64,000 nucleotides of DNA from the NCBI GenBank assembly GCA_020697715.1, contig JAEHCO010000001.1:64001-128000 (forward strand), in the 5' to 3' direction. The position numbers and the translations under genes are program-made. This DNA comes from Methanobacteriota archaeon. Its GTDB lineage: Archaea > Thermoplasmatota > Thermoplasmata > SG8-5 > JAGLSY01. Position 1 is the stretch's first letter, and each line of letters opens with the position of its first letter. The notes under the pieces are model-generated. The model did not search any database. It was not told where the DNA came from and saw only the letters and a list, made by a program, of their open reading frames with translations. Positions 1 to 64,000 of the stretch are shown piece after piece.

Positions 1-2660
1 TTTATGACATCCGATACTTCATCGGCATAGGATGTGAACTTATTCCAGTCACTGAAAGCTCCGTCTATCGAGATATCTCGTGTGTCACCATTATTCATAT
101 TCTCGGTGAATATCGGCACATAGAGTATCAAAGATATCACAATGACAATGGATAAAAAGCCGATCTTCCACCTACGTGCTTTTTGACGATTCCTTCTCAA
201 TATAGCCATATCCTGCTTTCTCTCAACCAAGGAATCACCATTTATGAAACCATCGCCATTAACTATGCCAGAGCCGTTGACCAGGCCATTCGTTAACCCA
301 TTGGTCAAGCCATTGGTACGACCTTGACCATTTGTGATTCCATTCGTCCTACCCTGCCCATTCGTTAACCCATTGGTACGGCCTTGACCATTGGTGAGAC
401 CGTTCGTTCTTCCCATACCATTTGTAAGGCCGTTCGTCCTACCCTGGCCATTAGTTAATCCATGGGCACCACCTTGACCATTGGTCAAACCATTTGTCCT
501 ACCTTGACCATTGGTAAAGCCTTGAGCATGACCGAATTTCCTTCTCATCTTTTCAGAAAGTTCAAGATCATTGGAATGGGATATCTTCTCGGCATCCACA
601 TCGTATACCAGAGAATCCAATATGGACTCCAATTCTTCTTCCGTATAGTCCTCTTCTTGATCGTCCACACACTCATCCTGATCGATGACCTCGAATGACT
701 GGTCATCATCATCGTCCTCATCATCTAAATCAAATTCAAGGGAATCAAGAAGATCCTGCATCTCTTCATCTGACTCGACCTCATCCATATCCGTATAGCC
801 CAATTCCAATGGATCTTCAATTATCTCTCCATCTAAACCGAAAATAATGGGAGTTGGAGCAGTATCCGGCTCATCAGTCTCATCAAGATCAAGAACAAGA
901 GATTCGAGAAGATCGTCCATGTCTTCATCTGGCTCATCTTCAAGGATTAGCTCGGGTTCATGTTCAATATCATCTTCAAACTCTTCACCCTCAAGATCCA
1001 GACCCAATTCTGCCAGGTCGTCCAATCCATCCAATTCCAATAAGAGCCAGTCCTCTTTGAATGCCTCATCAGAGCCCTGGTCAAGATCAGATATATCGTC
1101 ATCATCGTGCTCGACCACCTCGATCCTTTCCAGCTCTTCATCCTTCAATTCCAATAATTCCAGGGAGAACATCTCGTCCTCCAATTCAGCCATTTCAGAT
1201 CTGAGGATATCGTCCTTCATCATGCCCTTCTCTTCGATCTCCATCTGCTTACAGTTCGGGCATGAACTGGAATCTCCCATAACGAAGGTGCCGCAGGACT
1301 CGCAGACCGTGAACCCTATGGTTGGAACTGTCTCGAGAAGGTCTATTTCCTCTTCAGGGTCCTCATCCGGTTCATCCAGCTCCCTGGATAATACCTCATT
1401 CACTTCCTTGGACAGGACATTCACATCTCCGATCTCATCCTCCAGATCACCCAGGGAATTGATGATGGCCTCATCCAGCTTGAATTCCTTCATGTCTATG
1501 ACATCGTCACAGTTCGGACAGCTTTCTGCCCCACTGCCCAGGAATGCTCCACAGGATCCGCATATACCAATATCTAGATCCGGGGCGGTCTCAAGCCTAT
1601 CCACCTCTGGTTCATCCACCAGGTCCATTTCCAATATCTCATCGATCTCGGAAGATAGCATCTCGCCACATTTGGGACACGTGTCCACATCCCCCTCCAC
1701 AAATGTCCCGCAGGAACTGCACATTTGGAAATCGATCTCCGGTATCGTCTCAAGGAGATCGTCATGCTCATCTGCCAGTTCATTGCCCAATGCTTCTGCG
1801 GTGATATCTTGACTGAATATCTCACCACAGACCCCGCAATCCTCGGATATGGAGCTGATCAATGCACCACAACTCGAGCATCTGGATAATATCTCATCAG
1901 TTACATCATCCTCATCTTCCTCCACCGTGGTGTAACATATTGGACAGACCGCACTGTGCTCGTTCAGAAATGCTCCGCAGTTCCCACATAGGTAAAATTT
2001 GATATCAGCAGCATCTTCGCCAACTGAAAGCCCCAGGAAATTGATTATGTTCTCGATCGCGCCTTTCTCATCCAAGATAAGATCCGAGGTCGAAATACGA
2101 GTGCCAGTAATGGAGCCGACATCGACTGGCTGACCCAATTGAACATGCATCCGATTCACAATATCATGGTTCACGAAACTGGGAGAGATGACATGAACGG
2201 ACGTGATATCCTTATCCTGCATCTTGCTCATGTTCTTTCTCATGAAGTCCATCGCGGAATCAGGTCCGAAGATATCCGCCGATTGCTGAAGAATATCGGT
2301 TATGAACACGATATTTTCTCTTCCCTCGGTCATTTTCAGGGTCTTGTTCACGGCCATATTGACATTCAAAAGAGCCCTGGCGCAGAGTAATAGATTATTA
2401 TCTTCCTCAACCCCGATCACTTGAGATATCTGGTAGGAGAACCAGTCTATCACGAAGAGCTGGTCCTTTTCCCTCAGACCCTGCATCTCCGGACCCATGC
2501 TCTCCAGGACATCGATCAATTCCTTTCCCGAAGAAGTGGCCACAAGGGCGATGATGGTCTTACCCTCATCCACATATTTCTCAATAAGGTGGGCCATCGA
2601 CAGGTAGGTTTGTTCCTCCAGGGCCATAACGGCAAATGATTCGGCTTTTTCTCCGGGCAT
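1..2660 (-). CDS. Large multidomain single-pass membrane protein, 3' end beyond window: degenerate KaiC/RAD55-like domain, five CxxC-x10-CxxC zinc ribbons, Asp/Glu-rich linker, GLTNGQGRTN repeats, TM helix, start of ectodomain
   Basis: Absent from the ORF track because there is no stop in the window. Hand translation from ATG 2660 (GGAG upstream) gives MPGEKAESF...VIDWFSY...CGNCGAFLNEHSAVCPIC... The same frame near position 1 reads ...ARRWKIGFLSIVIVISLILYVPIF...ISIDGAFSDW. The acidic middle was only spot-checked. Confidence 0.88.
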   Translation of the reverse strand, partial: MPGEKAESFAVMALEEQTYLSMAHLIEKYVDEGKTIIALVATSSGKELIDVLESMGPEMQGLREKDQLFVIDWFSYQISQVIGVEEDNNLLLCARALLNVNMAVNKTLKMTEGRENIVFITDILQQSADIFGPDSAMDFMRKNMSKMQDKDITSVHVISPSFVNHDIVNRMHVQLGQPVDVGSITGTRISTSDLILDEKGAIENIINFLGLSVGEDAADIKFYLCGNCGAFLNEHSAVCPICYTTVEEDEDDVTDEILSRCSSCGALISSISEDCGVCGEIFSQDITAEALGNELADEHDDLLETIPEIDFQMCSSCGTFVEGDVDTCPKCGEMLSSEIDEILEMDLVDEPEVDRLETAPDLDIGICGSCGAFLGSGAESCPNCDDVIDMKEFKLDEAIINSLGDLEDEIGDVNVLSKEVNEVLSRELDEPDEDPEEEIDLLETVPTIGFTVCESCGTFVMGDSSSCPNCKQMEIEEKGMMKDDILRSEMAELEDEMFSLELLELKDEELERIEVVEHDDDDISDLDQGSDEAFKEDWLLLELDGLDDLAELGLDLEGEEFEDDIEHEPELILEDEPDEDMDDLLESLVLDLDETDEPDTAPTPIIFGLDGEIIEDPLELGYTDMDEVESDEEMQDLLDSLEFDLDDEDDDDDQSFEVIDQDECVDDQEEDYTEEELESILDSLVYDVDAEKISHSNDLELSEKMRRKFGHAQGFTNGQGRTNGLTNGQGGAHGLTNGQGRTNGLTNGMGRTNGLTNGQGRTNGLTNGQGRTNGITNGQGRTNGLTNGLTNGLVNGSGIVNGDGFINGDSLVERKQDMAILRRNRQKARRWKIGFLSIVIVISLILYVPIFTENMNNGDTRDISIDGAFSDWNKFTSYADEVSDVI
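312..521 (-). repeat. Coding tandem repeat, 7 x 30 bp (10 aa, consensus GLTNGQGRTN), decaying into GLTN/GLVN units down to ~240
   Basis: GFTNGQGRTN GLTNGQGGAH GLTNGQGRTN GLTNGMGRTN GLTNGQGRTN GLTNGQGRTN GITNGQGRTN; copies differ mostly at synonymous sites. Confidence 0.92.
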
Positions 2661-2688
2661 TTTTTCTCCATTTTTTTATGATATTTGG

Positions 2689-2740
2689 ATCATCAAATTA
2701 TGATTCTCATATCATCAAATTAAGATCCTAAGATCATCAA
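2689..2740. repeat. Three ATCATCAA direct repeats at 22-bp period in the spacer after the KaiC-like gene
   Basis: atcatcaaatta at 2689 and 2711, atcatcaa at 2733 (overlaps the stop codon). Confidence 0.6.
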
Positions 2741-3456
2741 TAAATTGTCTCCTGGCTATCTATTTCGATCCCATCGCTCATGATGAGGAAGGGATGTTTG
2801 TACGGATCATGGCGGGCGAACCTCATCTTGTAGATCGTTATCGTGCGCCTGTACTCGCCCTCGACATTCTCATAATCCAGTACGATTATTGAATCTGAAA
2901 TGAACTGCTCGATGCCGAATCTTGTTTCCCCGCTCTTATTGGCCTCGGTTATCAACACGGTCGTCAGTTCATGGTCCTTCAGAATACGACAGAATCTGAA
3001 TAATTCCCTTCTGAACTCGTCGATATCACTGTAGTACAGGCCGACAGCGGAAATGGAATCTATGAGCAATCGCGTTGCTCCTGTTTCTTTCACCGTCTGG
3101 ATAATGAAATCCAGCAGATTTCTAAGACTGACTATTCCGAGATCCACATCCTCCGCCAGATCGATATCCTTCCTCATCTCGCCAAAATCCACAAGCTGGA
3201 TGTCATTAGAACCATGATATTCATCAAAGTCCATTCCAAAGGCCTTGGAAGCCCGTAGTAGATTCTCCCTGCTCTCCTCCAGGGTGATGAACAATCCCTT
3301 CTCCCCATGCTCAGTGAATCCCTTGAATATGAACTGCATTCCGAACAGTGTCTTTGCACTTCCAGCAGGTCCGGATATCAAGTTGATAGTTCGCTCGGGA
3401 AATCCCCCGCCTGCAAGTTCATCCAAACCGCTTATTCCTGTATTTATTATTGTCAT
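2737..3456 (-). CDS. Single-domain KaiC/GvpD/RAD55-family RecA-like ATPase
   Basis: TGISGLDEL.GGGFP, Walker A GPAGSAKT, ITLEE, Walker B LLIDSIS, KMR finger. Confidence 0.92.
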   Translation of the reverse strand: MTIINTGISGLDELAGGGFPERTINLISGPAGSAKTLFGMQFIFKGFTEHGEKGLFITLEESRENLLRASKAFGMDFDEYHGSNDIQLVDFGEMRKDIDLAEDVDLGIVSLRNLLDFIIQTVKETGATRLLIDSISAVGLYYSDIDEFRRELFRFCRILKDHELTTVLITEANKSGETRFGIEQFISDSIIVLDYENVEGEYRRTITIYKMRFARHDPYKHPFLIMSDGIEIDSQETIY

Positions 3457-4163
3457 TTTTCCACCTCTCTGTCTTTGATCGAATATTTTTCATTAATTAA
3501 TTTGTAAAGGGAGGAATTGGAGCCATCCCCATCTATTTTCATATCTTTAAAAGCCCTGGCCAGTGAGATGTTCACAAGGGATATCAGCGACGATCTGCCC
3601 AATGCATTTTCCTCGAGCTCAAGTACTCGAGCAATTATCTGCAAGTGATCCAAACCATCCATCTTATCAGATGAGCCAGGCGGTGTAATTGCCCCGCCTG
3701 GCTCATATGTGTCGATGCACGTTTCCAGATAATTCATCACATCATATTCCAGCTCCAGATCCTTCTTCCAGGATCCGAGAAGTGATCCCATGGTATTACC
3801 AGTGAACCTCATAAGACGCTGGGAGAATTCGCATAAGAAAACCATGGAAAGATGGAGATCATTATCCTTCTCCATCTCACCCTGGCTACCCAATGACCTA
3901 ATATCGATATCATAGAATATCCTGGAATTCTTTATATCATATTCCAGGGCGCTTCGTGTCTTGCCCTTTCTTGTTCTGGATTCCAGCACGCCTATGGACT
4001 CGAGGTCCTGTAAATGCTTAACTGCAGTTGCCACGTGCATGTCCAGACCATGAGATATCTCGGTAGCTGTTGACCAGCCGCGGTCAACAACTACCGAAAT
4101 AATGTCCAGCGACCTCTCCCTGCCCAATATGGAGAGGCTTGTTTGAAGTTCTTTCTTGTTCAT
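3453..4163 (-). CDS. ArsR-like winged-HTH regulator with unknown helical C-terminal domain
   Basis: STATEISHGLDMHVATAVKHLQDLESIGVL wHTH; ATGA overlap with the KaiC-like gene. Confidence 0.8.
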   Translation of the reverse strand: MNKKELQTSLSILGRERSLDIISVVVDRGWSTATEISHGLDMHVATAVKHLQDLESIGVLESRTRKGKTRSALEYDIKNSRIFYDIDIRSLGSQGEMEKDNDLHLSMVFLCEFSQRLMRFTGNTMGSLLGSWKKDLELEYDVMNYLETCIDTYEPGGAITPPGSSDKMDGLDHLQIIARVLELEENALGRSSLISLVNISLARAFKDMKIDGDGSNSSLYKLINEKYSIKDREVEK

Positions 4164-4330
4164 ATTATCCCCTTCTTTTTCAGTTGCCAGTTTCTTATCG
4201 CGCTCAGATATTTCATTAAATATAAAGTATTAATAAGATATTATAGGCTATTTGAAGTATTATTAATAAAGGTTTGGGATAACTTTAGTTCGGTTGAAAT
4301 ATCTAGCAGCAAGACATTTGTATTCGAGCA

Positions 4331-4547
4331 TGCCCCGTCTGGATAATTCATTGATAATTTAATAGGGCGGGGTACTATATTCGATGTGCTAGCGAGTGAC
4401 AGTTGCGATGTGCCAGTAGAAAGATAAACTCCTCGCTTTCGAACGCGAGGAGTCAAACCAAACCCTGCCCCGATCTATTTTGCGTTAAATGCGCAAAATA
4501 ATAGTTCGAGAAGCAAAGCAATTCGAACTATGAAGCAGGGGCGGGGT
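4331..4547 (+). ncRNA. Candidate structured non-coding element (five stems)
   Basis: Stems 4331-40/4365-74, 4428-36/4445-53, and 4462-71/4538-47 enclosing 4476-84/4492-4500 and 4501-09/4523-31; non-Watson-Crick pairs are G-U on the + strand. Confidence 0.45.
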
Positions 4548-4687
4548 CCTTATCCACACCCAACATAGCATACAGTGCACCATGTGGATTGGTGAAATAT
4601 ACACCAGTTAATGATCCCTACGCCTGCCTGATGAAAGCTAACAAAACTGCAAAACCTTTAATTCACTTGAGTGTATTGGGCGCCTTA

Positions 4688-5068
4688 ATGGCTCAGACAA
4701 TAAGCAATATCGACAGGCTCTTGACCCACTTCAGGAAGAACACGGACAGAGTTATTTCCATGCAAGCCCTCTCTGAAAAGATCATGGTAGGCGAGGACGA
4801 ACTCCAGGATGATCTGAAAAAGATGGTCGGAGGGGAGATGGTTTACGAGATCGGAGAAGGAAGATACATGCTATCTAACAATTCCGAACTGGTAGCCTAT
4901 GAAATATTCCGAGACATAGCTCCGAATATATCATTCGAGGAATACGTCAAGTACAAGGATGAGGAGCATGTGTTGATGAGGATGTCCAGAGACAGGAATG
5001 TAGTCATGAGCTCCAATATCGAAACAGATGAAGTCGAGGTCAAAAGAAGGGGGAATCACCTTCGTTAA
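4688..5068 (+). CDS. Small winged-helix protein (start reassigned to ATG 4688)
   Basis: IDRLLTHFRKN...ISMQALSEKI...ELQDDLKKMVGGEMVYEIGEGRYML wHTH pattern; TATA-like TTTAAT ~30 nt upstream of 4688. Confidence 0.65.
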   Translation: MAQTISNIDRLLTHFRKNTDRVISMQALSEKIMVGEDELQDDLKKMVGGEMVYEIGEGRYMLSNNSELVAYEIFRDIAPNISFEEYVKYKDEEHVLMRMSRDRNVVMSSNIETDEVEVKRRGNHLR

Positions 5069-5369
5069 TCCCCGATACAAGGGCAATAGAAAAGAGTCCC
5101 GCACTCAGAAAAAGACCTACGTGCCTAAGAAGAAGAGGCTGAACCTCAGGAAGATCGAGGAGTTCAAGTTCGAAATGGCCGATGTCCTCGAAGGACTGGC
5201 TCCTAATCTCGAAGGTACGATAAAAGGTTCGATAATCGCCAAAGCGGATAAGATCGATATAAATGCCGCGATGGATTTCGTTCTGGAGAAAGAGAAAGAA
5301 GGACTTCTGAACGCGGACCAGGTGAAGAGACTGGGGCGTATTCTCAATCACTACAGTTTTTACAGGTAA
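5028..5369 (+). CDS. Hypothetical protein, basic N-terminus and helical C-terminus (start uncertain)
   Basis: Coding-like composition; overlaps the upstream gene. Confidence 0.65.
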   Translation: MKSRSKEGGITFVNPRYKGNRKESRTQKKTYVPKKKRLNLRKIEEFKFEMADVLEGLAPNLEGTIKGSIIAKADKIDINAAMDFVLEKEKEGLLNADQVKRLGRILNHYSFYR

Positions 5370-5475
5370 TAGGACCATTGTTGAAATTAAAGACTTCACA
5401 ACCTATTATTGAATCATTTAAGGCCCATGGGTTACTAGCAGTAAATATGTGGAAATATTCAAAGAGTAAGCGGTT

Positions 5476-5585
5476 GCCGTAAACCTATCAAAGTATCAGT
5501 AAATGAACGCAGAGTTTTTGACTCTGCGAATTGAGGTTTATGGCCTATTCTGGGAACTTTCAGGATCTTTAGAGCCTGATAGTTC
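5476..5585 (+). other. Structured intergenic segment (nested hairpin plus a second hairpin)
   Basis: gccgtaaacct/aggtttatggc (5476-86/5534-44) enclosing cgcagagt/actctgcg (5508-15/5521-28); gaact.tcagg/cctga.agttc (5554-64/5575-85). Confidence 0.4.
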
Positions 5586-5617
5586 ACATGCAATGTTTTT
5601 AATTTACCATTCCTTAT

Positions 5618-6745
5618 GTGGTCGGGATGATCACGATATCTGGGTTGATATACAAGGATCGAAGGTTCGAAGAGGGGCACATTATTGTCTCCGATAATGG
5701 ATATGAGATCAAACCAGGCATAATGGAAGGAGCTGATCATAATGGTATCATAATTCCGAAGTTCATCAACTGCCACACACATATCGGTGACTCCGCGATA
5801 CCGCGACCTCCAAAAGGCACAGTGGAGGAGATCGTGGGGCCACCGGATGGCTACAAGCATCGGATGTTGAGACAGACCTCGGAAGAAGATATTGTCCAGG
5901 GCATGAGGAAAAGCATCAGGATAATGGAAAGCAATGGTATTGGCAGGTTCATTGATTTTAGAGAAGAAGGGATCAAAGGAACCAGACAGCTTTCCAAGTC
6001 CATGGAAGATGAGACATATTCGGATCATGATGGAAGGATAAAATGCGACATCTATGCCCGACCGGAAAATAATGTGTTCGACCAGGATGAGATTGATAAT
6101 TTATTGGAGGTATCGACCGGCCTGGGTATCAGCGCCATATCCGACTGGGACTATGATGAATTGAAGGCAGTGGGCGAGTATGTGGCGGGTGAAGGACAGA
6201 CTTTGGCACTGCATGCGAGCGAAAGATCAAGGGAGGATATTGACAAGATACTTGATCTGAAACCTAAGTTCTTAGTTCACATGATCCATGCGAGTGATGA
6301 TGATCTAGCCCTGTGTGCGGATGGAGGAATTCCCATCATCATATGCCCGCGATCCAATGCCTTCTTCGGTACGACCCCCCCGATCGAAAGGATGTTGGCA
6401 GCGGGGATCGACATATGCCTGGGAACTGATAATATGATGTTGGTGGAGCCAGACATGTTCGGGGAGATGGAATTTCTCCGGAATTCCATTTCCAATAATA
6501 CCAGCAATCACGGCATGGATCAAGGCATCGATCAAGGCATGGATTATACAGTGGGCGATGAGAAGTTATTAAATATCATGTTAGACAATAGTAGAAAAGT
6601 ATTAAATTCGAATCCAGATATAGGGGTCGAACCCTGGGGGCAGGATGGATTCATTGTAATAGACCGGCCAACTGAGAGACCAGCGAGCCAAGTGATCGGT
6701 TCTTCCCCAAAAGATATCCGCTTCATGTGGAGATCACAGAGTTAA
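5618..6745 (+). CDS. Metal-dependent amidohydrolase/deaminase
   Basis: NCHTHIGD, LHASE, VHM, LGTDN metal ligands. Confidence 0.88.
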   Translation: MVGMITISGLIYKDRRFEEGHIIVSDNGYEIKPGIMEGADHNGIIIPKFINCHTHIGDSAIPRPPKGTVEEIVGPPDGYKHRMLRQTSEEDIVQGMRKSIRIMESNGIGRFIDFREEGIKGTRQLSKSMEDETYSDHDGRIKCDIYARPENNVFDQDEIDNLLEVSTGLGISAISDWDYDELKAVGEYVAGEGQTLALHASERSREDIDKILDLKPKFLVHMIHASDDDLALCADGGIPIIICPRSNAFFGTTPPIERMLAAGIDICLGTDNMMLVEPDMFGEMEFLRNSISNNTSNHGMDQGIDQGMDYTVGDEKLLNIMLDNSRKVLNSNPDIGVEPWGQDGFIVIDRPTERPASQVIGSSPKDIRFMWRSQS

Positions 6746-6807
6746 GAGCCACAGATGATATTGTGGTATTCGAATGATCGAGATCCATACCAATTGGAGG
6801 TGAGGAA

Positions 6808-7650
6808 GTGAAAATAAAAGAGCTAATGACAACGAACCCAATCGTTGCAGAACTGCCTGGCAACAGGACAGACGTATTGAGACAGCTTGTGACAGAGAAT
6901 AAAACTGGAGTTCCAGTGATCAAGGCAAAGGAAGGAACTCTTATGGGCTTTGTGACAAGGCAGGACATCACCAGAAAGCCAGAAGAAGAACAACTGGCTT
7001 TGATAATCAATAAGGAATATCCCACGCTCGAGCCAAACGATGATATAATTGAAGCAGCTGAATTGCTACTCACTCATGATCTACATCACCTTCCAATAGT
7101 CAAGAATGACAAGCTGGTGGGTATCATCACCCCTGCAGATTTTCTCCAAATAATAGAGGAGATGGAGCTTAAGACACACGTGGAAAATTTCGTCAGAACC
7201 CCTTGCGTACCGGTTTACGAGGGATCGCCACTTCCGGCTGTCGACACAGTATTCAGAGTGGCTGGCCTGGTGGCCGCGCCAGTCCTTGATGGGCATGGAA
7301 AGCTCGTAGGACTTGTCACGGACAGGGACATGTTCAATCTCTCGACCATCAATGTCAGCGCGGCCGTGTCCGCACTGGGCCTAGGAGAGGATGAAGATGA
7401 ATGGAGCTGGGAAGGCCTCAGGAACATCATGAAATTGTATTTCGATGTAAGGCGAATAGAATTGCCAAGCATTCCTGTAAAGGATGTGATGATCAAGGAA
7501 CCTCGAACCGTATTCAGAAAGACATCGATCAGCGAGGCCGCACGGATCATGAAGAAATACGATTATGGACAATTACCAATAAGGGATTCAAAGGACAAGC
7601 TCGTGGCGATGATATACGAGCTCGATCTCCTTGAAGCCATGCTACCGTGA
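6808..7650 (+). CDS. CBS-domain protein (four CBS repeats)
   Basis: GVPVI..LMGFVT.QD, HLPIV..LVGIIT.AD, APVLD..GKLVGLVT.RD, QLPIRD; SD GGAGGTG 5 nt before GTG. Confidence 0.9.
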   Translation: MKIKELMTTNPIVAELPGNRTDVLRQLVTENKTGVPVIKAKEGTLMGFVTRQDITRKPEEEQLALIINKEYPTLEPNDDIIEAAELLLTHDLHHLPIVKNDKLVGIITPADFLQIIEEMELKTHVENFVRTPCVPVYEGSPLPAVDTVFRVAGLVAAPVLDGHGKLVGLVTDRDMFNLSTINVSAAVSALGLGEDEDEWSWEGLRNIMKLYFDVRRIELPSIPVKDVMIKEPRTVFRKTSISEAARIMKKYDYGQLPIRDSKDKLVAMIYELDLLEAMLP

Positions 7651-7654
7651 TACC

Positions 7655-9346
7655 ATGGATCCTAATATCGTCCTTGGACTTGCAAAGAGACGGGGCTTCT
7701 TCTTCCCATCCTTCGAGATATACGGAGGGATGGCTGGCATGTATGATTATGGACCTTTGGGTTCGGCCATGAAGAACAATATCGAATCTCTGTGGAGGAA
7801 GAACTATGTCCTTCACGAAGGGCTGTCGGAGATCTTTTCTCCGATAATATCCCCGGAGGAAGTCTTTCGAGCATCTGGCCATCTGGCAGAGTTCAGTGAT
7901 TTTTCTGTCCAATGTCAGAAATGCAAGCAGGCTTTCAGAGCCGACCACTTACTTGAAGAAGTGGTCGATAACCCGGATTCCATGAGCCAGAAAGAACTGG
8001 GCGAAGCAATGGTGAGCAATGATATCAAATGCCCATCCTGCAAAGGCGAACTATCCGAGCCAGTCGCTGTGAACCTCATGTTCAAGACAACGGTCGGCCC
8101 TCTTGGCGGCCGTGATGGATATATGAGGCCGGAGACCGCTCAGGCGATGTTCTTCAATTTCCATCTCCTTCACAGGTTTTACAGAGAAAAACTACCATTT
8201 GGCATAGTGCAGCTTGGCAAGGGTTTCAGGAATGAGATATCTCCGCGCCAGGGCATCACCCGTCTAAGGGAATTCAATATGATGGAGGCAGAAGTGTTCT
8301 TCGACCCTGAGAACAAGGTGTGGCCGGGCTTTGCCGAAGTGGCGGACCTCAAGCTCAGACTGCTCCCTGATGGTCTGGAAGAGCAGGAACTTTCTCTCAA
8401 AGATGCGGTTTCCAAGGGCATAATCGCGAATGAGCCACTGGCTTATTTCATGCATGTTACCAAGAAAATATTACTGGCTGCTGGACTTGATGATAAGAGG
8501 CTGAGATTCAGACAGCATCTGAAGACCGAGATGGCGCATTATGCTGAGGATTGCTGGGATTGCGAGGCTCTGACTGGCTACGGATGGCTGGAACTTGTTG
8601 GTGTGGCCGATCGTGGATGCTATGACCTTCAAAGTCATATCGACCATTCGGATGCGGAGCTTACCGCTTTTATTAGATTTCCAGAGCCCATCGAGATGGA
8701 GGCCACGGTCATAGTACCAAACCTGAGCGCCCTTGGCCCATTGTTCAAAGGCAAGGCAGGAGCAATTGCTACAAGGCTTGGTGAGATGCCTTGTGATGGC
8801 CTTGATGCCACCATGCCGATCGTTCTGGACATGGATGGAGAAGAGGTCACCGTCCCCGCCAATTGCTTCACCATATCGCAAGAGATCAAGAAGGTGAGCG
8901 GCAAGAGGATCGTACCTCATGTGATCGAGCCATCATATGGATTAGATAGGATATTCTACACCGTGATGGATCACAATTACAAGGAAGATGGTGAGTATGT
9001 GACACTCGGCCTGCCGATCGCGATAGCCCCCATCAAATTTGGTGTATTCCCACTCATGACGAAGGACGGACTGGATGACATCGCTTCCGAGGTCGATAAG
9101 AAACTCAGACAGAAAGGATTATTAACATACTACGACGGCAGCGGGACCATCGGCAGAAGGTATGCCAGAATGGACGAGGCCGGTACACCCTTCTGCATAA
9201 CCGTGGATTATGAAAGCAAGGAAGATGATTGCGTGACGATTCGTGACAGGGATACCAAAGATCAGAAAAGGGTGAAGATGGATGATCTGGATAAGGTAGC
9301 TATATCCCTTGCGGATTCCTCACTCACCTTCGAAGCTATTGGTTGA
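7655..9346 (+). CDS. glyS: Glycine--tRNA ligase (archaeal/eukaryote-type)
   Basis: YDYGPLG, RPETAQ, FRNEISPRQG, EMAHYA, HVIEPSYGLDR, IGRRYAR.DE.GTPF. Confidence 0.97.
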   Translation: MDPNIVLGLAKRRGFFFPSFEIYGGMAGMYDYGPLGSAMKNNIESLWRKNYVLHEGLSEIFSPIISPEEVFRASGHLAEFSDFSVQCQKCKQAFRADHLLEEVVDNPDSMSQKELGEAMVSNDIKCPSCKGELSEPVAVNLMFKTTVGPLGGRDGYMRPETAQAMFFNFHLLHRFYREKLPFGIVQLGKGFRNEISPRQGITRLREFNMMEAEVFFDPENKVWPGFAEVADLKLRLLPDGLEEQELSLKDAVSKGIIANEPLAYFMHVTKKILLAAGLDDKRLRFRQHLKTEMAHYAEDCWDCEALTGYGWLELVGVADRGCYDLQSHIDHSDAELTAFIRFPEPIEMEATVIVPNLSALGPLFKGKAGAIATRLGEMPCDGLDATMPIVLDMDGEEVTVPANCFTISQEIKKVSGKRIVPHVIEPSYGLDRIFYTVMDHNYKEDGEYVTLGLPIAIAPIKFGVFPLMTKDGLDDIASEVDKKLRQKGLLTYYDGSGTIGRRYARMDEAGTPFCITVDYESKEDDCVTIRDRDTKDQKRVKMDDLDKVAISLADSSLTFEAIG

Positions 9347-9350
9347 TACC

Positions 9351-10181
9351 TTGTCAGATGATCCAGCCCTTCAGAAGAATATTGATGATACTCATCGTCT
9401 TATTCTGAGCCATCTTGAAAAAGAGCTGGGCGATGATCGTCGCTATGGCCATCATGATCCGGATCAACAAAAGAAGACCGCGGTTCTTTTCTCCGGCGGT
9501 CTGGACAGTGCTTTACTGGCTCATATCGTCTCACAGGAATTCTTCAAGCCGAAATTATATTCCATTGGATTCAAAAAATCCAATGACCTCAACTGGTCGA
9601 AGGAAGCTGCAGACCTGATGGGGCTGTATATTGAGCAAGTTGTGATCGATGTGGAAGATATTGAAATGGCGATCAAGCACATTGTCCATGATATCGGAAT
9701 GGACAATCCAAAATGGATGGCTGTCTTCATTCCTTTTTATCTCATACTTAGCCAGGTGGAGGAAAGCTCCCTTATATTGGGCCAGGGAGCTGACGAGGTC
9801 TTTGGAGGATACAGAAAGTACAGGGAAGTTGATGAGAAGGAAGCACAGGCCATGATGGATAGGGACATCATGGAAATAATCGAGAGCGAGGCTTCCTTTT
9901 ATCACAAGATGGGAGGACATTTCGGCAAGAGATTGATACTCCCTTACCTTGACCCGGCGATCATCGAATACGGCAAGACCATACCTTTCGCCCATAAGAT
10001 AAATGAGGATCAGAACAAGAGAGTGTTGAGACTCCTGGCAGAAGATATTGGCCTTCCATCCCCGATAGCACAGAGACCGAAGAAGGCCATGCAATATGGA
10101 ACAGGAGTGTCCAAAGAATTGAAAAAGATCCTCAAAAGGTCAGGTACTGGATTGGAAGAATATATTGCTGAGTTGAAATGA
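9351..10181 (+). CDS. Stand-alone asparagine synthase C-terminal (ATP pyrophosphatase) domain protein
   Basis: FSGGLDS PP-loop, GQGADEVFGGY, RPKKAMQYGTG; no glutaminase domain; start uncertain (track gives 9309). Confidence 0.85.
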   Translation: MSDDPALQKNIDDTHRLILSHLEKELGDDRRYGHHDPDQQKKTAVLFSGGLDSALLAHIVSQEFFKPKLYSIGFKKSNDLNWSKEAADLMGLYIEQVVIDVEDIEMAIKHIVHDIGMDNPKWMAVFIPFYLILSQVEESSLILGQGADEVFGGYRKYREVDEKEAQAMMDRDIMEIIESEASFYHKMGGHFGKRLILPYLDPAIIEYGKTIPFAHKINEDQNKRVLRLLAEDIGLPSPIAQRPKKAMQYGTGVSKELKKILKRSGTGLEEYIAELK

Positions 10182-10257
10182 CTTATTAATTGATGAAAAA
10201 AATTAGTAATCTATATCTATGGTAAGTGCCATGTACTTTCATTATTGAGGAAATTGT

Positions 10258-11079
10258 ATGGATGTTCGTCGTGTGAAGAGAAAAGTACTCATGCTCGGAG
10301 ATGGGGCTGTCGGTAAGACCAGTCTTATTCACAAATATGTGATGGATAAGTTCGATGACAAGTACATCACCACCATCGGGACTAAGATCACGAAGAAGAT
10401 CCTCAGCCTCAAACAGGACAGTGAAAAGGTCGAGCTCACACTCATGATATGGGATATACTGGGGCAGAAAGGATACACATCGATCCAATCCACCAGTTAC
10501 AAGGGGGGTGAAGGCGCACTTATGGTATGCGATCTCACAAGGAAAGAGACCCTTGCCAGCCTGGAGGAATATTGGATACCCGAGGTAAGAAAGGTACGCG
10601 ACAATATACCTTTCATCTTCGTCGGGAACAAAGCTGATCTGGTTGACAAGAGAGAGATCACGAATGATGACCTTCAAGAACTGGCAGACAAATATGATAC
10701 GAAATATTTCCTCAGCAGTGCGAAGACTGGAGAGAATGTGGAGGATATGTTCGAAGCCCTTGGTATGTCCATCATTTCAGATCAGGCCATAGAAACTTCA
10801 GAAGCTCAAACAGTGGCAAAAAAGGAGATCAAGGATCTCGTGGATGTCACTGACATCATAATCAATGAATTCTGCGATGGATTCGGAGACAGAGAAACCG
10901 CGATGGCGATGGTGAGACAGCAATTCTCAAGAGCGGGATTGGATGTAAAAGGCCCAGTCAAGGAAAATCTGATCCAGGCAGTGGAAAATCTGGCCCAAGT
11001 GGAAATGGGCTTCAAGGACGAATTCAAGGTCAAGAGTAATTTGTCAAAGAGAAAGAGAATGATCGAACAATATGGGTGA
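10258..11079 (+). CDS. Rab/Ras-superfamily small GTPase with ~95-aa helical C-terminal extension
   Basis: G1 GDGAVGKTS, G2 YITTIG, G3 IWDILGQ, G4 GNKAD, G5 SAK. Confidence 0.92.
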   Translation: MDVRRVKRKVLMLGDGAVGKTSLIHKYVMDKFDDKYITTIGTKITKKILSLKQDSEKVELTLMIWDILGQKGYTSIQSTSYKGGEGALMVCDLTRKETLASLEEYWIPEVRKVRDNIPFIFVGNKADLVDKREITNDDLQELADKYDTKYFLSSAKTGENVEDMFEALGMSIISDQAIETSEAQTVAKKEIKDLVDVTDIIINEFCDGFGDRETAMAMVRQQFSRAGLDVKGPVKENLIQAVENLAQVEMGFKDEFKVKSNLSKRKRMIEQYG

Positions 11080-11083
11080 TCAG

Positions 11084-11623
11084 ATGGGTAAGAAATTGAT
11101 GAAGAAGATATGCTTGCTAGGAGATGGAGCTGTCGGTAAGACCAGCCTTATCAAGAAATTCGTGGATGACTCATTCGATGATAAATATATCAAGACCTTC
11201 GGCACAAAGGTGTCCAAGAAGCAGGTGGACATCAATAGGCCAGAGGATGAATTCCATCTCACATTCCTTATCTGGGATATTCTTGGTCAGAGAGTGCATA
11301 ATAATCTTCATTCCACATATTATAAAGGCGCTGCAGGAGCCTTCATAGTATGTGATGTCACAAGAAAGGAAACAATGGATAAGCTTGAGGACTGGATCAA
11401 TGTGTTCCGAGGTGTCAATGATGCCGCTCCCATTGTATTATTGGGGAATAAATCCGATCTTCTGGATGACAGAGGGCCAGCGGATCAACAGATCAAAGCA
11501 GTGGCTGACAAATTCAATTTATCATATCATCTGACCAGTGCCAAAACAGGCGATGATGTTGAGGAATCTTTCCTCGAGCTTGGAAATGAGGTCATAACTT
11601 CCTTCCTGAAAGGAGGTGTTTGA
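11084..11623 (+). CDS. Rab/Ras-superfamily small GTPase, second paralogue (start 11072 or 11084)
   Basis: G1 GDGAVGKTS, G2 YIKTFG, G3 IWDILGQ, G4 GNKSD, G5 SAK. Confidence 0.92.
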   Translation: MGKKLMKKICLLGDGAVGKTSLIKKFVDDSFDDKYIKTFGTKVSKKQVDINRPEDEFHLTFLIWDILGQRVHNNLHSTYYKGAAGAFIVCDVTRKETMDKLEDWINVFRGVNDAAPIVLLGNKSDLLDDRGPADQQIKAVADKFNLSYHLTSAKTGDDVEESFLELGNEVITSFLKGGV

Positions 11624-11680
11624 AAATGCAAATCATATTTGCATTTTTAAAAGCCCGAAGTGTAACGGAGGGGTTCTGAT

Positions 11681-12649
11681 ATGAGTGATGATGGCACCGT
11701 CAGCTTCTTTGTAATTCCTGGAGATGCATTGAAAAGCCTGAGCGATGAACTCCAGATCGTTCTTGGCGAGGATCCTTCCAAAGAAACAATGGAAAGATAT
11801 GGATTCAGATGCGGCGAGGGACTTGTTCGCAGTATTGGATTCGAATGTGAAGACCTTGACGAATTCCAGGAAATGATGCCTGGAATATTGATCGAAACAG
11901 GCCTGGGAAGAACAAGGGCTCTCAAATTGATCGATGATCAGATCCTTATCGAATTCGAGGATTCTGTGGAAGCGAATGCAATGGGCAAAGCGGAAGTTCC
12001 AAGCTGTAATTTCACCAGAGGTTATCTTTCAGGAGTGGTCACCACCCTTTTCAACAGAAGATATGACTGCGTGGAAGAAACATGCATATGCAAGGGTGAC
12101 GAGATATGCATGCACAGGCTTACATTGAGCAGCCAGGATATCAAGCCAGAGGCTGAAAGCGTGGAGCAGTCAGAACAGGCATTCGATCTGGAGACCGCCA
12201 CAAGCTACCTGGTGAAAGAGGAGTCTCCCGATGTCTCATACAATATATTCAAGGATTATGTCACCCATGGGCATCAGGGATTGTGCATAACCAGAGATTT
12301 CCCAGCAAAGGTGAGGAAGAAGTTCGACCTCCAAAAGACACCGATAATCTGGCTTTCTACATCGGACACGGAGAACACTGTGGCCCCTCAGAATCTATCT
12401 GCACTTTTCTACCAGATAGAGAATTTCCTGAAGAAGAGCGAGAACGGTATCATAATACTCTCTGGAATGGAATACCTGATATCCCACAATACCTACCAAT
12501 CCGTTTTAAAATTCGTTCAGCTTCTCAATGAGCAGATCGCCATAAGGGATTCGATACTGATCGTACCACTTAGCCCTCTGACACTCGATGAGAAGGACCT
12601 GAAGATGATCGAGCGGGAACTGGAAACATGGCAGGATTGTTGCGATTGA
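11681..12649 (+). CDS. V4R domain + DUF835 (inactivated KaiC-like) fusion protein
   Basis: GLGR...EANA...PSCNFTRGYLSG...VEETCICKGDEIC (V4R); GLCITRDFP...IIWLS...GMEYLISHN...LDEKDLKMIERE (DUF835). Confidence 0.85.
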   Translation: MSDDGTVSFFVIPGDALKSLSDELQIVLGEDPSKETMERYGFRCGEGLVRSIGFECEDLDEFQEMMPGILIETGLGRTRALKLIDDQILIEFEDSVEANAMGKAEVPSCNFTRGYLSGVVTTLFNRRYDCVEETCICKGDEICMHRLTLSSQDIKPEAESVEQSEQAFDLETATSYLVKEESPDVSYNIFKDYVTHGHQGLCITRDFPAKVRKKFDLQKTPIIWLSTSDTENTVAPQNLSALFYQIENFLKKSENGIIILSGMEYLISHNTYQSVLKFVQLLNEQIAIRDSILIVPLSPLTLDEKDLKMIERELETWQDCCD

Positions 12650-12707
12650 TGTGAACAATCAGACCCTAAAGGATTCATTATTTATTATCAGGTCTAAATG
12701 TTCACAT
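12649..12707 (+). terminator. Imperfect long inverted repeat after the GTPase operon (possible terminator or 3' structure)
   Basis: atgtgaaca...agacc / ggtct...tgttcacat. Confidence 0.35.
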
Positions 12708-12785
12708 ATTCAGATTTTAGACCTTGAATCCACTATAACTACATTTATATAACATACTATATAATACCGGATGAGAGGAAAAACT

Positions 12786-13385
12786 ATGAAGGGAATCGAT
12801 CTGCTGGTCAAGAAGTCCAGAGAATTAAAAGCAAGCGGCATGAATGACAAAGAAATAGCCAGAGAGTTGCATCTCTCGGTTGGAACAGTAGTATGGCTTT
12901 TGACCAGGGACGTCAAGGTCGAGGCTCCACCTTCAGATATTAAGATCGGTTGGAAATCCGTGGGCGTATATGGACACCGTATTGCGATGATGTCCGCGAT
13001 CCTGTCAGATATCCTGGAAGAGGAGACCCTGAACCGAAAACTGGAACCGGATTCCGTAGTTGGCCTGGCCATAAACGGGGTTCCTCTGGCTTCCTACATT
13101 GCTGACGAATTACAATTGGAGCTGGCCATATTCCGCCCCTCCGATGATGACAAGTCCCCGGGAGCCGTGCTCTCGAATTTCGCGAGTGTGGAGGGAAAGT
13201 CGGTCGTCATAGTGGATGATTTCATAGGCAGTGGAGAGACCATGAAGAGTGCTGTCTCGAACCTCAAGAGCCTGGGTGCTAAGCCAGTGCTCATACTTAT
13301 TCTGGTCAACAAGACCGACAAGACAGAGATCCAGGGAGTGCCTGTCAGGTCTCTCATCAGAGCCAGGTCCATTGGATTGGAATAG
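12786..13385 (+). CDS. gfcR: HTH + orotate phosphoribosyltransferase-like protein (PyrE2/GfcR family)
   Basis: GMNDKEIARELHLS..TV.WL HTH; VVIVDDFIGSGET PRPP motif. Confidence 0.82.
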   Translation: MKGIDLLVKKSRELKASGMNDKEIARELHLSVGTVVWLLTRDVKVEAPPSDIKIGWKSVGVYGHRIAMMSAILSDILEEETLNRKLEPDSVVGLAINGVPLASYIADELQLELAIFRPSDDDKSPGAVLSNFASVEGKSVVIVDDFIGSGETMKSAVSNLKSLGAKPVLILILVNKTDKTEIQGVPVRSLIRARSIGLE

Positions 13386-13399
13386 AAAGAGGAAAAAGC

Positions 13400-14974
13400 A
13401 TGCACTGGGTCGATGTATACGCTGAGAAGCTTCTTAAATTGAGTGATAGCCATCTGGTACAAAGTGGTACTGGAATATCAGGCCAGCCCCATCTGGGTAG
13501 TGCCAGTGACATCATATACGCTGATGGAATTCACAAAGCCATCATCGAACAAGGTGGAAAGTCCAGGGCTATCTGGATAATGGACGATATGGACGGGTTC
13601 AGAAAGGTTCCCGGCCAAGTACCAAAGGATTTCAAACAGTATCTGGGCCTTCCAGCAGCAGATCTGCCATGCCCGGATGGATGCTGTGGTTCCTTTGTCG
13701 AGCATTTTACAAGGCCTTTCCTCAAGAACCTGGAAAGGATCGATATCAGGCCCGAGGCCATATCGGTCGCCAGCATGTACAAGGATGGCAAATACGACGA
13801 AGTCATTAGAACTGCGCTTGAAAAAGCAGAGGAGATCAAGACCATATTGTACGAGGTCTCCGGGAGCAAGAAAGCGGATGACTGGCTTCCTTTCTTCCCG
13901 GTCTGCGAGAAATGCGGAAAAGTTCTGACAACACAGGCTTATGCTTATGAGAATGATAAAGTTCAATACAGGTGCAGTGGCGGAGTCGCGGGAAAGACCA
14001 ATTTCCCTGGCTGTGGACATGAGGGCGAGGTCGGAATAAGAGATGGAAAACTGCCCTGGAGGGTGGAATGGGCAGCTAGATGGAGCCATCTTGGTGTGAC
14101 CTGCGAGCCAATGGGCAAGGACCTGGGAGCCGCAGGTGGAACATATGAGAGCAGTAAGATAATATGTGAGCGTGTGTTCGGAAGCCAAGCACCAATGCCA
14201 GTCCCCTATGAATGGATAGTCATAGGTGGTAAAAGACTGGGTAAGTCCGTGGGCAGAATATTGACCATTGGGGAAATGATCGATATCGTGACCCCTGAAA
14301 TTACCAAATACTTCTTCTTCAGATCACAGCCGACCAGCCACAAGGAGATCGATTTTGAATTCGCGATCCCAAAGCTGGCCGAGGACTATGAGAACAGTGA
14401 ACGTGTCTTTTTCGGTGATACGGATAATGTTCCGGAGAAGGAAATTGATGATATCAAGAGAAGCTATGAGATATCCCAGATGAACGGAGTGCCAGAAGCT
14501 CCGGGAAATGCCTATTCTCATCTTGTTTCAATCATACAGACGAACCTCGATCTGGAAGGAGAGATCGATTGGAACGGTGTATTGACAACACTGAAAAGAA
14601 CAGATAATATCGATCAGATGGATGAAAGGAGCAAGGCAAAAGGCATTGCTGTTAAGGAATGGCTTGATGGCCATGCCCCGGAAAATGTGAAATTCTCCAT
14701 TCAGAAGGATATGCCAGAAGTGGAGCTTAGCGAGGATGATAGAAAATTCCTCACTGCCCTTTCCAGTGCTATCAGTGATATAGAATGGGAAGCCAGCCAG
14801 ATCCATGACACTATCTACGAAACATCACAGACCTGTGAGCTAAAAGCAGGCCAGTGTTTCAAAGCATTGTATAAGATATTCTTAGGTAAGAATCGCGGAC
14901 CCAAATTAGGATTCCTTCTGGCCTCTCAGGATAGGAAATTCGTGGAGAGAAGAATTGAACAGGCTATTGAATGA
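13400..14974 (+). CDS. lysS: Lysine--tRNA ligase, class I
   Basis: MHWVD, SGQPHLG (HIGH-like), GKLPWRVEWAARW, EPMGKD, GPKLG. Confidence 0.96.
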   Translation: MHWVDVYAEKLLKLSDSHLVQSGTGISGQPHLGSASDIIYADGIHKAIIEQGGKSRAIWIMDDMDGFRKVPGQVPKDFKQYLGLPAADLPCPDGCCGSFVEHFTRPFLKNLERIDIRPEAISVASMYKDGKYDEVIRTALEKAEEIKTILYEVSGSKKADDWLPFFPVCEKCGKVLTTQAYAYENDKVQYRCSGGVAGKTNFPGCGHEGEVGIRDGKLPWRVEWAARWSHLGVTCEPMGKDLGAAGGTYESSKIICERVFGSQAPMPVPYEWIVIGGKRLGKSVGRILTIGEMIDIVTPEITKYFFFRSQPTSHKEIDFEFAIPKLAEDYENSERVFFGDTDNVPEKEIDDIKRSYEISQMNGVPEAPGNAYSHLVSIIQTNLDLEGEIDWNGVLTTLKRTDNIDQMDERSKAKGIAVKEWLDGHAPENVKFSIQKDMPEVELSEDDRKFLTALSSAISDIEWEASQIHDTIYETSQTCELKAGQCFKALYKIFLGKNRGPKLGFLLASQDRKFVERRIEQAIE

Positions 14975-15016
14975 AGCTCCCATTATTTTTTATCTCATCC
15001 GGCAATACACATATGG

Positions 15017-16534
15017 TTGACCATGGCTAAGAAGAAGGATGGGAAGAACAAGAATGGCAAGAAAATATTGCTTATTGCCAGTTCATTCCTTGTCGCTATT
15101 TTTAACACTGTCGCTCTGCTATACATCGCCAGGAACCTCGGGACAGAGATGTTGGGGGCATTGGCCTTCCTACTTTCCTTCGTAGGCCTCTTTGCCATTG
15201 TGGGCGATATGGGACATTCCTTCGCTTTCCAGGCGGCTGTGAGTGATGGATATCCCTTTTCCAAATGTTTTTCCAAGTTCAAAAAGGCCAAATTGGGCTT
15301 GGCCTTCGTGCTCACCTTGATCTCAAGTGGCATGATCCTCATATATGGTTCTTTTCTAAGCTCGGAGGATGATAAGTTCCTCCATGTGGCCGCGATGGTA
15401 CCCATGCTGTGCTATTTTGTGTCAAACAGCATAGCTCAAATATGGATAACTGGCTCAAATATCAAAGGTAAAAATGAGTCAGAGAAGGTTTATGAGGGCT
15501 TCGATGCCTTCATAAAACTCGTCCTGATAATTGGAGTTGTAAATCTCGGCTTCCTTGAAAATGACCAGGCCGGAGTGTTCAATCTTTCTTTCATCTACTT
15601 GCTGGCATCTTCTGTCGGGCTCATGGTATTGATCAATAGTTCGAGAAAGCTCAGGAAAGGAGACTTGGATGAGAAAATAGATAGCTATTTCATATTGACA
15701 TCCAAGAAAATACTTCCATACCTGTTCTTCACATCCCTTATCCTGAATGTGGATAAGATATTGATATGGCACTGGTGGAGCCTGGCAGACCTCGGCCTGT
15801 ACTTCGGAGCGCAGAGGATCGTTATCTTCATAGGAGCATCATCAGCCGCTATCGGGACAATACTGGGGGGAGCCGTGATGAAGTTCCAGAATGATCAAAA
15901 GGATCTTGTAGAATCACTGAGATTGACTGAAAGATACATAACTCTACTGGCTGTTCCTGTCACAGCCTTCTATATCGCCTTTGCCTATCATTTATTGACA
16001 CAATTCCTTGGCCCCAGCTTTGCCACGGCTGAACAGCCAGTTATCATCCTGGCTGTTTCCGGACTCTTCATAGCCCTCTCCACTCCCTCATTGCTATATC
16101 TTCTTCAGAAGAGGGATTACAAGTATCTGGGAACCATAGCCGCGGTTTCATTGGCAATGAACATATGCCTTGGTCTTCTTCTAATACCGGGCAATGGGAT
16201 CGCACAAGATATCGAGTGGATGCATGGGATAAATGGAGCCGCTATCGCCCTGTTGGTGTCCAATGCCATCGCTTTCTTCGGATTCAGAATAAAAGTGATG
16301 TTGGACATCGGATTCAAACCCCATCCGAGGATCGCCTTCCATTTCCTGGCATCGGGCATACTTTTCGTGATCTTGAAGTTCATGATCTGGCTGTGGGATA
16401 TCGATGTCAAGACCCCACACATTTTCATGTTCGCCATCTTCGCGGCCATCATTTACTTCTTCCTGCTGTATCTGGGAGGAGAGATGCTGAAGTATGATTT
16501 CTACAGGTTCAAAGACCTGGTCAATAATGAGTAA
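15017..16534 (+). CDS. MOP-superfamily oligosaccharide flippase (Wzx/RfbX-like)
   Basis: Polytopic; YIARNLG.E.LG, NVDKILI...LGLYFGAQRI, GINGAAIA. Confidence 0.8.
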   Translation: MTMAKKKDGKNKNGKKILLIASSFLVAIFNTVALLYIARNLGTEMLGALAFLLSFVGLFAIVGDMGHSFAFQAAVSDGYPFSKCFSKFKKAKLGLAFVLTLISSGMILIYGSFLSSEDDKFLHVAAMVPMLCYFVSNSIAQIWITGSNIKGKNESEKVYEGFDAFIKLVLIIGVVNLGFLENDQAGVFNLSFIYLLASSVGLMVLINSSRKLRKGDLDEKIDSYFILTSKKILPYLFFTSLILNVDKILIWHWWSLADLGLYFGAQRIVIFIGASSAAIGTILGGAVMKFQNDQKDLVESLRLTERYITLLAVPVTAFYIAFAYHLLTQFLGPSFATAEQPVIILAVSGLFIALSTPSLLYLLQKRDYKYLGTIAAVSLAMNICLGLLLIPGNGIAQDIEWMHGINGAAIALLVSNAIAFFGFRIKVMLDIGFKPHPRIAFHFLASGILFVILKFMIWLWDIDVKTPHIFMFAIFAAIIYFFLLYLGGEMLKYDFYRFKDLVNNE

Positions 16535-16645
16535 ATGAAGATGGCTTTGACTCGGTCAATAATGAGTAAATGAAGATGGCTTTGACTCGGTCAATAATGA
16601 GTAAATGAAGATGGCTTTGACTCGGTTTATAATGAATAACTGAAT
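16519..16645. repeat. 35-bp tandem repeat: 3 perfect copies plus 1 degenerate partial copy, starting across the flippase stop codon
   Basis: ggtcaataatgagtaaatgaagatggctttgactc at 16519, 16554, 16589; ggtttataatgaataactgaa at 16624. Confidence 0.95.
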
Positions 16646-16706
16646 GAGGAATAAGAAATCCTTTTAAACATGTTCATCGATACACACACTCAAATGGGGA
16701 AGATAA

Positions 16707-17585
16707 ATGCAAGATAGGATCTATTCAGTAAAATGCCCGAGTTGCGGAACAGTCCATAATGGCCCAATAGGTTACATGTCACCTCACCAGGGGTATTTTT
16801 ATTGCCAGAAATGCACAGCTACAGTGAATATCAACCCAGATACTGGCGAGATAATTCCATATGAAATTTGGACACAGCATAACTATTATTCAAAAAGATC
16901 ACATTATCCAGGTTTGTACGAGCTTGAGGACAAGCCTACTAAATTCTCACCAAACCTTCTGGTCAAAGCAATGTTCAAGCCGAAAGAAGCATTTACGGAA
17001 TTGTACCATATATCCAGCATGGAGATGGGGATCGCATTATTGATCATGTTTGCAGTATTGACATCGACTATCTCATTTTTGGCTTATCAAATATCAGGCT
17101 CGGATAATATTGCTGTCGGAATGGGTTCCCAACTTCCCATTTCCTGGGTAACATTGGCCTTAATTTCATTGCCACTGGCAATTTTATCTTCATTGATAAT
17201 GGGCTGGCTCGCGGCAAAGATATCCGAATACTTCAAGGGAAGAAATGATTTCAAGAAAACGATCGCGCTAATGGGATATGCTGGAATGCCAGGGTTTGTC
17301 ATTGGGATACTGAACAGCATGATAATCGCCTCCAGTCTTGTGACAATGCCAGACTATTCAGACCCTATGGATCTTGACATAAATGCACTTCTCGTTTATG
17401 CGGCAGTAATTGGCGTCATAGGAATTATCAGCCTGATATGGGGGTTGATAGTATATGGCTCTGCTGTTTCAGTGGCCAATAATGTCTCATTCGGCGAGGG
17501 GATCTTATGCTATTTGGGAGCGGCGATATTGGTGGGTATTCTGTCAGCAATATTAATGGTGCCATTAGCCTTTATCATGATCTGA
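16707..17585 (+). CDS. Zinc ribbon + Yip1-domain membrane protein
   Basis: CPSCG...CQKC; AMFKPKEAF.EL followed by ~5 TM helices, FKG..DFKKT..LMGYA.MP Yip1-like pattern. Confidence 0.72.
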   Translation: MQDRIYSVKCPSCGTVHNGPIGYMSPHQGYFYCQKCTATVNINPDTGEIIPYEIWTQHNYYSKRSHYPGLYELEDKPTKFSPNLLVKAMFKPKEAFTELYHISSMEMGIALLIMFAVLTSTISFLAYQISGSDNIAVGMGSQLPISWVTLALISLPLAILSSLIMGWLAAKISEYFKGRNDFKKTIALMGYAGMPGFVIGILNSMIIASSLVTMPDYSDPMDLDINALLVYAAVIGVIGIISLIWGLIVYGSAVSVANNVSFGEGILCYLGAAILVGILSAILMVPLAFIMI

Positions 17586-17665
17586 TGAATAAATCTGAAA
17601 CCACCACTAATTATTACACCCAGGACATGAGTTCATTCTAAACTCACTAAACACATTCTGCCTAT

Positions 17666-18835
17666 TTATCCCAGTGGTGACATCTTCCTGAGCTTTTCTA
17701 TCACTCCAGGAAGTACCTCAAGCACCTTCTCGACTTCAGCATCGGTGGTTTGACGCCCCAGTGTGAGCCTCATGGAACCATGTGCTTCCTCAGCCTTGAG
17801 GCCAATGGCCAGCATGACATGGGATGGATCCAAAGATGCGGATGAGCATGCGGATCCAGTGGTGACCGCTATACCATGATAATCCAGATTCAGAAGGATC
17901 GCTTCTCCCTCTATGTGGGAGAACCTAACATTGACATTATTGGGCAAGCGCTTGGTCCTGTGACCATTAAGGTAGGTCTCTGGTATCTTGGCCATGATCT
18001 CATTGATCATATGATCGCGCATCTTCATTTCCCTGGCCGTATCCTCTTCCATCCTCTGGCCACATACTTCCGCGGCCTTGCCAAGGCCAACTATAGCAGG
18101 TACATTCTCGGTTCCCGATCTAAGACCTCTTTCATGACTTCCACCATGATTTATTCTTGATATTCGCAAGCCTTTTCGAATGTAGAGCGCGCCTATTCCC
18201 TTTGGAGCGTAGATCTTGTGCCCGGATAATGATAGAAGATCAATTCCCATTTCCTTAACATCAATGGGAATTTTACCATATGCCTGAACAGCATCCGTGT
18301 GCAGAATAGCTCCTTTCTCATGCGCGATCCTGGCCAGTTCCTTGATATCCTGGACAACGCCTATCTCATTATTACCGAATATTATAGAGACCAATGATGT
18401 ATTGTCCCTGAAAGAATCTGTATACTCATCGATCTTCACAATGCCTTCTTCATCCACAGGGACATAGGTGACCTCGAAGCCAGTTTTTTCCAGATGCTGG
18501 AAGGTTCTGAGGACTGCGGGATGTTCTATCGAAGAGGTCATGATATGCGTGCCGTTTTTCCTTGAGCCATTGAGATATCCCTTTATGGCCATATTATCGG
18601 ATTCGGTACCGCCAGATGTGAAAATAATTTCTTCAGGCTCTGCCCCGATAAGGTCCGCTACCTGTTTCCTTGCCTTTTCTATTCCCTCTCTGGATCCTCG
18701 ACCAAAGGAGTGGATATTGGATGCATTCCCGTATACTTCATTGAAATAGGGGAGCATGGCCTCCAATACCAGGGGGTCCACAGGTGTCGACGATGCATGG
18801 TCCATGTAAATTCTATCACTAGCCATTTCAATCAC
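17666..18835 (-). CDS. iscS: Cysteine desulfurase (IscS/NifS)
   Basis: FTSGGTESDN, HTDAVQ, SGHKIYAPKG, TGSACSS. Confidence 0.95.
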   Translation of the reverse strand: MIEMASDRIYMDHASSTPVDPLVLEAMLPYFNEVYGNASNIHSFGRGSREGIEKARKQVADLIGAEPEEIIFTSGGTESDNMAIKGYLNGSRKNGTHIMTSSIEHPAVLRTFQHLEKTGFEVTYVPVDEEGIVKIDEYTDSFRDNTSLVSIIFGNNEIGVVQDIKELARIAHEKGAILHTDAVQAYGKIPIDVKEMGIDLLSLSGHKIYAPKGIGALYIRKGLRISRINHGGSHERGLRSGTENVPAIVGLGKAAEVCGQRMEEDTAREMKMRDHMINEIMAKIPETYLNGHRTKRLPNNVNVRFSHIEGEAILLNLDYHGIAVTTGSACSSASLDPSHVMLAIGLKAEEAHGSMRLTLGRQTTDAEVEKVLEVLPGVIEKLRKMSPLG

Positions 18836-18966
18836 TTGGCCACCTGTAATAGTTAATGGTATTTAACTCTGATTTTCTTGCACAACTTCATTTCCTTCAT
18901 GAATTGAATATAATGAGAGAATGTGCTTAAAAGAATGAAAAATGTTTTATCTTTTATTAGTATGAC

Positions 18967-19695
18967 TTGGAACGTGATAGAATGACCGAAATATTGTACA
19001 TGAAAGATAATGATTCAAATTACATCAAGGAATTCGAGGCAAGGGTTGTCAAGACCAAGGATAATTATGTCGTACTGGACAAGACCGCTTTCTATGCCAT
19101 CGGCGGAGGCCAGCCTTCAGATACTGGCCTTCTTCGCTGGAATGGTGGAGAAAGCAAGGTCATCGAGGTCACCAAGAAGGGTATCATCAAGCACCATCTG
19201 GAGGGAGGTATACCTCCAGATGGCACTGAGGTCAAGGGCATACTGGACTGGGATAAAAGATACGGCCACATGCGCATGCACACCGCCCAGCATATCGTAT
19301 CAGGGGTGGTGTTCGATGAGTTCGGAGCCAGAACAGTGGGTAACCAGCTTTACCACGACAAGGCAAGGGTGGATCTTCATCCGATCAAATTAGATGAAGA
19401 AGATCTGACAAAGATAGAAAAGATGGCCAATGATATCATCTCGCAGGAACTGGAGGTCAGCATATATACCGAGACTCGAGCCATTTTGCTATCCAGTGTG
19501 GATGTGGAAAGGAGTAATCTGGACCTCATACCCGAGCATATCGAGAACCTGAGGGTGGTGAATGTGAAGGACTTTGATATATGCCCATGTGCTGGCACCC
19601 ATGTGCGGAATACCAAAGAACTGGGTAAGGTCAACATTATCAAGAAGGACAATAAAGGTAAGGAAAGAGTTAGAATTACCTATGTTTTGGAATGA
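18967..19695 (+). CDS. alaXM: Alanyl-tRNA editing protein AlaX-M
   Basis: GGGQPSDTG, MRMHTAQH, CAGTHV. Confidence 0.9.
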   Translation: MERDRMTEILYMKDNDSNYIKEFEARVVKTKDNYVVLDKTAFYAIGGGQPSDTGLLRWNGGESKVIEVTKKGIIKHHLEGGIPPDGTEVKGILDWDKRYGHMRMHTAQHIVSGVVFDEFGARTVGNQLYHDKARVDLHPIKLDEEDLTKIEKMANDIISQELEVSIYTETRAILLSSVDVERSNLDLIPEHIENLRVVNVKDFDICPCAGTHVRNTKELGKVNIIKKDNKGKERVRITYVLE

Positions 19696-19810
19696 GTATT
19701 TGATCATTCTATCAATGAAATGGCAGAAAGGATAATAAAGCATAATCAAATACCACTTATTACCCTAATGAGAGCTTGGAATGATTCAATAAATAAAGGT
19801 GGAAATAATA

Positions 19811-21688
19811 ATGCCAGGAATATTCGGACTTATGGATCTCGATCATTCTATAAATGATACCTTTGAACTAATGAAAAAGACACTGAATTATATACCAAAA
19901 TTCAAAATGCAAGAGGAAAAAATAGATCTCGGCCTTGCTGGAAAACTCTCATTACCCATATTTGACAAAGGGGATCAAACCTCATGGAATATTGATAAGA
20001 CCATAATGATTATGATCGATGGATACATAGTTAACGGTGATGAGCTAATCGAGAAATATGGGCTCGATCATAAGCTCAAAGAGTCTTCATGGTCAGAATT
20101 GTGCATTAAGCTTTATGAAAAACTAGGAAAGCAATTCATAAAAGAATTGAATGGCTCTTTCAATATGTTCATATCCGACAGTGTGGATAATAAGATAATT
20201 TTGGCAAATGATCGTTTCGGACACCGGCCGCTCTATTATTATGCTGGAGATAAGCATTTGATATATTCTTATGAGTTCAAGGGAGTCCTTTGTGATAGAA
20301 GGATCCCCAGAAAGCTCGATCTGGATAGCGTGGGAAGTCTTTTCGCCTTTGGGTATGTTTGGGGAGATCGAACCCTTATTGAAGGAGTTAGGATGCTGGA
20401 CGCCGCTTCTATTCTAGAATGGGATGCCTCTGGAACGAAGATTGAAAATTATTGGTTTGTGAAATATCCTACGGATCAAGATCAAAAAGATCCTGTTGAC
20501 CTGAAAGATATAGACCACTACCTGGATCTGGCGATGAAGCGAATAAAAGGATTGACTGGCAATAAGATTTTGTTCCTAAGCGGAGGATTGGATTCCAGAG
20601 CGATAGGATGTTATTTCAACCGCCATGATATTGAATATTCGACAGGTTCATTTGGGACATCTGAAACAAATGATGTGAAGATTGCGAAACAGGTCTCTGA
20701 TAAACTATCAAAAAGCCACACTGCATATGGATTCAATACTCAGCAAGGGGAGAAGATCCTCAAAGATTTCTTAAAGATCACCGATGGAATGGTCTCATGC
20801 GCATATATGTCAAATGCCCTTCCATGGGATGAAATGGGGAAGACCTGGAATATCGCGGTTCATGGTAATGGAGGCGATCTGCTTTTCGGCTCTTATTATC
20901 GACTGGAATTCGACCAATTGCCAAAGGATGACAAGGCATATTCCATAATATTCAAAAGCTATAATACAGGATTTACAAAGGACCAGATGGAAAAATTATT
21001 CAAACCCAAATACTCAAACAGAATATGGAATGGCACTCTTAAGATGTTCAAGGACGCATATCCGGCAAATAAAGATCATTCTGCCAATAGGATATCCGAA
21101 TATCTATGTTTTGTGCAGAAAGTCAAACGATATGTCAGCGTATCACCCTGGGTAATAAACAACCATATGGAACCAGTGAACCCTTTCTTTGATAATGACC
21201 TCATCGATCTCACACTGAACCTATCAGAATCACAAAAAGAGAACCAAAATGCATATATCCATACTCTTATTGAACAATTCCCGGAGACCATGAGCATCCC
21301 CCGAGTTCATGGAATAGATATTGAAGAGATTAAGACCAGTCTATTCAAAGAAGATATTAAAAAGAAAAGGATCAAGCGGTTATTGGCACTACCCAAAATG
21401 GCCTACCGAAAATACATCTCAAACAAGTTATTTCCACAAAAGATACATTACTGGAACCTTGAGTATATGACAAGGCATGAATTCAAAGATGTGTTCAGAG
21501 ATTTCGTGCTCGATAAAAGGACACTAGATAGAGGATTTTTCGATCCAGATGAATTGAAAAGACTATGGTACCAACATACAAATGCCTTCTTCTTAAAGAA
21601 CAATAGTCCAAAGCTCGCTCTTATCGTGAGTTTTGAATACTTTTGCAGAACCTTTCTTGATGATGAACCTGATCTTAAGCTCAAATGA
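19811..21688 (+). CDS. AsnB-like amidotransferase, glycan-cluster type
   Basis: NGSF, DRFGHRPLYY, LSGGLDSR, PFFDNDL; begins MPGIFG (no Cys2). Confidence 0.82.
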   Translation: MPGIFGLMDLDHSINDTFELMKKTLNYIPKFKMQEEKIDLGLAGKLSLPIFDKGDQTSWNIDKTIMIMIDGYIVNGDELIEKYGLDHKLKESSWSELCIKLYEKLGKQFIKELNGSFNMFISDSVDNKIILANDRFGHRPLYYYAGDKHLIYSYEFKGVLCDRRIPRKLDLDSVGSLFAFGYVWGDRTLIEGVRMLDAASILEWDASGTKIENYWFVKYPTDQDQKDPVDLKDIDHYLDLAMKRIKGLTGNKILFLSGGLDSRAIGCYFNRHDIEYSTGSFGTSETNDVKIAKQVSDKLSKSHTAYGFNTQQGEKILKDFLKITDGMVSCAYMSNALPWDEMGKTWNIAVHGNGGDLLFGSYYRLEFDQLPKDDKAYSIIFKSYNTGFTKDQMEKLFKPKYSNRIWNGTLKMFKDAYPANKDHSANRISEYLCFVQKVKRYVSVSPWVINNHMEPVNPFFDNDLIDLTLNLSESQKENQNAYIHTLIEQFPETMSIPRVHGIDIEEIKTSLFKEDIKKKRIKRLLALPKMAYRKYISNKLFPQKIHYWNLEYMTRHEFKDVFRDFVLDKRTLDRGFFDPDELKRLWYQHTNAFFLKNNSPKLALIVSFEYFCRTFLDDEPDLKLK

Positions 21689-21719
21689 AGGCCCCTAATG
21701 CAGAAGCCTGATTCGAATA

Positions 21720-23120
21720 TCAAACATTTGTCACATCAGATGGTTTGGTAGAGATTTTTTTATCGATAACAGGAACCTTCCAGGTGCCCCTTGACACCCA
21801 GGCGATCGCCACCAATGCACTGATCACATTGCTCAGCATCATACCCACCCAGATACCTGTGGCCCCCCAGTCCATATAGAATGCTAAAAGGAATACTAGT
21901 GGAACACGCAGACCCCATAATCGGATGATACCGAGTATCATACTGGGAACTGTCTGGCCAGATGCCTGGAAAGCGGACTGCGCACTGCCAAATACCCCGA
22001 AAAAGAGAATGGACATCCCGAATATCATCAGGAATCTTCCTCCCTCTTCTATCACTTCACGGTCATTGATAAATAGCTCGAATATCGGCTTCCTGAAGAT
22101 GTAGAAAGTGGTCGAGCACATAAAGAGCAGGATGGCTGTGAGAGCCATCGTGGTGTTCAGCACCTTGCCTGCCCGTTTTATCTTATTGGCTCCCAGGTTC
22201 TGGCCGATCATGGTCATGGCCGCGCCGGTCAATCCGCCAGTTATGACGAATACCATGTTGATCACCCTGTTCCCAACTCCATAAGTCGCCAGAACGACAG
22301 TACTGGTCTGGGCCACAAAGCCCATTAATATAACGAATCCAAAAGCCACCATGGCTTGACCAACTGATGCTGGGATCCCGATCTTGAATATCTGGATGAC
22401 CTTTTCCTTCTCCAGTTTGAGATGGGACCATTTTATCGTCAGGCTCTTGCCCCTGAAGAGAAGGTAGAAACAGATAAAACCTCCAATACTGCGAGATATC
22501 AGAGTTGCTAATGCCGCACCTGTGACCCCATAGGCTGGCAATCCCCCCCATCCGAATATCAGAATGGGGTCCAGAACGATATTGAGGATCACACTGAAGG
22601 CCGCGATGTACATGGGTGTCTTCATATCTCCCCAGCCACGAAGTATGGCGGCATAGGTCATCATCATGAACATGAAGGGCATACTGACGAATATCACCTT
22701 GATGTAGGGAGATGCCAGTTCTATAAGAGCTGGGTCCGCACCCATGAAGTTCAGAACAGTATCTGTGGCTAATATTCCCACGAAGCATATCACGATGGAC
22801 ATCAGTGTAAGCAAGCCCATGACCTGCCCTGCAGATTTCTTGACCTCTTCCTCATCCTTCGCTCCCGTGTATTGAGCTACGAGAGCCACACCAGCGACTG
22901 AAAGCCCGGAAGCAAGAGATATGAAAAGGAATACTATTGGCCAGGCCAATGAAGGTGCTGCCACTGCCTCTACTGGATTAAGACCCAGGCTTCCGGTCTT
23001 GCCAAGCCAGTAAGTGTCTATGAGATTATAGGCCATTTGAAAGAATTGTGTAAGCATCATGGGCCAGCCAAGAATGAAAAGGGTCTTCGCTATGGGACCT
23101 CGAAGTATCATTCTCTGCAT
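21720..23120 (-). CDS. MATE-family efflux transporter (possible true start ATT 23150)
   Basis: YNLIDTYWLG, LRGWGDMKTPM, NIVLDPILIFG, GQNLGA. Confidence 0.92.
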   Translation of the reverse strand: MQRMILRGPIAKTLFILGWPMMLTQFFQMAYNLIDTYWLGKTGSLGLNPVEAVAAPSLAWPIVFLFISLASGLSVAGVALVAQYTGAKDEEEVKKSAGQVMGLLTLMSIVICFVGILATDTVLNFMGADPALIELASPYIKVIFVSMPFMFMMMTYAAILRGWGDMKTPMYIAAFSVILNIVLDPILIFGWGGLPAYGVTGAALATLISRSIGGFICFYLLFRGKSLTIKWSHLKLEKEKVIQIFKIGIPASVGQAMVAFGFVILMGFVAQTSTVVLATYGVGNRVINMVFVITGGLTGAAMTMIGQNLGANKIKRAGKVLNTTMALTAILLFMCSTTFYIFRKPIFELFINDREVIEEGGRFLMIFGMSILFFGVFGSAQSAFQASGQTVPSMILGIIRLWGLRVPLVFLLAFYMDWGATGIWVGMMLSNVISALVAIAWVSRGTWKVPVIDKKISTKPSDVTNV

Positions 23121-23192
23121 TCGTTTGGAAGTTTGAACCGTCTTGCTAATTCAGACACCTCCATGAACCATCTCACAGAACAACTGCATATG

Positions 23193-23249
23193 TGTGCATA
23201 TATAGACATAGATATTTAAACATTTGTATGTATGTGCATATATGCAAAT
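23193..23249. promoter_or_regulatory. Candidate operator repeats flanking a TATA box in the divergent MATE/HemK2 spacer
   Basis: tgtgcatatat at 23193 and 23233; palindrome tgcatatatgca 23235-46; TATTTAAA 23213-20 lies between them. Confidence 0.35.
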
Positions 23250-23300
23250 CAGAGCAGGTGCCGACATCAAATCTTTATATCAATGAGCGATGCTCGTATC

Positions 23301-23897
23301 ATGGAATATGATCAGGATATTGATATTCAGGTGGTTGATGGCGTATATGAACCAGCAGAGGATTCCTTCCTTCTGCTGAGATCCATTGACCTAAAGCCAG
23401 GCATGCAGATGCTCGGTATGCGGATGCTCGAGGTAGGTACTGGCTCTGGCTTCATCTCCTTGCATTGTGCAAAAGCAGGAGCAATGGTAACAGCCACGGA
23501 CATTAACCCCGTGGCTGTTGACAATGCCCGATCCAATGCAAAGCGGAACAATTTACAGATCGATATTGTCCAGACCGATCTGGGTTCCGGAATTTCTGGC
23601 AAGTTCGATATCATTCTGTTCAATCCACCCTACATCACAGGCGAGGATAGTGAAATATTGAACAATCGGGAGAAGGAGCAATTGGTCGGTGGTGAGGGCG
23701 GGCATGAATTATCTATCAGATTTCTGGATGAAGTGCGCGATCTTCTTTGCGAAGAGGGCAGTATATTCCTTCTGACATCATCCCAGTCAGAAAATAATAT
23801 ATTGGAATATGCCAGTAAGTATTTTGAATTCACAAAAAAAGGTACAGAGAACCTGTTCTTTGAGGTTCTCTCTGTTTATAGATTCATGAAAAATTGA
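23301..23897 (+). CDS. HemK2/MTQ2-family N5-glutamine methyltransferase
   Basis: VYEPAEDSFLL, LEVGTGSG, FNPPY; TTTATA box upstream favours start 23301. Confidence 0.9.
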   Translation: MEYDQDIDIQVVDGVYEPAEDSFLLLRSIDLKPGMQMLGMRMLEVGTGSGFISLHCAKAGAMVTATDINPVAVDNARSNAKRNNLQIDIVQTDLGSGISGKFDIILFNPPYITGEDSEILNNREKEQLVGGEGGHELSIRFLDEVRDLLCEEGSIFLLTSSQSENNILEYASKYFEFTKKGTENLFFEVLSVYRFMKN

Positions 23898-23975
23898 ATG
23901 GAAATTGATGCATGTGGATTTATACAAGCAAGCCATGAGATAAAATTATAAGTATCCATTTGTGATTGCTGGGCT

Positions 23976-24926
23976 ATGGTCAAGTATTCCTTGAATAAAT
24001 CTCCACCTCCACGCAGTATATGGATAGAACCCACCAATCACTGCAATCTCAAATGTGTGTTTTGTTTCCATGCGACCAATAAGATGACACGAGAAAAAAA
24101 GCATATGGAATTTGAGACATTCCAAAAAATAATATCAAATATCAAAGATTTCAAGCCTATGGTCGTTTTACATCACTCTGGAGAATCATTTTTGCATAAT
24201 CAACTGGTGGATTTCATAAAACATGCGAAAGAGAATGGATTGGAGGTAGGAATGACCACCAATGGCACTCTTCTGGAGAAAGATGATTGGGCAATATTGA
24301 ATTCTGGTATTGATAAACTGAATATCTCCTTTGCTGGTGTGGATGAAGAAGACTATGCTCTGGTTCGCCAAAAAGATGAATATGCCAAAGTGAGGCAGAA
24401 CACGATCAATATAGCCGCCAAAAAGATAGAAAGGAAGGTGAAGATGGATATTGTGGTGAATATCGTCCGTACTCAAAATAATAAAGACCGCATAACAGAA
24501 TTTGAGAGTTCCTATGGGGCTCTGGAAGGAATTGATAATGTACTTATCAGGGATCTAATGGATTGGCATGATGAGGTCGATGTGGAAGGTCTGGCACAAG
24601 AAAAGAAGAAAGGCCACAACAAATATATTGTGGCCGCTTGGAGACGGATGCATCGTGTCCTATACAGTATCAGTGGCAAGGAAGATCATTTCAATAAAGG
24701 ACAAATATGCCTCGCACCGTATTATTCTGCCGGGATCTTATCCAATGGCGCGGTCGTACCTTGCTGCTACGATTTCAATGGAGATATCGATCTGGGCAAT
24801 ATAAAGACAAAGAGCTTCCTGGACATATGGAATGGGGAGGAGATGAGACAGCTCAGGAAGATACTTAACTCGGAGAAGGAAACAGCCAAACATCCCATAT
24901 GCGGACCATGTCGAAAACCCTGGTAG
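23976..24926 (+). CDS. Radical SAM protein with SPASM/twitch domain
   Basis: CNLKCVFC, GESFLH, TTNG; C...G.V.PCC...LGN...IWN...C..C. Confidence 0.9.
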   Translation: MVKYSLNKSPPPRSIWIEPTNHCNLKCVFCFHATNKMTREKKHMEFETFQKIISNIKDFKPMVVLHHSGESFLHNQLVDFIKHAKENGLEVGMTTNGTLLEKDDWAILNSGIDKLNISFAGVDEEDYALVRQKDEYAKVRQNTINIAAKKIERKVKMDIVVNIVRTQNNKDRITEFESSYGALEGIDNVLIRDLMDWHDEVDVEGLAQEKKKGHNKYIVAAWRRMHRVLYSISGKEDHFNKGQICLAPYYSAGILSNGAVVPCCYDFNGDIDLGNIKTKSFLDIWNGEEMRQLRKILNSEKETAKHPICGPCRKPW

Positions 24927-25032
24927 GTCATCTACTCATTCCCAATATCCGCATACCGAATTAGATGGTTACAAACCAGAATGGGCAAAATATCGACTGC
25001 AACATATTTTTACCAGAGACCTTATATCAGCT

Positions 25033-26172
25033 GTGATGAAGATATTGATGCTCCTCTCCAATTCATTCACCCATGACCCCAGGGTGCATAGAGAAGCCTT
25101 GAGCCTTATCAAGCATGGCTATGAGGTCAAAATAGTATGCTGGGATAGGCAGAGTCAGCATACATTGGAAGATTCCAAAGATGGTATTAAGATCCATCGA
25201 GTTCATAATACTGGATTTATGAAGCTCATTCCTTATGATCTATTTAAGCTTGGATCATGGTGGAGACTAGGCTTCAAGCGTGCGGTGGCATTGCATGAAA
25301 AAGAAGGATTTGACATCATCCACTGCCATGACATGGACACACTGGACATAGGTGTTAAACTGAAGGATAAGCTGAAATTACCTTTGATATATGATGCCCA
25401 TGAGATATGGCCATATATGGTCAAGGGTGAGATCCCGAACTTTCTTATAGACCACTTTGAAAAGAAAGAGGGAAAGATGATAAAAAGGGCAGACAAGCTG
25501 ATAACTGTAAGTGAAAAGGTAGCGAAATATCTTGTTTCTCAGGGAGCCAACATGGAAGACATCAATATTGTGATGAATGCTAAAGAGCCTGTTGGATCAT
25601 ATACTCCGACAGACAATAATATCCCCAGTGTGCTGTACATTGGAACTCTCAAAAAGAATAGATTCGTCAAGGAACTGGCAGAGGCTGCTTCAAAAATAGA
25701 TGGCATACAGGCCATCATAGCAGGAATGGGATCTGAAGAAGAAATTTTGATAAGCATTGCAAAGGATTCTAAGAGCTTGAAATTCTTGGGCAAAGTACCC
25801 ATGAAGGAGGTCATACCCATGACCCTGGCTTCTGATATTGTATATTGTATGTTCGATCCAGATCACCCTCTTACAAAGATCGGCTCACCCAATAAATTCT
25901 TCGAAGCACTGGCCACTGGCCGACCTATCCTCGCATCCAAAGGAACTTATGTAGGGGAGATGGTCGAGAAACTGAACTGTGGTATTGTGGCTGATCCCAC
26001 CATAAGTGGGATCCAAGACAGACTTTTATTCATCAAAGAACATCCTGAGGAACTGGAACAGATGGGGCGAAATGCACTGAAAGCCGCCTTGGATGGATAT
26101 AACTGGGAAGCACAGGAAAAAGTATTGATAGGGGTCTACGAAAGAATGAAAACAGAGAAATCACAAGGCTAG
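25033..26172 (+). CDS. GT4 glycosyltransferase
   Basis: DPRV..EA, IHCHD, YDAHE, PNKFFEALATGRP. Confidence 0.9.
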   Translation: MMKILMLLSNSFTHDPRVHREALSLIKHGYEVKIVCWDRQSQHTLEDSKDGIKIHRVHNTGFMKLIPYDLFKLGSWWRLGFKRAVALHEKEGFDIIHCHDMDTLDIGVKLKDKLKLPLIYDAHEIWPYMVKGEIPNFLIDHFEKKEGKMIKRADKLITVSEKVAKYLVSQGANMEDINIVMNAKEPVGSYTPTDNNIPSVLYIGTLKKNRFVKELAEAASKIDGIQAIIAGMGSEEEILISIAKDSKSLKFLGKVPMKEVIPMTLASDIVYCMFDPDHPLTKIGSPNKFFEALATGRPILASKGTYVGEMVEKLNCGIVADPTISGIQDRLLFIKEHPEELEQMGRNALKAALDGYNWEAQEKVLIGVYERMKTEKSQG

Positions 26173-26214
26173 TACATTTATATATACCTTAGGAATTCAA
26201 AGCTTAGGTACATA

Positions 26215-27852
26215 ATGTTTGCAAGAAAATCATTTATCATCATGGTCACTCAGGCGATCGGCGCCATCATGGGAATGCTAGGGCTTCTCATCATAGCAAA
26301 AATATGGGGAGATTTTGCTACAACGGCATTGGGAGTGGTTGGATTTGGTATGGCATTTGTTGGAATGTTCTCTTTCATAACAGATCTAGGTTTTAATACC
26401 GCTCATGTAAAAAGAATATCAGAGGGTAAGGACCTGGGAACTTGCATTGGAACATTCATCTCAATAAAATTAATACTTACGGGTGTCATGGTCGCCATCG
26501 TAATTGGCGGCATGCTCATCTGGAAATATGTTTTGAATCAAGACTTCTATGATGCTACAAAGGAAAATATAATCTACATTTTCTTGATCTATTATGTACT
26601 TCTAAGTCTTTATCAGATAATGACCCTCACATTCAATGCAAAGATAGAGATCGCAAAAAGCCAGACATCTGCTGTCATGGATTCATTGGTCCGAGTGCCA
26701 TTGATGATCATTGTCGCACTTGCAGGTGTTACGGGCGCTTATATTGGAATAGATGGGCTCAGTAACGAAGTAAATATCACCGCGAAATATTCTTGGCCCT
26801 CATTCCTTCATCCATTACAGGATTTTTTGGCAAGCCATGCATTAGGAGCATTTGCTACTGCGTATTTACTAGGCGCTGCTGCAGTTTTTATAATGGCATT
26901 CATACAATTCCGTGGTTACCCTATTAAAAGACCAAGCAAAGAATATGCAAAAAGCTACATGCATTTTGCCCTGCCTATCATGTTTGTAACAACACTCACC
27001 GTGATCTCGGTTAATGTGGACAAGGTGATGATAGGGTATTTTTGGGCTGCTGAAGAGGTGGGATATTACTTCGCAGTACAGCGTATTTCCAATATGCTGA
27101 TAATGTTCTCCACCGGGATCAGTGTAGTTCTATTCCCTACGATATCAATGTATCATGTAAAGAAGAAATTTGGAGAGATCAGAGACACTACTCACAAAGC
27201 TGAAAGATATATCTCGATGATGATCGTTCCTCTGACCGTTTTTATAATTGTATTTAGTGGTGATATTATCAATATCGCCCTGAACAGTTCGTTCCAACCT
27301 GCGATCCACACCCTGCGTATCCTGGCAGTGTTCACATTGATCGCAGCATTAAGGATGCCGTATATTTATCTGGTCGTAGGGATGGATAAACCAGGCATCT
27401 CGGCCAAGATCCTAGCTACGGGCTGTGTCATTAATATCATTTTGAATTATCTTTTTATTCCAAGTTATGGGGTATTGAGTGGCTTTGACATTGTGGGCCA
27501 AAATGGTGCTGCTATTGCAACGACCATTTCAGTACTCATAACATTCATCATGTTCCGCTTCGCATCAAGGAAGCTTGTGGATACAAGGCTGTTTCAATCA
27601 CAGATCATTCTTCACATAGCTGCTGGTTCCATCATGGGAATTGTAATATATTTCTTGGGCTCGATGGTCGATCCTTTGAGATGGTATCACCTTACTTGCT
27701 TCGCCCTCATGGGTTTGGGATTATACTTCAGTGTGCTTTGGTTATTGAAGGAATTGAGAAAAGATGATATCAATATGGTCATGGATGCCATCAATCCAAA
27801 AGGGATCTTTCAATATTTTAAATCCGAATTGAGACCTGGAAAAGAAGAGTGA
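26215..27852 (+). CDS. MOP-superfamily oligosaccharide flippase
   Basis: ITDLGF, NVDKVMIGYF...VGYYFAVQRI, NGAAIAT; polytopic. Confidence 0.85.
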   Translation: MFARKSFIIMVTQAIGAIMGMLGLLIIAKIWGDFATTALGVVGFGMAFVGMFSFITDLGFNTAHVKRISEGKDLGTCIGTFISIKLILTGVMVAIVIGGMLIWKYVLNQDFYDATKENIIYIFLIYYVLLSLYQIMTLTFNAKIEIAKSQTSAVMDSLVRVPLMIIVALAGVTGAYIGIDGLSNEVNITAKYSWPSFLHPLQDFLASHALGAFATAYLLGAAAVFIMAFIQFRGYPIKRPSKEYAKSYMHFALPIMFVTTLTVISVNVDKVMIGYFWAAEEVGYYFAVQRISNMLIMFSTGISVVLFPTISMYHVKKKFGEIRDTTHKAERYISMMIVPLTVFIIVFSGDIINIALNSSFQPAIHTLRILAVFTLIAALRMPYIYLVVGMDKPGISAKILATGCVINIILNYLFIPSYGVLSGFDIVGQNGAAIATTISVLITFIMFRFASRKLVDTRLFQSQIILHIAAGSIMGIVIYFLGSMVDPLRWYHLTCFALMGLGLYFSVLWLLKELRKDDINMVMDAINPKGIFQYFKSELRPGKEE

Positions 27853-27861
27853 TATCCTTGC

Positions 27862-28992
27862 TCATAGGCCCTGTTCTCTGAGGCCAGATACAATGGACTG
27901 GCAAACATAGATTATATCGTCCTCTGACAGGTTATTATGAAAGGGAAGGGCCAGCGTGGAGCCTGCTATCGATTCACATACCGGGAAATCACCTTCAGCA
28001 AATCCAAATTCGGATCTGTAGAAGGGCTGAAGATGCAATGGCGAGAAATAAGGGCGCGTGTCAATGCCCACGGATGCCAGGTATTCCATCAATTTATTTC
28101 TGTCAGCATTGGCTGAAAGCCTTATGACATATACGAACCAGCTCATCTTCACTCCTGGAATAACATAAGGAATTTCAACATGCTCTTGCCCAGATAGATG
28201 GTCATTATAGGTCTCTGCAACTTTCTTCCTGAGTGCCAGCATATCCTCTAAGCGTCTTATTTGTCCCAGACCCAGGGCTGCACTGATCTCGTCCATGCGA
28301 TAGTTGTATCCAAGCCTCTCATGTGCCAGCCATATATTGCTTTCACTCCTGCCCTGATTCCTCATGCTCCGGCATAATTTGGCAACTTCATCATCATCAG
28401 TGACGACCATACCACCTTCACCTGTCGTCATCTGCTTATTGGGATAGAAAGCGAAGGTGCTGGCTAGCCCAAAGGTTCCTACTTTTTTATTCATGTACTC
28501 TGCACCAATGGCCTCACATGCGTCCTCGATGACCACGAGATCATGCTCTTCAGCTATCTTCATTATGGGGGCCATATCACATGGCTGTCCAAAGATATGA
28601 ACAGGCAAAATAGCCTTGGTCTTCTCTGTAATTTTTTCTTCGATTCCTGCAGGGTCCATATTCATTGTTAGTGGATCAATGTCCACAAACAATGGCACAC
28701 CCCTCTCGAATAATATGCAATTGCTGGATGATATGAAACTGAAGGGAGATGTTATCACCTCATCCCCATCCTTAAGACCAATGGCTCTCATGCACAGGTG
28801 AAGTGCGCTTGTACCACTATTGACTGCCACAGAATGCTTGCATCCAATATAATCAGCCAATTCTTTCTCAAAATCTGCCACATACGGCCCCATGCTCAGG
28901 TGCTTGGTTCTCAGAACATTATTGACCATTTCTATTTCCGACTCGGTTATATCGGGACTGGAGAGGGAAATTTTTCTGGGCATCGTGATCAC
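27862..28992 (-). CDS. DegT/DnrJ/EryC1/StrS sugar aminotransferase
   Basis: NSGTSALH, IEDACEA, FYPNKQMTTGEGG, GYNYRM. Confidence 0.94.
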   Translation of the reverse strand: MITMPRKISLSSPDITESEIEMVNNVLRTKHLSMGPYVADFEKELADYIGCKHSVAVNSGTSALHLCMRAIGLKDGDEVITSPFSFISSSNCILFERGVPLFVDIDPLTMNMDPAGIEEKITEKTKAILPVHIFGQPCDMAPIMKIAEEHDLVVIEDACEAIGAEYMNKKVGTFGLASTFAFYPNKQMTTGEGGMVVTDDDEVAKLCRSMRNQGRSESNIWLAHERLGYNYRMDEISAALGLGQIRRLEDMLALRKKVAETYNDHLSGQEHVEIPYVIPGVKMSWFVYVIRLSANADRNKLMEYLASVGIDTRPYFSPLHLQPFYRSEFGFAEGDFPVCESIAGSTLALPFHNNLSEDDIIYVCQSIVSGLREQGL

Positions 28993-30035
28993 CGATCATC
29001 ATTATTGGGAGCAGAGATATCTGTGACATCGGAGATCATGTCCTTGAGCTCCTCGACGGAAAGCAATCTAGCATCCCTAGAATTGTAATTGCCTATTTCC
29101 ACCTTTTTTGCTCCAGCTGGTAGGTATTTATTCGAGGTAGAAATAACATAGAGATTGCCAACATCATAAATATTATGGCTCTCGGTCTCATTGATGAGCT
29201 CCTCGTGTATCTTTTCACCATCCTCCATTGGCATGGTCTCTATCATGATATTGCCCCTGTCTATCTCATATTTCTCACAGCAATACATGATGACAGCTTC
29301 CATCATATCTCCAAGTCTGAATGTAGGCATTTTCAATACGAATATCTCTCCTCCATGTGCTTGGGAAGTGGCCTCCAGAACAAGACTAGCAGCATCTGAG
29401 ATCTTCATTATGAACCTTGTAACATCCGGTTCGGAGATCAGGAGCTTGCCCTTACCAATAACACGATTTATCATCATTGGAATGACAGATCCCCTGGAAT
29501 TAGCCACATTGCCGAACCTCACGCATGCGAATACCTGATCATCATCAGCCAAAGTGGTTCCATTTAGAGTGATCCTCTCGGCAATGAATTTACTGGCACC
29601 CATGACAGTGGTGGGGTTGGCTGCCTTGTCAGTACTGATTGTGATCATCTTTTTCACACCATATTTAAGTGCCAGATCTACCACATTTTCGGTACCCATT
29701 ATATTTGTCTTCACACACTCAGTTGGTTCCTTTTCAGAGACCACCACGTGCTTCATCGCGGCCGCGTGGTAAATGTAATCTATATCATGGCTGCTGAAGA
29801 CCTTCTCCGTGCTCCTGAAGTCCCTTACATCACCCATGATCATTTCGAGCCTATCATTCTCGATCTGCGACCTCATGATAAATTGCTTTATCTCATCACG
29901 GCTGTAGACAATGACCTTTTCCGGCTCCTTTTCAAGAAGCTGTCTAACGATCTCACTACCTATAGAGCCAGTTCCGCCTGTTACCAGGATGGTCTTTCCT
30001 TTCCAAATGCTCTGCATACTTTTCCCTCCTATCAA
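28989..30035 (-). CDS. UDP-GlcNAc 4,6-dehydratase-like SDR (CapE/WbjB/PglF type)
   Basis: TGGTGSIG, AAAMKHV, STDKA, MGASK, RFGNV..SRGSVIP. Confidence 0.9.
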   Translation of the reverse strand: MIGGKSMQSIWKGKTILVTGGTGSIGSEIVRQLLEKEPEKVIVYSRDEIKQFIMRSQIENDRLEMIMGDVRDFRSTEKVFSSHDIDYIYHAAAMKHVVVSEKEPTECVKTNIMGTENVVDLALKYGVKKMITISTDKAANPTTVMGASKFIAERITLNGTTLADDDQVFACVRFGNVANSRGSVIPMMINRVIGKGKLLISEPDVTRFIMKISDAASLVLEATSQAHGGEIFVLKMPTFRLGDMMEAVIMYCCEKYEIDRGNIMIETMPMEDGEKIHEELINETESHNIYDVGNLYVISTSNKYLPAGAKKVEIGNYNSRDARLLSVEELKDMISDVTDISAPNNDDR

Positions 30036-30703
30036 TATGATCTTTCGTAAATTAATTTGAAGGCCTCTGCCGCCTCCATGCCTACCATTGTTCCACGATT
30101 GCGTGCCAGAGCCTCGATGTTCTCCAAGGATCTGGGGTGGGGGAATTTCTTCACCTCTAGCTCATAGGCAGCCATGGCCTCCAGCTTCTTCTCCAAAGTG
30201 CTGCTTATGTCAAAGAACACATTGGGTGTGAAAGGAGTATCCAACATCATACTTCCCCACTCTGTGGATGATGGTAATTCATATGTAAGAAGTCTTTTCA
30301 CCGTGTTACCTGGCCGGGGCCTGGTTGCCACCATCGTTGCCTCATGGACAATGCGATGGTCCATGTTTATATCTGTCTGGCTAGTGGTATAAACTATATC
30401 TGGTTTGACCTTGTTGATCAATTGCTGTAATAGATCATTCAGCTGAACCTTGGGAATAGTATCAAGTTTCACTGCCGGAAGTTCGAGAAAATGAACTTCC
30501 GAAAAACCAAGTATCTGGCTTGCCTTAATAGCTTCCTTCCTGCGCAGGGCGAACTCCTCTTTTGTTATGAGTGGCTCATAACCCGCGGTCACGATACATA
30601 GTTCTGCCGTGGCTCCATCGGCCACCATCTTGGCAATTGTTCCTCCAACACCCATGGTCTCATCATCAGGGTGCGCGCCTATTACCAGAATTTTATCATT
30701 CAT
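30032..30703 (-). CDS. PIG-L/LmbE-family deacetylase
   Basis: AHPDDE..GVGG, D..MDH, AEAF. Confidence 0.9.
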   Translation of the reverse strand: MNDKILVIGAHPDDETMGVGGTIAKMVADGATAELCIVTAGYEPLITKEEFALRRKEAIKASQILGFSEVHFLELPAVKLDTIPKVQLNDLLQQLINKVKPDIVYTTSQTDINMDHRIVHEATMVATRPRPGNTVKRLLTYELPSSTEWGSMMLDTPFTPNVFFDISSTLEKKLEAMAAYELEVKKFPHPRSLENIEALARNRGTMVGMEAAEAFKLIYERSY

Positions 30704-30709
30704 TATGAA

Positions 30710-31615
30710 TCACTCCATTTCATCCAGTGCCTTGAAGTCACTTGGAATTATCGAACTGAATGGTTTATCGGTGAAGAACTTCACCGCTCTGAACCTTAAA
30801 TAATCTCTGAAGTCCTCGGAATATATATCTGGAATACCTTCAATGGTTTTTGTTTCTGAATGGAAGACCAGTTCACCTCCATCTGGAGAGGTATAATGGA
30901 TATCAAGTCCTTTCCTTTGGATTGCTGGTTTGAATCCTTTTCCCTTGACGATCTCCATATAATCCAGTATCAATGCATCCAGGAGTTCTTCCTTCTGTTC
31001 ATTACTGAATTTCGGAGGGTATATGTTCTCCTTCACAACCTTGCCTGGCATACCTGCGAAGAAACAACCACCCGGCACGTTCCTATTGGCAATGGTATTG
31101 TTTCCGATTATGACATGATCACCAACAGTAACCCCTGGCATAATTGTCGAGTGCGCGGTTATCCAAACATGATCACCGATCTTGACCGGACCCGATGTAT
31201 AAGGATATCCAGCAAAGACATCCATGAAACTTCCATGTGTCCAAATATCCACATACTGGCCTATACCGACATCATTTCCGATCTCAACATCATCATTACA
31301 GTTAATTCTGGTATTCTGAAGGATCAGGTTCTCATTACCGATCCGTATATTCTGGGAATGGGAGTTGGAAGCACCCTCGATCAATACGCCATCGATATAA
31401 TTATTGCTTCCAATGGCCGCATTCCTACAGAATATCTGTGTGTTCTTGATAACAGAGGCCGTTCCGATCTCCAGCCTACCGGCGACCTTGGCAATGAAGC
31501 CTTTGCCGATAATAACATTCTCACCGATGATTATGTGTGAGGCGCAAATATCGGCCCCTGGGTCAATTCTTGCTGACTCCGCGATGTCCACCTGGTTTCC
31601 CTTGACCGTCATCAT
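30710..31615 (-). CDS. Hexapeptide-repeat (left-handed beta-helix) acyltransferase
   Basis: IGENVIIG, WTH, PVKIGDHVWI...GMPGK. Confidence 0.85.
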   Translation of the reverse strand: MMTVKGNQVDIAESARIDPGADICASHIIIGENVIIGKGFIAKVAGRLEIGTASVIKNTQIFCRNAAIGSNNYIDGVLIEGASNSHSQNIRIGNENLILQNTRINCNDDVEIGNDVGIGQYVDIWTHGSFMDVFAGYPYTSGPVKIGDHVWITAHSTIMPGVTVGDHVIIGNNTIANRNVPGGCFFAGMPGKVVKENIYPPKFSNEQKEELLDALILDYMEIVKGKGFKPAIQRKGLDIHYTSPDGGELVFHSETKTIEGIPDIYSEDFRDYLRFRAVKFFTDKPFSSIIPSDFKALDEME

Positions 31616-31814
31616 CTCTTGGATATATATCTAGGTTTTAAATGTTTCCTTTTAGGCATGGCTGGTTCATAACACTTGAGGGTATGGCCTATTTAAGATA
31701 GGCAAAAGCCCAGAAGGACATAGAGTTATCTTTTGACAGTGTGGTGGTGCTTAGAGGCAAATAGTGATTGAAGTATAGAAGAGGATATTGAATTAATCTG
31801 CAATATCGCCTATA

Positions 31815-32624
31815 TCATTTTTTGTTGATCCTGATGTTCATGGCATTCACGAATTCATCGATCTCTTCTTGGGTCAATTGTCTTATTACCTTTGCAGGAC
31901 TTCCAAATGCCAAGACCCTTTCAGGTATTTGCTTTGTTACAAGAGTATTGGCTCCGATCATACTATATTTCCCAACTTTTGTTTCAGCCATCAATAAACT
32001 CCCAGTCCCTATTCTTACATAGTCATCGATGAAGGGGCCATAGGTGATCTTTCCAGGTATTGTATATTTATTTTCACTAAATGACAAAAATCCACCGAAG
32101 AATACTCCATTGCCTATTTTCATAGCCTGACAGGTGACGATCAGCTCACTTATTATTGTTCCATTTCCAATTATCGTGTATCCATCCAATTCAGTGTGCC
32201 CACCAACTATACAATTATCTCCAATTGTCAGATGCTCCCTAATGATGGCATTGTGCCCAGTATTAAGATTTTTACCAATATTCGTAGATCTATAAATTAC
32301 AGTTCCGCTTCTAATGATTGCTCCAGAGCCTATTATAGTTCTTGGATCACCAACTTCAAATTCTTTCAATATTGGGCAAATATCAGATGAATTGATCCCA
32401 GTCTGTGTTTCTTTCGAAGGATGGCCCAATGTAACTCTTTCGCCAATGATGGATTTGGGAGAAACTTCAACTCCTGGCTGTATTGTAGAGAGATCACCAA
32501 TTTTTGACCCTTTACCAATTTTTGTTGGAAAATCTTCACTACCTTTAATAATGCAGTAGTTTCCAATTTCCACATCATCTTCAATTTCAACTTCTCCCTC
32601 AATGATAGCTCCTTTTCCCATCAT
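31815..32624 (-). CDS. Hexapeptide-repeat acyltransferase; frame extends upstream across a TGA to ATG 32750
   Basis: LGHP, IIRSGTVIY, TGHNAIIRE, GSPAK; upstream in-frame ...RNIDIGDK*MMGKG. Confidence 0.82.
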   Translation of the reverse strand: MMGKGAIIEGEVEIEDDVEIGNYCIIKGSEDFPTKIGKGSKIGDLSTIQPGVEVSPKSIIGERVTLGHPSKETQTGINSSDICPILKEFEVGDPRTIIGSGAIIRSGTVIYRSTNIGKNLNTGHNAIIREHLTIGDNCIVGGHTELDGYTIIGNGTIISELIVTCQAMKIGNGVFFGGFLSFSENKYTIPGKITYGPFIDDYVRIGTGSLLMAETKVGKYSMIGANTLVTKQIPERVLAFGSPAKVIRQLTQEEIDEFVNAMNIRINKK

Positions 32625-32810
32625 TCATTTGTCTCCTATGTCTATATTCCTACAAAAAAATTGATCATCCTTTAATGAAGTGGTAATATCTGAATATCTA
32701 TGGACCATCTCTGAGGGTGAAATGTCAATATGTTTTCCATTCATAGCCATACTTTCAACACTTCATCTTATTATACTGTATTTATACTTATCTAAAGTGT
32801 CTAATTCTAA

Positions 32811-33809
32811 TTATTTATAATCACCAAATACATAAACTTTGATAAGTCGTAATTTTGAGAGCAAATACATACCTGGGATGAATATACATATGATGAGGAA
32901 AAGATTGATGACATAAAACATCATCAAGCTCACATTATCCAATATGTATCTATAAGCCAGTAAATAGACCATATAATGCCATAGATATATCGGAAGGGAA
33001 TATTGCCCCATCCATTCGATGAATTTGCTTAAAGAACTTTTGATCCTGCTAAAGAGATCCAAGGTCAAGAAGATCAGGAATACGTTCAATAGAACAAAGA
33101 CGATATCTGAATTGTAAAAATAATCGGTGGGGCGGTAAAGCATTATTCTGGCAGTGATCAGTGTTATCAATGCGATAAAAAATATCAAGCTTATATTCTT
33201 GGGTATATTTTCTTTAAGATGATTCCTATAGAAGAATCCTATGTAGAAAAATATGAAATAGCTGATGATTCTGGTCCATACTGGTTTAATGACATTAAAG
33301 GGGCCGCTCAATCCAGTATGGAAATATTCCCACTTTAGCACCACGAGCCAAATTATCGAAATGGCTAAAAATGCAATGAGCATTATTTTCTCTGAGATCT
33401 TGATTTTCAAGGATATCCACAAGATGAAGATCATACCCAGCAAGGCAGGTATGTACCAAAGGTGGCCGTATGGCACTAGCAGATGTAGAATAAAGGCAGT
33501 TAAGCCCATCTGAATTGCCGGGTCGATCAGAGCCAGGACGAGATAAAATGATATTACCGCGATCAAAAATGGTATGATGATTCTTCTCAGATATTTTTTG
33601 ATGATATCTTTGAGACTGATACTTTCCAACTGTTTCTTTTTAATTAAGAATCCAGATACAGATAAGAACAATGGAATATGGAAGGAATATATCATATACT
33701 TTAAAAAATTTGAGAGGTCTTGCTGCTGCAGGACATGCCCAATTATGACCAATAGGATAAGGAGGCCTTTCAATAGGTCAATTCCATAATAGTGTTTTTT
33801 GTCTTTCAT
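32811..33809 (-). CDS. Acyltransferase family 3 membrane O-acyltransferase
   Basis: IDLLKGLLILLVIIGH, SFHIPLF..VSG, HLWYI, SLPIYLWH. Confidence 0.9.
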   Translation of the reverse strand: MKDKKHYYGIDLLKGLLILLVIIGHVLQQQDLSNFLKYMIYSFHIPLFLSVSGFLIKKKQLESISLKDIIKKYLRRIIIPFLIAVISFYLVLALIDPAIQMGLTAFILHLLVPYGHLWYIPALLGMIFILWISLKIKISEKIMLIAFLAISIIWLVVLKWEYFHTGLSGPFNVIKPVWTRIISYFIFFYIGFFYRNHLKENIPKNISLIFFIALITLITARIMLYRPTDYFYNSDIVFVLLNVFLIFLTLDLFSRIKSSLSKFIEWMGQYSLPIYLWHYMVYLLAYRYILDNVSLMMFYVINLFLIICIFIPGMYLLSKLRLIKVYVFGDYK

Positions 33810-33888
33810 CTTACCCCTGGATCCTTATTTATGATCGTCATATACCTAATGCCAGTGAATTATTCCAGGCATGGCTTTGTATGGTGTG

Positions 33889-35010
33889 TTAAGTTTTAAG
33901 TTTTTCCTTGTCAGAGGTTATCAAAGCCATGTAAAGGTCCTCGGTGGACCCTGCATTCTTCTGCCAGGATTCCGTAGCTGCAACCAGTTCTTTATTGATC
34001 TGGTAGAATGACCCTTTGATCTCTGGATGAGAAATATAATGAATGATCATTTTTACAATTTCATCCTTATTGTCGATATCGACCAAAAGGCCATTTTCCA
34101 TATGTGTCAGCTTCTCACTGTGTATGGCGATATCACTTGCTAACTGAACACAGCCGCAATTCATGGACTCAAGTAGGACTGCACCGAACTGGCCGTATGC
34201 GACGAAGGATGTTGAAATATCAGACATGTTCAAGTAGATGGCCAATTCTTTGGGCTCCAGCAATCTCTCCACGAAACGAACATTGGCCATGATATCTAGT
34301 TCCTTGGCGCGATGTTTTATCTGATTCTCATAAGGGGTCTTTTGACCACCTCTTAGGAAAATGAAATATATGTTCGGATATTCTATCAAAATATCCGGTA
34401 TAGCTTCAATAAAAAGATGATTGCCATATACTTCCTGCATCCCCCTTGGGCTGATCACAATGGCCGCATTATCCGGGATGTCCATCTCTTTTCTGAGGGA
34501 AGAGGACTCTTTTTCATAGCCCCTGTGAAAGGTATCGGTATCAATACCCCAGCGAACTTGCTTTAATTTGTCTCCCAGGGAGTATTCATTTTGGAGGGTG
34601 TCGTACATGTTCTGGGTCATACAGGTGATCACATCCGCGGCTTCAAGTGTCCTTTTAGCTGTTTTACGGACTCCCTTGGACTTATTGGGCAGGCCAAATA
34701 TATCGCTTCCCCAAGCGGTGACAATGAATGGATGGAAGCCAGACAGTGCACCATACATCCCATATCCTAAAACCTGATGCGCATGCAGTATATCTGGTTC
34801 GATCTCCTTGATGATCTTCTTTATAGAGCTCTTAATTTTAGGTCTGGGTATGAAAAACCCTTTATCTATCGGAACATGATGTATGGTCACTCCTTCTATT
34901 GGCTCACATTCGGGCGTGATCAAATGAATCTCATGTCCCTTCCGTAGGAACCATTTTGCCCATCTGACCGTGTGTATCGATCCACCATTAGCGATATAAC
35001 ATATTTTCAT
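33889..35010 (-). CDS. GT4 glycosyltransferase
   Basis: SIHTVRW, PDILHAH, WGSDI, FGAVLLESMNCG. Confidence 0.88.
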   Translation of the reverse strand: MKICYIANGGSIHTVRWAKWFLRKGHEIHLITPECEPIEGVTIHHVPIDKGFFIPRPKIKSSIKKIIKEIEPDILHAHQVLGYGMYGALSGFHPFIVTAWGSDIFGLPNKSKGVRKTAKRTLEAADVITCMTQNMYDTLQNEYSLGDKLKQVRWGIDTDTFHRGYEKESSSLRKEMDIPDNAAIVISPRGMQEVYGNHLFIEAIPDILIEYPNIYFIFLRGGQKTPYENQIKHRAKELDIMANVRFVERLLEPKELAIYLNMSDISTSFVAYGQFGAVLLESMNCGCVQLASDIAIHSEKLTHMENGLLVDIDNKDEIVKMIIHYISHPEIKGSFYQINKELVAATESWQKNAGSTEDLYMALITSDKEKLKT

Positions 35011-35076
35011 TTGATTCCACTACTTCTTTAAACTATAATGATAATTAAAATTATGTATCATAGAGATACCAATGGA

Positions 35077-36225
35077 TCAATGAAGCTTTGAGTAGGCTTC
35101 GACCAGTCTATTCGACATCTCCTTCCAATTGTACTTCATCTCTGCCGCCTGCCTCCCATTGACCTGCATTTGAGAAAGGAGATCCTTGTCATTGGATATC
35201 CTGTTCACACCCTTTAAGAAATCTTTTTCAGAATAGCCAACTGCGAGGCCAACCTTCTCTTGCGTGACGATGTCACCACTCAATATTCCCCTTGTAACGA
35301 TTATCGGTTTTCCATTGGCCATGGCCTCGAATAATTTATTGGGAGTGCCGATCTGATTATTCAGATCCGCTGGATTGAACATGCAGAGAACCATGTCAGA
35401 TGCCGATGTGTATGGCATCACTTTATCAGAGGGAATACGGCCAAGAAACTTGACATTGGCCATTCCTTCAGATTTCTTTTTGATCTCATCTTCCAGAGTT
35501 CCATAGCCTCCTATCAGGAGTACGATTTCTTTGTCCTTGCTCCCTTTCATAGCTTCGATAGATTCCAATAAGAAACGATCCTTCTCTAGAACTCCGATAT
35601 ATATGATCACGAATTGATCTTCAATACCAAATTCCTTCCTGATATCCAGCCTATTGAGTTCACCAGCATCTGGAAGGAGCGGGCAGTTCATGACGACAAT
35701 GGGCTTTTTTCCCGATGGCTCCAGCATCTTCTGCAGTTTGTCATTCACGGTTATGATAATATCCGCCTTAGATGACAGCCAGCGCTCTACTCGATCTATA
35801 AGTTTGATTATCCACATAGATGGGGATGTGCCAGATATCATTCTGGAATAACTCTCATGGGCATCATACACAAGTGGTATCTTCTTTTGTCGGCTGATCT
35901 TGACACCCAGAAACAGAGTGTCAAGGTCATGGGCATGGACTATATCGATATCCATCTTCTTAGTATGAGATCTAGTCCTCTTCCAAAACCTTGGCAGATT
36001 TATCAGATGATCGAAGAAAGAATCATAGCCAGACTCAGGTCCGAATCTCTTTATGCTAATGCCGTCGACCACCTCTTCCTCCGGGGATGCCATATCTCTA
36101 TCCCAGGCTATGATCGATACCTTATATCCTGCTTCTGTCAGGGACCTGGCTTCCTTGTGAACTCTGGGGTCTGGCCTGAAGGGATTCGTCAGTAACATCA
36201 GTACATGTTTTGGCTTGCCTGCCAT
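35077..36225 (-). CDS. GT4 glycosyltransferase (start reassigned to ATG 36225; paralogue of 25033..26172)
   Basis: DPRVHKEA, VHAHD, YDAHE, PNKLFEAMANGKP; the track's longer N-terminus is antisense of the next gene. Confidence 0.88.
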   Translation of the reverse strand: MAGKPKHVLMLLTNPFRPDPRVHKEARSLTEAGYKVSIIAWDRDMASPEEEVVDGISIKRFGPESGYDSFFDHLINLPRFWKRTRSHTKKMDIDIVHAHDLDTLFLGVKISRQKKIPLVYDAHESYSRMISGTSPSMWIIKLIDRVERWLSSKADIIITVNDKLQKMLEPSGKKPIVVMNCPLLPDAGELNRLDIRKEFGIEDQFVIIYIGVLEKDRFLLESIEAMKGSKDKEIVLLIGGYGTLEDEIKKKSEGMANVKFLGRIPSDKVMPYTSASDMVLCMFNPADLNNQIGTPNKLFEAMANGKPIIVTRGILSGDIVTQEKVGLAVGYSEKDFLKGVNRISNDKDLLSQMQVNGRQAAEMKYNWKEMSNRLVEAYSKLH

Positions 36226-36340
36226 AAATAGCCCATTGTATTGGATATTAAATATCTTTTGATTGCTCGATACAACACTAGCTTGAGAGAAATTAGTTAA
36301 ATCATGTGAAATGTTTTTATCACCCCGCGACCATGAGGGG

Positions 36341-36859
36341 GTGATGATCATCGCGATAACCGGCACACCAGGAGTTGGGAAGACCAGCGTGCTTTCCGAG
36401 CCCATCCTTCAAGGACGCGGGTACGAGATAGTCAGTGTGGAGGAACTGGCCACACAACACTGGGCGATCTCCGGAAAGGAGTTGCGGGAAGTGGATGTCG
36501 ATCTGCTCGCCTCCAAGATGGAAAAGACCGAGAGAACTGTCCTACTGGACGGCCATCTATCTCATTATCTCAGGCCAGATATCTGCATCGTGCTGAGATG
36601 TGATCCGCGGATCCTGAAGAAAAGATTGGAAGAACGGGATTATCCAGAGCAGAAGGTGCGCGATAATGTGGAGGCCGAGGCCATTGATCTTGTTCTGATA
36701 GAATCAATAGAGCTCAATGAAAAGGTTTATGAGATAGACAATACTGACATATCCTCGGACAAAGTAGCGGAGATGATAATAAGCATCATCTCAGGCAATG
36801 ACGAGGGATATGAGCCAGGCAAGGTCAATTGGAGCGAGGTGATAATGGAATGGTACTAG
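36341..36859 (+). CDS. Adenylate kinase, archaeal AK6/Fap7 family
   Basis: ITGTPGVGKT, DGHLSH, RLEERDY..KV.DN.EAE. Confidence 0.9.
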   Translation: MMIIAITGTPGVGKTSVLSEPILQGRGYEIVSVEELATQHWAISGKELREVDVDLLASKMEKTERTVLLDGHLSHYLRPDICIVLRCDPRILKKRLEERDYPEQKVRDNVEAEAIDLVLIESIELNEKVYEIDNTDISSDKVAEMIISIISGNDEGYEPGKVNWSEVIMEWY

Positions 36860-37524
36860 ATGGGCAGAGGGACAGAGGCACTGCCATGGTCAAGCCCCTG
36901 GTCAAACCATTTTTGAAGATCGAACCTAATACCATCAGTGTGATCGCCATCATCTTTGCCATTCTGAGCTTCATCACTCTCTATATGGGAGACCCAGGTA
37001 ATTTCCTCTACTATTCCGAAGATTGGTCAATATATCTTCTTCTTGTAACTTCCCTGTTCGTGATCCTAAATGGATTGTTCGACATGATAGACGGCCTGGT
37101 CGCGAAGATGACTGGCAAAGCCTCTGTGAAGGGAGATTTCATAGATCATGTCTTTGATCGTTATGCAGACATCTTCATCCTGGGTGGGATCATAATATCC
37201 GGATACACGAACTTCTATATCGGATTGTTCGCCCTCGTGGGGGTCTTCATGACCAGCTACATGGGAACCCAGGCGCAGGCACTGGGAGTGAAAAGAGATT
37301 ATGGAGGCATATTGGGAAGAGCGGACCGACTGGCCATGTTATTCCTGTTCCCCATTTTCTTATTCATCCACATCCAATACTTCGATGGCCCCGCTTTGGT
37401 ATCGGTCTTCAATATAGACCTCACATTATTCGATATAATGATGATATGGTTCGGGATCGCTGGTAATCTCACAGCGATCCAGAGAGGTATCAGAACTTGG
37501 CAGGGCTTGTCTGAGAAAGATTAA
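36850..37524 (+). CDS. CDP-alcohol phosphatidyltransferase (archaetidylinositol-phosphate synthase-like)
   Basis: PNTIS, DMIDGLVAK...GDFIDHVFDRYAD. Confidence 0.9.
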   Translation: MVLDGQRDRGTAMVKPLVKPFLKIEPNTISVIAIIFAILSFITLYMGDPGNFLYYSEDWSIYLLLVTSLFVILNGLFDMIDGLVAKMTGKASVKGDFIDHVFDRYADIFILGGIIISGYTNFYIGLFALVGVFMTSYMGTQAQALGVKRDYGGILGRADRLAMLFLFPIFLFIHIQYFDGPALVSVFNIDLTLFDIMMIWFGIAGNLTAIQRGIRTWQGLSEKD

Positions 37525-38642
37525 TTATCCTTATCAGAAGTATCATTCTTTCCTTCTTTTTCATCTTGCTGGCTCTTCCCATTTTCTCCTTTCTTATCCT
37601 TGCCAGTATCTTTTCCCTTGTCCTTATCCCGAGGCTTGCCTTTTATTTTGTAATATGAAAGAGGATGTGTCATCCATTCTTTTTTGCACAAACTATCGGG
37701 TTCGAAGCAAATTCCCTGGGACACCATGGTGTGACAGCTTTGAGGCAGGTATTCCACGCCTGATGATTTGCCAGTGATGTGCTCGATCTGATATCTTGCC
37801 AGATTGACATTGAAATCTGGAGATGTGGCGTATAGAGCTAGTATACCCTCAGTGTCTATCCCGATTGTGTTCAGGAAAGCTGTGAGTGCGAACCTGCCAA
37901 CGTGAGGCAGATTCTCCCCACCCTTCAGGGCATTGAGCATGATCTTCATGCAAGGAGGCAGTCGGACGAAACTGATCCTTCCGAATCCTTCTTTCTTGAA
38001 TTCCTCTTTTTTCTTCTCGATCTCCACCTTGACATTCTCAATGGTCGGCCTGAAGGTTTCGATTATCTCGTCATTCACTGGCAATGGTAATTCATCAGAT
38101 ATTTTATTCTCCAGGGATTGCTGGATCAACCTGCACATCCTTCTCTTGTCCAGGACCAGATAACCAGAATCCAGCTCCTGGGATACGAGAGCCCATTCCT
38201 TCGCCCTCATCTTCGAGCTCAACTTCAGATAATCCGTGAAATGGATCCTCATGTTCTCGCCAGTTTCCAAAGATGCGTTTATGTCCAGGGATAGCGCGAC
38301 CTCATGAACGAAATCCATGTCCTGCTCGACAAGGCGTTTGTGCATGCTCACAGCCTCGGCCAGTGAATAATGGATTATCAGCATTTCATCAGCAGTGGAG
38401 GACACGATCATACGAGCCACGATATAGGACAGCATCTCGAAGAGATAGTCCACATCGGAGACCATCGGATGTTCCTTCACCTCCTTATCGAGAAAAGCCT
38501 CCATCACCCTCTGTATCCCGAGATCCCTGGCCCTTTCATAGGCCGGGTCAGTGATGATGGTATCCAGGGTTACTCCATTCTGCTTGAGGTATGATGACAC
38601 CTCTGGTAAAAATGGGAATAAAGCAAGTACCCTGGGCTCCAT
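37521..38642 (-). CDS. priL: DNA primase large subunit
   Basis: LPPCM, NLPH.GRF, PDF...YQ..HI, C.TM...C...C..HPL.YY. Confidence 0.93.
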   Translation of the reverse strand: MEPRVLALFPFLPEVSSYLKQNGVTLDTIITDPAYERARDLGIQRVMEAFLDKEVKEHPMVSDVDYLFEMLSYIVARMIVSSTADEMLIIHYSLAEAVSMHKRLVEQDMDFVHEVALSLDINASLETGENMRIHFTDYLKLSSKMRAKEWALVSQELDSGYLVLDKRRMCRLIQQSLENKISDELPLPVNDEIIETFRPTIENVKVEIEKKKEEFKKEGFGRISFVRLPPCMKIMLNALKGGENLPHVGRFALTAFLNTIGIDTEGILALYATSPDFNVNLARYQIEHITGKSSGVEYLPQSCHTMVSQGICFEPDSLCKKEWMTHPLSYYKIKGKPRDKDKGKDTGKDKKGENGKSQQDEKEGKNDTSDKDN

Positions 38643-38678
38643 GCATGTATGATGAGACTTAGATAATAAAAAACTATC

Positions 38679-40595
38679 CTACTTCAATCTGATAGTCTCA
38701 AGGTTCATTGGAGCTCGAGTTTCAAATCCAAATTTCCTATAAAGGCTGCTGGCCAGATCAGAGCATTTGTACTCCTCACCGTGGCCGATAAGTATCTTCT
38801 CCGGCCGTGGGTCAAGCCCATCGATGTAATTCAGCAACTGCATCCTGTCCGAGTGCCCGGAGAAACCATCGATTATTTCGATGTTAAGCTTGACATCGAC
38901 AGTTATGCCACCGCCTCTCTCATTGAGCATGATCTGCTTCCAGCCCTTCTGAATTCTTCGCCCAATGGTGCCTTCTGCCTGATAACCGACAAACACAATA
39001 GTATTCTTGGGATGGGGTGCCCAGGCCTTGAAATATTCCAGGACTGGCCCACCATTCATCATACCCGCGGTCGCGAGAACGATGCAAGGCTCTGGATCAT
39101 CGCAGATCCTGTGCCTCATCTCATGGCTGTCCACTCTCTGGAAGATGGGTGAAAGGAAAGGATTCTCGCCCTGCTGGAATATCTGGGTTCTCAGGGAACT
39201 GTTCAGGAATTCAGGATATGCAGTGTGGATGGCGGTCGCTTCCCATATCATACCATCCAGATATATCGGAACTGTTGGGATCTGCTCATTTCGCATGAGA
39301 TCCTCCATAACTAACATAACTTCTTGAGAACGCCCAACGGCAAACACTGGAATTATGACCTTGCCCTCTCTCTTCAAGGTCCTTTTCAGAACCTCTTTCA
39401 ACTGCGCAGAGGCATCATGACGGCTTGGTTGCAGGTCATGATATCCTCCGTATGTGGATTCCATAATGATCGCTTCAAGTCTGGGGAAGCGATTGACTGC
39501 CGCATTGAAGAGCCAGGATTTCTCGAACTTGATATCACCGGTAAAGGCGATATTATACAATCCATCGCCTATGTGGAAATGACTGGTCGCTGACCCCAGG
39601 ATATGGCCCGCATTCTGGAATGTGAGGCGGACATCTGGCGAGATATCCGTTGTCTCGCCATATTTCAAGGTTATGCAGCGCTTGACCATTTCCCTGACAT
39701 GGGTGGAGTCATACGGTGCTTTTCTGGCCTCTCCGAAAGAAACTTTTATGAAATCTATCAGAAGAAGGGACATCAGGTCTCTTGTTGGGGCCGTGCAGTA
39801 TACTGGGCCTTCATAACCGTATTTGTAAAGAGCTGGTAGAAGACCGGAGTGATCGAGATGTGCATGTGTGATGACCACCGCATCGAGAGAATCCAATGGC
39901 TGTAGCTCGGGAGCATTAAGGAAGGGGTGTGCGCCATCTCCTGAAGGCATGACACCACAATCGATCAATATCTTACTGTCCTTGGTCATGAGCAAGCTGG
40001 CGCTACGACCGACCTCTCTGTAACCACCCAGGGCGGTCATCCTGACAAAGCTCTCCCCGGAGGAAGTGCTTCGGGCAAGTTTACGGCCATGTTTCCGAAG
40101 GAAGTCCTGCCTCTCGGTCTTGACCGAGCGCAGATATTTGCGTACCTCATTAACTGTCTTTGATGGAATTGGAGGAGCACGAACCACCTTGGGTGCCCAG
40201 CCAATTTTCTTTTTAAGATCATTGAGAACTGCCCCGTGCTTGCCTATGACGATGCCGGGAGATATGGCCTCTATGGTCACCACTCCAGTATCGTCATCGA
40301 AGAAGATATCGGTAACTTCCGCTTCCGTGGGTATTATCTCCCTGATCTTCTTTTCGGATTCTTCAGTGTGAGTCAGCAGTGAAGGATCGGGTCTTATGGA
40401 GATCCTTCTTCTCAATGCCTGAGCTAATAATCTGACAAGTTCATTATTGTCAGCGAAGTCTTCCATGTTCTTTGTATAAATTACAATAACAGGACCCTCG
40501 AAATCTATGCTGGTAATTGTGATGCTGGGTGGGACTATCTTCTTAATCTCCCTCTCTGCATCTTCCAGTATCTTATCTACAGACATGGCATTCAC
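38679..40595 (-). CDS. fttA: KH-domain beta-CASP ribonuclease aCPSF1 (FttA)
   Basis: IDFEGP, PGIVIGK, GG.REVGRS, HAHLDH, AGHILGS, FSGHSD; adjacent to psmB. Confidence 0.95.
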   Translation of the reverse strand: MNAMSVDKILEDAEREIKKIVPPSITITSIDFEGPVIVIYTKNMEDFADNNELVRLLAQALRRRISIRPDPSLLTHTEESEKKIREIIPTEAEVTDIFFDDDTGVVTIEAISPGIVIGKHGAVLNDLKKKIGWAPKVVRAPPIPSKTVNEVRKYLRSVKTERQDFLRKHGRKLARSTSSGESFVRMTALGGYREVGRSASLLMTKDSKILIDCGVMPSGDGAHPFLNAPELQPLDSLDAVVITHAHLDHSGLLPALYKYGYEGPVYCTAPTRDLMSLLLIDFIKVSFGEARKAPYDSTHVREMVKRCITLKYGETTDISPDVRLTFQNAGHILGSATSHFHIGDGLYNIAFTGDIKFEKSWLFNAAVNRFPRLEAIIMESTYGGYHDLQPSRHDASAQLKEVLKRTLKREGKVIIPVFAVGRSQEVMLVMEDLMRNEQIPTVPIYLDGMIWEATAIHTAYPEFLNSSLRTQIFQQGENPFLSPIFQRVDSHEMRHRICDDPEPCIVLATAGMMNGGPVLEYFKAWAPHPKNTIVFVGYQAEGTIGRRIQKGWKQIMLNERGGGITVDVKLNIEIIDGFSGHSDRMQLLNYIDGLDPRPEKILIGHGEEYKCSDLASSLYRKFGFETRAPMNLETIRLK

Positions 40596-40621
40596 TCACT
40601 ACTCTGTTTAATCTGGTCAAA

Positions 40622-41263
40622 TTATGATATTTTCATTTTGGTCAGTTTCTTATTGATCTCATCATCTGTCAATTCTTTAAAGCCCTTACTTGATATCAAT
40701 GCAACACTCACGCCATTTCCAGAGGCAGAATCCCTCTTCATCGCCATGTGCAATGCTCTTATGGCAAGGTCCGCGCCTTCATCAAGTGTCAGGCCTTCTT
40801 TGAAATGATCTTCAAGAACACCATAAACATATGGAGAACCAGATCCAGTTGTCACATAATCATCAGGTATCGATCCACCTGCGGCATCCAAAGAATAGAC
40901 ATGGTATCCATCCTTGTCAATACCTGCTACGATCAGCTGAACGTAATAGGGAGCGAACTTGCGCCCATTGAGGATATTTGACATGAGCGTGGCAGCAGCC
41001 ACGATCGGCATCGGGTTCTTCTGCTTCATGTTATAAAGCTCAGCCTCAGCCCTGAGATACCTGGCCAATACCTGAGCATCTCCCACAAGACCTGCAACTG
41101 TCAGGCCGATATTATCATCGATCTTGAACAGTTTCTGCGTCTTCTTATGTGCAATAAGCGTACCCATGGTGGCTCTGTGTTCAGTAGCAATAACTACTCC
41201 ATCCTTGCATGTGAGGCCAACTGTTGTCGTCCCCTTCAGTAAATTATTTTTTTCATTATCCAT
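40622..41263 (-). CDS. psmB: Proteasome beta subunit
   Basis: KG|[26 protein letters not shown]. Confidence 0.96.
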
Positions 41264-41466
41264 GTAATCACTCACCCAAAATGTTGATAGAATATAGAAA
41301 GCGGTAAACCGCAAACTCTTTCATTTTGTCTTCTATGATAACAAACTACATCATGCATATGTATAGATGTATATAATCGTTTCTAAAACAATATCGATGT
41401 GGGAGTGAGATTATCGGGAAATATTATTCAAAATATCCAGAAATATGCCAAATAAAATTATAGGCA

Positions 41467-41844
41467 TTAAAGAACTTTCAACTGCATCTCATTACCACTC
41501 CTGTCATAGGCCTTCCAGGAATCTTTTTTGTAGGGATAATGAGCGATGATGTGTGTGGAGCCATATCTTGAAAATAAGTTTAGATCAGCATCCGATGGTT
41601 GAGGGTGCATGCTGGGATGTGAATGTGCGATGCCCACTATTGAAAAATCAATGGGCAACATATGAAGGCGCAGTATCGCACTACTTCCACCAGATATAGT
41701 TCCAGGAACAAGTATCAACTCGGTTATTACGCCATCTTGACCTCTCATAGCGCATGCGAACTCCTTTGGATGACTATCTTTGGCTGATGCCATGATCATG
41801 GATATGACGGATCTCAATACAGCATATGGTTTTTTATTTATCAT
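41467..41844 (-). CDS. JAB/MPN+ (Mov34) metalloprotease
   Basis: HPKEF...HSHP....PSDAD. Confidence 0.85.
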   Translation of the reverse strand: MINKKPYAVLRSVISMIMASAKDSHPKEFACAMRGQDGVITELILVPGTISGGSSAILRLHMLPIDFSIVGIAHSHPSMHPQPSDADLNLFSRYGSTHIIAHYPYKKDSWKAYDRSGNEMQLKVL

Positions 41845-41877
41845 TGTTCCAATAACTCCAGAATAATCTCTACCATA

Positions 41878-42675
41878 TCAAACCGTCAGATTCTCCCAAA
41901 CCTTCTGATAGAAACTTTTACCGAACTGGATGAACCTGGATGGTTTTTCTGACATGGTGAACGACACCGTGTCAGAAGGCCCAACATCTATCTGCTCCTG
42001 GCCATCCAGCACCAGGACACAATCCTTGCCCTTTAATGGCTTAATTTGGATCTGGCTCTTGGCCGGGACCACGATGGGTCTGGCGGATAATCTGAAGGGC
42101 GCGATGGGCGCGATGACGAAAGCCTCGGCCTTGGGGTCGATGATCGGACCTCCAACACTCAGAGAATAACAGGTCGAGCCAGTGGATGTTGACACGATAA
42201 TGCCATCAGCCCTTATGCACATGGCCTGATCTCCATCTATCAATATCTCAAAATCTCTCATCTTCGAGATATGGGAAGTGTGGATCACACCTTCATTCGT
42301 GCAATCCAGAAGTCTTTTTTCGTTTATGGACACCTGCATGCGTATCCTTTCCTCAATAGTGTAATCTCCATTCTTCACCCTCTGGAGCTTTTCATCAAGG
42401 TCATCCATATCCGCAGAAGCCAGGAAGCCCACAAGGCCAGCATTGATTCCCAGAATAGGAGCGTCGTTCATCTGCAATGCCTTCAGGATGGTTCCATCCC
42501 CACCTATTGTTATGAGGATGTCAACATCAAGGTCTTTGATATTGTAACCTTCGATACCCAACATGGATGCCAGATCTCCAGATATCTTCACATCGGGACC
42601 AAGGATCTCCATGGTCCTCTTGGCTATGTCGATCACATCTCTGACTTTGGGATTGGCTACAAGACCATATTTCAT
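41878..42675 (-). CDS. nadK: NAD kinase
   Basis: GGDGT, GINAG.VGFL, NE, ADG..VST.TGST.YSLS.GGP. Confidence 0.93.
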   Translation of the reverse strand: MKYGLVANPKVRDVIDIAKRTMEILGPDVKISGDLASMLGIEGYNIKDLDVDILITIGGDGTILKALQMNDAPILGINAGLVGFLASADMDDLDEKLQRVKNGDYTIEERIRMQVSINEKRLLDCTNEGVIHTSHISKMRDFEILIDGDQAMCIRADGIIVSTSTGSTCYSLSVGGPIIDPKAEAFVIAPIAPFRLSARPIVVPAKSQIQIKPLKGKDCVLVLDGQEQIDVGPSDTVSFTMSEKPSRFIQFGKSFYQKVWENLTV

Positions 42676-43451
42676 AAAAAGACCTCCAGGATACTATCAT
42701 CCATCAAGGCTATCATATTATTTCGATCATCGAGATCGAGGCTCATTGAGAGTGGTTTGCCAGAGGTATCGTATATCTGGCCGCCAGCCTCTCGGAGTAT
42801 CAGGACCGAGGCCGCGATATCCGTCACTCGCAATCTCTGAGTTGGATCATCATTATTATAGTAATAAACACTGGACTGGCCAGAGGCCACAGAGCATATA
42901 TCGAGGGAAGCGGATCCAAAGGCTCTCACTTTCTTGAAATTCTTAATAATATCATATATGCCAGTATTTGTATCGCCACCGAAATGAGTGGATATCATGA
43001 GATTATCCAACTCTGCATTTGTCTGGGTGCTATCCAGCTTCACACCATTGAAATAAGCCCCTTCACCTTTTTCCGCGTGGTAAAGGTCCCCAGTGCATGG
43101 ATTGTAGACGATACCGAGGCTGATATCTTGGATATTCTGCCTTCCTATGGCCAGTGATACACTGAAATAAGGAATGTTCCTCTTGGCATTGGATGTGCCA
43201 TCAATTGGATCCACAACAAGGGTATCATCAAAACCTCTGTCAATGAATCCAGCCTCTTCACTCAGGATATTAAGAGGTAGCTTCTCACCCTCGACATAAT
43301 CCAATATGATCTTCTCCGCCACCTTGTCAATATGAGCGGTGGGAGTACCATCAGCACCCATTTCCACTGGCCTGGCTCTATCCTTAACAGGGATCTGATT
43401 GACCACATTGCCAATGTCCTGAGCCAGAATTATCAGTTCGTCCATCATCAT
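42672..43451 (-). CDS. suhB: Inositol monophosphatase / FBPase-NADP phosphatase family
   Basis: GADGTPT..D, SEE, DPIDGT, DIAA...EAGG. Confidence 0.88.
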   Translation of the reverse strand: MMMDELIILAQDIGNVVNQIPVKDRARPVEMGADGTPTAHIDKVAEKIILDYVEGEKLPLNILSEEAGFIDRGFDDTLVVDPIDGTSNAKRNIPYFSVSLAIGRQNIQDISLGIVYNPCTGDLYHAEKGEGAYFNGVKLDSTQTNAELDNLMISTHFGGDTNTGIYDIIKNFKKVRAFGSASLDICSVASGQSSVYYYNNDDPTQRLRVTDIAASVLILREAGGQIYDTSGKPLSMSLDLDDRNNMIALMDDSILEVFL

Positions 43452-43485
43452 ATTGATAGAGGAACTTCGAGCTTATATAATTTAT

Positions 43486-43764
43486 CTAATCATTAAAAAT
43501 AGTGGAAAAACCAGGGATACCTATTCCCTGGTCTTTCATCAGCTTACGAATGCTGAAGTCTATCTCGTAGGACTCGGCAAGTTGCTTGGCCAGCTTCTTG
43601 TCCATGCCATTTTTTATGAGGCCTTTCTTGAAAGCTCTAGCAGACCTTTTCATCCTTCTCTTGAACACCATATATGCCCAGAGAAATTTCATGACAAGGC
43701 CTGGTAATTTTGGCACTATACTTGCGACCATCCTCAGTTCTTCATTCTTTGGCGTAGGTATCAC
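43486..43764 (-). CDS. Small basic hypothetical protein
   Basis: SD AGGAGTG; F.K.L...GM....A..LA..Y motif echoes the upstream gene. Confidence 0.65.
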   Translation of the reverse strand: MIPTPKNEELRMVASIVPKLPGLVMKFLWAYMVFKRRMKRSARAFKKGLIKNGMDKKLAKQLAESYEIDFSIRKLMKDQGIGIPGFSTIFND

Positions 43765-43774
43765 TCCTATCAGG

Positions 43775-44149
43775 TCACTCGTCTTCGTCCAATATACCTT
43801 TGTTCTTCAGCTTCACTTTGATCTTCTTCTCGATCTCGTCACCGAACTCATCGCCATGCTTGTGGCCACCACCGATATTGATATTATCTCCGCCAAGACC
43901 GCCAATGGCCTGGCTTATCAATAATCCAGGGCTGGAACTCTCCATGAACTTCTGTGTGAGCTCGTAAGCTTTGTCTGCTGGCATTCCATTGTCCACCATG
44001 GTCTTATAGAACTCGGCAACGGACTTTCCGAATTCTTTTGTCTTCTCGGGATTGAAGAGTGCGTCTGTTATCTCATTCAGTAACTTGGGAACCGTATCGG
44101 ATACGGCCTCGAGTATTTCTCTTACTTCTTGTGCGTCTTTATCTGACAT
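43775..44149 (-). CDS. Hypothetical helical protein
   Basis: Strong SD AAGGAGGT; FYK.MV..GMP...A..LT..FM. Confidence 0.75.
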   Translation of the reverse strand: MSDKDAQEVREILEAVSDTVPKLLNEITDALFNPEKTKEFGKSVAEFYKTMVDNGMPADKAYELTQKFMESSSPGLLISQAIGGLGGDNINIGGGHKHGDEFGDEIEKKIKVKLKNKGILDEDE

Positions 44150-44165
44150 TTTTTTACCTCCTTAT

Positions 44166-44241
44166 GCAGTTTCTTTTTTTTAATGTGTGAACTTGCTTCG
44201 CACATTATTTTACTTCGAGTTTCCGAAGTTCTTTCAACTGC
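44166..44241 (-). promoter_or_regulatory. Structured 5' leader (three-way junction) ending just before the SD of 44149
   Basis: gcagtt/aactgc closing acttcg/cgaagt and aatgtg.gaa/ttc.cacatt; TATA-like TTTATATA at ~44269-44276. Confidence 0.4.
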
Positions 44242-44433
44242 TCTATGAGTAGAATACGGTGGTTAGGGTATATAAAAAAACTGGAAATAAGTGACCACTT
44301 TTTGTTCCACTCAGGCGTGGGGCTGTATTCCCCGAATGGTCACACAAAATGTGATAAATTGTTTCCCCTGCAAAGGGTGGGTCTATTCGATGTCCCAGTA
44401 TGGTGGGGGCCGGAAGGCGGGCGAATGAATCCA

Positions 44434-44460
44434 TCAGGACAGTCCCAATATCTTCAGCCA
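44434..44460 (-). pseudogene. Diverged duplicate of the last 9 codons (WLKILGLS*) of 44477..44950
   Basis: TGG CTG AAG ATA TTG GGA CTG TCC TGA versus gene TGG CTG AAG ATA CTT GGT CTA TCG TGA. Confidence 0.75.
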
Positions 44461-44476
44461 GAAGCCTTTTCTTTTA

Positions 44477-44950
44477 TCACGATAGACCAAGTATCTTCAG
44501 CCAACGATCAGCCAGCTCCTGCGTGATCGCATACCTCTTGGTCTTCTTATCGTCCAGAACTTCAACAGCTCCGACATCCACCAGGAAGGCTAACTTTTCC
44601 CTCACGGTCTTTCGAGATGCGCTACCGCGTCTCTCCTTCAGGAGATCCGCGATCTGGGATATGTTCAGCTCCGGTTTTTCAAAGAGTATGTTGATGATCT
44701 CCTTGGATATCGAATCCTTCAGTTCCGGCAATAGGAGGTCGGGCGAGATATGGCCGTGGCGGCGGTAGAGATCGATTATTCTGAAGTAACCCTCGGTGAT
44801 GTTTCGAAGGCGGCCCATATGTTCAGCGAATTCTCCATATGGCTTGGATATGTCGCCCATGGTGTTTTCCAGACTGGCCATCTTCTCCGAGATGTCTCTA
44901 AGCTCTTCCCGGATATCGGCATCTTCCTTCTTTTCGTCCTTGCTCGCCAC
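44477..44950 (-). CDS. Coiled-coil + winged-HTH protein
   Basis: LNISQIADLL...ASRKTVREKL..L...GAV. Confidence 0.8.
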   Translation of the reverse strand: MASKDEKKEDADIREELRDISEKMASLENTMGDISKPYGEFAEHMGRLRNITEGYFRIIDLYRRHGHISPDLLLPELKDSISKEIINILFEKPELNISQIADLLKERRGSASRKTVREKLAFLVDVGAVEVLDDKKTKRYAITQELADRWLKILGLS

Positions 44951-45095
44951 GACACCATATTGATTAGAGTATCTATAACCCTTTTGTTTACTTCAACAAT
45001 AATTGAGGTTGCCTTTTTGATCAATGAACTGTAGCAAAATATTATATTGATATCTCATTGATAAATTTATTAGTCCACAGGTCCATGACCCTTGC

Positions 45096-45755
45096 ATGGA
45101 CGAAGCTTCCCCACAAGGTCTAAAAAGCATTGACAAACAACCTTACACACTCAATATGAACCCTGGAGTTTCAGTGTACGGAGAGGCATTGAAGAAAATA
45201 TCTGGTTCAGAGTACAGATATTGGGATCCAAGCAGGAGCAAGCTGGCCGCCTATCTTCGCAAAAAGGGAAAGGAATTCTCTTATCATGAGAATTCCAGCA
45301 TCCTCTATCTCGGAGCAGCCAGTGGTACCACCGTTAGCCATCTTTCCGATCTTCTTGTAAATGGGAGGGTATTCGCGGTCGAGTTCTCCAGGATACCTTT
45401 CACCAAGTTACTGGGTCTGTGTGAGACAAGAAAGAATATCATGCCGATACAGGGCGATGCGAACGATCCCGATGCCTACAGTTTCATGGTGGGCCAGGCG
45501 GATATTCTTTATGAGGATGTGTCCCAGAAGAATCAGGTCGAGATATTCATCAAGAACTCCATAATGCTCAAGAAAGGCGGCAAGGGATTCCTGGCTGTCA
45601 AGGCAAGATGCATCGATGTATCCAGAGATCCGAAGAAGATCTTTTCGGATTGTGCAAAGGAGCTGGAAGCCAGTGGTTTCGAGATACAGGATAACCGAGA
45701 TCTTGGACCTTTTGAAAAGGACCATGCGATGATCGTTGTAAAGAAAATTGTTTGA
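45096..45755 (+). CDS. flpA: Fibrillarin rRNA/tRNA 2'-O-methyltransferase
   Basis: VYGE, W.P.RSKLAA, LYLGAASGTTVSH.SD, AVEFS, PFEKDH. Confidence 0.96.
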   Translation: MDEASPQGLKSIDKQPYTLNMNPGVSVYGEALKKISGSEYRYWDPSRSKLAAYLRKKGKEFSYHENSSILYLGAASGTTVSHLSDLLVNGRVFAVEFSRIPFTKLLGLCETRKNIMPIQGDANDPDAYSFMVGQADILYEDVSQKNQVEIFIKNSIMLKKGGKGFLAVKARCIDVSRDPKKIFSDCAKELEASGFEIQDNRDLGPFEKDHAMIVVKKIV

Positions 45756-45863
45756 GCCTATATTTTATTGGAATATCATTTCTGCTATAATTAATATGCT
45801 TAACTATAGTGATAATATAAATATTATTAGTAAGGTAACACTGTTGAAATACAGGTATTTGGA

Positions 45864-48347
45864 GTGAGAATAATGGGAAAAAAATATGGATATAAACAGA
45901 TAATGAGTTTTTTGATTTGTATAGCTTTGCTAACTACATCAGCTTCTATTGTCCTGGCCAAGGCTGGGGGATACTTTGACAGTGCTCAGACAGGCTGCGG
46001 TAGTTGCCATGGGGATACAGAGGATATGACCATCATCATAACCTTGACTGGCCTACCTGCTTCATACACTCCAGACCAGACATATCCACTGACCTTGAGT
46101 GTCAGCGGCGGGACAGGAACTAGTGAGGGAGCTTTCAATCTAGAGGTCTCTGCAGGCACCTTATCCACGACAGATCCAAACGTGGATATTGATTCGACCC
46201 CGAACCAGGCCGCACAGAACACAGACCAGTTCACAAGCTGGGATATGGACTGGACAGCTCCCAGTGCGGGTGCGGGAACCATCACAGTTTGGACTGTCGG
46301 AATGACATCCAATGCAGATGGGTCAAAGAACGATGGAGATACATGGCGTTTGGCCTCTTGGACCTCTGACGAGGAAGCCGGAGGAGACACCACATCACCC
46401 ACGATCACATCTACAACACCAGTGGATGGAGCAACTGATGTTGCTACGGGAACTGATATTGTCATCACCTTTGATGAAGCAATGAACACGGGAACTATCA
46501 CATACACATGCACACCAGACCCTGGAGGATGGGGAGAGACATGGAGCGGTGGAAATACTGTTCTCACACTCAGCCATAATAACTTCGCTGATTCCACATT
46601 GTACACATTTGATGTGACAGGAGGAGAAGATGTGGCTGGTAATCCATTAGCGGCAGGTATTGTCCCCAATCCATTCGACTTCACAACACTAATTATCTCA
46701 AATCCAATTATTTCCAACTCAGCACCGATCGATGGCGCTATGGATATTCCAATAACTAGCGATGTGGTCATAACATTCGATGTGGAAATGAATACCGGAT
46801 CAATAACATACACTTGTACACCAGACCCAGGAGGATGGGGAGAGGTTTGGAGCGGCGGGAATACCGTTCTCACACTCAGCCATAATGACTTCGCCGATTC
46901 CACCCCGTATACGTTCGAGGTGGATGGCGGCTTAGATCTAGGTGGCAATCCATTGATCGCAGGGCCTGTTCCGAATCCATTCGACTTCACAACCATAACT
47001 ATTGATCTGACTCCACCTGGAGCAGTCACTGGCCTTACAGTGGAGCATTACGGAACTGGGGGAGCAGGAGGGGATGCATTCCCCAACCTTGCCGGAGCAC
47101 TAGATACAACCATAGATTCATTGGTCGATATACAGGCGGATGATGCAGCAGGAGCTTCACCAAGTGCGGTGGTCGCTGCTGACGGATGGTATACCGTCGA
47201 CAAGGGCATTGTATTATTTATGGATGGTTTTGACATAACTGGCTTGAGTGGCACGGTCACTGAAGCTACACTGGAAGTGCAATATTCGGTGGAAGGCGGA
47301 TACACAGGTAGCAATGCGATTCAATGGGCCCTGGATGGTGGTGGACTCGCCTCCACAGGAATTACACCAGCAAATGGTCAATTGGATCAGATAGGTACAT
47401 ACGACCTCTTCGCGCAGGGTGTTGATACCCTTGCAGAGATATCCACACTGGATGTGGAATTCACCAGCAATGATGGTGCAGGACCTACAGCGGTCTCCTT
47501 TGACTACATAAAGATAATGGTAGTAGCCAGTGGAGGCGGAGGCCTGGATGACAATGCTGTCAATTGGACTGCCAGTTCTGATGACGGAGCAGGAGCAGAT
47601 GATGTGGACTATTACAATATCTACCGTTCGGATGTTCAGACTGGTCCATGGGATTTGGCTCATATGATCGATACTGTAACTGCGACTGGAGCGGCATCAT
47701 ACAGCTATATCGATCTCCTGAAAGGACAGGCAGATGCCACTGACTGGTGGTACGTGGTAAGGGCAGTTGATCTTTCATCCAATGAAGAGATGAACACGGT
47801 CTCGGTTCAAGAGCCCGTGGCGATCGTTCCAGAGTACCTCATTCCGGTGCAGGCAGGTTGGAACTTCATATCCATGAAACTGATGCCAGGTGACACTTCC
47901 ATACCCAATGTACTGACGGATCTGGATGGAGACACCACCTGGATATGCCTCCAATACTATGATGGTTCCAATGTGACAGATCACTGGAAGGCCTATGATC
48001 CTGCAATACCAGTCATCTCAGACCTATCCAATCTGGACGAGACCATGGGAGTATGGATATTAGTGGACGTGGTTGGAGACGGATTCATCAAGGTAGAGGG
48101 GGATGAACCCATTAGCACTGACATAGAACTGGTAGCTGGCTGGAACATGGTGGGCTTTCCATCACAGGTAGAGGGGGACACCGCCGGAGATCTGAAAACA
48201 GATTCTGGTGGCCTAGTGACATCGATTGAAAGGTTCAATGATGTGGCATCCTACAACATAGAGATCATGCCTGATGGAGATGCATTCCAGATAGGACAAG
48301 CATATTGGGTATACTGTACGAGTGCTTTCACCTGGACAATTCCATAA
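45864..48347 (+). CDS. Secreted/surface protein: signal peptide, CxxCH + Reeler-like domain, two SbsA-type Ig domains, FN3-like region, GWN-motif C-terminal domain
   Basis: Hydrophobic N-terminus, GCGSCHG, LP.SYTP.QTY.LT...WTAP, duplicated Ig unit, AGWNFIS and AGWNMVGFP. Confidence 0.8.
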   Translation: MRIMGKKYGYKQIMSFLICIALLTTSASIVLAKAGGYFDSAQTGCGSCHGDTEDMTIIITLTGLPASYTPDQTYPLTLSVSGGTGTSEGAFNLEVSAGTLSTTDPNVDIDSTPNQAAQNTDQFTSWDMDWTAPSAGAGTITVWTVGMTSNADGSKNDGDTWRLASWTSDEEAGGDTTSPTITSTTPVDGATDVATGTDIVITFDEAMNTGTITYTCTPDPGGWGETWSGGNTVLTLSHNNFADSTLYTFDVTGGEDVAGNPLAAGIVPNPFDFTTLIISNPIISNSAPIDGAMDIPITSDVVITFDVEMNTGSITYTCTPDPGGWGEVWSGGNTVLTLSHNDFADSTPYTFEVDGGLDLGGNPLIAGPVPNPFDFTTITIDLTPPGAVTGLTVEHYGTGGAGGDAFPNLAGALDTTIDSLVDIQADDAAGASPSAVVAADGWYTVDKGIVLFMDGFDITGLSGTVTEATLEVQYSVEGGYTGSNAIQWALDGGGLASTGITPANGQLDQIGTYDLFAQGVDTLAEISTLDVEFTSNDGAGPTAVSFDYIKIMVVASGGGGLDDNAVNWTASSDDGAGADDVDYYNIYRSDVQTGPWDLAHMIDTVTATGAASYSYIDLLKGQADATDWWYVVRAVDLSSNEEMNTVSVQEPVAIVPEYLIPVQAGWNFISMKLMPGDTSIPNVLTDLDGDTTWICLQYYDGSNVTDHWKAYDPAIPVISDLSNLDETMGVWILVDVVGDGFIKVEGDEPISTDIELVAGWNMVGFPSQVEGDTAGDLKTDSGGLVTSIERFNDVASYNIEIMPDGDAFQIGQAYWVYCTSAFTWTIP
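46398..46994 (+). repeat. Internal tandem duplication of an Ig-like domain (306-bp period)
   Basis: ITYTCTPDPGGWGE.WSGGNTVLTLSHN.FADST and VPNPFDFTT both occur twice. Confidence 0.9.
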
Positions 48348-48394
48348 TATCATGTGAATGAATGATAAATTAGAGTGGAGTGAGAGACGATATA

Positions 48395-48436
48395 ACGGAG
48401 TCCATATCTATTCTAATGGCAATCATATTCACCTTT
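48395..48436 (+). pseudogene. Diverged stub of the first 14 codons of the AglH-like gene at 55566, with start mutated to ACG
   Basis: (T)ESISILMAIIFTF versus MESISILMAVFFSF; 32/42 nt and 10/14 aa identical. Confidence 0.72.
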
Positions 48437-48524
48437 ATACCTATCCTCAAGAGTAAAATGCACTGAATGTTTTATATATAATAAAAATAGTACTTACATA
48501 AAATATAACAAACGGGGTGCGAAA

Positions 48525-51500
48525 ATGAAGACAGAGAAGATCTTAACCTTGGTCATTGTGTTAATGATGAGCTTGACACCAGTGACTGGCATGACTTTTA
48601 ATGATAATGCGAATGATAGTATTGTGGATCCAATTGTTCCGATGACCTCCACCATGGTCTATGGATGGGTGAATGATACTGGTAGCAATCCAATGCCCGG
48701 CACCAGTGTGATATTCCGAGATACAGATACCGAGGGGATAATATTCTCGACTTCGACAAATGCAACTGGCTACTATAATATCACTATAAATGTGACCTAT
48801 GATGGGCATATATTCGAGATGTATGGGGTTAACAATGTCGCTTATCTGTATCAGAATTATGTGGGATTCAATGAGGGGAGCAACAGGGAAATAAGCTTCG
48901 ACCTGAATATGGCTCCAGCCAGGGATTGCTCTTTGGAAGGTTATATCACAGATTCTCTGACTGGCATGCCAATAGCTGGCATCAATATCACCGCTTCTGG
49001 TAATTCTTATTTGAACTCTACACAGACAAATGCCACTGGCTACTACCACATGGGCTTCATTCCTGATCAATATTCAATGGGCCCCGATGTTGATGGATAT
49101 GAGGACTGGGTGGAGCAATTTTACTTGAATTCCGGAGATAATTCATGGAGGAACATCACCCTGGAGCCCATCAATTCCACCCTCAAGGGCTATGTTCTCA
49201 GCAGTGGAGGACCACTGGACAATGCCCAGATCAGCATAACCGACCCCTGGGGCGGCGCCTGGAGTGGAATAAGATACGAGGCCTGGACCGATGCCACAGG
49301 ATATTATGAGATCAATCTCACTCAGGGCTCCAAGCCAGTTGGTTTCAGTGCAGATGGATTCCTTTCCATTTCAAGAGCTGTCGAACTAAAATTCGACGAG
49401 ATATCTTGGCTCAATGTCACAATGCCTGATGCCCCACCAGATGATTTCATTGTATCTGGATACATAACTGATCTTAACACTGGAGATCCAATTTCAGGGG
49501 TCGTTTACCTCAATAATGCAAACCGCTCATGGTTCAATCAGACACTTGTCAATGCCACCACTGGCTATTATGAGATTTCCGGACCTTCGGAGGAGCTGAC
49601 GCTCTCGGCCCAGAGTTACTGGGGACATTATGGCAACTCCACTACCATCAACCCAATGCCCAGTGATGTGCTTACCCAGGACATGGTATTGACCAATGAC
49701 ACGGACTGGACCACCATCCAGGGGCATGTGGAGTTCGATTCCATGCTCATCACCGGAGCTCAGATCACTATCTATCATGGTAACAATAACTGGCAGACCA
49801 GTACAGATGGATTGGGAGATTATTCCATAAATGTACCATCTGGCTACATACAGATGGTCTGCTATTATAGACCAATGGATGGGACTCTTGGCTCTGAAAT
49901 GGATTCCACCTTCATGACCACACCAGCCAATGGCAATGTGTGGAAGAATTATAGTTTGAGCAGATTGTCATTGGATTCCATACTCACAGGAACAATTGAG
50001 GATTCTATGTCCGGTCTGCCTGTGGAGAATGCTCTGATATACATGGGAAACGCATTGCCTGGAATGGAAAATACCTTTGAGACTGGCGGAATGACAGATT
50101 TCAAGGGTGAATATGAGATCTTGGCACCCAGTGGCCAGTTCAATACAATGGTTCTGGCAGAGGGGTATGAGATGATCATGGATACGGTTGATACATCATC
50201 CGCGGAATGGAACTGGGATAATGCCACCCTTGACCCCATGACCGATACCATCACGATAATGGGATTCGTCAGAGATATGGACACTAGCCAATCCATAATT
50301 GGCTTGGAACCCACCGCTTCAGGAAATGACTGGATGGTATGGGGGAACGCGGAGGCGGGAGGCTATTACGAGATAGAGGTCCCTGTCGGAGAGGTTAGCC
50401 TCAGAATAGAGCCTGATTCCTATGGATATTATTCCCCAAGTGGCTTTGGATTCTATGCTGAGTCCGGAGTGGATATTTGGTTCAATGTGAGCCTACGCTC
50501 GAGACCATTGTCCATAATAGTACGCGGTTCAGTGCAGGAAAGCGATTCATCACTTGTGGCCGGAATAAATGTCACAGCCGAAGTTGGCTCTCGTGAGTTC
50601 ACGACCATAACGGATGCTGGAGGACAGTATTCATTACAAGTCCCAAGTGGAAGGATAAATATCAGAGCCAGAGATCCAGGATATGGAGCAAAGGACATCT
50701 TCTATGACTGGTTCAATCAGGAATGGGAGAACCAGCAAGTAGACCTTACAGCAGATCCAACCAATGCCACGATCTCCAATATAATTTCAGACTGGGCCTA
50801 TGATGAGGATGGAGATGGATTCTTTGACTGGCTGTATGTCAATGTCACATTGAATGTCAGTGGACAGGGAAGATTCGATCTGCAGGGCGGCCTGATGCCT
50901 ACCAAGTACATGAGCGGCGATGGTGGAATGGGCGGAAGCAGCTCCATCTACACAGACAATGAGTCTGCCTTTGACCCGGGCATGAGAGTGATCCAGCTGG
51001 CCTTCCCAGGAGCTTCCATAAGGGCTTCTGAAATGAATGGTTATTATGTTGATCTGGAAATAAGGGAGGAAAGTCAGAACTGGAACTCCGTGGACAGGTT
51101 CGGTTACAGCACGACCAGTAACTACACATGGGATCAGTTCGAGAAGCCAGATATTTCTCTGGTGAACATGCCTTTCGAATATTTCCCCGTGGACACGGAC
51201 TTTGACGGATTGTACAATCTACTACTTTTCAATGTCACGGTGGATGTGAAAGCCCCAGGCACTTATTCTGTCTTCACCATGCTTCAGAGCATGGCGCCCA
51301 ACAGGGATGACAGCGAGCTGGGTATGCAGATGACGACCGAGGAATTGGAGGCTGGAGTGCAGACCATCAGTATGTCATATTCGGGATCCAATATCCGCAA
51401 TGGAGGATATCACCTGGGTGCGATGACCGTCATGCTTTTCAATGGCTCAATTGACATGGACAATGGCAAAATGCAGGATTCAGGTATATGCTATATCCCG

Positions 51501-54500
51501 ATGGACTACAGGCAATTCCAGTACTACAATATTGATTCCTTTGTCAATGGCACAGTTATGGACACTGGTGGTGCACCACTTTCTGATATCACAGTTGGAA
51601 TTTATAATATAACTTCCAAGACCTGGAACGATACCACGACCGATGGAGCTGGCTATTACGAATTGGGTGGATGGAATGGAGAATGGTTGCTCTATATGAA
51701 CGATGACAACGATGATACGAGTGTGTATCAGAGCAATATGACAGTTTTGCAAATGCTATCCAATGATACCCAGGTCATAGACAGGAATCTTGAATACACG
51801 ATTCCAGACCAAATAATAAGGACAATAACATTCACAGACTGGAACACCACCAGGATGGAAGAGACCATCTACATCGAGAGCGACAATGAGACCATAAGAT
51901 TCGAAATGGACAGAGATCAGTTCGGAAATGGAGATGGGTTCATGAGCGAATCAGAAACAAATACGCTCATGTCATTTGTTGGAAGTGAGGTCCAGTGGGA
52001 TCCGAACACAAATGAGACCATGCTCATTGATAATATCAAATACGATATGGATGGTGGCACAAATTCAGTGGATCTGGGAATCGTTGGCTCCTATACGACA
52101 AAAGAGCGAGTGTACATTCACCAGATTGCGAATTACACTGCAAGCTCCAGTATTCCAGGTGCGACAGATCATTACCTCGAACTCAATGTCACCTATGACA
52201 ATGTGAATGTAGATCTGTTCAGTGGTGGAAATGTTTCGCTACTATGCTATATCCAGCTCCCTGGGATGTGGGGACATGTTTCTGCAATTCAGACCAATGT
52301 ATCAATATCTGGAACGAACTATGTCACTATCAACCCCGGAGGGGATCCAAATCTTGGCGACAATGATCAAACAGAATGGATAAACATAACAGCACAGGAT
52401 GGGCAGCCAGTCACTACAGGTAACCTGGCTGGGAGCATCACCCTGGATGGCAATACTCAACACTTTGGGGTCACGGTCACGGTATACAATATCACAACTG
52501 ATGCCATTGTTGCATCTGGAGTCACAGATGCAAATGGTCAATATCATATCCACGGCATAGATGCCTGGCAGTACAATGTCACTGCCAGTAAGCCAGGATA
52601 TGTGTCTGACTACACTGAGCCGGTTACCATAACTGCTGGAGGAACAACCTATGTTGATCTGACCCTCTATTCCTATCCGCCAACAATATACCATACCCAG
52701 GTAGTTTTCAATTTGGAGAATAATACAGCTCCAATACCTATCTTTGTCCAGGTATTGGATGATGGTTCTGTAGGAGAGGTGACCATGTGGATGACGGATG
52801 TTCACGGTGTACAGACAGTGACATCGATGGATGCGATGGATGCTACTAATTTCATGGCCACCATACCTTCACAGACAATTCCCGGGACATTAACATATTA
52901 CTTCATGGCCAATGACACAGCCGGTAATTCAGCGAACACAACGTCTTCTCTGAATATCATAAATGTCATTGAGCTGGCATCTCCTTTGATGACCGTTGCC
53001 ATTGATCCTTCATCTACTGAATATGGAGGATACACGAATATCAGCGCCATCATAAGTGATGATCATTCGCCTAATGTGTCAGTGTGGATCAACATCACCT
53101 ACCCAGGCGGAGGAACATATAATCATTCCTTCTACGGAGATGGTCTATTCTTTGTCAATGATACTTATCTGGACCTCGGCACATATGATTATACCATCTG
53201 GACCAATGATTCATTTGGCAATATCAATTACACTTCTGGAACATTCGTGGTTGCAGACACATTGCGCCCTATCATATCCAGCATATCAGTGTCTCCTGCA
53301 ACCCAGGAGATAGAGTCAGCGGTCAATATATCGGCTGACATTGTGGATGTGTCTGGCATCGATCAGGTCTTCATCGAGATAATTGATCCAAACAGCACCA
53401 TGACAAATGTTTCTATGAGCAATGTAGCTGGCAATTCTTATTATTGGCAAGATAATTACAATATTGTGGGAACATATGATTACACAATATGGGCAATCGA
53501 TAACAATGGATTGGTGAATTACACAATAGGCAGTTTCCTTATTCAGGATACAAATGCCCCATCCTTGATCAATCCAGTCACCATACCATCTGTCCAAGAG
53601 GCTGGAGATTCAGTCGTTGTCGGGGCAGAGATCACAGATCTTTCAGGTATCGAGGGTGCCTGGTTAGAGATCGTGGATCCAGACGGAGATATGACGAATA
53701 CCAGCATGACCCTGGGCACGGGAGATTACTACACTGTTGAGGATAATTACACCGTGATAGGGGTCTATGATTTCACCATCTGGACAAAGGATAATAATGG
53801 ATTGATCAATTCCGTATCCGGGAACTTCACCATAGAGGACACATTATTTGCCAATATATCTTCAAAAATCATCACGCCTACATCACCCGAGTTAGGCGAG
53901 GTCATCAATTTCACTGCCGAGATAAGCGACATATCTGGCATTGGATGGGTCAACCTCCTCCTGGAGAATGGCACAGCTGAAATATGGAATGTCACACTGG
54001 ATGGGAATAATACACATTACTGGTATGAATTCATCTTGCTGGAGCAGGGTACCTATCACCTTACAATGTGGGTGGAGGATATGGCGAACAATACCAACAA
54101 GGCTTCTTTGATCTTTATGGTGCAGGACACCACTAGCCCGACCTTCACAGGAGGAATGGCTATACCCCATACTCAGGAATTTGGAGAGGATATACGACTT
54201 TCCATAGATGCGGTGGATGCATCGGGAATAGAAGCTGTCTGCATCTACATCCTATATCCTGATGATACCTTCATAAATGTGACCGCGAGTCTGACCAGAG
54301 CGGAGTATTATTACATCTTGGAGATAGACTCCATCGGTACGTACAGCTACACCTTCTGGATAGATGATATGTCCGGTAATACAGCCAGCGTATCGGGGAC
54401 TTTCATTGGACGGGATACAATTGACCCGATCGCTAATGCAGGACCATCCCAGAATGTTCTCGTGAGAACTCTGGTGAATCTGGATGCCAGCCGAAGCTCG

Positions 54501-55490
54501 GACAATAATGATATAATTGAATATTTCTGGTCATTCAATGATAATGGCCTTATAAGGCGCTATGGAGAGATCGCCAATTACACATTCAACACCACAGGTA
54601 ACTATGAGATCACTTTGGTGGTGACAGACCCAAGTGGCAATGAGGATACATCTATAACATGGGTCAATGTATCCGCAATAACTGGCACCGGGACAGTGAC
54701 TGGAGCAATACTGGATACTGACGGATCCCCCATCATAGGGGTCAGGGTCTATGTAGAGGATTATCCGAGCATCGTCAATACAACAGATGATTGGGGAGTG
54801 TACATTCTGGAAAATGTACCTACTGGATCACAGACCATCATAGCTGGAAAAGATGGCTTCATAAGAGAGATCATGAACATCACGGTCCTTCAGGATCAGA
54901 TCACATCTCTTGACATGACGCTTGAGCCTTTAGCAGGAAGCACACCAGTAAATGATGATACTTCAAATGATGGCGAATCAGCAGGATTCTTCATTCTGAT
55001 CATATTGCTGGTGGTCGCAGCCCTTGTAGGTTATTTCCTGGCCACAAGGAAGAAAGGAGAAGTGCCACCTCCTGTGGAAGAGAATGGAACTATCATTGAT
55101 GAGATATTCTTCATGTACAATGATGGGAGGCTCATCAAGCATTTCACAAGACGACTGAAGCCGGATATGGACGAGGATATTCTCAGTAGCATGCTTGTCG
55201 CGGTCCAGGAATTCGTAAAGGACTCCTTCGGAGGCGATGAGGGTGCACTGGATGAGATGAAGTTTGGCAGATTCCAGGCTCTTATGGGCAGAGGTGAACA
55301 CATAATCATCGCGGCCGTGATAATAGGAGATGAAACACAGCCATTCAAACCCCAGATATCAAAATGCATCGCTGACATTGAGGAAAAATACGAGGAACAG
55401 CTTGCTAAATGGGATGGGGACGTCACATCCATCAAAGGATCCTTCAAATACGTGGTGGATCTGATAGACGGACACTATGAGGAAAAATAA
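48525..55490 (+). CDS. Giant (2321 aa) type I membrane surface glycoprotein: carboxypeptidase-regulatory-like repeats, Ig/PKD domains, TM, cytoplasmic longin-like domain
   Basis: Signal peptide; repeated G.V.D...P..GA.V...T...G.Y; DEDGDG..D motifs; PIANAG...LDAS.S.DN PKD; TM ~54980-55043; tail IIDEIFFMYNDGRLIKH...DEDILSSMLVAVQEFVKDSF. Confidence 0.85.
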   Translation: MKTEKILTLVIVLMMSLTPVTGMTFNDNANDSIVDPIVPMTSTMVYGWVNDTGSNPMPGTSVIFRDTDTEGIIFSTSTNATGYYNITINVTYDGHIFEMYGVNNVAYLYQNYVGFNEGSNREISFDLNMAPARDCSLEGYITDSLTGMPIAGINITASGNSYLNSTQTNATGYYHMGFIPDQYSMGPDVDGYEDWVEQFYLNSGDNSWRNITLEPINSTLKGYVLSSGGPLDNAQISITDPWGGAWSGIRYEAWTDATGYYEINLTQGSKPVGFSADGFLSISRAVELKFDEISWLNVTMPDAPPDDFIVSGYITDLNTGDPISGVVYLNNANRSWFNQTLVNATTGYYEISGPSEELTLSAQSYWGHYGNSTTINPMPSDVLTQDMVLTNDTDWTTIQGHVEFDSMLITGAQITIYHGNNNWQTSTDGLGDYSINVPSGYIQMVCYYRPMDGTLGSEMDSTFMTTPANGNVWKNYSLSRLSLDSILTGTIEDSMSGLPVENALIYMGNALPGMENTFETGGMTDFKGEYEILAPSGQFNTMVLAEGYEMIMDTVDTSSAEWNWDNATLDPMTDTITIMGFVRDMDTSQSIIGLEPTASGNDWMVWGNAEAGGYYEIEVPVGEVSLRIEPDSYGYYSPSGFGFYAESGVDIWFNVSLRSRPLSIIVRGSVQESDSSLVAGINVTAEVGSREFTTITDAGGQYSLQVPSGRINIRARDPGYGAKDIFYDWFNQEWENQQVDLTADPTNATISNIISDWAYDEDGDGFFDWLYVNVTLNVSGQGRFDLQGGLMPTKYMSGDGGMGGSSSIYTDNESAFDPGMRVIQLAFPGASIRASEMNGYYVDLEIREESQNWNSVDRFGYSTTSNYTWDQFEKPDISLVNMPFEYFPVDTDFDGLYNLLLFNVTVDVKAPGTYSVFTMLQSMAPNRDDSELGMQMTTEELEAGVQTISMSYSGSNIRNGGYHLGAMTVMLFNGSIDMDNGKMQDSGICYIPMDYRQFQYYNIDSFVNGTVMDTGGAPLSDITVGIYNITSKTWNDTTTDGAGYYELGGWNGEWLLYMNDDNDDTSVYQSNMTVLQMLSNDTQVIDRNLEYTIPDQIIRTITFTDWNTTRMEETIYIESDNETIRFEMDRDQFGNGDGFMSESETNTLMSFVGSEVQWDPNTNETMLIDNIKYDMDGGTNSVDLGIVGSYTTKERVYIHQIANYTASSSIPGATDHYLELNVTYDNVNVDLFSGGNVSLLCYIQLPGMWGHVSAIQTNVSISGTNYVTINPGGDPNLGDNDQTEWINITAQDGQPVTTGNLAGSITLDGNTQHFGVTVTVYNITTDAIVASGVTDANGQYHIHGIDAWQYNVTASKPGYVSDYTEPVTITAGGTTYVDLTLYSYPPTIYHTQVVFNLENNTAPIPIFVQVLDDGSVGEVTMWMTDVHGVQTVTSMDAMDATNFMATIPSQTIPGTLTYYFMANDTAGNSANTTSSLNIINVIELASPLMTVAIDPSSTEYGGYTNISAIISDDHSPNVSVWINITYPGGGTYNHSFYGDGLFFVNDTYLDLGTYDYTIWTNDSFGNINYTSGTFVVADTLRPIISSISVSPATQEIESAVNISADIVDVSGIDQVFIEIIDPNSTMTNVSMSNVAGNSYYWQDNYNIVGTYDYTIWAIDNNGLVNYTIGSFLIQDTNAPSLINPVTIPSVQEAGDSVVVGAEITDLSGIEGAWLEIVDPDGDMTNTSMTLGTGDYYTVEDNYTVIGVYDFTIWTKDNNGLINSVSGNFTIEDTLFANISSKIITPTSPELGEVINFTAEISDISGIGWVNLLLENGTAEIWNVTLDGNNTHYWYEFILLEQGTYHLTMWVEDMANNTNKASLIFMVQDTTSPTFTGGMAIPHTQEFGEDIRLSIDAVDASGIEAVCIYILYPDDTFINVTASLTRAEYYYILEIDSIGTYSYTFWIDDMSGNTASVSGTFIGRDTIDPIANAGPSQNVLVRTLVNLDASRSSDNNDIIEYFWSFNDNGLIRRYGEIANYTFNTTGNYEITLVVTDPSGNEDTSITWVNVSAITGTGTVTGAILDTDGSPIIGVRVYVEDYPSIVNTTDDWGVYILENVPTGSQTIIAGKDGFIREIMNITVLQDQITSLDMTLEPLAGSTPVNDDTSNDGESAGFFILIILLVVAALVGYFLATRKKGEVPPPVEENGTIIDEIFFMYNDGRLIKHFTRRLKPDMDEDILSSMLVAVQEFVKDSFGGDEGALDEMKFGRFQALMGRGEHIIIAAVIIGDETQPFKPQISKCIADIEEKYEEQLAKWDGDVTSIKGSFKYVVDLIDGHYEEK

Positions 55491-55565
55491 TGAGGCCACG
55501 CCCGGGTTTGATAAACCAGGTATGATGAAAAGCCATAAATATTAAGGATAGTGTGAGGTAACATA

Positions 55566-56618
55566 ATGGAGTCCATATCGATATTGATGGCAGTCTTCTT
55601 TTCCTTTGGACTGGCTGCCTTCACCACACCCTGGTTCATCAGAAAGATGGAGAGCAAGGGTCTCGTGGTCAGGGATTATTACAAATCCGGGAATAAGATG
55701 ATCCCTTCCAATGCTGGGATATTGACCCTTTTCATTGTTTTCACGACCATAATAGTACTGCCTCTGGTCTTCAGGATATTCTACAAGATAAACCTTGATT
55801 TCCCAAGGGAATTCACTGATCTGGATACTGCCATCCTCATGACCATTTTGCTTTATGCTTTCTATGGGGTTCTGGATGATTATATCGATGTTGGACGATT
55901 TTCCAAGATAATAATCCCATTGATGTTCTCGTATCCTCTTGTCATCGCCCTGAGCGGATGGAGCCCGTGGTTCCCCGGTTTGGGTCACATAGTGCTCTCG
56001 GACTTTGACATATCCTTTGGATGGTTCGGAGTTCTTACAGGTGTGATGATATTGAAATATCTCATCGTGCCAGTGTACATAATGGTGGTCGCCAATCTAA
56101 AGAACATGCATGCGGGTTTCAATGGACTTCAATCAGGATGTGCACTGATCATCCTGTCATTCTTGCTTTTGAAATCATCCATGGATGACAATCTTTCTAA
56201 TATGTACACGATAGCGGCCATAGTCGGAGCACAAGCTGTTTTCTTCTGGTATAATAAATATCCAGCCAAGATAATCGAGGGGAACATCGGATCACTGGCT
56301 GTGGGATCGGCGATCGGAGCCGCTCTTGTAGTTGAGCATTATCTGTTTGCTGGAATAGTCATGCTTATGCCTCATATAATCAATTTCCTGATGTATTTCT
56401 ACTGGAGGATCATGCAACAAAGACATCCAGAAGATCCAAAGTGGAAGATAGTGAAATGGGGAAAGGTCAGGGAGGATGGCACCCTGGAAGTTCCCAATAG
56501 GCTGACACTGAAATGGGTTCTGCCATATCATTTCAGGATGACGGAAAAACAGGCGACATACGCCATGTACATGATGACGACCGTGTTCTGCATCTTTGGA
56601 TTATTCATACCAGGCTGA
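55566..56618 (+). CDS. MraY/GPT-family UDP-GlcNAc:polyprenyl-phosphate GlcNAc-1-P transferase (AglH-like)
   Basis: YGVLDDY, ANLKNMHAGFNGL, NKYPAKIIEGN.GS. Confidence 0.85.
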   Translation: MESISILMAVFFSFGLAAFTTPWFIRKMESKGLVVRDYYKSGNKMIPSNAGILTLFIVFTTIIVLPLVFRIFYKINLDFPREFTDLDTAILMTILLYAFYGVLDDYIDVGRFSKIIIPLMFSYPLVIALSGWSPWFPGLGHIVLSDFDISFGWFGVLTGVMILKYLIVPVYIMVVANLKNMHAGFNGLQSGCALIILSFLLLKSSMDDNLSNMYTIAAIVGAQAVFFWYNKYPAKIIEGNIGSLAVGSAIGAALVVEHYLFAGIVMLMPHIINFLMYFYWRIMQQRHPEDPKWKIVKWGKVREDGTLEVPNRLTLKWVLPYHFRMTEKQATYAMYMMTTVFCIFGLFIPG

Positions 56619-56733
56619 ACACAACGGGTTGTTCATTCCTGGTTGGTCTATTTCCAATTCCCGCATTCGATTATTTCTTAAAAAAGAAGGAATTTAATAG
56701 CAGCTTTTCATTAGGGGGCTCATCAGTTTTCAG

Positions 56734-58260
56734 GTGGAGAACATGAAAGTCATACTTGCAGGATACAATATCGATGCCACGATAATAGACAGGGCGAAGG
56801 CCGGAGAGATCGTCAAAGACCTCCCTCTTACACCGGAGACCGTTTCAGTGGCCTATGCCAGGATAAGCCGCGATCCCTCACCAGTCACCGAACTACGGCA
56901 GAAATCGATAGACGATGTGGAGGCCGCGAGAAGATCCGCCCGGGCTATTGTTTTTGAAATGAACCATCAATCCGTGGCCGAGCACGCGACCTTTAATTTC
57001 GATATATTGGACATATCCAGACTGTGTGTGGAATCATTGGAATGGCACCGCCTGTGCTCATTCACGGAGAAATCCCAAAGATACCAGGAACTCTTCGGTG
57101 ATTATCATATACCGAAGGAACTGGATGGTGATGCGAAAGACATCTTTGTGAAGACGATGGATGCACAGAATGAGCTTTATTCCAAGGCCTATGAGATACT
57201 ACTGGATCATTTCAAGAAGAAATTTCCCGACATGCTGGCGAAGAAGCGGGATCTGCGAGTGATACAAGGATATGCGAAAGAGGATGCCAGATACGCTGTC
57301 GGACTTTCCACAAAGGCTCAATTGGGCTTCTCGGCCAATGCGCGCAACCTGGAGTATCTTATCAGGAAACTCAGGGCAAACCCACTAGCCGAAGTAAGAG
57401 AACTTGGTGACGAATTCTTCAAGCTGGCAGGTGATGTCGCGCCTTCATTGATATTGCTTAGTGACCCTGTGGAATATGAGAAGGAGTTCGGAAGAATACT
57501 GAATGATGATTATTTCATGAAGACCAGGCCAGATGCTATCAAGAACTCGGAAGGGGCTTTCGAGGATATTGGAGATGATATAGAGAAATATCGCCTTGAC
57601 CTTCCAGAAGAAGGGGATATCAAACTGGTCGACTGGACACAGGATGCTGACAGGATCTTACTACAAACGATCCTGCATTCGCATTCACAGGCCACTATAG
57701 AGGATTGCATATCATTGGCAGAGAATCTGATTGATAATGGCAAAGCCGAGGACATGATGCGCGATTACATGGCTTATTCAAATCCCTGGGAAGCGGCCAC
57801 AAGGGAGTTCGAGGCCGTGGATTTCACATTCGAGGTCGTGCTGAGCTCCGCGTGCTATGGGCAGATGAAGAGACACAGGATGTGCACACAACTTGTCCAG
57901 GATTATGATCCATCACTTGGATACACCTATCCGCCATCGATCATCGAGACTGGATTGGAAGAGGATTTCAAGAAGATATACGACCTCACATCAGATGCTT
58001 ATTATGAGCTGGCCAAGACCCACAAGATCGCGGCACAGTATGTTCTGACAAATGGACACAGACGTAGGATGCTGGTCAAGGCCAATGCAAGAGAATTATA
58101 CCATATCTCGAGACTGAGGGAAGACGCGCACGCACAGTGGGATATTCAGAATGTATCCGCAGATATGCTCGCACTCGCCCGTGAAAAAGCACCTCTGACA
58201 CTGATGCTGGCATGGGGAAAGGATGCTTTCATTAGTAAGAAGAATGAGCTTTTCGATTAG
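56734..58260 (+). CDS. thyX: FAD-dependent thymidylate synthase with tandem ThyX domains
   Basis: H.SV.EH, WHRLCSFTEKSQRY, EDARY, N.R.L; second domain KRHR...NAREL.H...LR...HAQW.I. Confidence 0.88.
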   Translation: MENMKVILAGYNIDATIIDRAKAGEIVKDLPLTPETVSVAYARISRDPSPVTELRQKSIDDVEAARRSARAIVFEMNHQSVAEHATFNFDILDISRLCVESLEWHRLCSFTEKSQRYQELFGDYHIPKELDGDAKDIFVKTMDAQNELYSKAYEILLDHFKKKFPDMLAKKRDLRVIQGYAKEDARYAVGLSTKAQLGFSANARNLEYLIRKLRANPLAEVRELGDEFFKLAGDVAPSLILLSDPVEYEKEFGRILNDDYFMKTRPDAIKNSEGAFEDIGDDIEKYRLDLPEEGDIKLVDWTQDADRILLQTILHSHSQATIEDCISLAENLIDNGKAEDMMRDYMAYSNPWEAATREFEAVDFTFEVVLSSACYGQMKRHRMCTQLVQDYDPSLGYTYPPSIIETGLEEDFKKIYDLTSDAYYELAKTHKIAAQYVLTNGHRRRMLVKANARELYHISRLREDAHAQWDIQNVSADMLALAREKAPLTLMLAWGKDAFISKKNELFD

Positions 58261-58274
58261 AATGGAAGATAAGC

Positions 58275-58997
58275 CTATACCTGAATATCAAAAGAATAGC
58301 TGACGCTGGATGTTGGATCCGCCTGGCCATCATCACCCACGTTCTCAGCCGGCTTCCAGTTCCTGACCTCTGAAAGTCTTATTGCTTGCGGATTCATATC
58401 CGCAAGAAGTTGTGTCATACCAGCTATATGGCCATCACCCACGAAGGCCATGACCGATCCAAATTTCTGATCAAGAGAACGGATGGCATTGGCCATGTAT
58501 TCATTTCTCTTGTCTATCAAAGCGATCTTGATACTGGGAAAGGCCTTTCCGAATTCATCCATGTACTGCTCCTCCTTTTCATGGAATTTCTTCAGTTCCT
58601 TCTCCACCCTCTTCTTCCTGATGAACAATGTGGATACTCCAGCAAAGGATATTTTGATCTTTTCACCGAAAGTTATGTTCTTGTTTATCTCGTCTCTGGT
58701 CTTCATGATGTCCATGTCCACCAGAGCGTACTTCGCATTTATCTCGATCGCGGCATCCACGGCAGCCAACATCTCGCTACCGGCCTCGGTTCCGAACTCG
58801 CCAGCTATCCTATCCTGGAACTTTGAAAGAAGCTTATAGACCAAAGGAGCCTTTCCACCTCTTGCGCCTTGCCTCAATGTGGCGTATCGAAGCTTGTCCA
58901 GCTCCACAGCCACCACTGCCGGGGTCTCTTCCAGTATCATGCCCCGGATCTGGGACTTGATATCGAAGACATGGCCAACACCTACCAGGATTATCAT
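58275..58997 (-). CDS. TraB/PrgY/GumN-family protein
   Basis: LVGVGHV, VAVELD..R, G.EM..A, LID.RNEYMA, VG.GH. Confidence 0.87.
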   Translation of the reverse strand: MIILVGVGHVFDIKSQIRGMILEETPAVVAVELDKLRYATLRQGARGGKAPLVYKLLSKFQDRIAGEFGTEAGSEMLAAVDAAIEINAKYALVDMDIMKTRDEINKNITFGEKIKISFAGVSTLFIRKKRVEKELKKFHEKEEQYMDEFGKAFPSIKIALIDKRNEYMANAIRSLDQKFGSVMAFVGDGHIAGMTQLLADMNPQAIRLSEVRNWKPAENVGDDGQADPTSSVSYSFDIQV

Positions 58998-59056
58998 TGT
59001 TACTTCGATAGGGAAATAGGTATAAATATTCTATGTAACTATGTATCTTGGATATC

Positions 59057-59698
59057 ATGAAATTCAAGTTCGTCGCATTTGATCTGGATGGAGTACTGGT
59101 CTCCGAGCGGAGCTCGTGGGAATGGGTACATCACCACATGGGAGTGGATAATGAGGAAGGCTATCGTCTTTTCATGGATGGGAAGATAGACGATCATGAG
59201 TTCATGAGGCGTGATGTGGAGCAATGGAGGTCCATTGATCCAGATATTAAAATTCAAAGGATAGAGGAGATCTTGATGAGTGCCAGGCTGACCCCAGGCA
59301 TAGTGGAGACCATACGTATCCTCAAAGATAGAGGCAGTATTATCGGGATAATCAGCGGGGGCATCGACATACTAGCAGATCATGTGGGCAAGCTCTGCGA
59401 TGTGAATCATGTGATCGCGAATGGACTTGCTGTGGATGAAGATGGAAAATTAACTGGCGATGGAATATCCCGTGTGCTTCTGATGGACAAAGGCAGTGCA
59501 CTAAAAGATATGCTGGACACTGCCGGCATAGAGCCAAAGGACTGCGCGGTCATAGGAAATAGCTGCATAGACATAAGTATGTTCGAAGTTGGAGCATTTT
59601 CTATCGCTTTCAACCCGATCGATGAAGAAACCATTAGATCCGGAGATGTGGTCATACATTCGGATGATATGAGAGACATATTGCCTTATTTGATATGA
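59057..59698 (+). CDS. HAD-IB phosphatase (SerB-like)
   Basis: FDLDGVL, ISGG, ANGL, K, GNS..D. Confidence 0.85.
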   Translation: MKFKFVAFDLDGVLVSERSSWEWVHHHMGVDNEEGYRLFMDGKIDDHEFMRRDVEQWRSIDPDIKIQRIEEILMSARLTPGIVETIRILKDRGSIIGIISGGIDILADHVGKLCDVNHVIANGLAVDEDGKLTGDGISRVLLMDKGSALKDMLDTAGIEPKDCAVIGNSCIDISMFEVGAFSIAFNPIDEETIRSGDVVIHSDDMRDILPYLI

Positions 59699-59769
59699 AT
59701 TTATCAAGATAGACTAATGCTGGCCATATTGGCAATCTTTAATATAAAAAATATTTGAAATGCTACTTT

Positions 59770-60414
59770 CTAAACCCCATGCTCTCCCCTCATGGGGACA
59801 AAGGCACAGCCGCCTTTGGATTCCTCCGTGACCTTGCCATCCTTCTTGACCAGCCTGACCAGGTCTTGATAATAACCACTGCCAATTGGTATCACCATTA
59901 TGCCCTCATCTTTCAACTGGTCTATAAGAGGCTGGGGTACTTTAGGAGCTCCACAAGCCACCATGATCCGATCGTATGGAGCATGTTCCTCCAGACCCTT
60001 GGAGCCATCTGCATTGATGACTGTTATTCGATTATCTAATCCAATGCTCTTGATATTCGCTATCGCGATCTTGGACAATTCCTCAATGTATTCAATTGTA
60101 TAGACATGGCCATGCTCTCCAATAGCATGAGCCGCCATGGATGCGTGATAGCCAGATCCTGCGCCGATCTCCAATATCTTTTCGCCCCCAGATAGCTCCA
60201 GCATCTCAAGCATCATGCCAACCATATGAGGAGCGGAGATGGTCTGATCATTTCCTATTCGCAGAGGCGTATCGGAATAAGAAAAAGGCTTGAACTCATC
60301 GGGCACGAAATTCTCCCGAGGTATTTGGAGAAAGGCCTCTATGACCCTTTCACTACTCACATATCCTTGTGATCTCAGACTTTTGATCAAACGTTTCTTC
60401 TTTTCATCTAACAT
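59770..60414 (-). CDS. pcm: Protein-L-isoaspartate O-methyltransferase
   Basis: PRE.F, QTISAPHMV, LEIGAGSGY, APYDRI, FVPM. Confidence 0.95.
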   Translation of the reverse strand: MLDEKKKRLIKSLRSQGYVSSERVIEAFLQIPRENFVPDEFKPFSYSDTPLRIGNDQTISAPHMVGMMLEMLELSGGEKILEIGAGSGYHASMAAHAIGEHGHVYTIEYIEELSKIAIANIKSIGLDNRITVINADGSKGLEEHAPYDRIMVACGAPKVPQPLIDQLKDEGIMVIPIGSGYYQDLVRLVKKDGKVTEESKGGCAFVPMRGEHGV

Positions 60415-60654
60415 ATTAGCACAGGTTTATTGTTAAATTAGTATTAAGTCTGTCCCTCCTCTTCGTCCTGCCATTGATGAACATAGAATCGTGGATATTC
60501 CTTTTCCATCCTACACATTTAAATAGGTTTTTAAAGAAGGGTTATTAATGATGACTTCTTTATCCTGGGCTAGTGGGCTTAAAAAAGTGGTGAGGCTCGT
60601 TGATGAATATTCTAAGGGTGTCGGAGCCAAATAATATAACTAAAAGGTGAGGAT

Positions 60655-63144
60655 CTGGGACCCAAGAAAAAAGATGATGATGGCAAAAGCTGCCCAGTAT
60701 GTGGAGGTAGTATCAATACAGAAACAGGCATTTGTTCTGTTTGTGGTAAGGAACCTCTAGATGAGAAGCAGAAAGGCGGGAAAAAAGTTCAGATATCCAT
60801 GGTAAAGGATATATCATCAAAAAAAGCCTCTGGGAAGAAGGAAGAAAGTGGTAATGGCGGAGACCCAAAATTATCCAAACCATCAAAAGTGAGTAATGAG
60901 GATAAGGCACTCGCCAAATGGCTCAGTGGAGATAGTGAAAAAGAAGCTTTGGGAGATTGGCTAGGGGCAGAGCCAGAACCTTCTAAGGAAAAAAAGGCTG
61001 GCGGAAAAAAAGATGGGAAACCATCTGAAAAGAAAAAGGCTGAGCCAGATGATAAGACAAAAAAAGCAGAAAAAGACTCTGGGCCTGAAGAAGAGGGCGA
61101 TGACGCCTTGAAAAAATGGCTCAGTGGAGAGGAAGATACTCTCAGCGATTGGCTGGGGGATGAGGAGGAGGAAAAAAAGCCTGAACCTATTGGCCTTGGC
61201 TTAGAGCCAGTTGGTAAGGAGCTTCTGGAAAGGGAGAAGATCCTGAATGAGAGGGAGATCGAACTGGACAAGAAGCAACAGGAGATAGATGATCTCAAAT
61301 TGGAGATGTCCGAATTCAAGAAGAGTATGGAGTCTGAATTTGATAAGGTAAAGAGTGGTGACTTCGACCCTCTGGTCATTCTGGAAGAAACAGCCCGATT
61401 GAACAAAGACCTTCAGAATGAGATCAAAAAGAGAAAACAGCTTGAAGAGGAGATCGTCCAGGTCAAGAAGGGTAGCTTGGCCGTGATCAAATATGTGAAG
61501 ACGCAGAAGGGAGATTCCAGTGGTGTAGCCAAATCCCTCAAGAAGAAAGTGGAAGAGGACAGCGAGACCATTACAGAACTGGAAGCGGAGCTTAAAGCCA
61601 AGGAAGGCATTGTCGAGGAATTGAAAAAGCAGATCGACAAGGGTTTGGATTCTCTCCCTGAAGAGACCAAGGACATAAAGAAAAAGGAACTGGAGCTCAT
61701 TGAGAAGGAGAAGACCCTTGAAGCACAGCTTGAAGCCCATGTGGCAAAGGAAAAAGCATTGGAAAAGAAGTTAGCCAATGGCACAGTTTCTAGTGAGGCG
61801 GACTCTGACCTTCAGCAGAGAGTTATGGCGGAATTGGCCCAGAAAGAGCAGGAATTCATTGAGAAGGAAGGGGAAATGAAGAAGACCATACTTGATCTGG
61901 AAGAAAAGGTCAAGGAATTTGAAATTGATAATAAATTAAGATCAGAATCCAAGGAACTGGAGGGAAAATCAGATAGCGAGGTCAATGAGGAACTCGACCG
62001 TAAGGTGAGAGAACTTCAAGTAAAAGAAAAATCCCTTTTGCTGAGAGAGGATGAGATACAGCAGCTTAAGGACAAACTAAGAACCGCTGAAGATGAAATG
62101 AAGAAAATGAAAGAGCCACTGGCATACAAGGAAGAAGAGGTTCTGAGACGCGAAGAGGATATGATCTACCGTGAACAGATGCTCATGGAAGAGAGGAGGA
62201 AGCTGGAAGAGGCAATGAGGGAATCTGGCGGCCTGGAATCCCATGAGATGAAGAAAAAACTCCAAGAACTCCAGAATGAGATCAACCGAAAGGAAGATGA
62301 GCTCAGGGCGAAGGAGAAGTACATACAGGCCAAGACAGAGGACCTGAAGGTACGCGAGCAAGGTCTGATAGGTGATGAGATCGAGGCAAGAGAAGAGGAC
62401 CGGATGCTCGAATTGAAGATAGAGAAGGTCAAAACAGGAGACAGAAGACTGGATGACCTATTACTTGGTGGAATTCCATTTGGTAATAATATTCTCGTAT
62501 ATGGGCCACCATTCACAGGCAAAGAAGTTGTTATAAATGGCTTCATTGCCGAAGGATTGAAAAAGGGAGTGCCAGCTATCTGGGTCATCACGGATAAACT
62601 GCCTTCCGAGATAAGGGAAGAGATGATGTTCATGCTCCAGGGTTATGAGGAGTATGAGAAGATGGGACTCGTAAAATATGTTGATGCTTATTCAAGGTCC
62701 ATTGGTGTTGATGATGTCGAGGACCATGTTACATACGTGGAGGAGCCAACAGATTTCAAGGCAATAATGAAAGCTGTTGACGAGGTCTCCAAAGAATTCT
62801 TGAAAGAACATAAATATTACAGACTCGGGTTCAGATCCATATCCACCCTGATCGCATACCTGGATTCAGCATCCGCATTCAAATTCCTGCAACCATTCTG
62901 TGGCCGAAGAAAGAGAGAGAGAGCAGTGGGATTATTCGCCATTGAGAAAGGTATGCACGATGAACAGGACATTCAGATGATAGGAAGTGTAACGGATGGA
63001 ATTGTGGAATTCAAACTAGAACAATTGAAGACCTATCTTGCGATCAAGGGTCTTGGGGATGTTCAATCCAGAGCCTGGATAGATTACACTTACAGCAAGA
63101 AAGGACTGGTCATTGGATCATTCAGTCTGGATCATATCAGATGA
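60655..63144 (+). CDS. Zinc ribbon + charged linker + long coiled coil + degenerate KaiC/RAD55-like domain (proposed CTG start; track start 60799)
   Basis: Frame open from 60640; AGGTG 5 nt before CTG 60655; CPVCGGSINTETGICSVCG; KTG..RLDDLLLGGIP, GPPFTGKE. Confidence 0.82.
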   Translation: MGPKKKDDDGKSCPVCGGSINTETGICSVCGKEPLDEKQKGGKKVQISMVKDISSKKASGKKEESGNGGDPKLSKPSKVSNEDKALAKWLSGDSEKEALGDWLGAEPEPSKEKKAGGKKDGKPSEKKKAEPDDKTKKAEKDSGPEEEGDDALKKWLSGEEDTLSDWLGDEEEEKKPEPIGLGLEPVGKELLEREKILNEREIELDKKQQEIDDLKLEMSEFKKSMESEFDKVKSGDFDPLVILEETARLNKDLQNEIKKRKQLEEEIVQVKKGSLAVIKYVKTQKGDSSGVAKSLKKKVEEDSETITELEAELKAKEGIVEELKKQIDKGLDSLPEETKDIKKKELELIEKEKTLEAQLEAHVAKEKALEKKLANGTVSSEADSDLQQRVMAELAQKEQEFIEKEGEMKKTILDLEEKVKEFEIDNKLRSESKELEGKSDSEVNEELDRKVRELQVKEKSLLLREDEIQQLKDKLRTAEDEMKKMKEPLAYKEEEVLRREEDMIYREQMLMEERRKLEEAMRESGGLESHEMKKKLQELQNEINRKEDELRAKEKYIQAKTEDLKVREQGLIGDEIEAREEDRMLELKIEKVKTGDRRLDDLLLGGIPFGNNILVYGPPFTGKEVVINGFIAEGLKKGVPAIWVITDKLPSEIREEMMFMLQGYEEYEKMGLVKYVDAYSRSIGVDDVEDHVTYVEEPTDFKAIMKAVDEVSKEFLKEHKYYRLGFRSISTLIAYLDSASAFKFLQPFCGRRKRERAVGLFAIEKGMHDEQDIQMIGSVTDGIVEFKLEQLKTYLAIKGLGDVQSRAWIDYTYSKKGLVIGSFSLDHIR

Positions 63145-63218
63145 TCTGGGGATCATTCACAATGATCTTATTCACATTCAGAGGAAACATTAATAAGAAC
63201 AGATGAATTATTACTTAT

Positions 63219-64000
63219 GTGCAATCCAATAGACCTTTACCGCCACCACCTCCTGATTGGGATGGGGTATATCGGAATAGAGAAGAAGTGCCACAAAGAA
63301 GAAAAAGATCGAACAAGGCTTTCAAATCTCTATTCGCTCTGCTCGTAGCTATACTTCTACTATCACTGGTCTTCTTCGTACCCATGGATAATGGGAATTC
63401 CATATATAGTGAGCTGATAAATGATCTATCTAGCTCACTAGGGCCATCTATACCGGCCTATGCAGATTTCAAGATCACCAGAACTATATACATTTCAACC
63501 AATAAAGAGATAAATTACACATTGGATATTCCAATGCCAGAGGACATCATCTCAAATCAAGATTCGCCGATCCAGGTTGTCAATGAACTTACCACCGAAC
63601 CTTTTTCATATGACATTATACAGAAATATGGTAATGATTGGGCACTCTGGGATGGGATCATGTATTCAGGGTTCACTGCCACGATAACATATGACATGAG
63701 GGTTTATTCCGTCGTCCTGGACATATCTGAGGGGGATACAGGTATGGTGGATGATATACCCAATAATATGGAAAGATATCTTGACAATGAGTGGTTCATT
63801 GATAATGATTACAATGACAATGAATGGAAGATCGAGCCATCTGACAGTTCTATTAGATCACTTGCCAGATCATTGACGGATGATGAGGACGATGTATACA
63901 CCATGGTCAGGGCTGTGTATGATCATATGAGAGATGAATACACATATGATGATAATTCCCCTGGTGAGCCAAAGACCTGCACTGAGACATTGAGCGATAA
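63219..64000 (+). CDS. Membrane-anchored transglutaminase-like protein, 3' end beyond window
   Basis: Not in the track. Hand translation from GTG 63219: PPPPP, basic patch, TM LFALLVAILLLSLVFFV, then I.P....IRSLARSL...RAVYDHM...YTY...PKT..ETL, the usual lead-in to a transglutaminase core; catalytic Cys not in window. Confidence 0.72.
   Translation, partial: MQSNRPLPPPPPDWDGVYRNREEVPQRRKRSNKAFKSLFALLVAILLLSLVFFVPMDNGNSIYSELINDLSSSLGPSIPAYADFKITRTIYISTNKEINYTLDIPMPEDIISNQDSPIQVVNELTTEPFSYDIIQKYGNDWALWDGIMYSGFTATITYDMRVYSVVLDISEGDTGMVDDIPNNMERYLDNEWFIDNDYNDNEWKIEPSDSSIRSLARSLTDDEDDVYTMVRAVYDHMRDEYTYDDNSPGEPKTCTETLSD

What the first reader, a model, noticed from the sequence alone, without database searches (positions are those of the whole stretch)
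10258..12649. Operon of two Rab-like small GTPases plus a V4R-DUF835 protein: candidate archaeal Rab/TRAPP-like switch tied to KaiC signalling
Seen: two adjacent paralogues with complete G1-G5 motifs and Rab-like features (YITTIG, L.IWDILGQ, YY.GA.GA..V.DVT, GNK.D, SAK.G.NVE..F) and no C-terminal prenylation cysteines, followed by a V4R+DUF835 gene. Established: V4R domains are homologous to the TRAPP subunit Bet3, TRAPP is the GEF for Rab1/Ypt1, and DUF835 is regarded as an inactivated KaiC-like domain. Inference: the V4R protein may be a ligand-sensing regulator of the GTPase pair and may connect it to KaiC-type ATPases in an apparently non-Asgard archaeon. Prokaryotic Ras-like GTPases are known, so any novelty lies in this combination.
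Basis: partly seen in the sequence, partly recalled or inferred. Interest (0 to 1): 0.85.

Follow-up and report, generated by a model that had tools for sequence, protein, structure and literature searches.

The report
Rab-like GTPases paired with V4R sensor
Two small Ras/Rab-like GTPase genes lie beside a gene for a sensor-like protein (a V4R domain fused to a dead KaiC-type ATPase domain), and this pairing recurs across many Thermoplasmata archaea, which points to an undescribed signalling switch.

Summary
Window 10258-12649 (+) holds a 273-aa and a 183-aa Ras-family GTPase with intact G motifs, then a 322-aa V4R+DUF835 protein. The pairing is not chance. A Rab-like GTPase lies next to the V4R-DUF835 gene in 27 of 30 loci from relatives, in 78 of 80 loci from distinct species, and in 13 of 13 loci from other families of the phylum, there in several gene orders. 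Stand-alone V4R genes of the same subfamily also follow such GTPases. A paralogous trio has an active KaiC ATPase in place of V4R-DUF835. One relative carries Roadblock, GTPase, V4R, KaiC::GTPase fusion and KaiC in a row. The GTPases resemble Rab/Ras/Rho more than MglA or Roc. The V4R domain keeps a Zn site and resembles PoxR/MopR sensors and Bet3/TRAPPC3. The DUF835 domain has a KaiC/FlaH fold without a P-loop. I read this as a conserved GTPase-sensor signalling module. Direct binding, GEF/GAP activity and TRAPP-like action remain untested. I found no description in print, but one key paper could not be read.

The parts
10258..11079 (+). Long Ras/Rab-like small GTPase (273 aa): G domain, linker and C-terminal helical domain
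   Evidence: ORF. Pfam Ras 6.3e-41 on residues 9-172. Best solved relatives are Thorarchaeota Rab 7ezb (3e-31) and Rab1a. AlphaFold model has pLDDT 82.4. VIA gives Rab3C Z 22.6, MglA Z 17.0 and LRRK2 Z 15.2.
10258..10785 (+). G domain of the long GTPase (aa 1-176) with GDGAVGKT, TIG, WDILGQ, NKAD and SAK motifs
   Evidence: P-loop 27 of 27, DxxGQ 24 of 27, NKxD 27 of 27 in alignment A4.
10837..11073 (+). C-terminal four-helix domain (aa 194-272) with no Pfam family; shared by 6 of the genome's 10 Ras-family GTPases
   Evidence: Helices 194-209, 212-225, 235-249 and 255-272 behind a low-confidence linker at 177-187. Conserved in alignment A4. No Pfam match beyond residue 176. A profile search found 247 representative clusters at E<=0.001, either at the C-terminus of 265-300-aa proteins or in short proteins. 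No Pfam family in 5 of the 5 short (99-198 aa) proteins sampled that matched nothing at all.
11072..11623 (+). Short Ras/Rab-like small GTPase (183 aa), the widely conserved partner of the V4R protein
   Evidence: ORF. Pfam Ras 1.5e-36. Best solved relatives are Rab22A (4.7e-29) and Thorarchaeota Rab (1.9e-28). 57 orthologues lie next to V4R-DUF835 genes. P-loop, DxxGQ and NKxD are present in 57 of 57.
11624..11646 (+). Perfect 10-bp inverted repeat (AAATGCAAAT / ATTTGCATTT, 3-nt loop) directly after the short GTPase's stop, followed by a T/A-rich stretch and a GGAGG-like site before the next ATG
   Evidence: Read directly. The 57-nt spacer is absent in a same-genus relative, where the gap is 3 nt (L017). 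Function not tested.
11681..12649 (+). V4R-DUF835 protein (322 aa)
   Evidence: ORF. Pfam V4R 1.7e-11 and DUF835 5e-35. AlphaFold model has pLDDT 91.2 and pTM 0.81. Public records name it 'DUF835 domain-containing protein' or 'predicted hydrocarbon binding protein'.
11681..12154 (+). V4R domain (aa 1-158) with a conserved Cys109/Glu132/Cys135/Cys143 site
   Evidence: Foldseek: PoxR 5frx E 6e-8, Bet3 1wc8 E 2e-6. VIA: PoxR Z 17.1, Thor TRAPPC3 Z 14.3, MJ1460 V4R Z 14.0, Bet3 Z 13.8. The four residues are kept in 55 of 57 orthologues. They align with MopR C155/E178/C181/C189. That those MopR residues bind Zn is recalled, not taken from a call.
12188..12646 (+). DUF835 domain (aa 170-322): KaiC/RecA-like fold without a P-loop
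   Evidence: VIA: FlaH 4yds Z 14.8 (model 162-322), PH0284 Z 13.9, KaiC C1 5yz8 Z 12.8. No Walker A-like motif in 0 of 57 orthologues. Galperin et al. 2018 (PMC5847659, passages read) list DUF835 as an inactivated KaiC domain and as an output domain of response regulators.

Best explanation
This is a conserved cytoplasmic signalling module of Thermoplasmata archaea. Its core is a short Ras/Rab-like GTPase and, immediately downstream and usually translationally coupled, a protein of one particular V4R subfamily. Here and in most lineages that V4R domain is fused to a P-loop-less KaiC-fold domain (DUF835). Proposed mechanism, all inferred: the Zn-stabilised V4R domain binds a small, probably hydrophobic, ligand. 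The V4R protein is the cognate partner of the GTPase and either sets its nucleotide state or is its effector. The KaiC-fold domain couples the pair to the genome's large set of KaiC-like ATPases. In the window's lineage a second, long GTPase was added, whose C-terminal four-helix domain probably serves as an adaptor. My odds: functional coupling of the GTPase and the V4R protein about 0.85; direct physical contact about 0.6; the V4R protein acting as a GEF or GAP about 0.3; a TRAPP-like GEF mechanism specifically about 0.1.
For: Shown: the domain identities and intact GTPase motifs. A GTPase lies next to the V4R-DUF835 gene in 27 of 30 loci from 61 relatives. It does so in 78 of 80 loci from distinct GTDB species, all labelled Thermoplasmata, Methanomassiliicoccales or similar. 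It also does so in 13 of 13 loci from other families of the phylum, where the order varies: GTPase then V4R-DUF835; V4R-DUF835 then GTPase; tandem GTPase-V4R pairs; extra stand-alone V4R. Stop and start codons overlap in 61 of 76 species loci, although the start codons were chosen by my own heuristic. In five genomes, 7 of 30 V4R matches lie within 1.5 kb of such a GTPase, against roughly 1-3% of each genome lying that close to one. Four of the seven are stand-alone V4R genes without DUF835. An HMM of the fusion proteins' V4R half scores the GTPase-adjacent stand-alone V4Rs at 98-119 bits (5 of 5). It scores 15 of 16 other V4R candidates at 36 bits or less. KaiC link: a KaiC gene followed by a short GTPase, and in 12 of the 18 loci also by a long GTPase, is seen in 17 of 18 loci of the window's order. 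A relative carries Roadblock, Ras-family GTPase, V4R, KaiC::GTPase fusion and KaiC in one co-directional row. Phyletic pattern: this GTPase family was found in 52 of 61 relatives. The nine genomes without it are those with no DUF835 match or only a weak one. R205 and Q280 of the DUF835 domain are invariant in 57 of 57 GTPase-linked proteins but not in the genome's four other DUF835 paralogues.
Against: No experiment or usable prediction shows contact between the proteins. Three of 30 loci (L034, L035, L044) and one of 80 (L061) have no GTPase within the DNA held. Most V4R matches (23 of 30) and most DUF835 matches (51 of 57) in five genomes are not near a GTPase. One V4R of the GTPase-linked subfamily (L163, 118.6 bits) has no GTPase in the 1.8 kb fetched. 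One family (f17) has 12-18 such GTPases but only partial DUF835 matches to the query. In the window's own lineage the genes lie in a run of co-directional housekeeping genes (GlyRS, an Asn-synthase-like gene, a GfcR-like PRTase, LysRS), so co-transcription there need not mean a dedicated operon. Related genomes are not independent samples. The V4R domain is closest to small-molecule sensor domains, and no V4R protein is known on its own to act on a GTPase. hhalign of the family profile against the neighbouring-type KaiC gave no significant match (probability 0.18), so the KaiC relationship rests on fold and on the literature.
Confidence: 0.6

Rival explanations
1. TRAPP-like reading. The V4R (Bet3-fold) domain, probably as a dimer, is itself a guanine-nucleotide exchange factor for the Rab-like GTPase. 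That would make it a prokaryotic forerunner of the TRAPP-Rab1/Ypt1 relationship.
For: The V4R half matches Bet3/TRAPPC3 folds: Foldseek 1wc8 E 2e-6 with TMt 0.71; VIA Thor TRAPPC3 Z 14.3, Bet3 Z 13.8, TRAPP subassembly 3cue_B Z 13.2. The GTPase link follows the V4R domain even when DUF835 is absent (4 stand-alone V4R genes after GTPases). The GTPases' best solved relatives are Rabs.
Against: The V4R domain is nearer to the ligand sensors PoxR/MopR (Z 17.1, 22% identity) than to Bet3 (10-15% identity). No Pfam TRAPP/Bet3 family matched. By my recollection, in TRAPP the exchange surface is built mainly by the longin subunits with a Bet3 C-terminal tail; no longin gene was seen beside these genes. 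Nothing here tests exchange activity.
Confidence: 0.1
2. Effector reading. The GTPase is the upstream switch, and the V4R-DUF835 protein is its GTP-dependent effector or cargo. It would pass the state on to KaiC-like ATPases, or the GTPase would act as its assembly or localisation factor.
For: DUF835 is listed as an output domain of archaeal response regulators (REC-DUF835; PMC5847659, passages read). REC-DUF835 proteins share 38-41% identity with the DUF835 half. The GTPase gene usually comes first and is translationally coupled. The KaiC-GTPase-GTPase trio and the KaiC::GTPase fusion place GTPases beside KaiC-fold domains.
Against: The link persists with V4R proteins that lack DUF835. V4R domains are typically input (ligand-binding) domains (PMC2253512, passages read). 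Direction of signalling cannot be read from gene order.
Confidence: 0.2
3. No direct partnership. The genes are kept together for co-regulation or by inherited synteny, and each acts separately within the KaiC-centred network.
For: There is no interaction evidence. In the window's lineage the flanking genes are housekeeping genes in the same orientation. Many relatives are close kin, which inflates the counts.
Against: The adjacency survives changes of gene order and of domain architecture across families and classes, while the flanking genes change. Overlapping stop/start codons are seen in 61 of 76 loci. The GTPase-linked V4Rs form a distinct sequence subfamily.
Confidence: 0.1

Closest known systems
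Archaeal 'Rab-like' / RasL-type small GTPases (Surkont and Pereira-Leal 2016, PMC4915359; Thorarchaeota Rab, PDB 7ezb, Tran et al. 2024, PMC10933270)
   Same: The G domain has all G motifs and the catalytic Gln, and lacks C-terminal prenylation cysteines. Thor-Rab is the best or second-best solved relative (3e-31 and 1.9e-28). The 2016 paper already reported single Rab-like proteins in a 'Thermoplasmatales archaeon' and in Aciduliprofundum (passages read).
   Different: Here there are ten paralogues per genome and up to 31 in relatives. Six of the ten carry an extra C-terminal domain, and there is a conserved gene partner. The passages I read from that paper mention no gene neighbourhoods: a term search gave 0 hits for 'neighbo', 'operon', 'V4R' and 'KaiC'.
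TRAPP core (Bet3/TRAPPC3 family) acting on Rab1/Ypt1, and Asgard TRAPPC3/V4R proteins
   Same: Shared V4R/Bet3 fold (Z 13.2-14.3) and a Zn or equivalent tether site. There is a genomic link to a Rab-like GTPase.
   Different: No Pfam TRAPP match, no longin partner seen, and the domain is closer to PoxR-type sensors. Tran et al. 2024 state that in the Asgard MK-D1 the GTPase genes do not generally lie in operons with roadblock, longin or TRAPPC3 genes (passage read). In Thermoplasmata they do lie beside V4R genes.
V4R sensor domains of the phenol-responsive activators PoxR, MopR and DmpR
   Same: These are the best structural matches (PoxR Z 17.1, 153 residues, 22% identity). The Cys/Glu/Cys/Cys positions align.
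   Different: Those are N-terminal domains of sigma-54 activators with AAA+ and DNA-binding domains. Here the output is a P-loop-less KaiC-fold domain or nothing, and the neighbour is a GTPase.
DUF835 / inactivated KaiC domains and the proposed KaiC signalling hubs of archaea (Makarova, Galperin and Koonin 2017; Galperin et al. 2018, PMC5847659)
   Same: DUF835 is used as a C-terminal output-type domain. The genome holds 31 KaiC-family matches and 5 DUF835 matches.
   Different: I found no mention of a small-GTPase partner in the 2018 paper ('GTPase' 0 occurrences). The 2017 paper was not held, so it may already list V4R-iKaiC fusions or GTPase neighbours.
MglA-MglB and Rup1 modules of prokaryotic Ras-superfamily GTPases (Wuichet and Sogaard-Andersen 2014, PMC4316618)
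   Same: A small GTPase encoded with a conserved non-GTPase partner inside a signalling context. A Roadblock/LC7 (MglB-type) gene precedes one GTPase-V4R pair in a relative.
   Different: These GTPases keep DxxGQ and rank nearer Rab/Ras/Rho than MglA (Z 21-22.6 against 17.0). The partner is V4R, not Roadblock. That paper has no occurrence of 'KaiC', 'V4R' or 'Thermoplasma'.

Membership tests
Ras superfamily small GTPase (Pfam PF00071) | Profile match over the whole G domain, above the curated cut-off | tested here: met
   140.1 and 125.9 bits against a cut-off of 21.6.
Ras superfamily small GTPase (Pfam PF00071) | G1 P-loop, G3 DxxG(Q), G4 NKxD and G5 SAK motifs | tested here: met
   Read. Present in 57 of 57 short and 24-27 of 27 long orthologues.
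Rab family proper | C-terminal prenylatable cysteines | tested here: not met
   No Cys in the last six residues in 56 of 57 short and 27 of 27 long GTPases.
Rab family proper | Phylogenetic placement with eukaryotic Rabs rather than Ras, Rho, Ran, Rup or RasL | not testable with these tools
   No named reference sequences could be brought in. Similarity only: the best 60 PDB sequence hits are nearly all Rabs, plus Ral. On fold, Rab Z 21-22.6 is effectively tied with RhoA at 21.7 and NRAS at 20.8.
Rab family proper | RabF motifs (consensus recalled from Pereira-Leal and Seabra 2000, not taken from a call) | tested here: inconclusive
   IWDILGQ, YYKGA and VCDVT resemble RabF2, RabF4 and RabF5. 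The RabF1 and RabF3 positions differ. No Rabifier-type classifier was run.
Roc/ROCO GTPases | Roc domain followed by a COR domain | tested here: not met
   No COR family in the Pfam results. The Roc model scores below the Ras model (98 against 140 bits; 105 against 126 bits). LRRK2 Z is 15.2 at 18% identity, against Rab 22.6 at 30%.
MglA family | G3 without the conserved Asp, and coupling to an MglB/Roadblock gene | tested here: not met
   WDILGQ keeps the Asp. The genome's Roadblock matches are at C28:56995 and C11:834177, not beside these genes. MglA Z is 17.0 at 21% identity.
V4R domain (Pfam PF02830) | Profile match above the cut-off and the V4R fold | tested here: met
   44.4 bits against a cut-off of 31. 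MJ1460 V4R Z 14.0 and PoxR Z 17.1.
TRAPP Bet3/TRAPPC3 family | Sequence-family membership and association with longin subunits | tested here: not met
   No TRAPP family among the Pfam hits at E<=0.01. No longin-like neighbour was noticed. Only the fold is shared (Z 13.2-14.3).
DUF835 (Pfam PF05763), inactivated KaiC | Profile match; RecA/KaiC-like fold; loss of Walker A | tested here: met
   120.7 bits against a cut-off of 33.1. FlaH Z 14.8 and KaiC C1 Z 12.8. Walker A-like motif in 0 of 57.

The most novel reading that the evidence does not exclude
A Bet3-fold (V4R) protein is the dedicated regulator, possibly the exchange factor, of a Rab-like GTPase in Thermoplasmata. If so, the TRAPP-Rab functional pairing arose in archaea outside the Asgard group, wired there into KaiC-type signalling. 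Eukaryotic TRAPP would then descend from a ligand-gated GTPase switch.
Probability: 0.12. Interest if true: 0.9.

Novelty: new variant of a known kind. Interest (0 to 1): 0.62.

Why it matters
Small Ras-like GTPases, V4R domains and KaiC-like domains are each known in archaea, but their partners are mostly unknown. Here one partnership can be read straight from genomes. A Rab/Ras-like GTPase is encoded with a V4R (Bet3-fold) protein across many Thermoplasmata lineages, through changes of gene order and domain architecture, and repeatedly beside KaiC-fold domains. This gives a concrete two-protein system in which to test what archaeal Ras-like GTPases do and what DUF835 does. It also allows a test of whether the link between Bet3-fold proteins and Rab-type GTPases is older than eukaryotes. 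The published structural work on Asgard proteins could not address that last point from gene order (PMC10933270, passage read). Relatives of the gene pair occur in Methanomassiliicoccales-labelled genomes, an order that by my recollection has cultured members, so bench tests look feasible.

Tried and rejected
Complex prediction of the short GTPase with V4R-DUF835, both given as 57-row alignments, returned 'no answer' (scores 0.01 and 0.02; controls were not run). It counts neither for nor against binding.

hhalign of the V4R-DUF835 profile against the single KaiC-like protein of contig C28 gave probability 0.18. Nothing can be drawn from it. The KaiC-fold statement rests.

The ESM Atlas search with the C-terminal domain of the long GTPase gave no usable hit. 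The word-based search with residues 178-273 found 11 proteins, all close GTPase fusions. The whole-model VIA search of the long GTPase tested only residues 3-181, so the fold class of the C-terminal domain remains unassigned.

The look-up of sequencing runs listed no run, so no RNA holder was listed.

Literature. Makarova, Galperin and Koonin 2017 (mBio) was not held under its PMC id or its DOI. What I say about it is recalled or taken from its citation in PMC5847659. My statement that the GTPase-V4R-DUF835 link is not in print rests only on these searches. It also rests on term searches inside PMC5847659, PMC10933270, PMC4915359, PMC4316618, PMC2253512 and the bioRxiv preprint 10.1101/2024.02.28.582541. 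I read passages only, not whole texts.

I considered and dropped the idea that R205 and Q280 of DUF835 form a GAP-like Arg/Gln pair. They are invariant in the GTPase-linked subfamily and variable in paralogues, but I could not place them on a surface or test them.

I considered that the two window GTPases are a recent tandem duplicate, and rejected it. In the tree the long GTPases form one clade (support 91/82), separate from the short ones. Deep branches are weak, and the tree has no outgroup or eukaryotic references.

The sigma-70 promoter scan was not run because it does not apply to archaea.

My greedy ORF picking produced spurious antisense ORFs in GC-richer loci. Those loci were re-read with the ORF listing.


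Full report
WHAT IS THERE. The window is G000:C11:64001-128000 of a 2.12-Mb, 34-contig genome that is 93.8% complete. On the + strand lie, in order:
- a GlyRS-like gene (7631-9346);
- an asparagine-synthase-like gene (9309-10181);
- a 273-aa GTPase (10258-11079);
- a 183-aa GTPase (11072-11623, overlapping the first by 8 nt);
- a 57-nt spacer;
- a 322-aa V4R+DUF835 gene (11681-12649);
- a GfcR/orotate-PRTase-like gene (12771-13385);
- a 524-aa ORF (13400-14974) that I labelled a class-I LysRS from its sequence; no family search was run on it.

Pfam gives Ras 6.3e-41 and 1.5e-36 for the two GTPases. The third protein matches V4R (1.7e-11) and DUF835 (5e-35). The closest named relative of the third gene is from 'Candidatus Proteinoplasmatales archaeon SG8-5' (70% identity). 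All 80 related loci from the species collection are labelled Thermoplasmata, Thermoplasmatota, Methanomassiliicoccales, Methanobacteriota or the like. The organism is therefore a non-Asgard archaeon of the class Thermoplasmata.

THE GTPASES. By sequence, the best solved relatives of both are the Thorarchaeota Rab (7ezb; 3e-31 and 1.9e-28) and eukaryotic Rabs. The 60 best of 784 and of 410 matches are Rabs, plus a few Ral.

The AlphaFold model of the long GTPase (pLDDT 82.4) aligns to solved chains as follows:
- Rab3C, Ypt32 and Rab28: Z 22.0-22.6, 27-32% identity;
- RhoA and NRAS: Z 20.8-21.7;
- Ran: about Z 19-20;
- MglA: Z 17.0, 21% identity;
- Arf6: Z 17.0;
- LRRK2: Z 15.2, 18% identity.

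So they are Rab/Ras/Rho-like and not MglA- or Roc-like. Rows within about one Z unit are ties, and I could not build a phylogeny with reference families. There are no C-terminal cysteines, so I do not file them as Rabs proper.

The genome holds ten such GTPases. Relatives hold from 1 to 31. Six of the ten carry a roughly 85-residue C-terminal domain of four helices behind a disordered linker. That domain has no Pfam family. A profile of it finds 247 representative clusters, either at the end of 265-300-aa proteins or in short proteins. In a tree of 101 G domains the long GTPases form one clade (91/82). The short GTPases of the two trios form their own clades (99/95 and 100/97). Deeper branches are weak.

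THE THIRD PROTEIN. Its model is confident (pLDDT 91.2, pTM 0.81).

The N-terminal half matches these folds:
- PoxR/MopR phenol-sensor domains (Foldseek E 6e-8; VIA Z 17.1, 153 residues, 22% identity);
- archaeal V4R MJ1460 (Z 14.0);
- Thorarchaeota TRAPPC3 (Z 14.3);
- Bet3 (Z 13.8).

Cys109, Glu132, Cys135 and Cys143 are kept in 55 of 57 orthologues. They align with MopR C155/E178/C181/C189, which I recall to be its Zn ligands.

The C-terminal half matches FlaH (Z 14.8), the KaiC-like PH0284 (Z 13.9) and KaiC C1 (Z 12.8). None of 57 orthologues has a Walker A motif. This agrees with the listing of DUF835 as an inactivated KaiC domain and as a response-regulator output domain (PMC5847659, passages read). 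Public records call the protein 'DUF835 domain-containing protein' or 'predicted hydrocarbon binding protein'.

CONSERVATION OF THE LINK. I searched 61 relatives with the third protein and classified the 30 loci returned:
- 16 have long GTPase, short GTPase and V4R-DUF835;
- 2 more show the same order but are cut by the end of the locus;
- 2 are cut inside a GTPase;
- 7 have one GTPase plus V4R-DUF835;
- 3 have no GTPase in the 1.5 kb held.

Of 80 loci from distinct species, 78 have a GTPase directly upstream. One is cut by its contig end and one has none. Fourteen also have the long GTPase, and at least 12 of those 14 also show the GlyRS and Asn-synthase-like genes upstream (two loci start too close to the trio, and in one my ORF picking kept no Asn-synthase-like gene). 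Outside that group the flanking genes are different and lie on mixed strands.

In 76 loci where both genes could be delimited, the stop and start codons overlap in 61, with start codons chosen by my own heuristic.

In an even sample of 251 genomes of the phylum (at least 80% complete), 24 hold a full-length match. Large families have none: f9 0 of 31, f35 0 of 33, f45 0 of 35. The distribution is therefore patchy. I fetched 13 loci from those other families, and in 13 of 13 a GTPase is adjacent. The gene orders differ: GTPase first; V4R-DUF835 first; two GTPase-V4R pairs in tandem; extra stand-alone V4R genes; and once a stand-alone copy of the long GTPases' C-terminal domain (also L062).

WHICH DOMAIN CARRIES THE LINK. 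In five genomes, 7 of 30 V4R matches and 6 of 57 DUF835 matches lie within 1.5 kb of a GTPase of this family. About 1-3% of each genome lies that close to one. Three matches of each count are the fusion proteins. The other four V4R matches are stand-alone V4R genes of 150-165 aa lying directly after a GTPase:
- L156: GTPase then V4R;
- L157: Roadblock (5.5e-18), Ras-family GTPase (8.9e-40), V4R (2.2e-14), a KaiC (6.9e-18)::Arf/Ras-type GTPase fusion, then KaiC (1.1e-28);
- L158 and L159: long GTPase, short GTPase, then V4R.

An HMM built from the V4R halves of the fusion proteins scores these and L062's stand-alone V4R at 98-119 bits. It scores 15 of 16 other V4R candidates from these genomes and from G000 at 36 bits or less. 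The exception, L163, scores 118.6 bits and has no GTPase in the 1.8 kb fetched. So a specific V4R subfamily is the GTPase-linked element, with or without DUF835. In G000 itself none of the other 7 V4R matches or 4 DUF835 matches lies near another GTPase.

THE KaiC CONNECTION. On contig C28 of the same genome a KaiC-family ATPase with an intact P-loop (Pfam KaiC 1e-39) is followed by a short GTPase and then a long GTPase. A GTPase follows the KaiC gene in 17 of the 18 loci holding its closest relatives (at least 59% identity, all of the window's order). Both GTPases are present in 12 of those. None of 12 more distant KaiC loci has a GTPase. Together with the KaiC::GTPase fusion in L157, this shows a recurrent association of these GTPases with KaiC-fold domains, both active and inactive. 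The genome has 31 KaiC-family matches. The GTPase family was found in 52 of 61 relatives. The nine genomes without it are the ones with no DUF835 match or only a weak one. These genomes are related to one another, so this is only a weak co-occurrence argument.

HOW IT PROBABLY WORKS. What is shown: the domains, the intact GTPase motifs, the lost P-loop, the kept Zn-site residues, and the conserved, often translationally coupled, adjacency. What is inferred: the V4R domain binds a small ligand, as V4R domains are thought to do (PMC2253512 and PMC10933270, passages read). The V4R protein and the short GTPase act on each other. The KaiC-fold domain connects the pair with KaiC-like ATPases. The long GTPase's helical domain is an adaptor. 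Whether the V4R protein is a regulator (GEF or GAP) or an effector cannot be decided here. The one complex prediction gave no verdict. The TRAPP analogy rests on fold and on this gene link only.

KNOWN OR NEW. Rab-like proteins in a 'Thermoplasmatales archaeon' and in Aciduliprofundum were reported in 2016 (PMC4915359). DUF835 as iKaiC was listed in 2018. V4R-Bet3 homology was reported in 2008. Tran et al. 2024 note that in the Asgard MK-D1 the GTPase genes are generally not in operons with roadblock, longin or TRAPPC3 genes. My searches found no paper that links V4R or DUF835 with small GTPases in Thermoplasmata. However, the 2017 KaiC-hub paper and all supplements could not be read. I therefore rate this as a new variant of a known kind, namely a prokaryotic small-GTPase module with a new partner, and of moderate to high interest.

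Noticed in passing
L157 (G048:C1:1775500-1781500), locus coordinates 1936-5390, + strand: Five co-directional genes: Roadblock/LC7 (137 aa), Ras-family GTPase (183 aa), V4R (165 aa), a 393-aa fusion of a KaiC-family domain lacking a GK[ST] P-loop with an Arf/Ras-type GTPase domain, and a KaiC-family ATPase with a P-loop (253 aa).
   Followed up: partly
window 10837-11073; also G000 C28:7761-8573, C29:125762-126628, C22:184662-186483, C22:309389-310411: An unannotated four-helix domain of about 85 aa sits at the C-terminus of 6 of the 10 GTPases. It has 247 representative clusters in the public protein library, some of them short stand-alone proteins. It has no Pfam family.
   Followed up: partly
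relatives G023, G048 and G057 (family f6): These 2.3-3.7-Mb Thermoplasmata genomes hold 24-31 matches to this Rab-like GTPase family, against 1-13 in most other relatives.
   Followed up: no
window 11624-11646: A perfect 10-bp inverted repeat with a 3-nt loop lies directly after the short GTPase's stop codon, followed by TTTTTAAAA. The whole 57-nt spacer is missing in a same-genus relative.
   Followed up: no
window 12629-12646: The window's V4R-DUF835 protein ends in ...WQDCCD. The Cys-Cys pair near the C-terminus is not seen in the other 13 orthologues of alignment A1.
   Followed up: no
G000 C22:183240-186483: Two adjacent long GTPases (301 and 300 aa) have the catalytic Gln replaced (WDIIGS). 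They follow a 427-aa multi-pass membrane protein whose C-terminal part looked Roadblock-like by eye but gave no Pfam hit.
   Followed up: partly
G000 C11:460545-461851 (outside the window): A V4R match in a 300-aa frame lies directly upstream of a KaiC-family match. This is another V4R-KaiC adjacency without a GTPase.
   Followed up: no
window 2737-4163 (- strand) and 60799-63144 (+ strand): The window holds further KaiC-family matches: at 2752-3447, and at 62428-63024 inside a 781-aa ORF. There is also a 2321-aa ORF at 48525-55490 that I did not examine.
   Followed up: no
L017 (G003:C44:30753-31718): The same-genus orthologue of V4R-DUF835 shows one in-frame TAA inside the match near its end. 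This could be a shorter C-terminus, an assembly error or a broken gene.
   Followed up: no
G000 C28:65523-66230 and L163 201-470: A similar N-terminal segment (basic...DQ[IL]H[FI]..T.DF.DTA..FF..C...) occurs in two places. One is a 235-aa protein beside the 171-aa GTPase of G000. The other is a 90-aa ORF just upstream of a GTPase-type V4R gene in G048. It may be a further recurring component.
   Followed up: no
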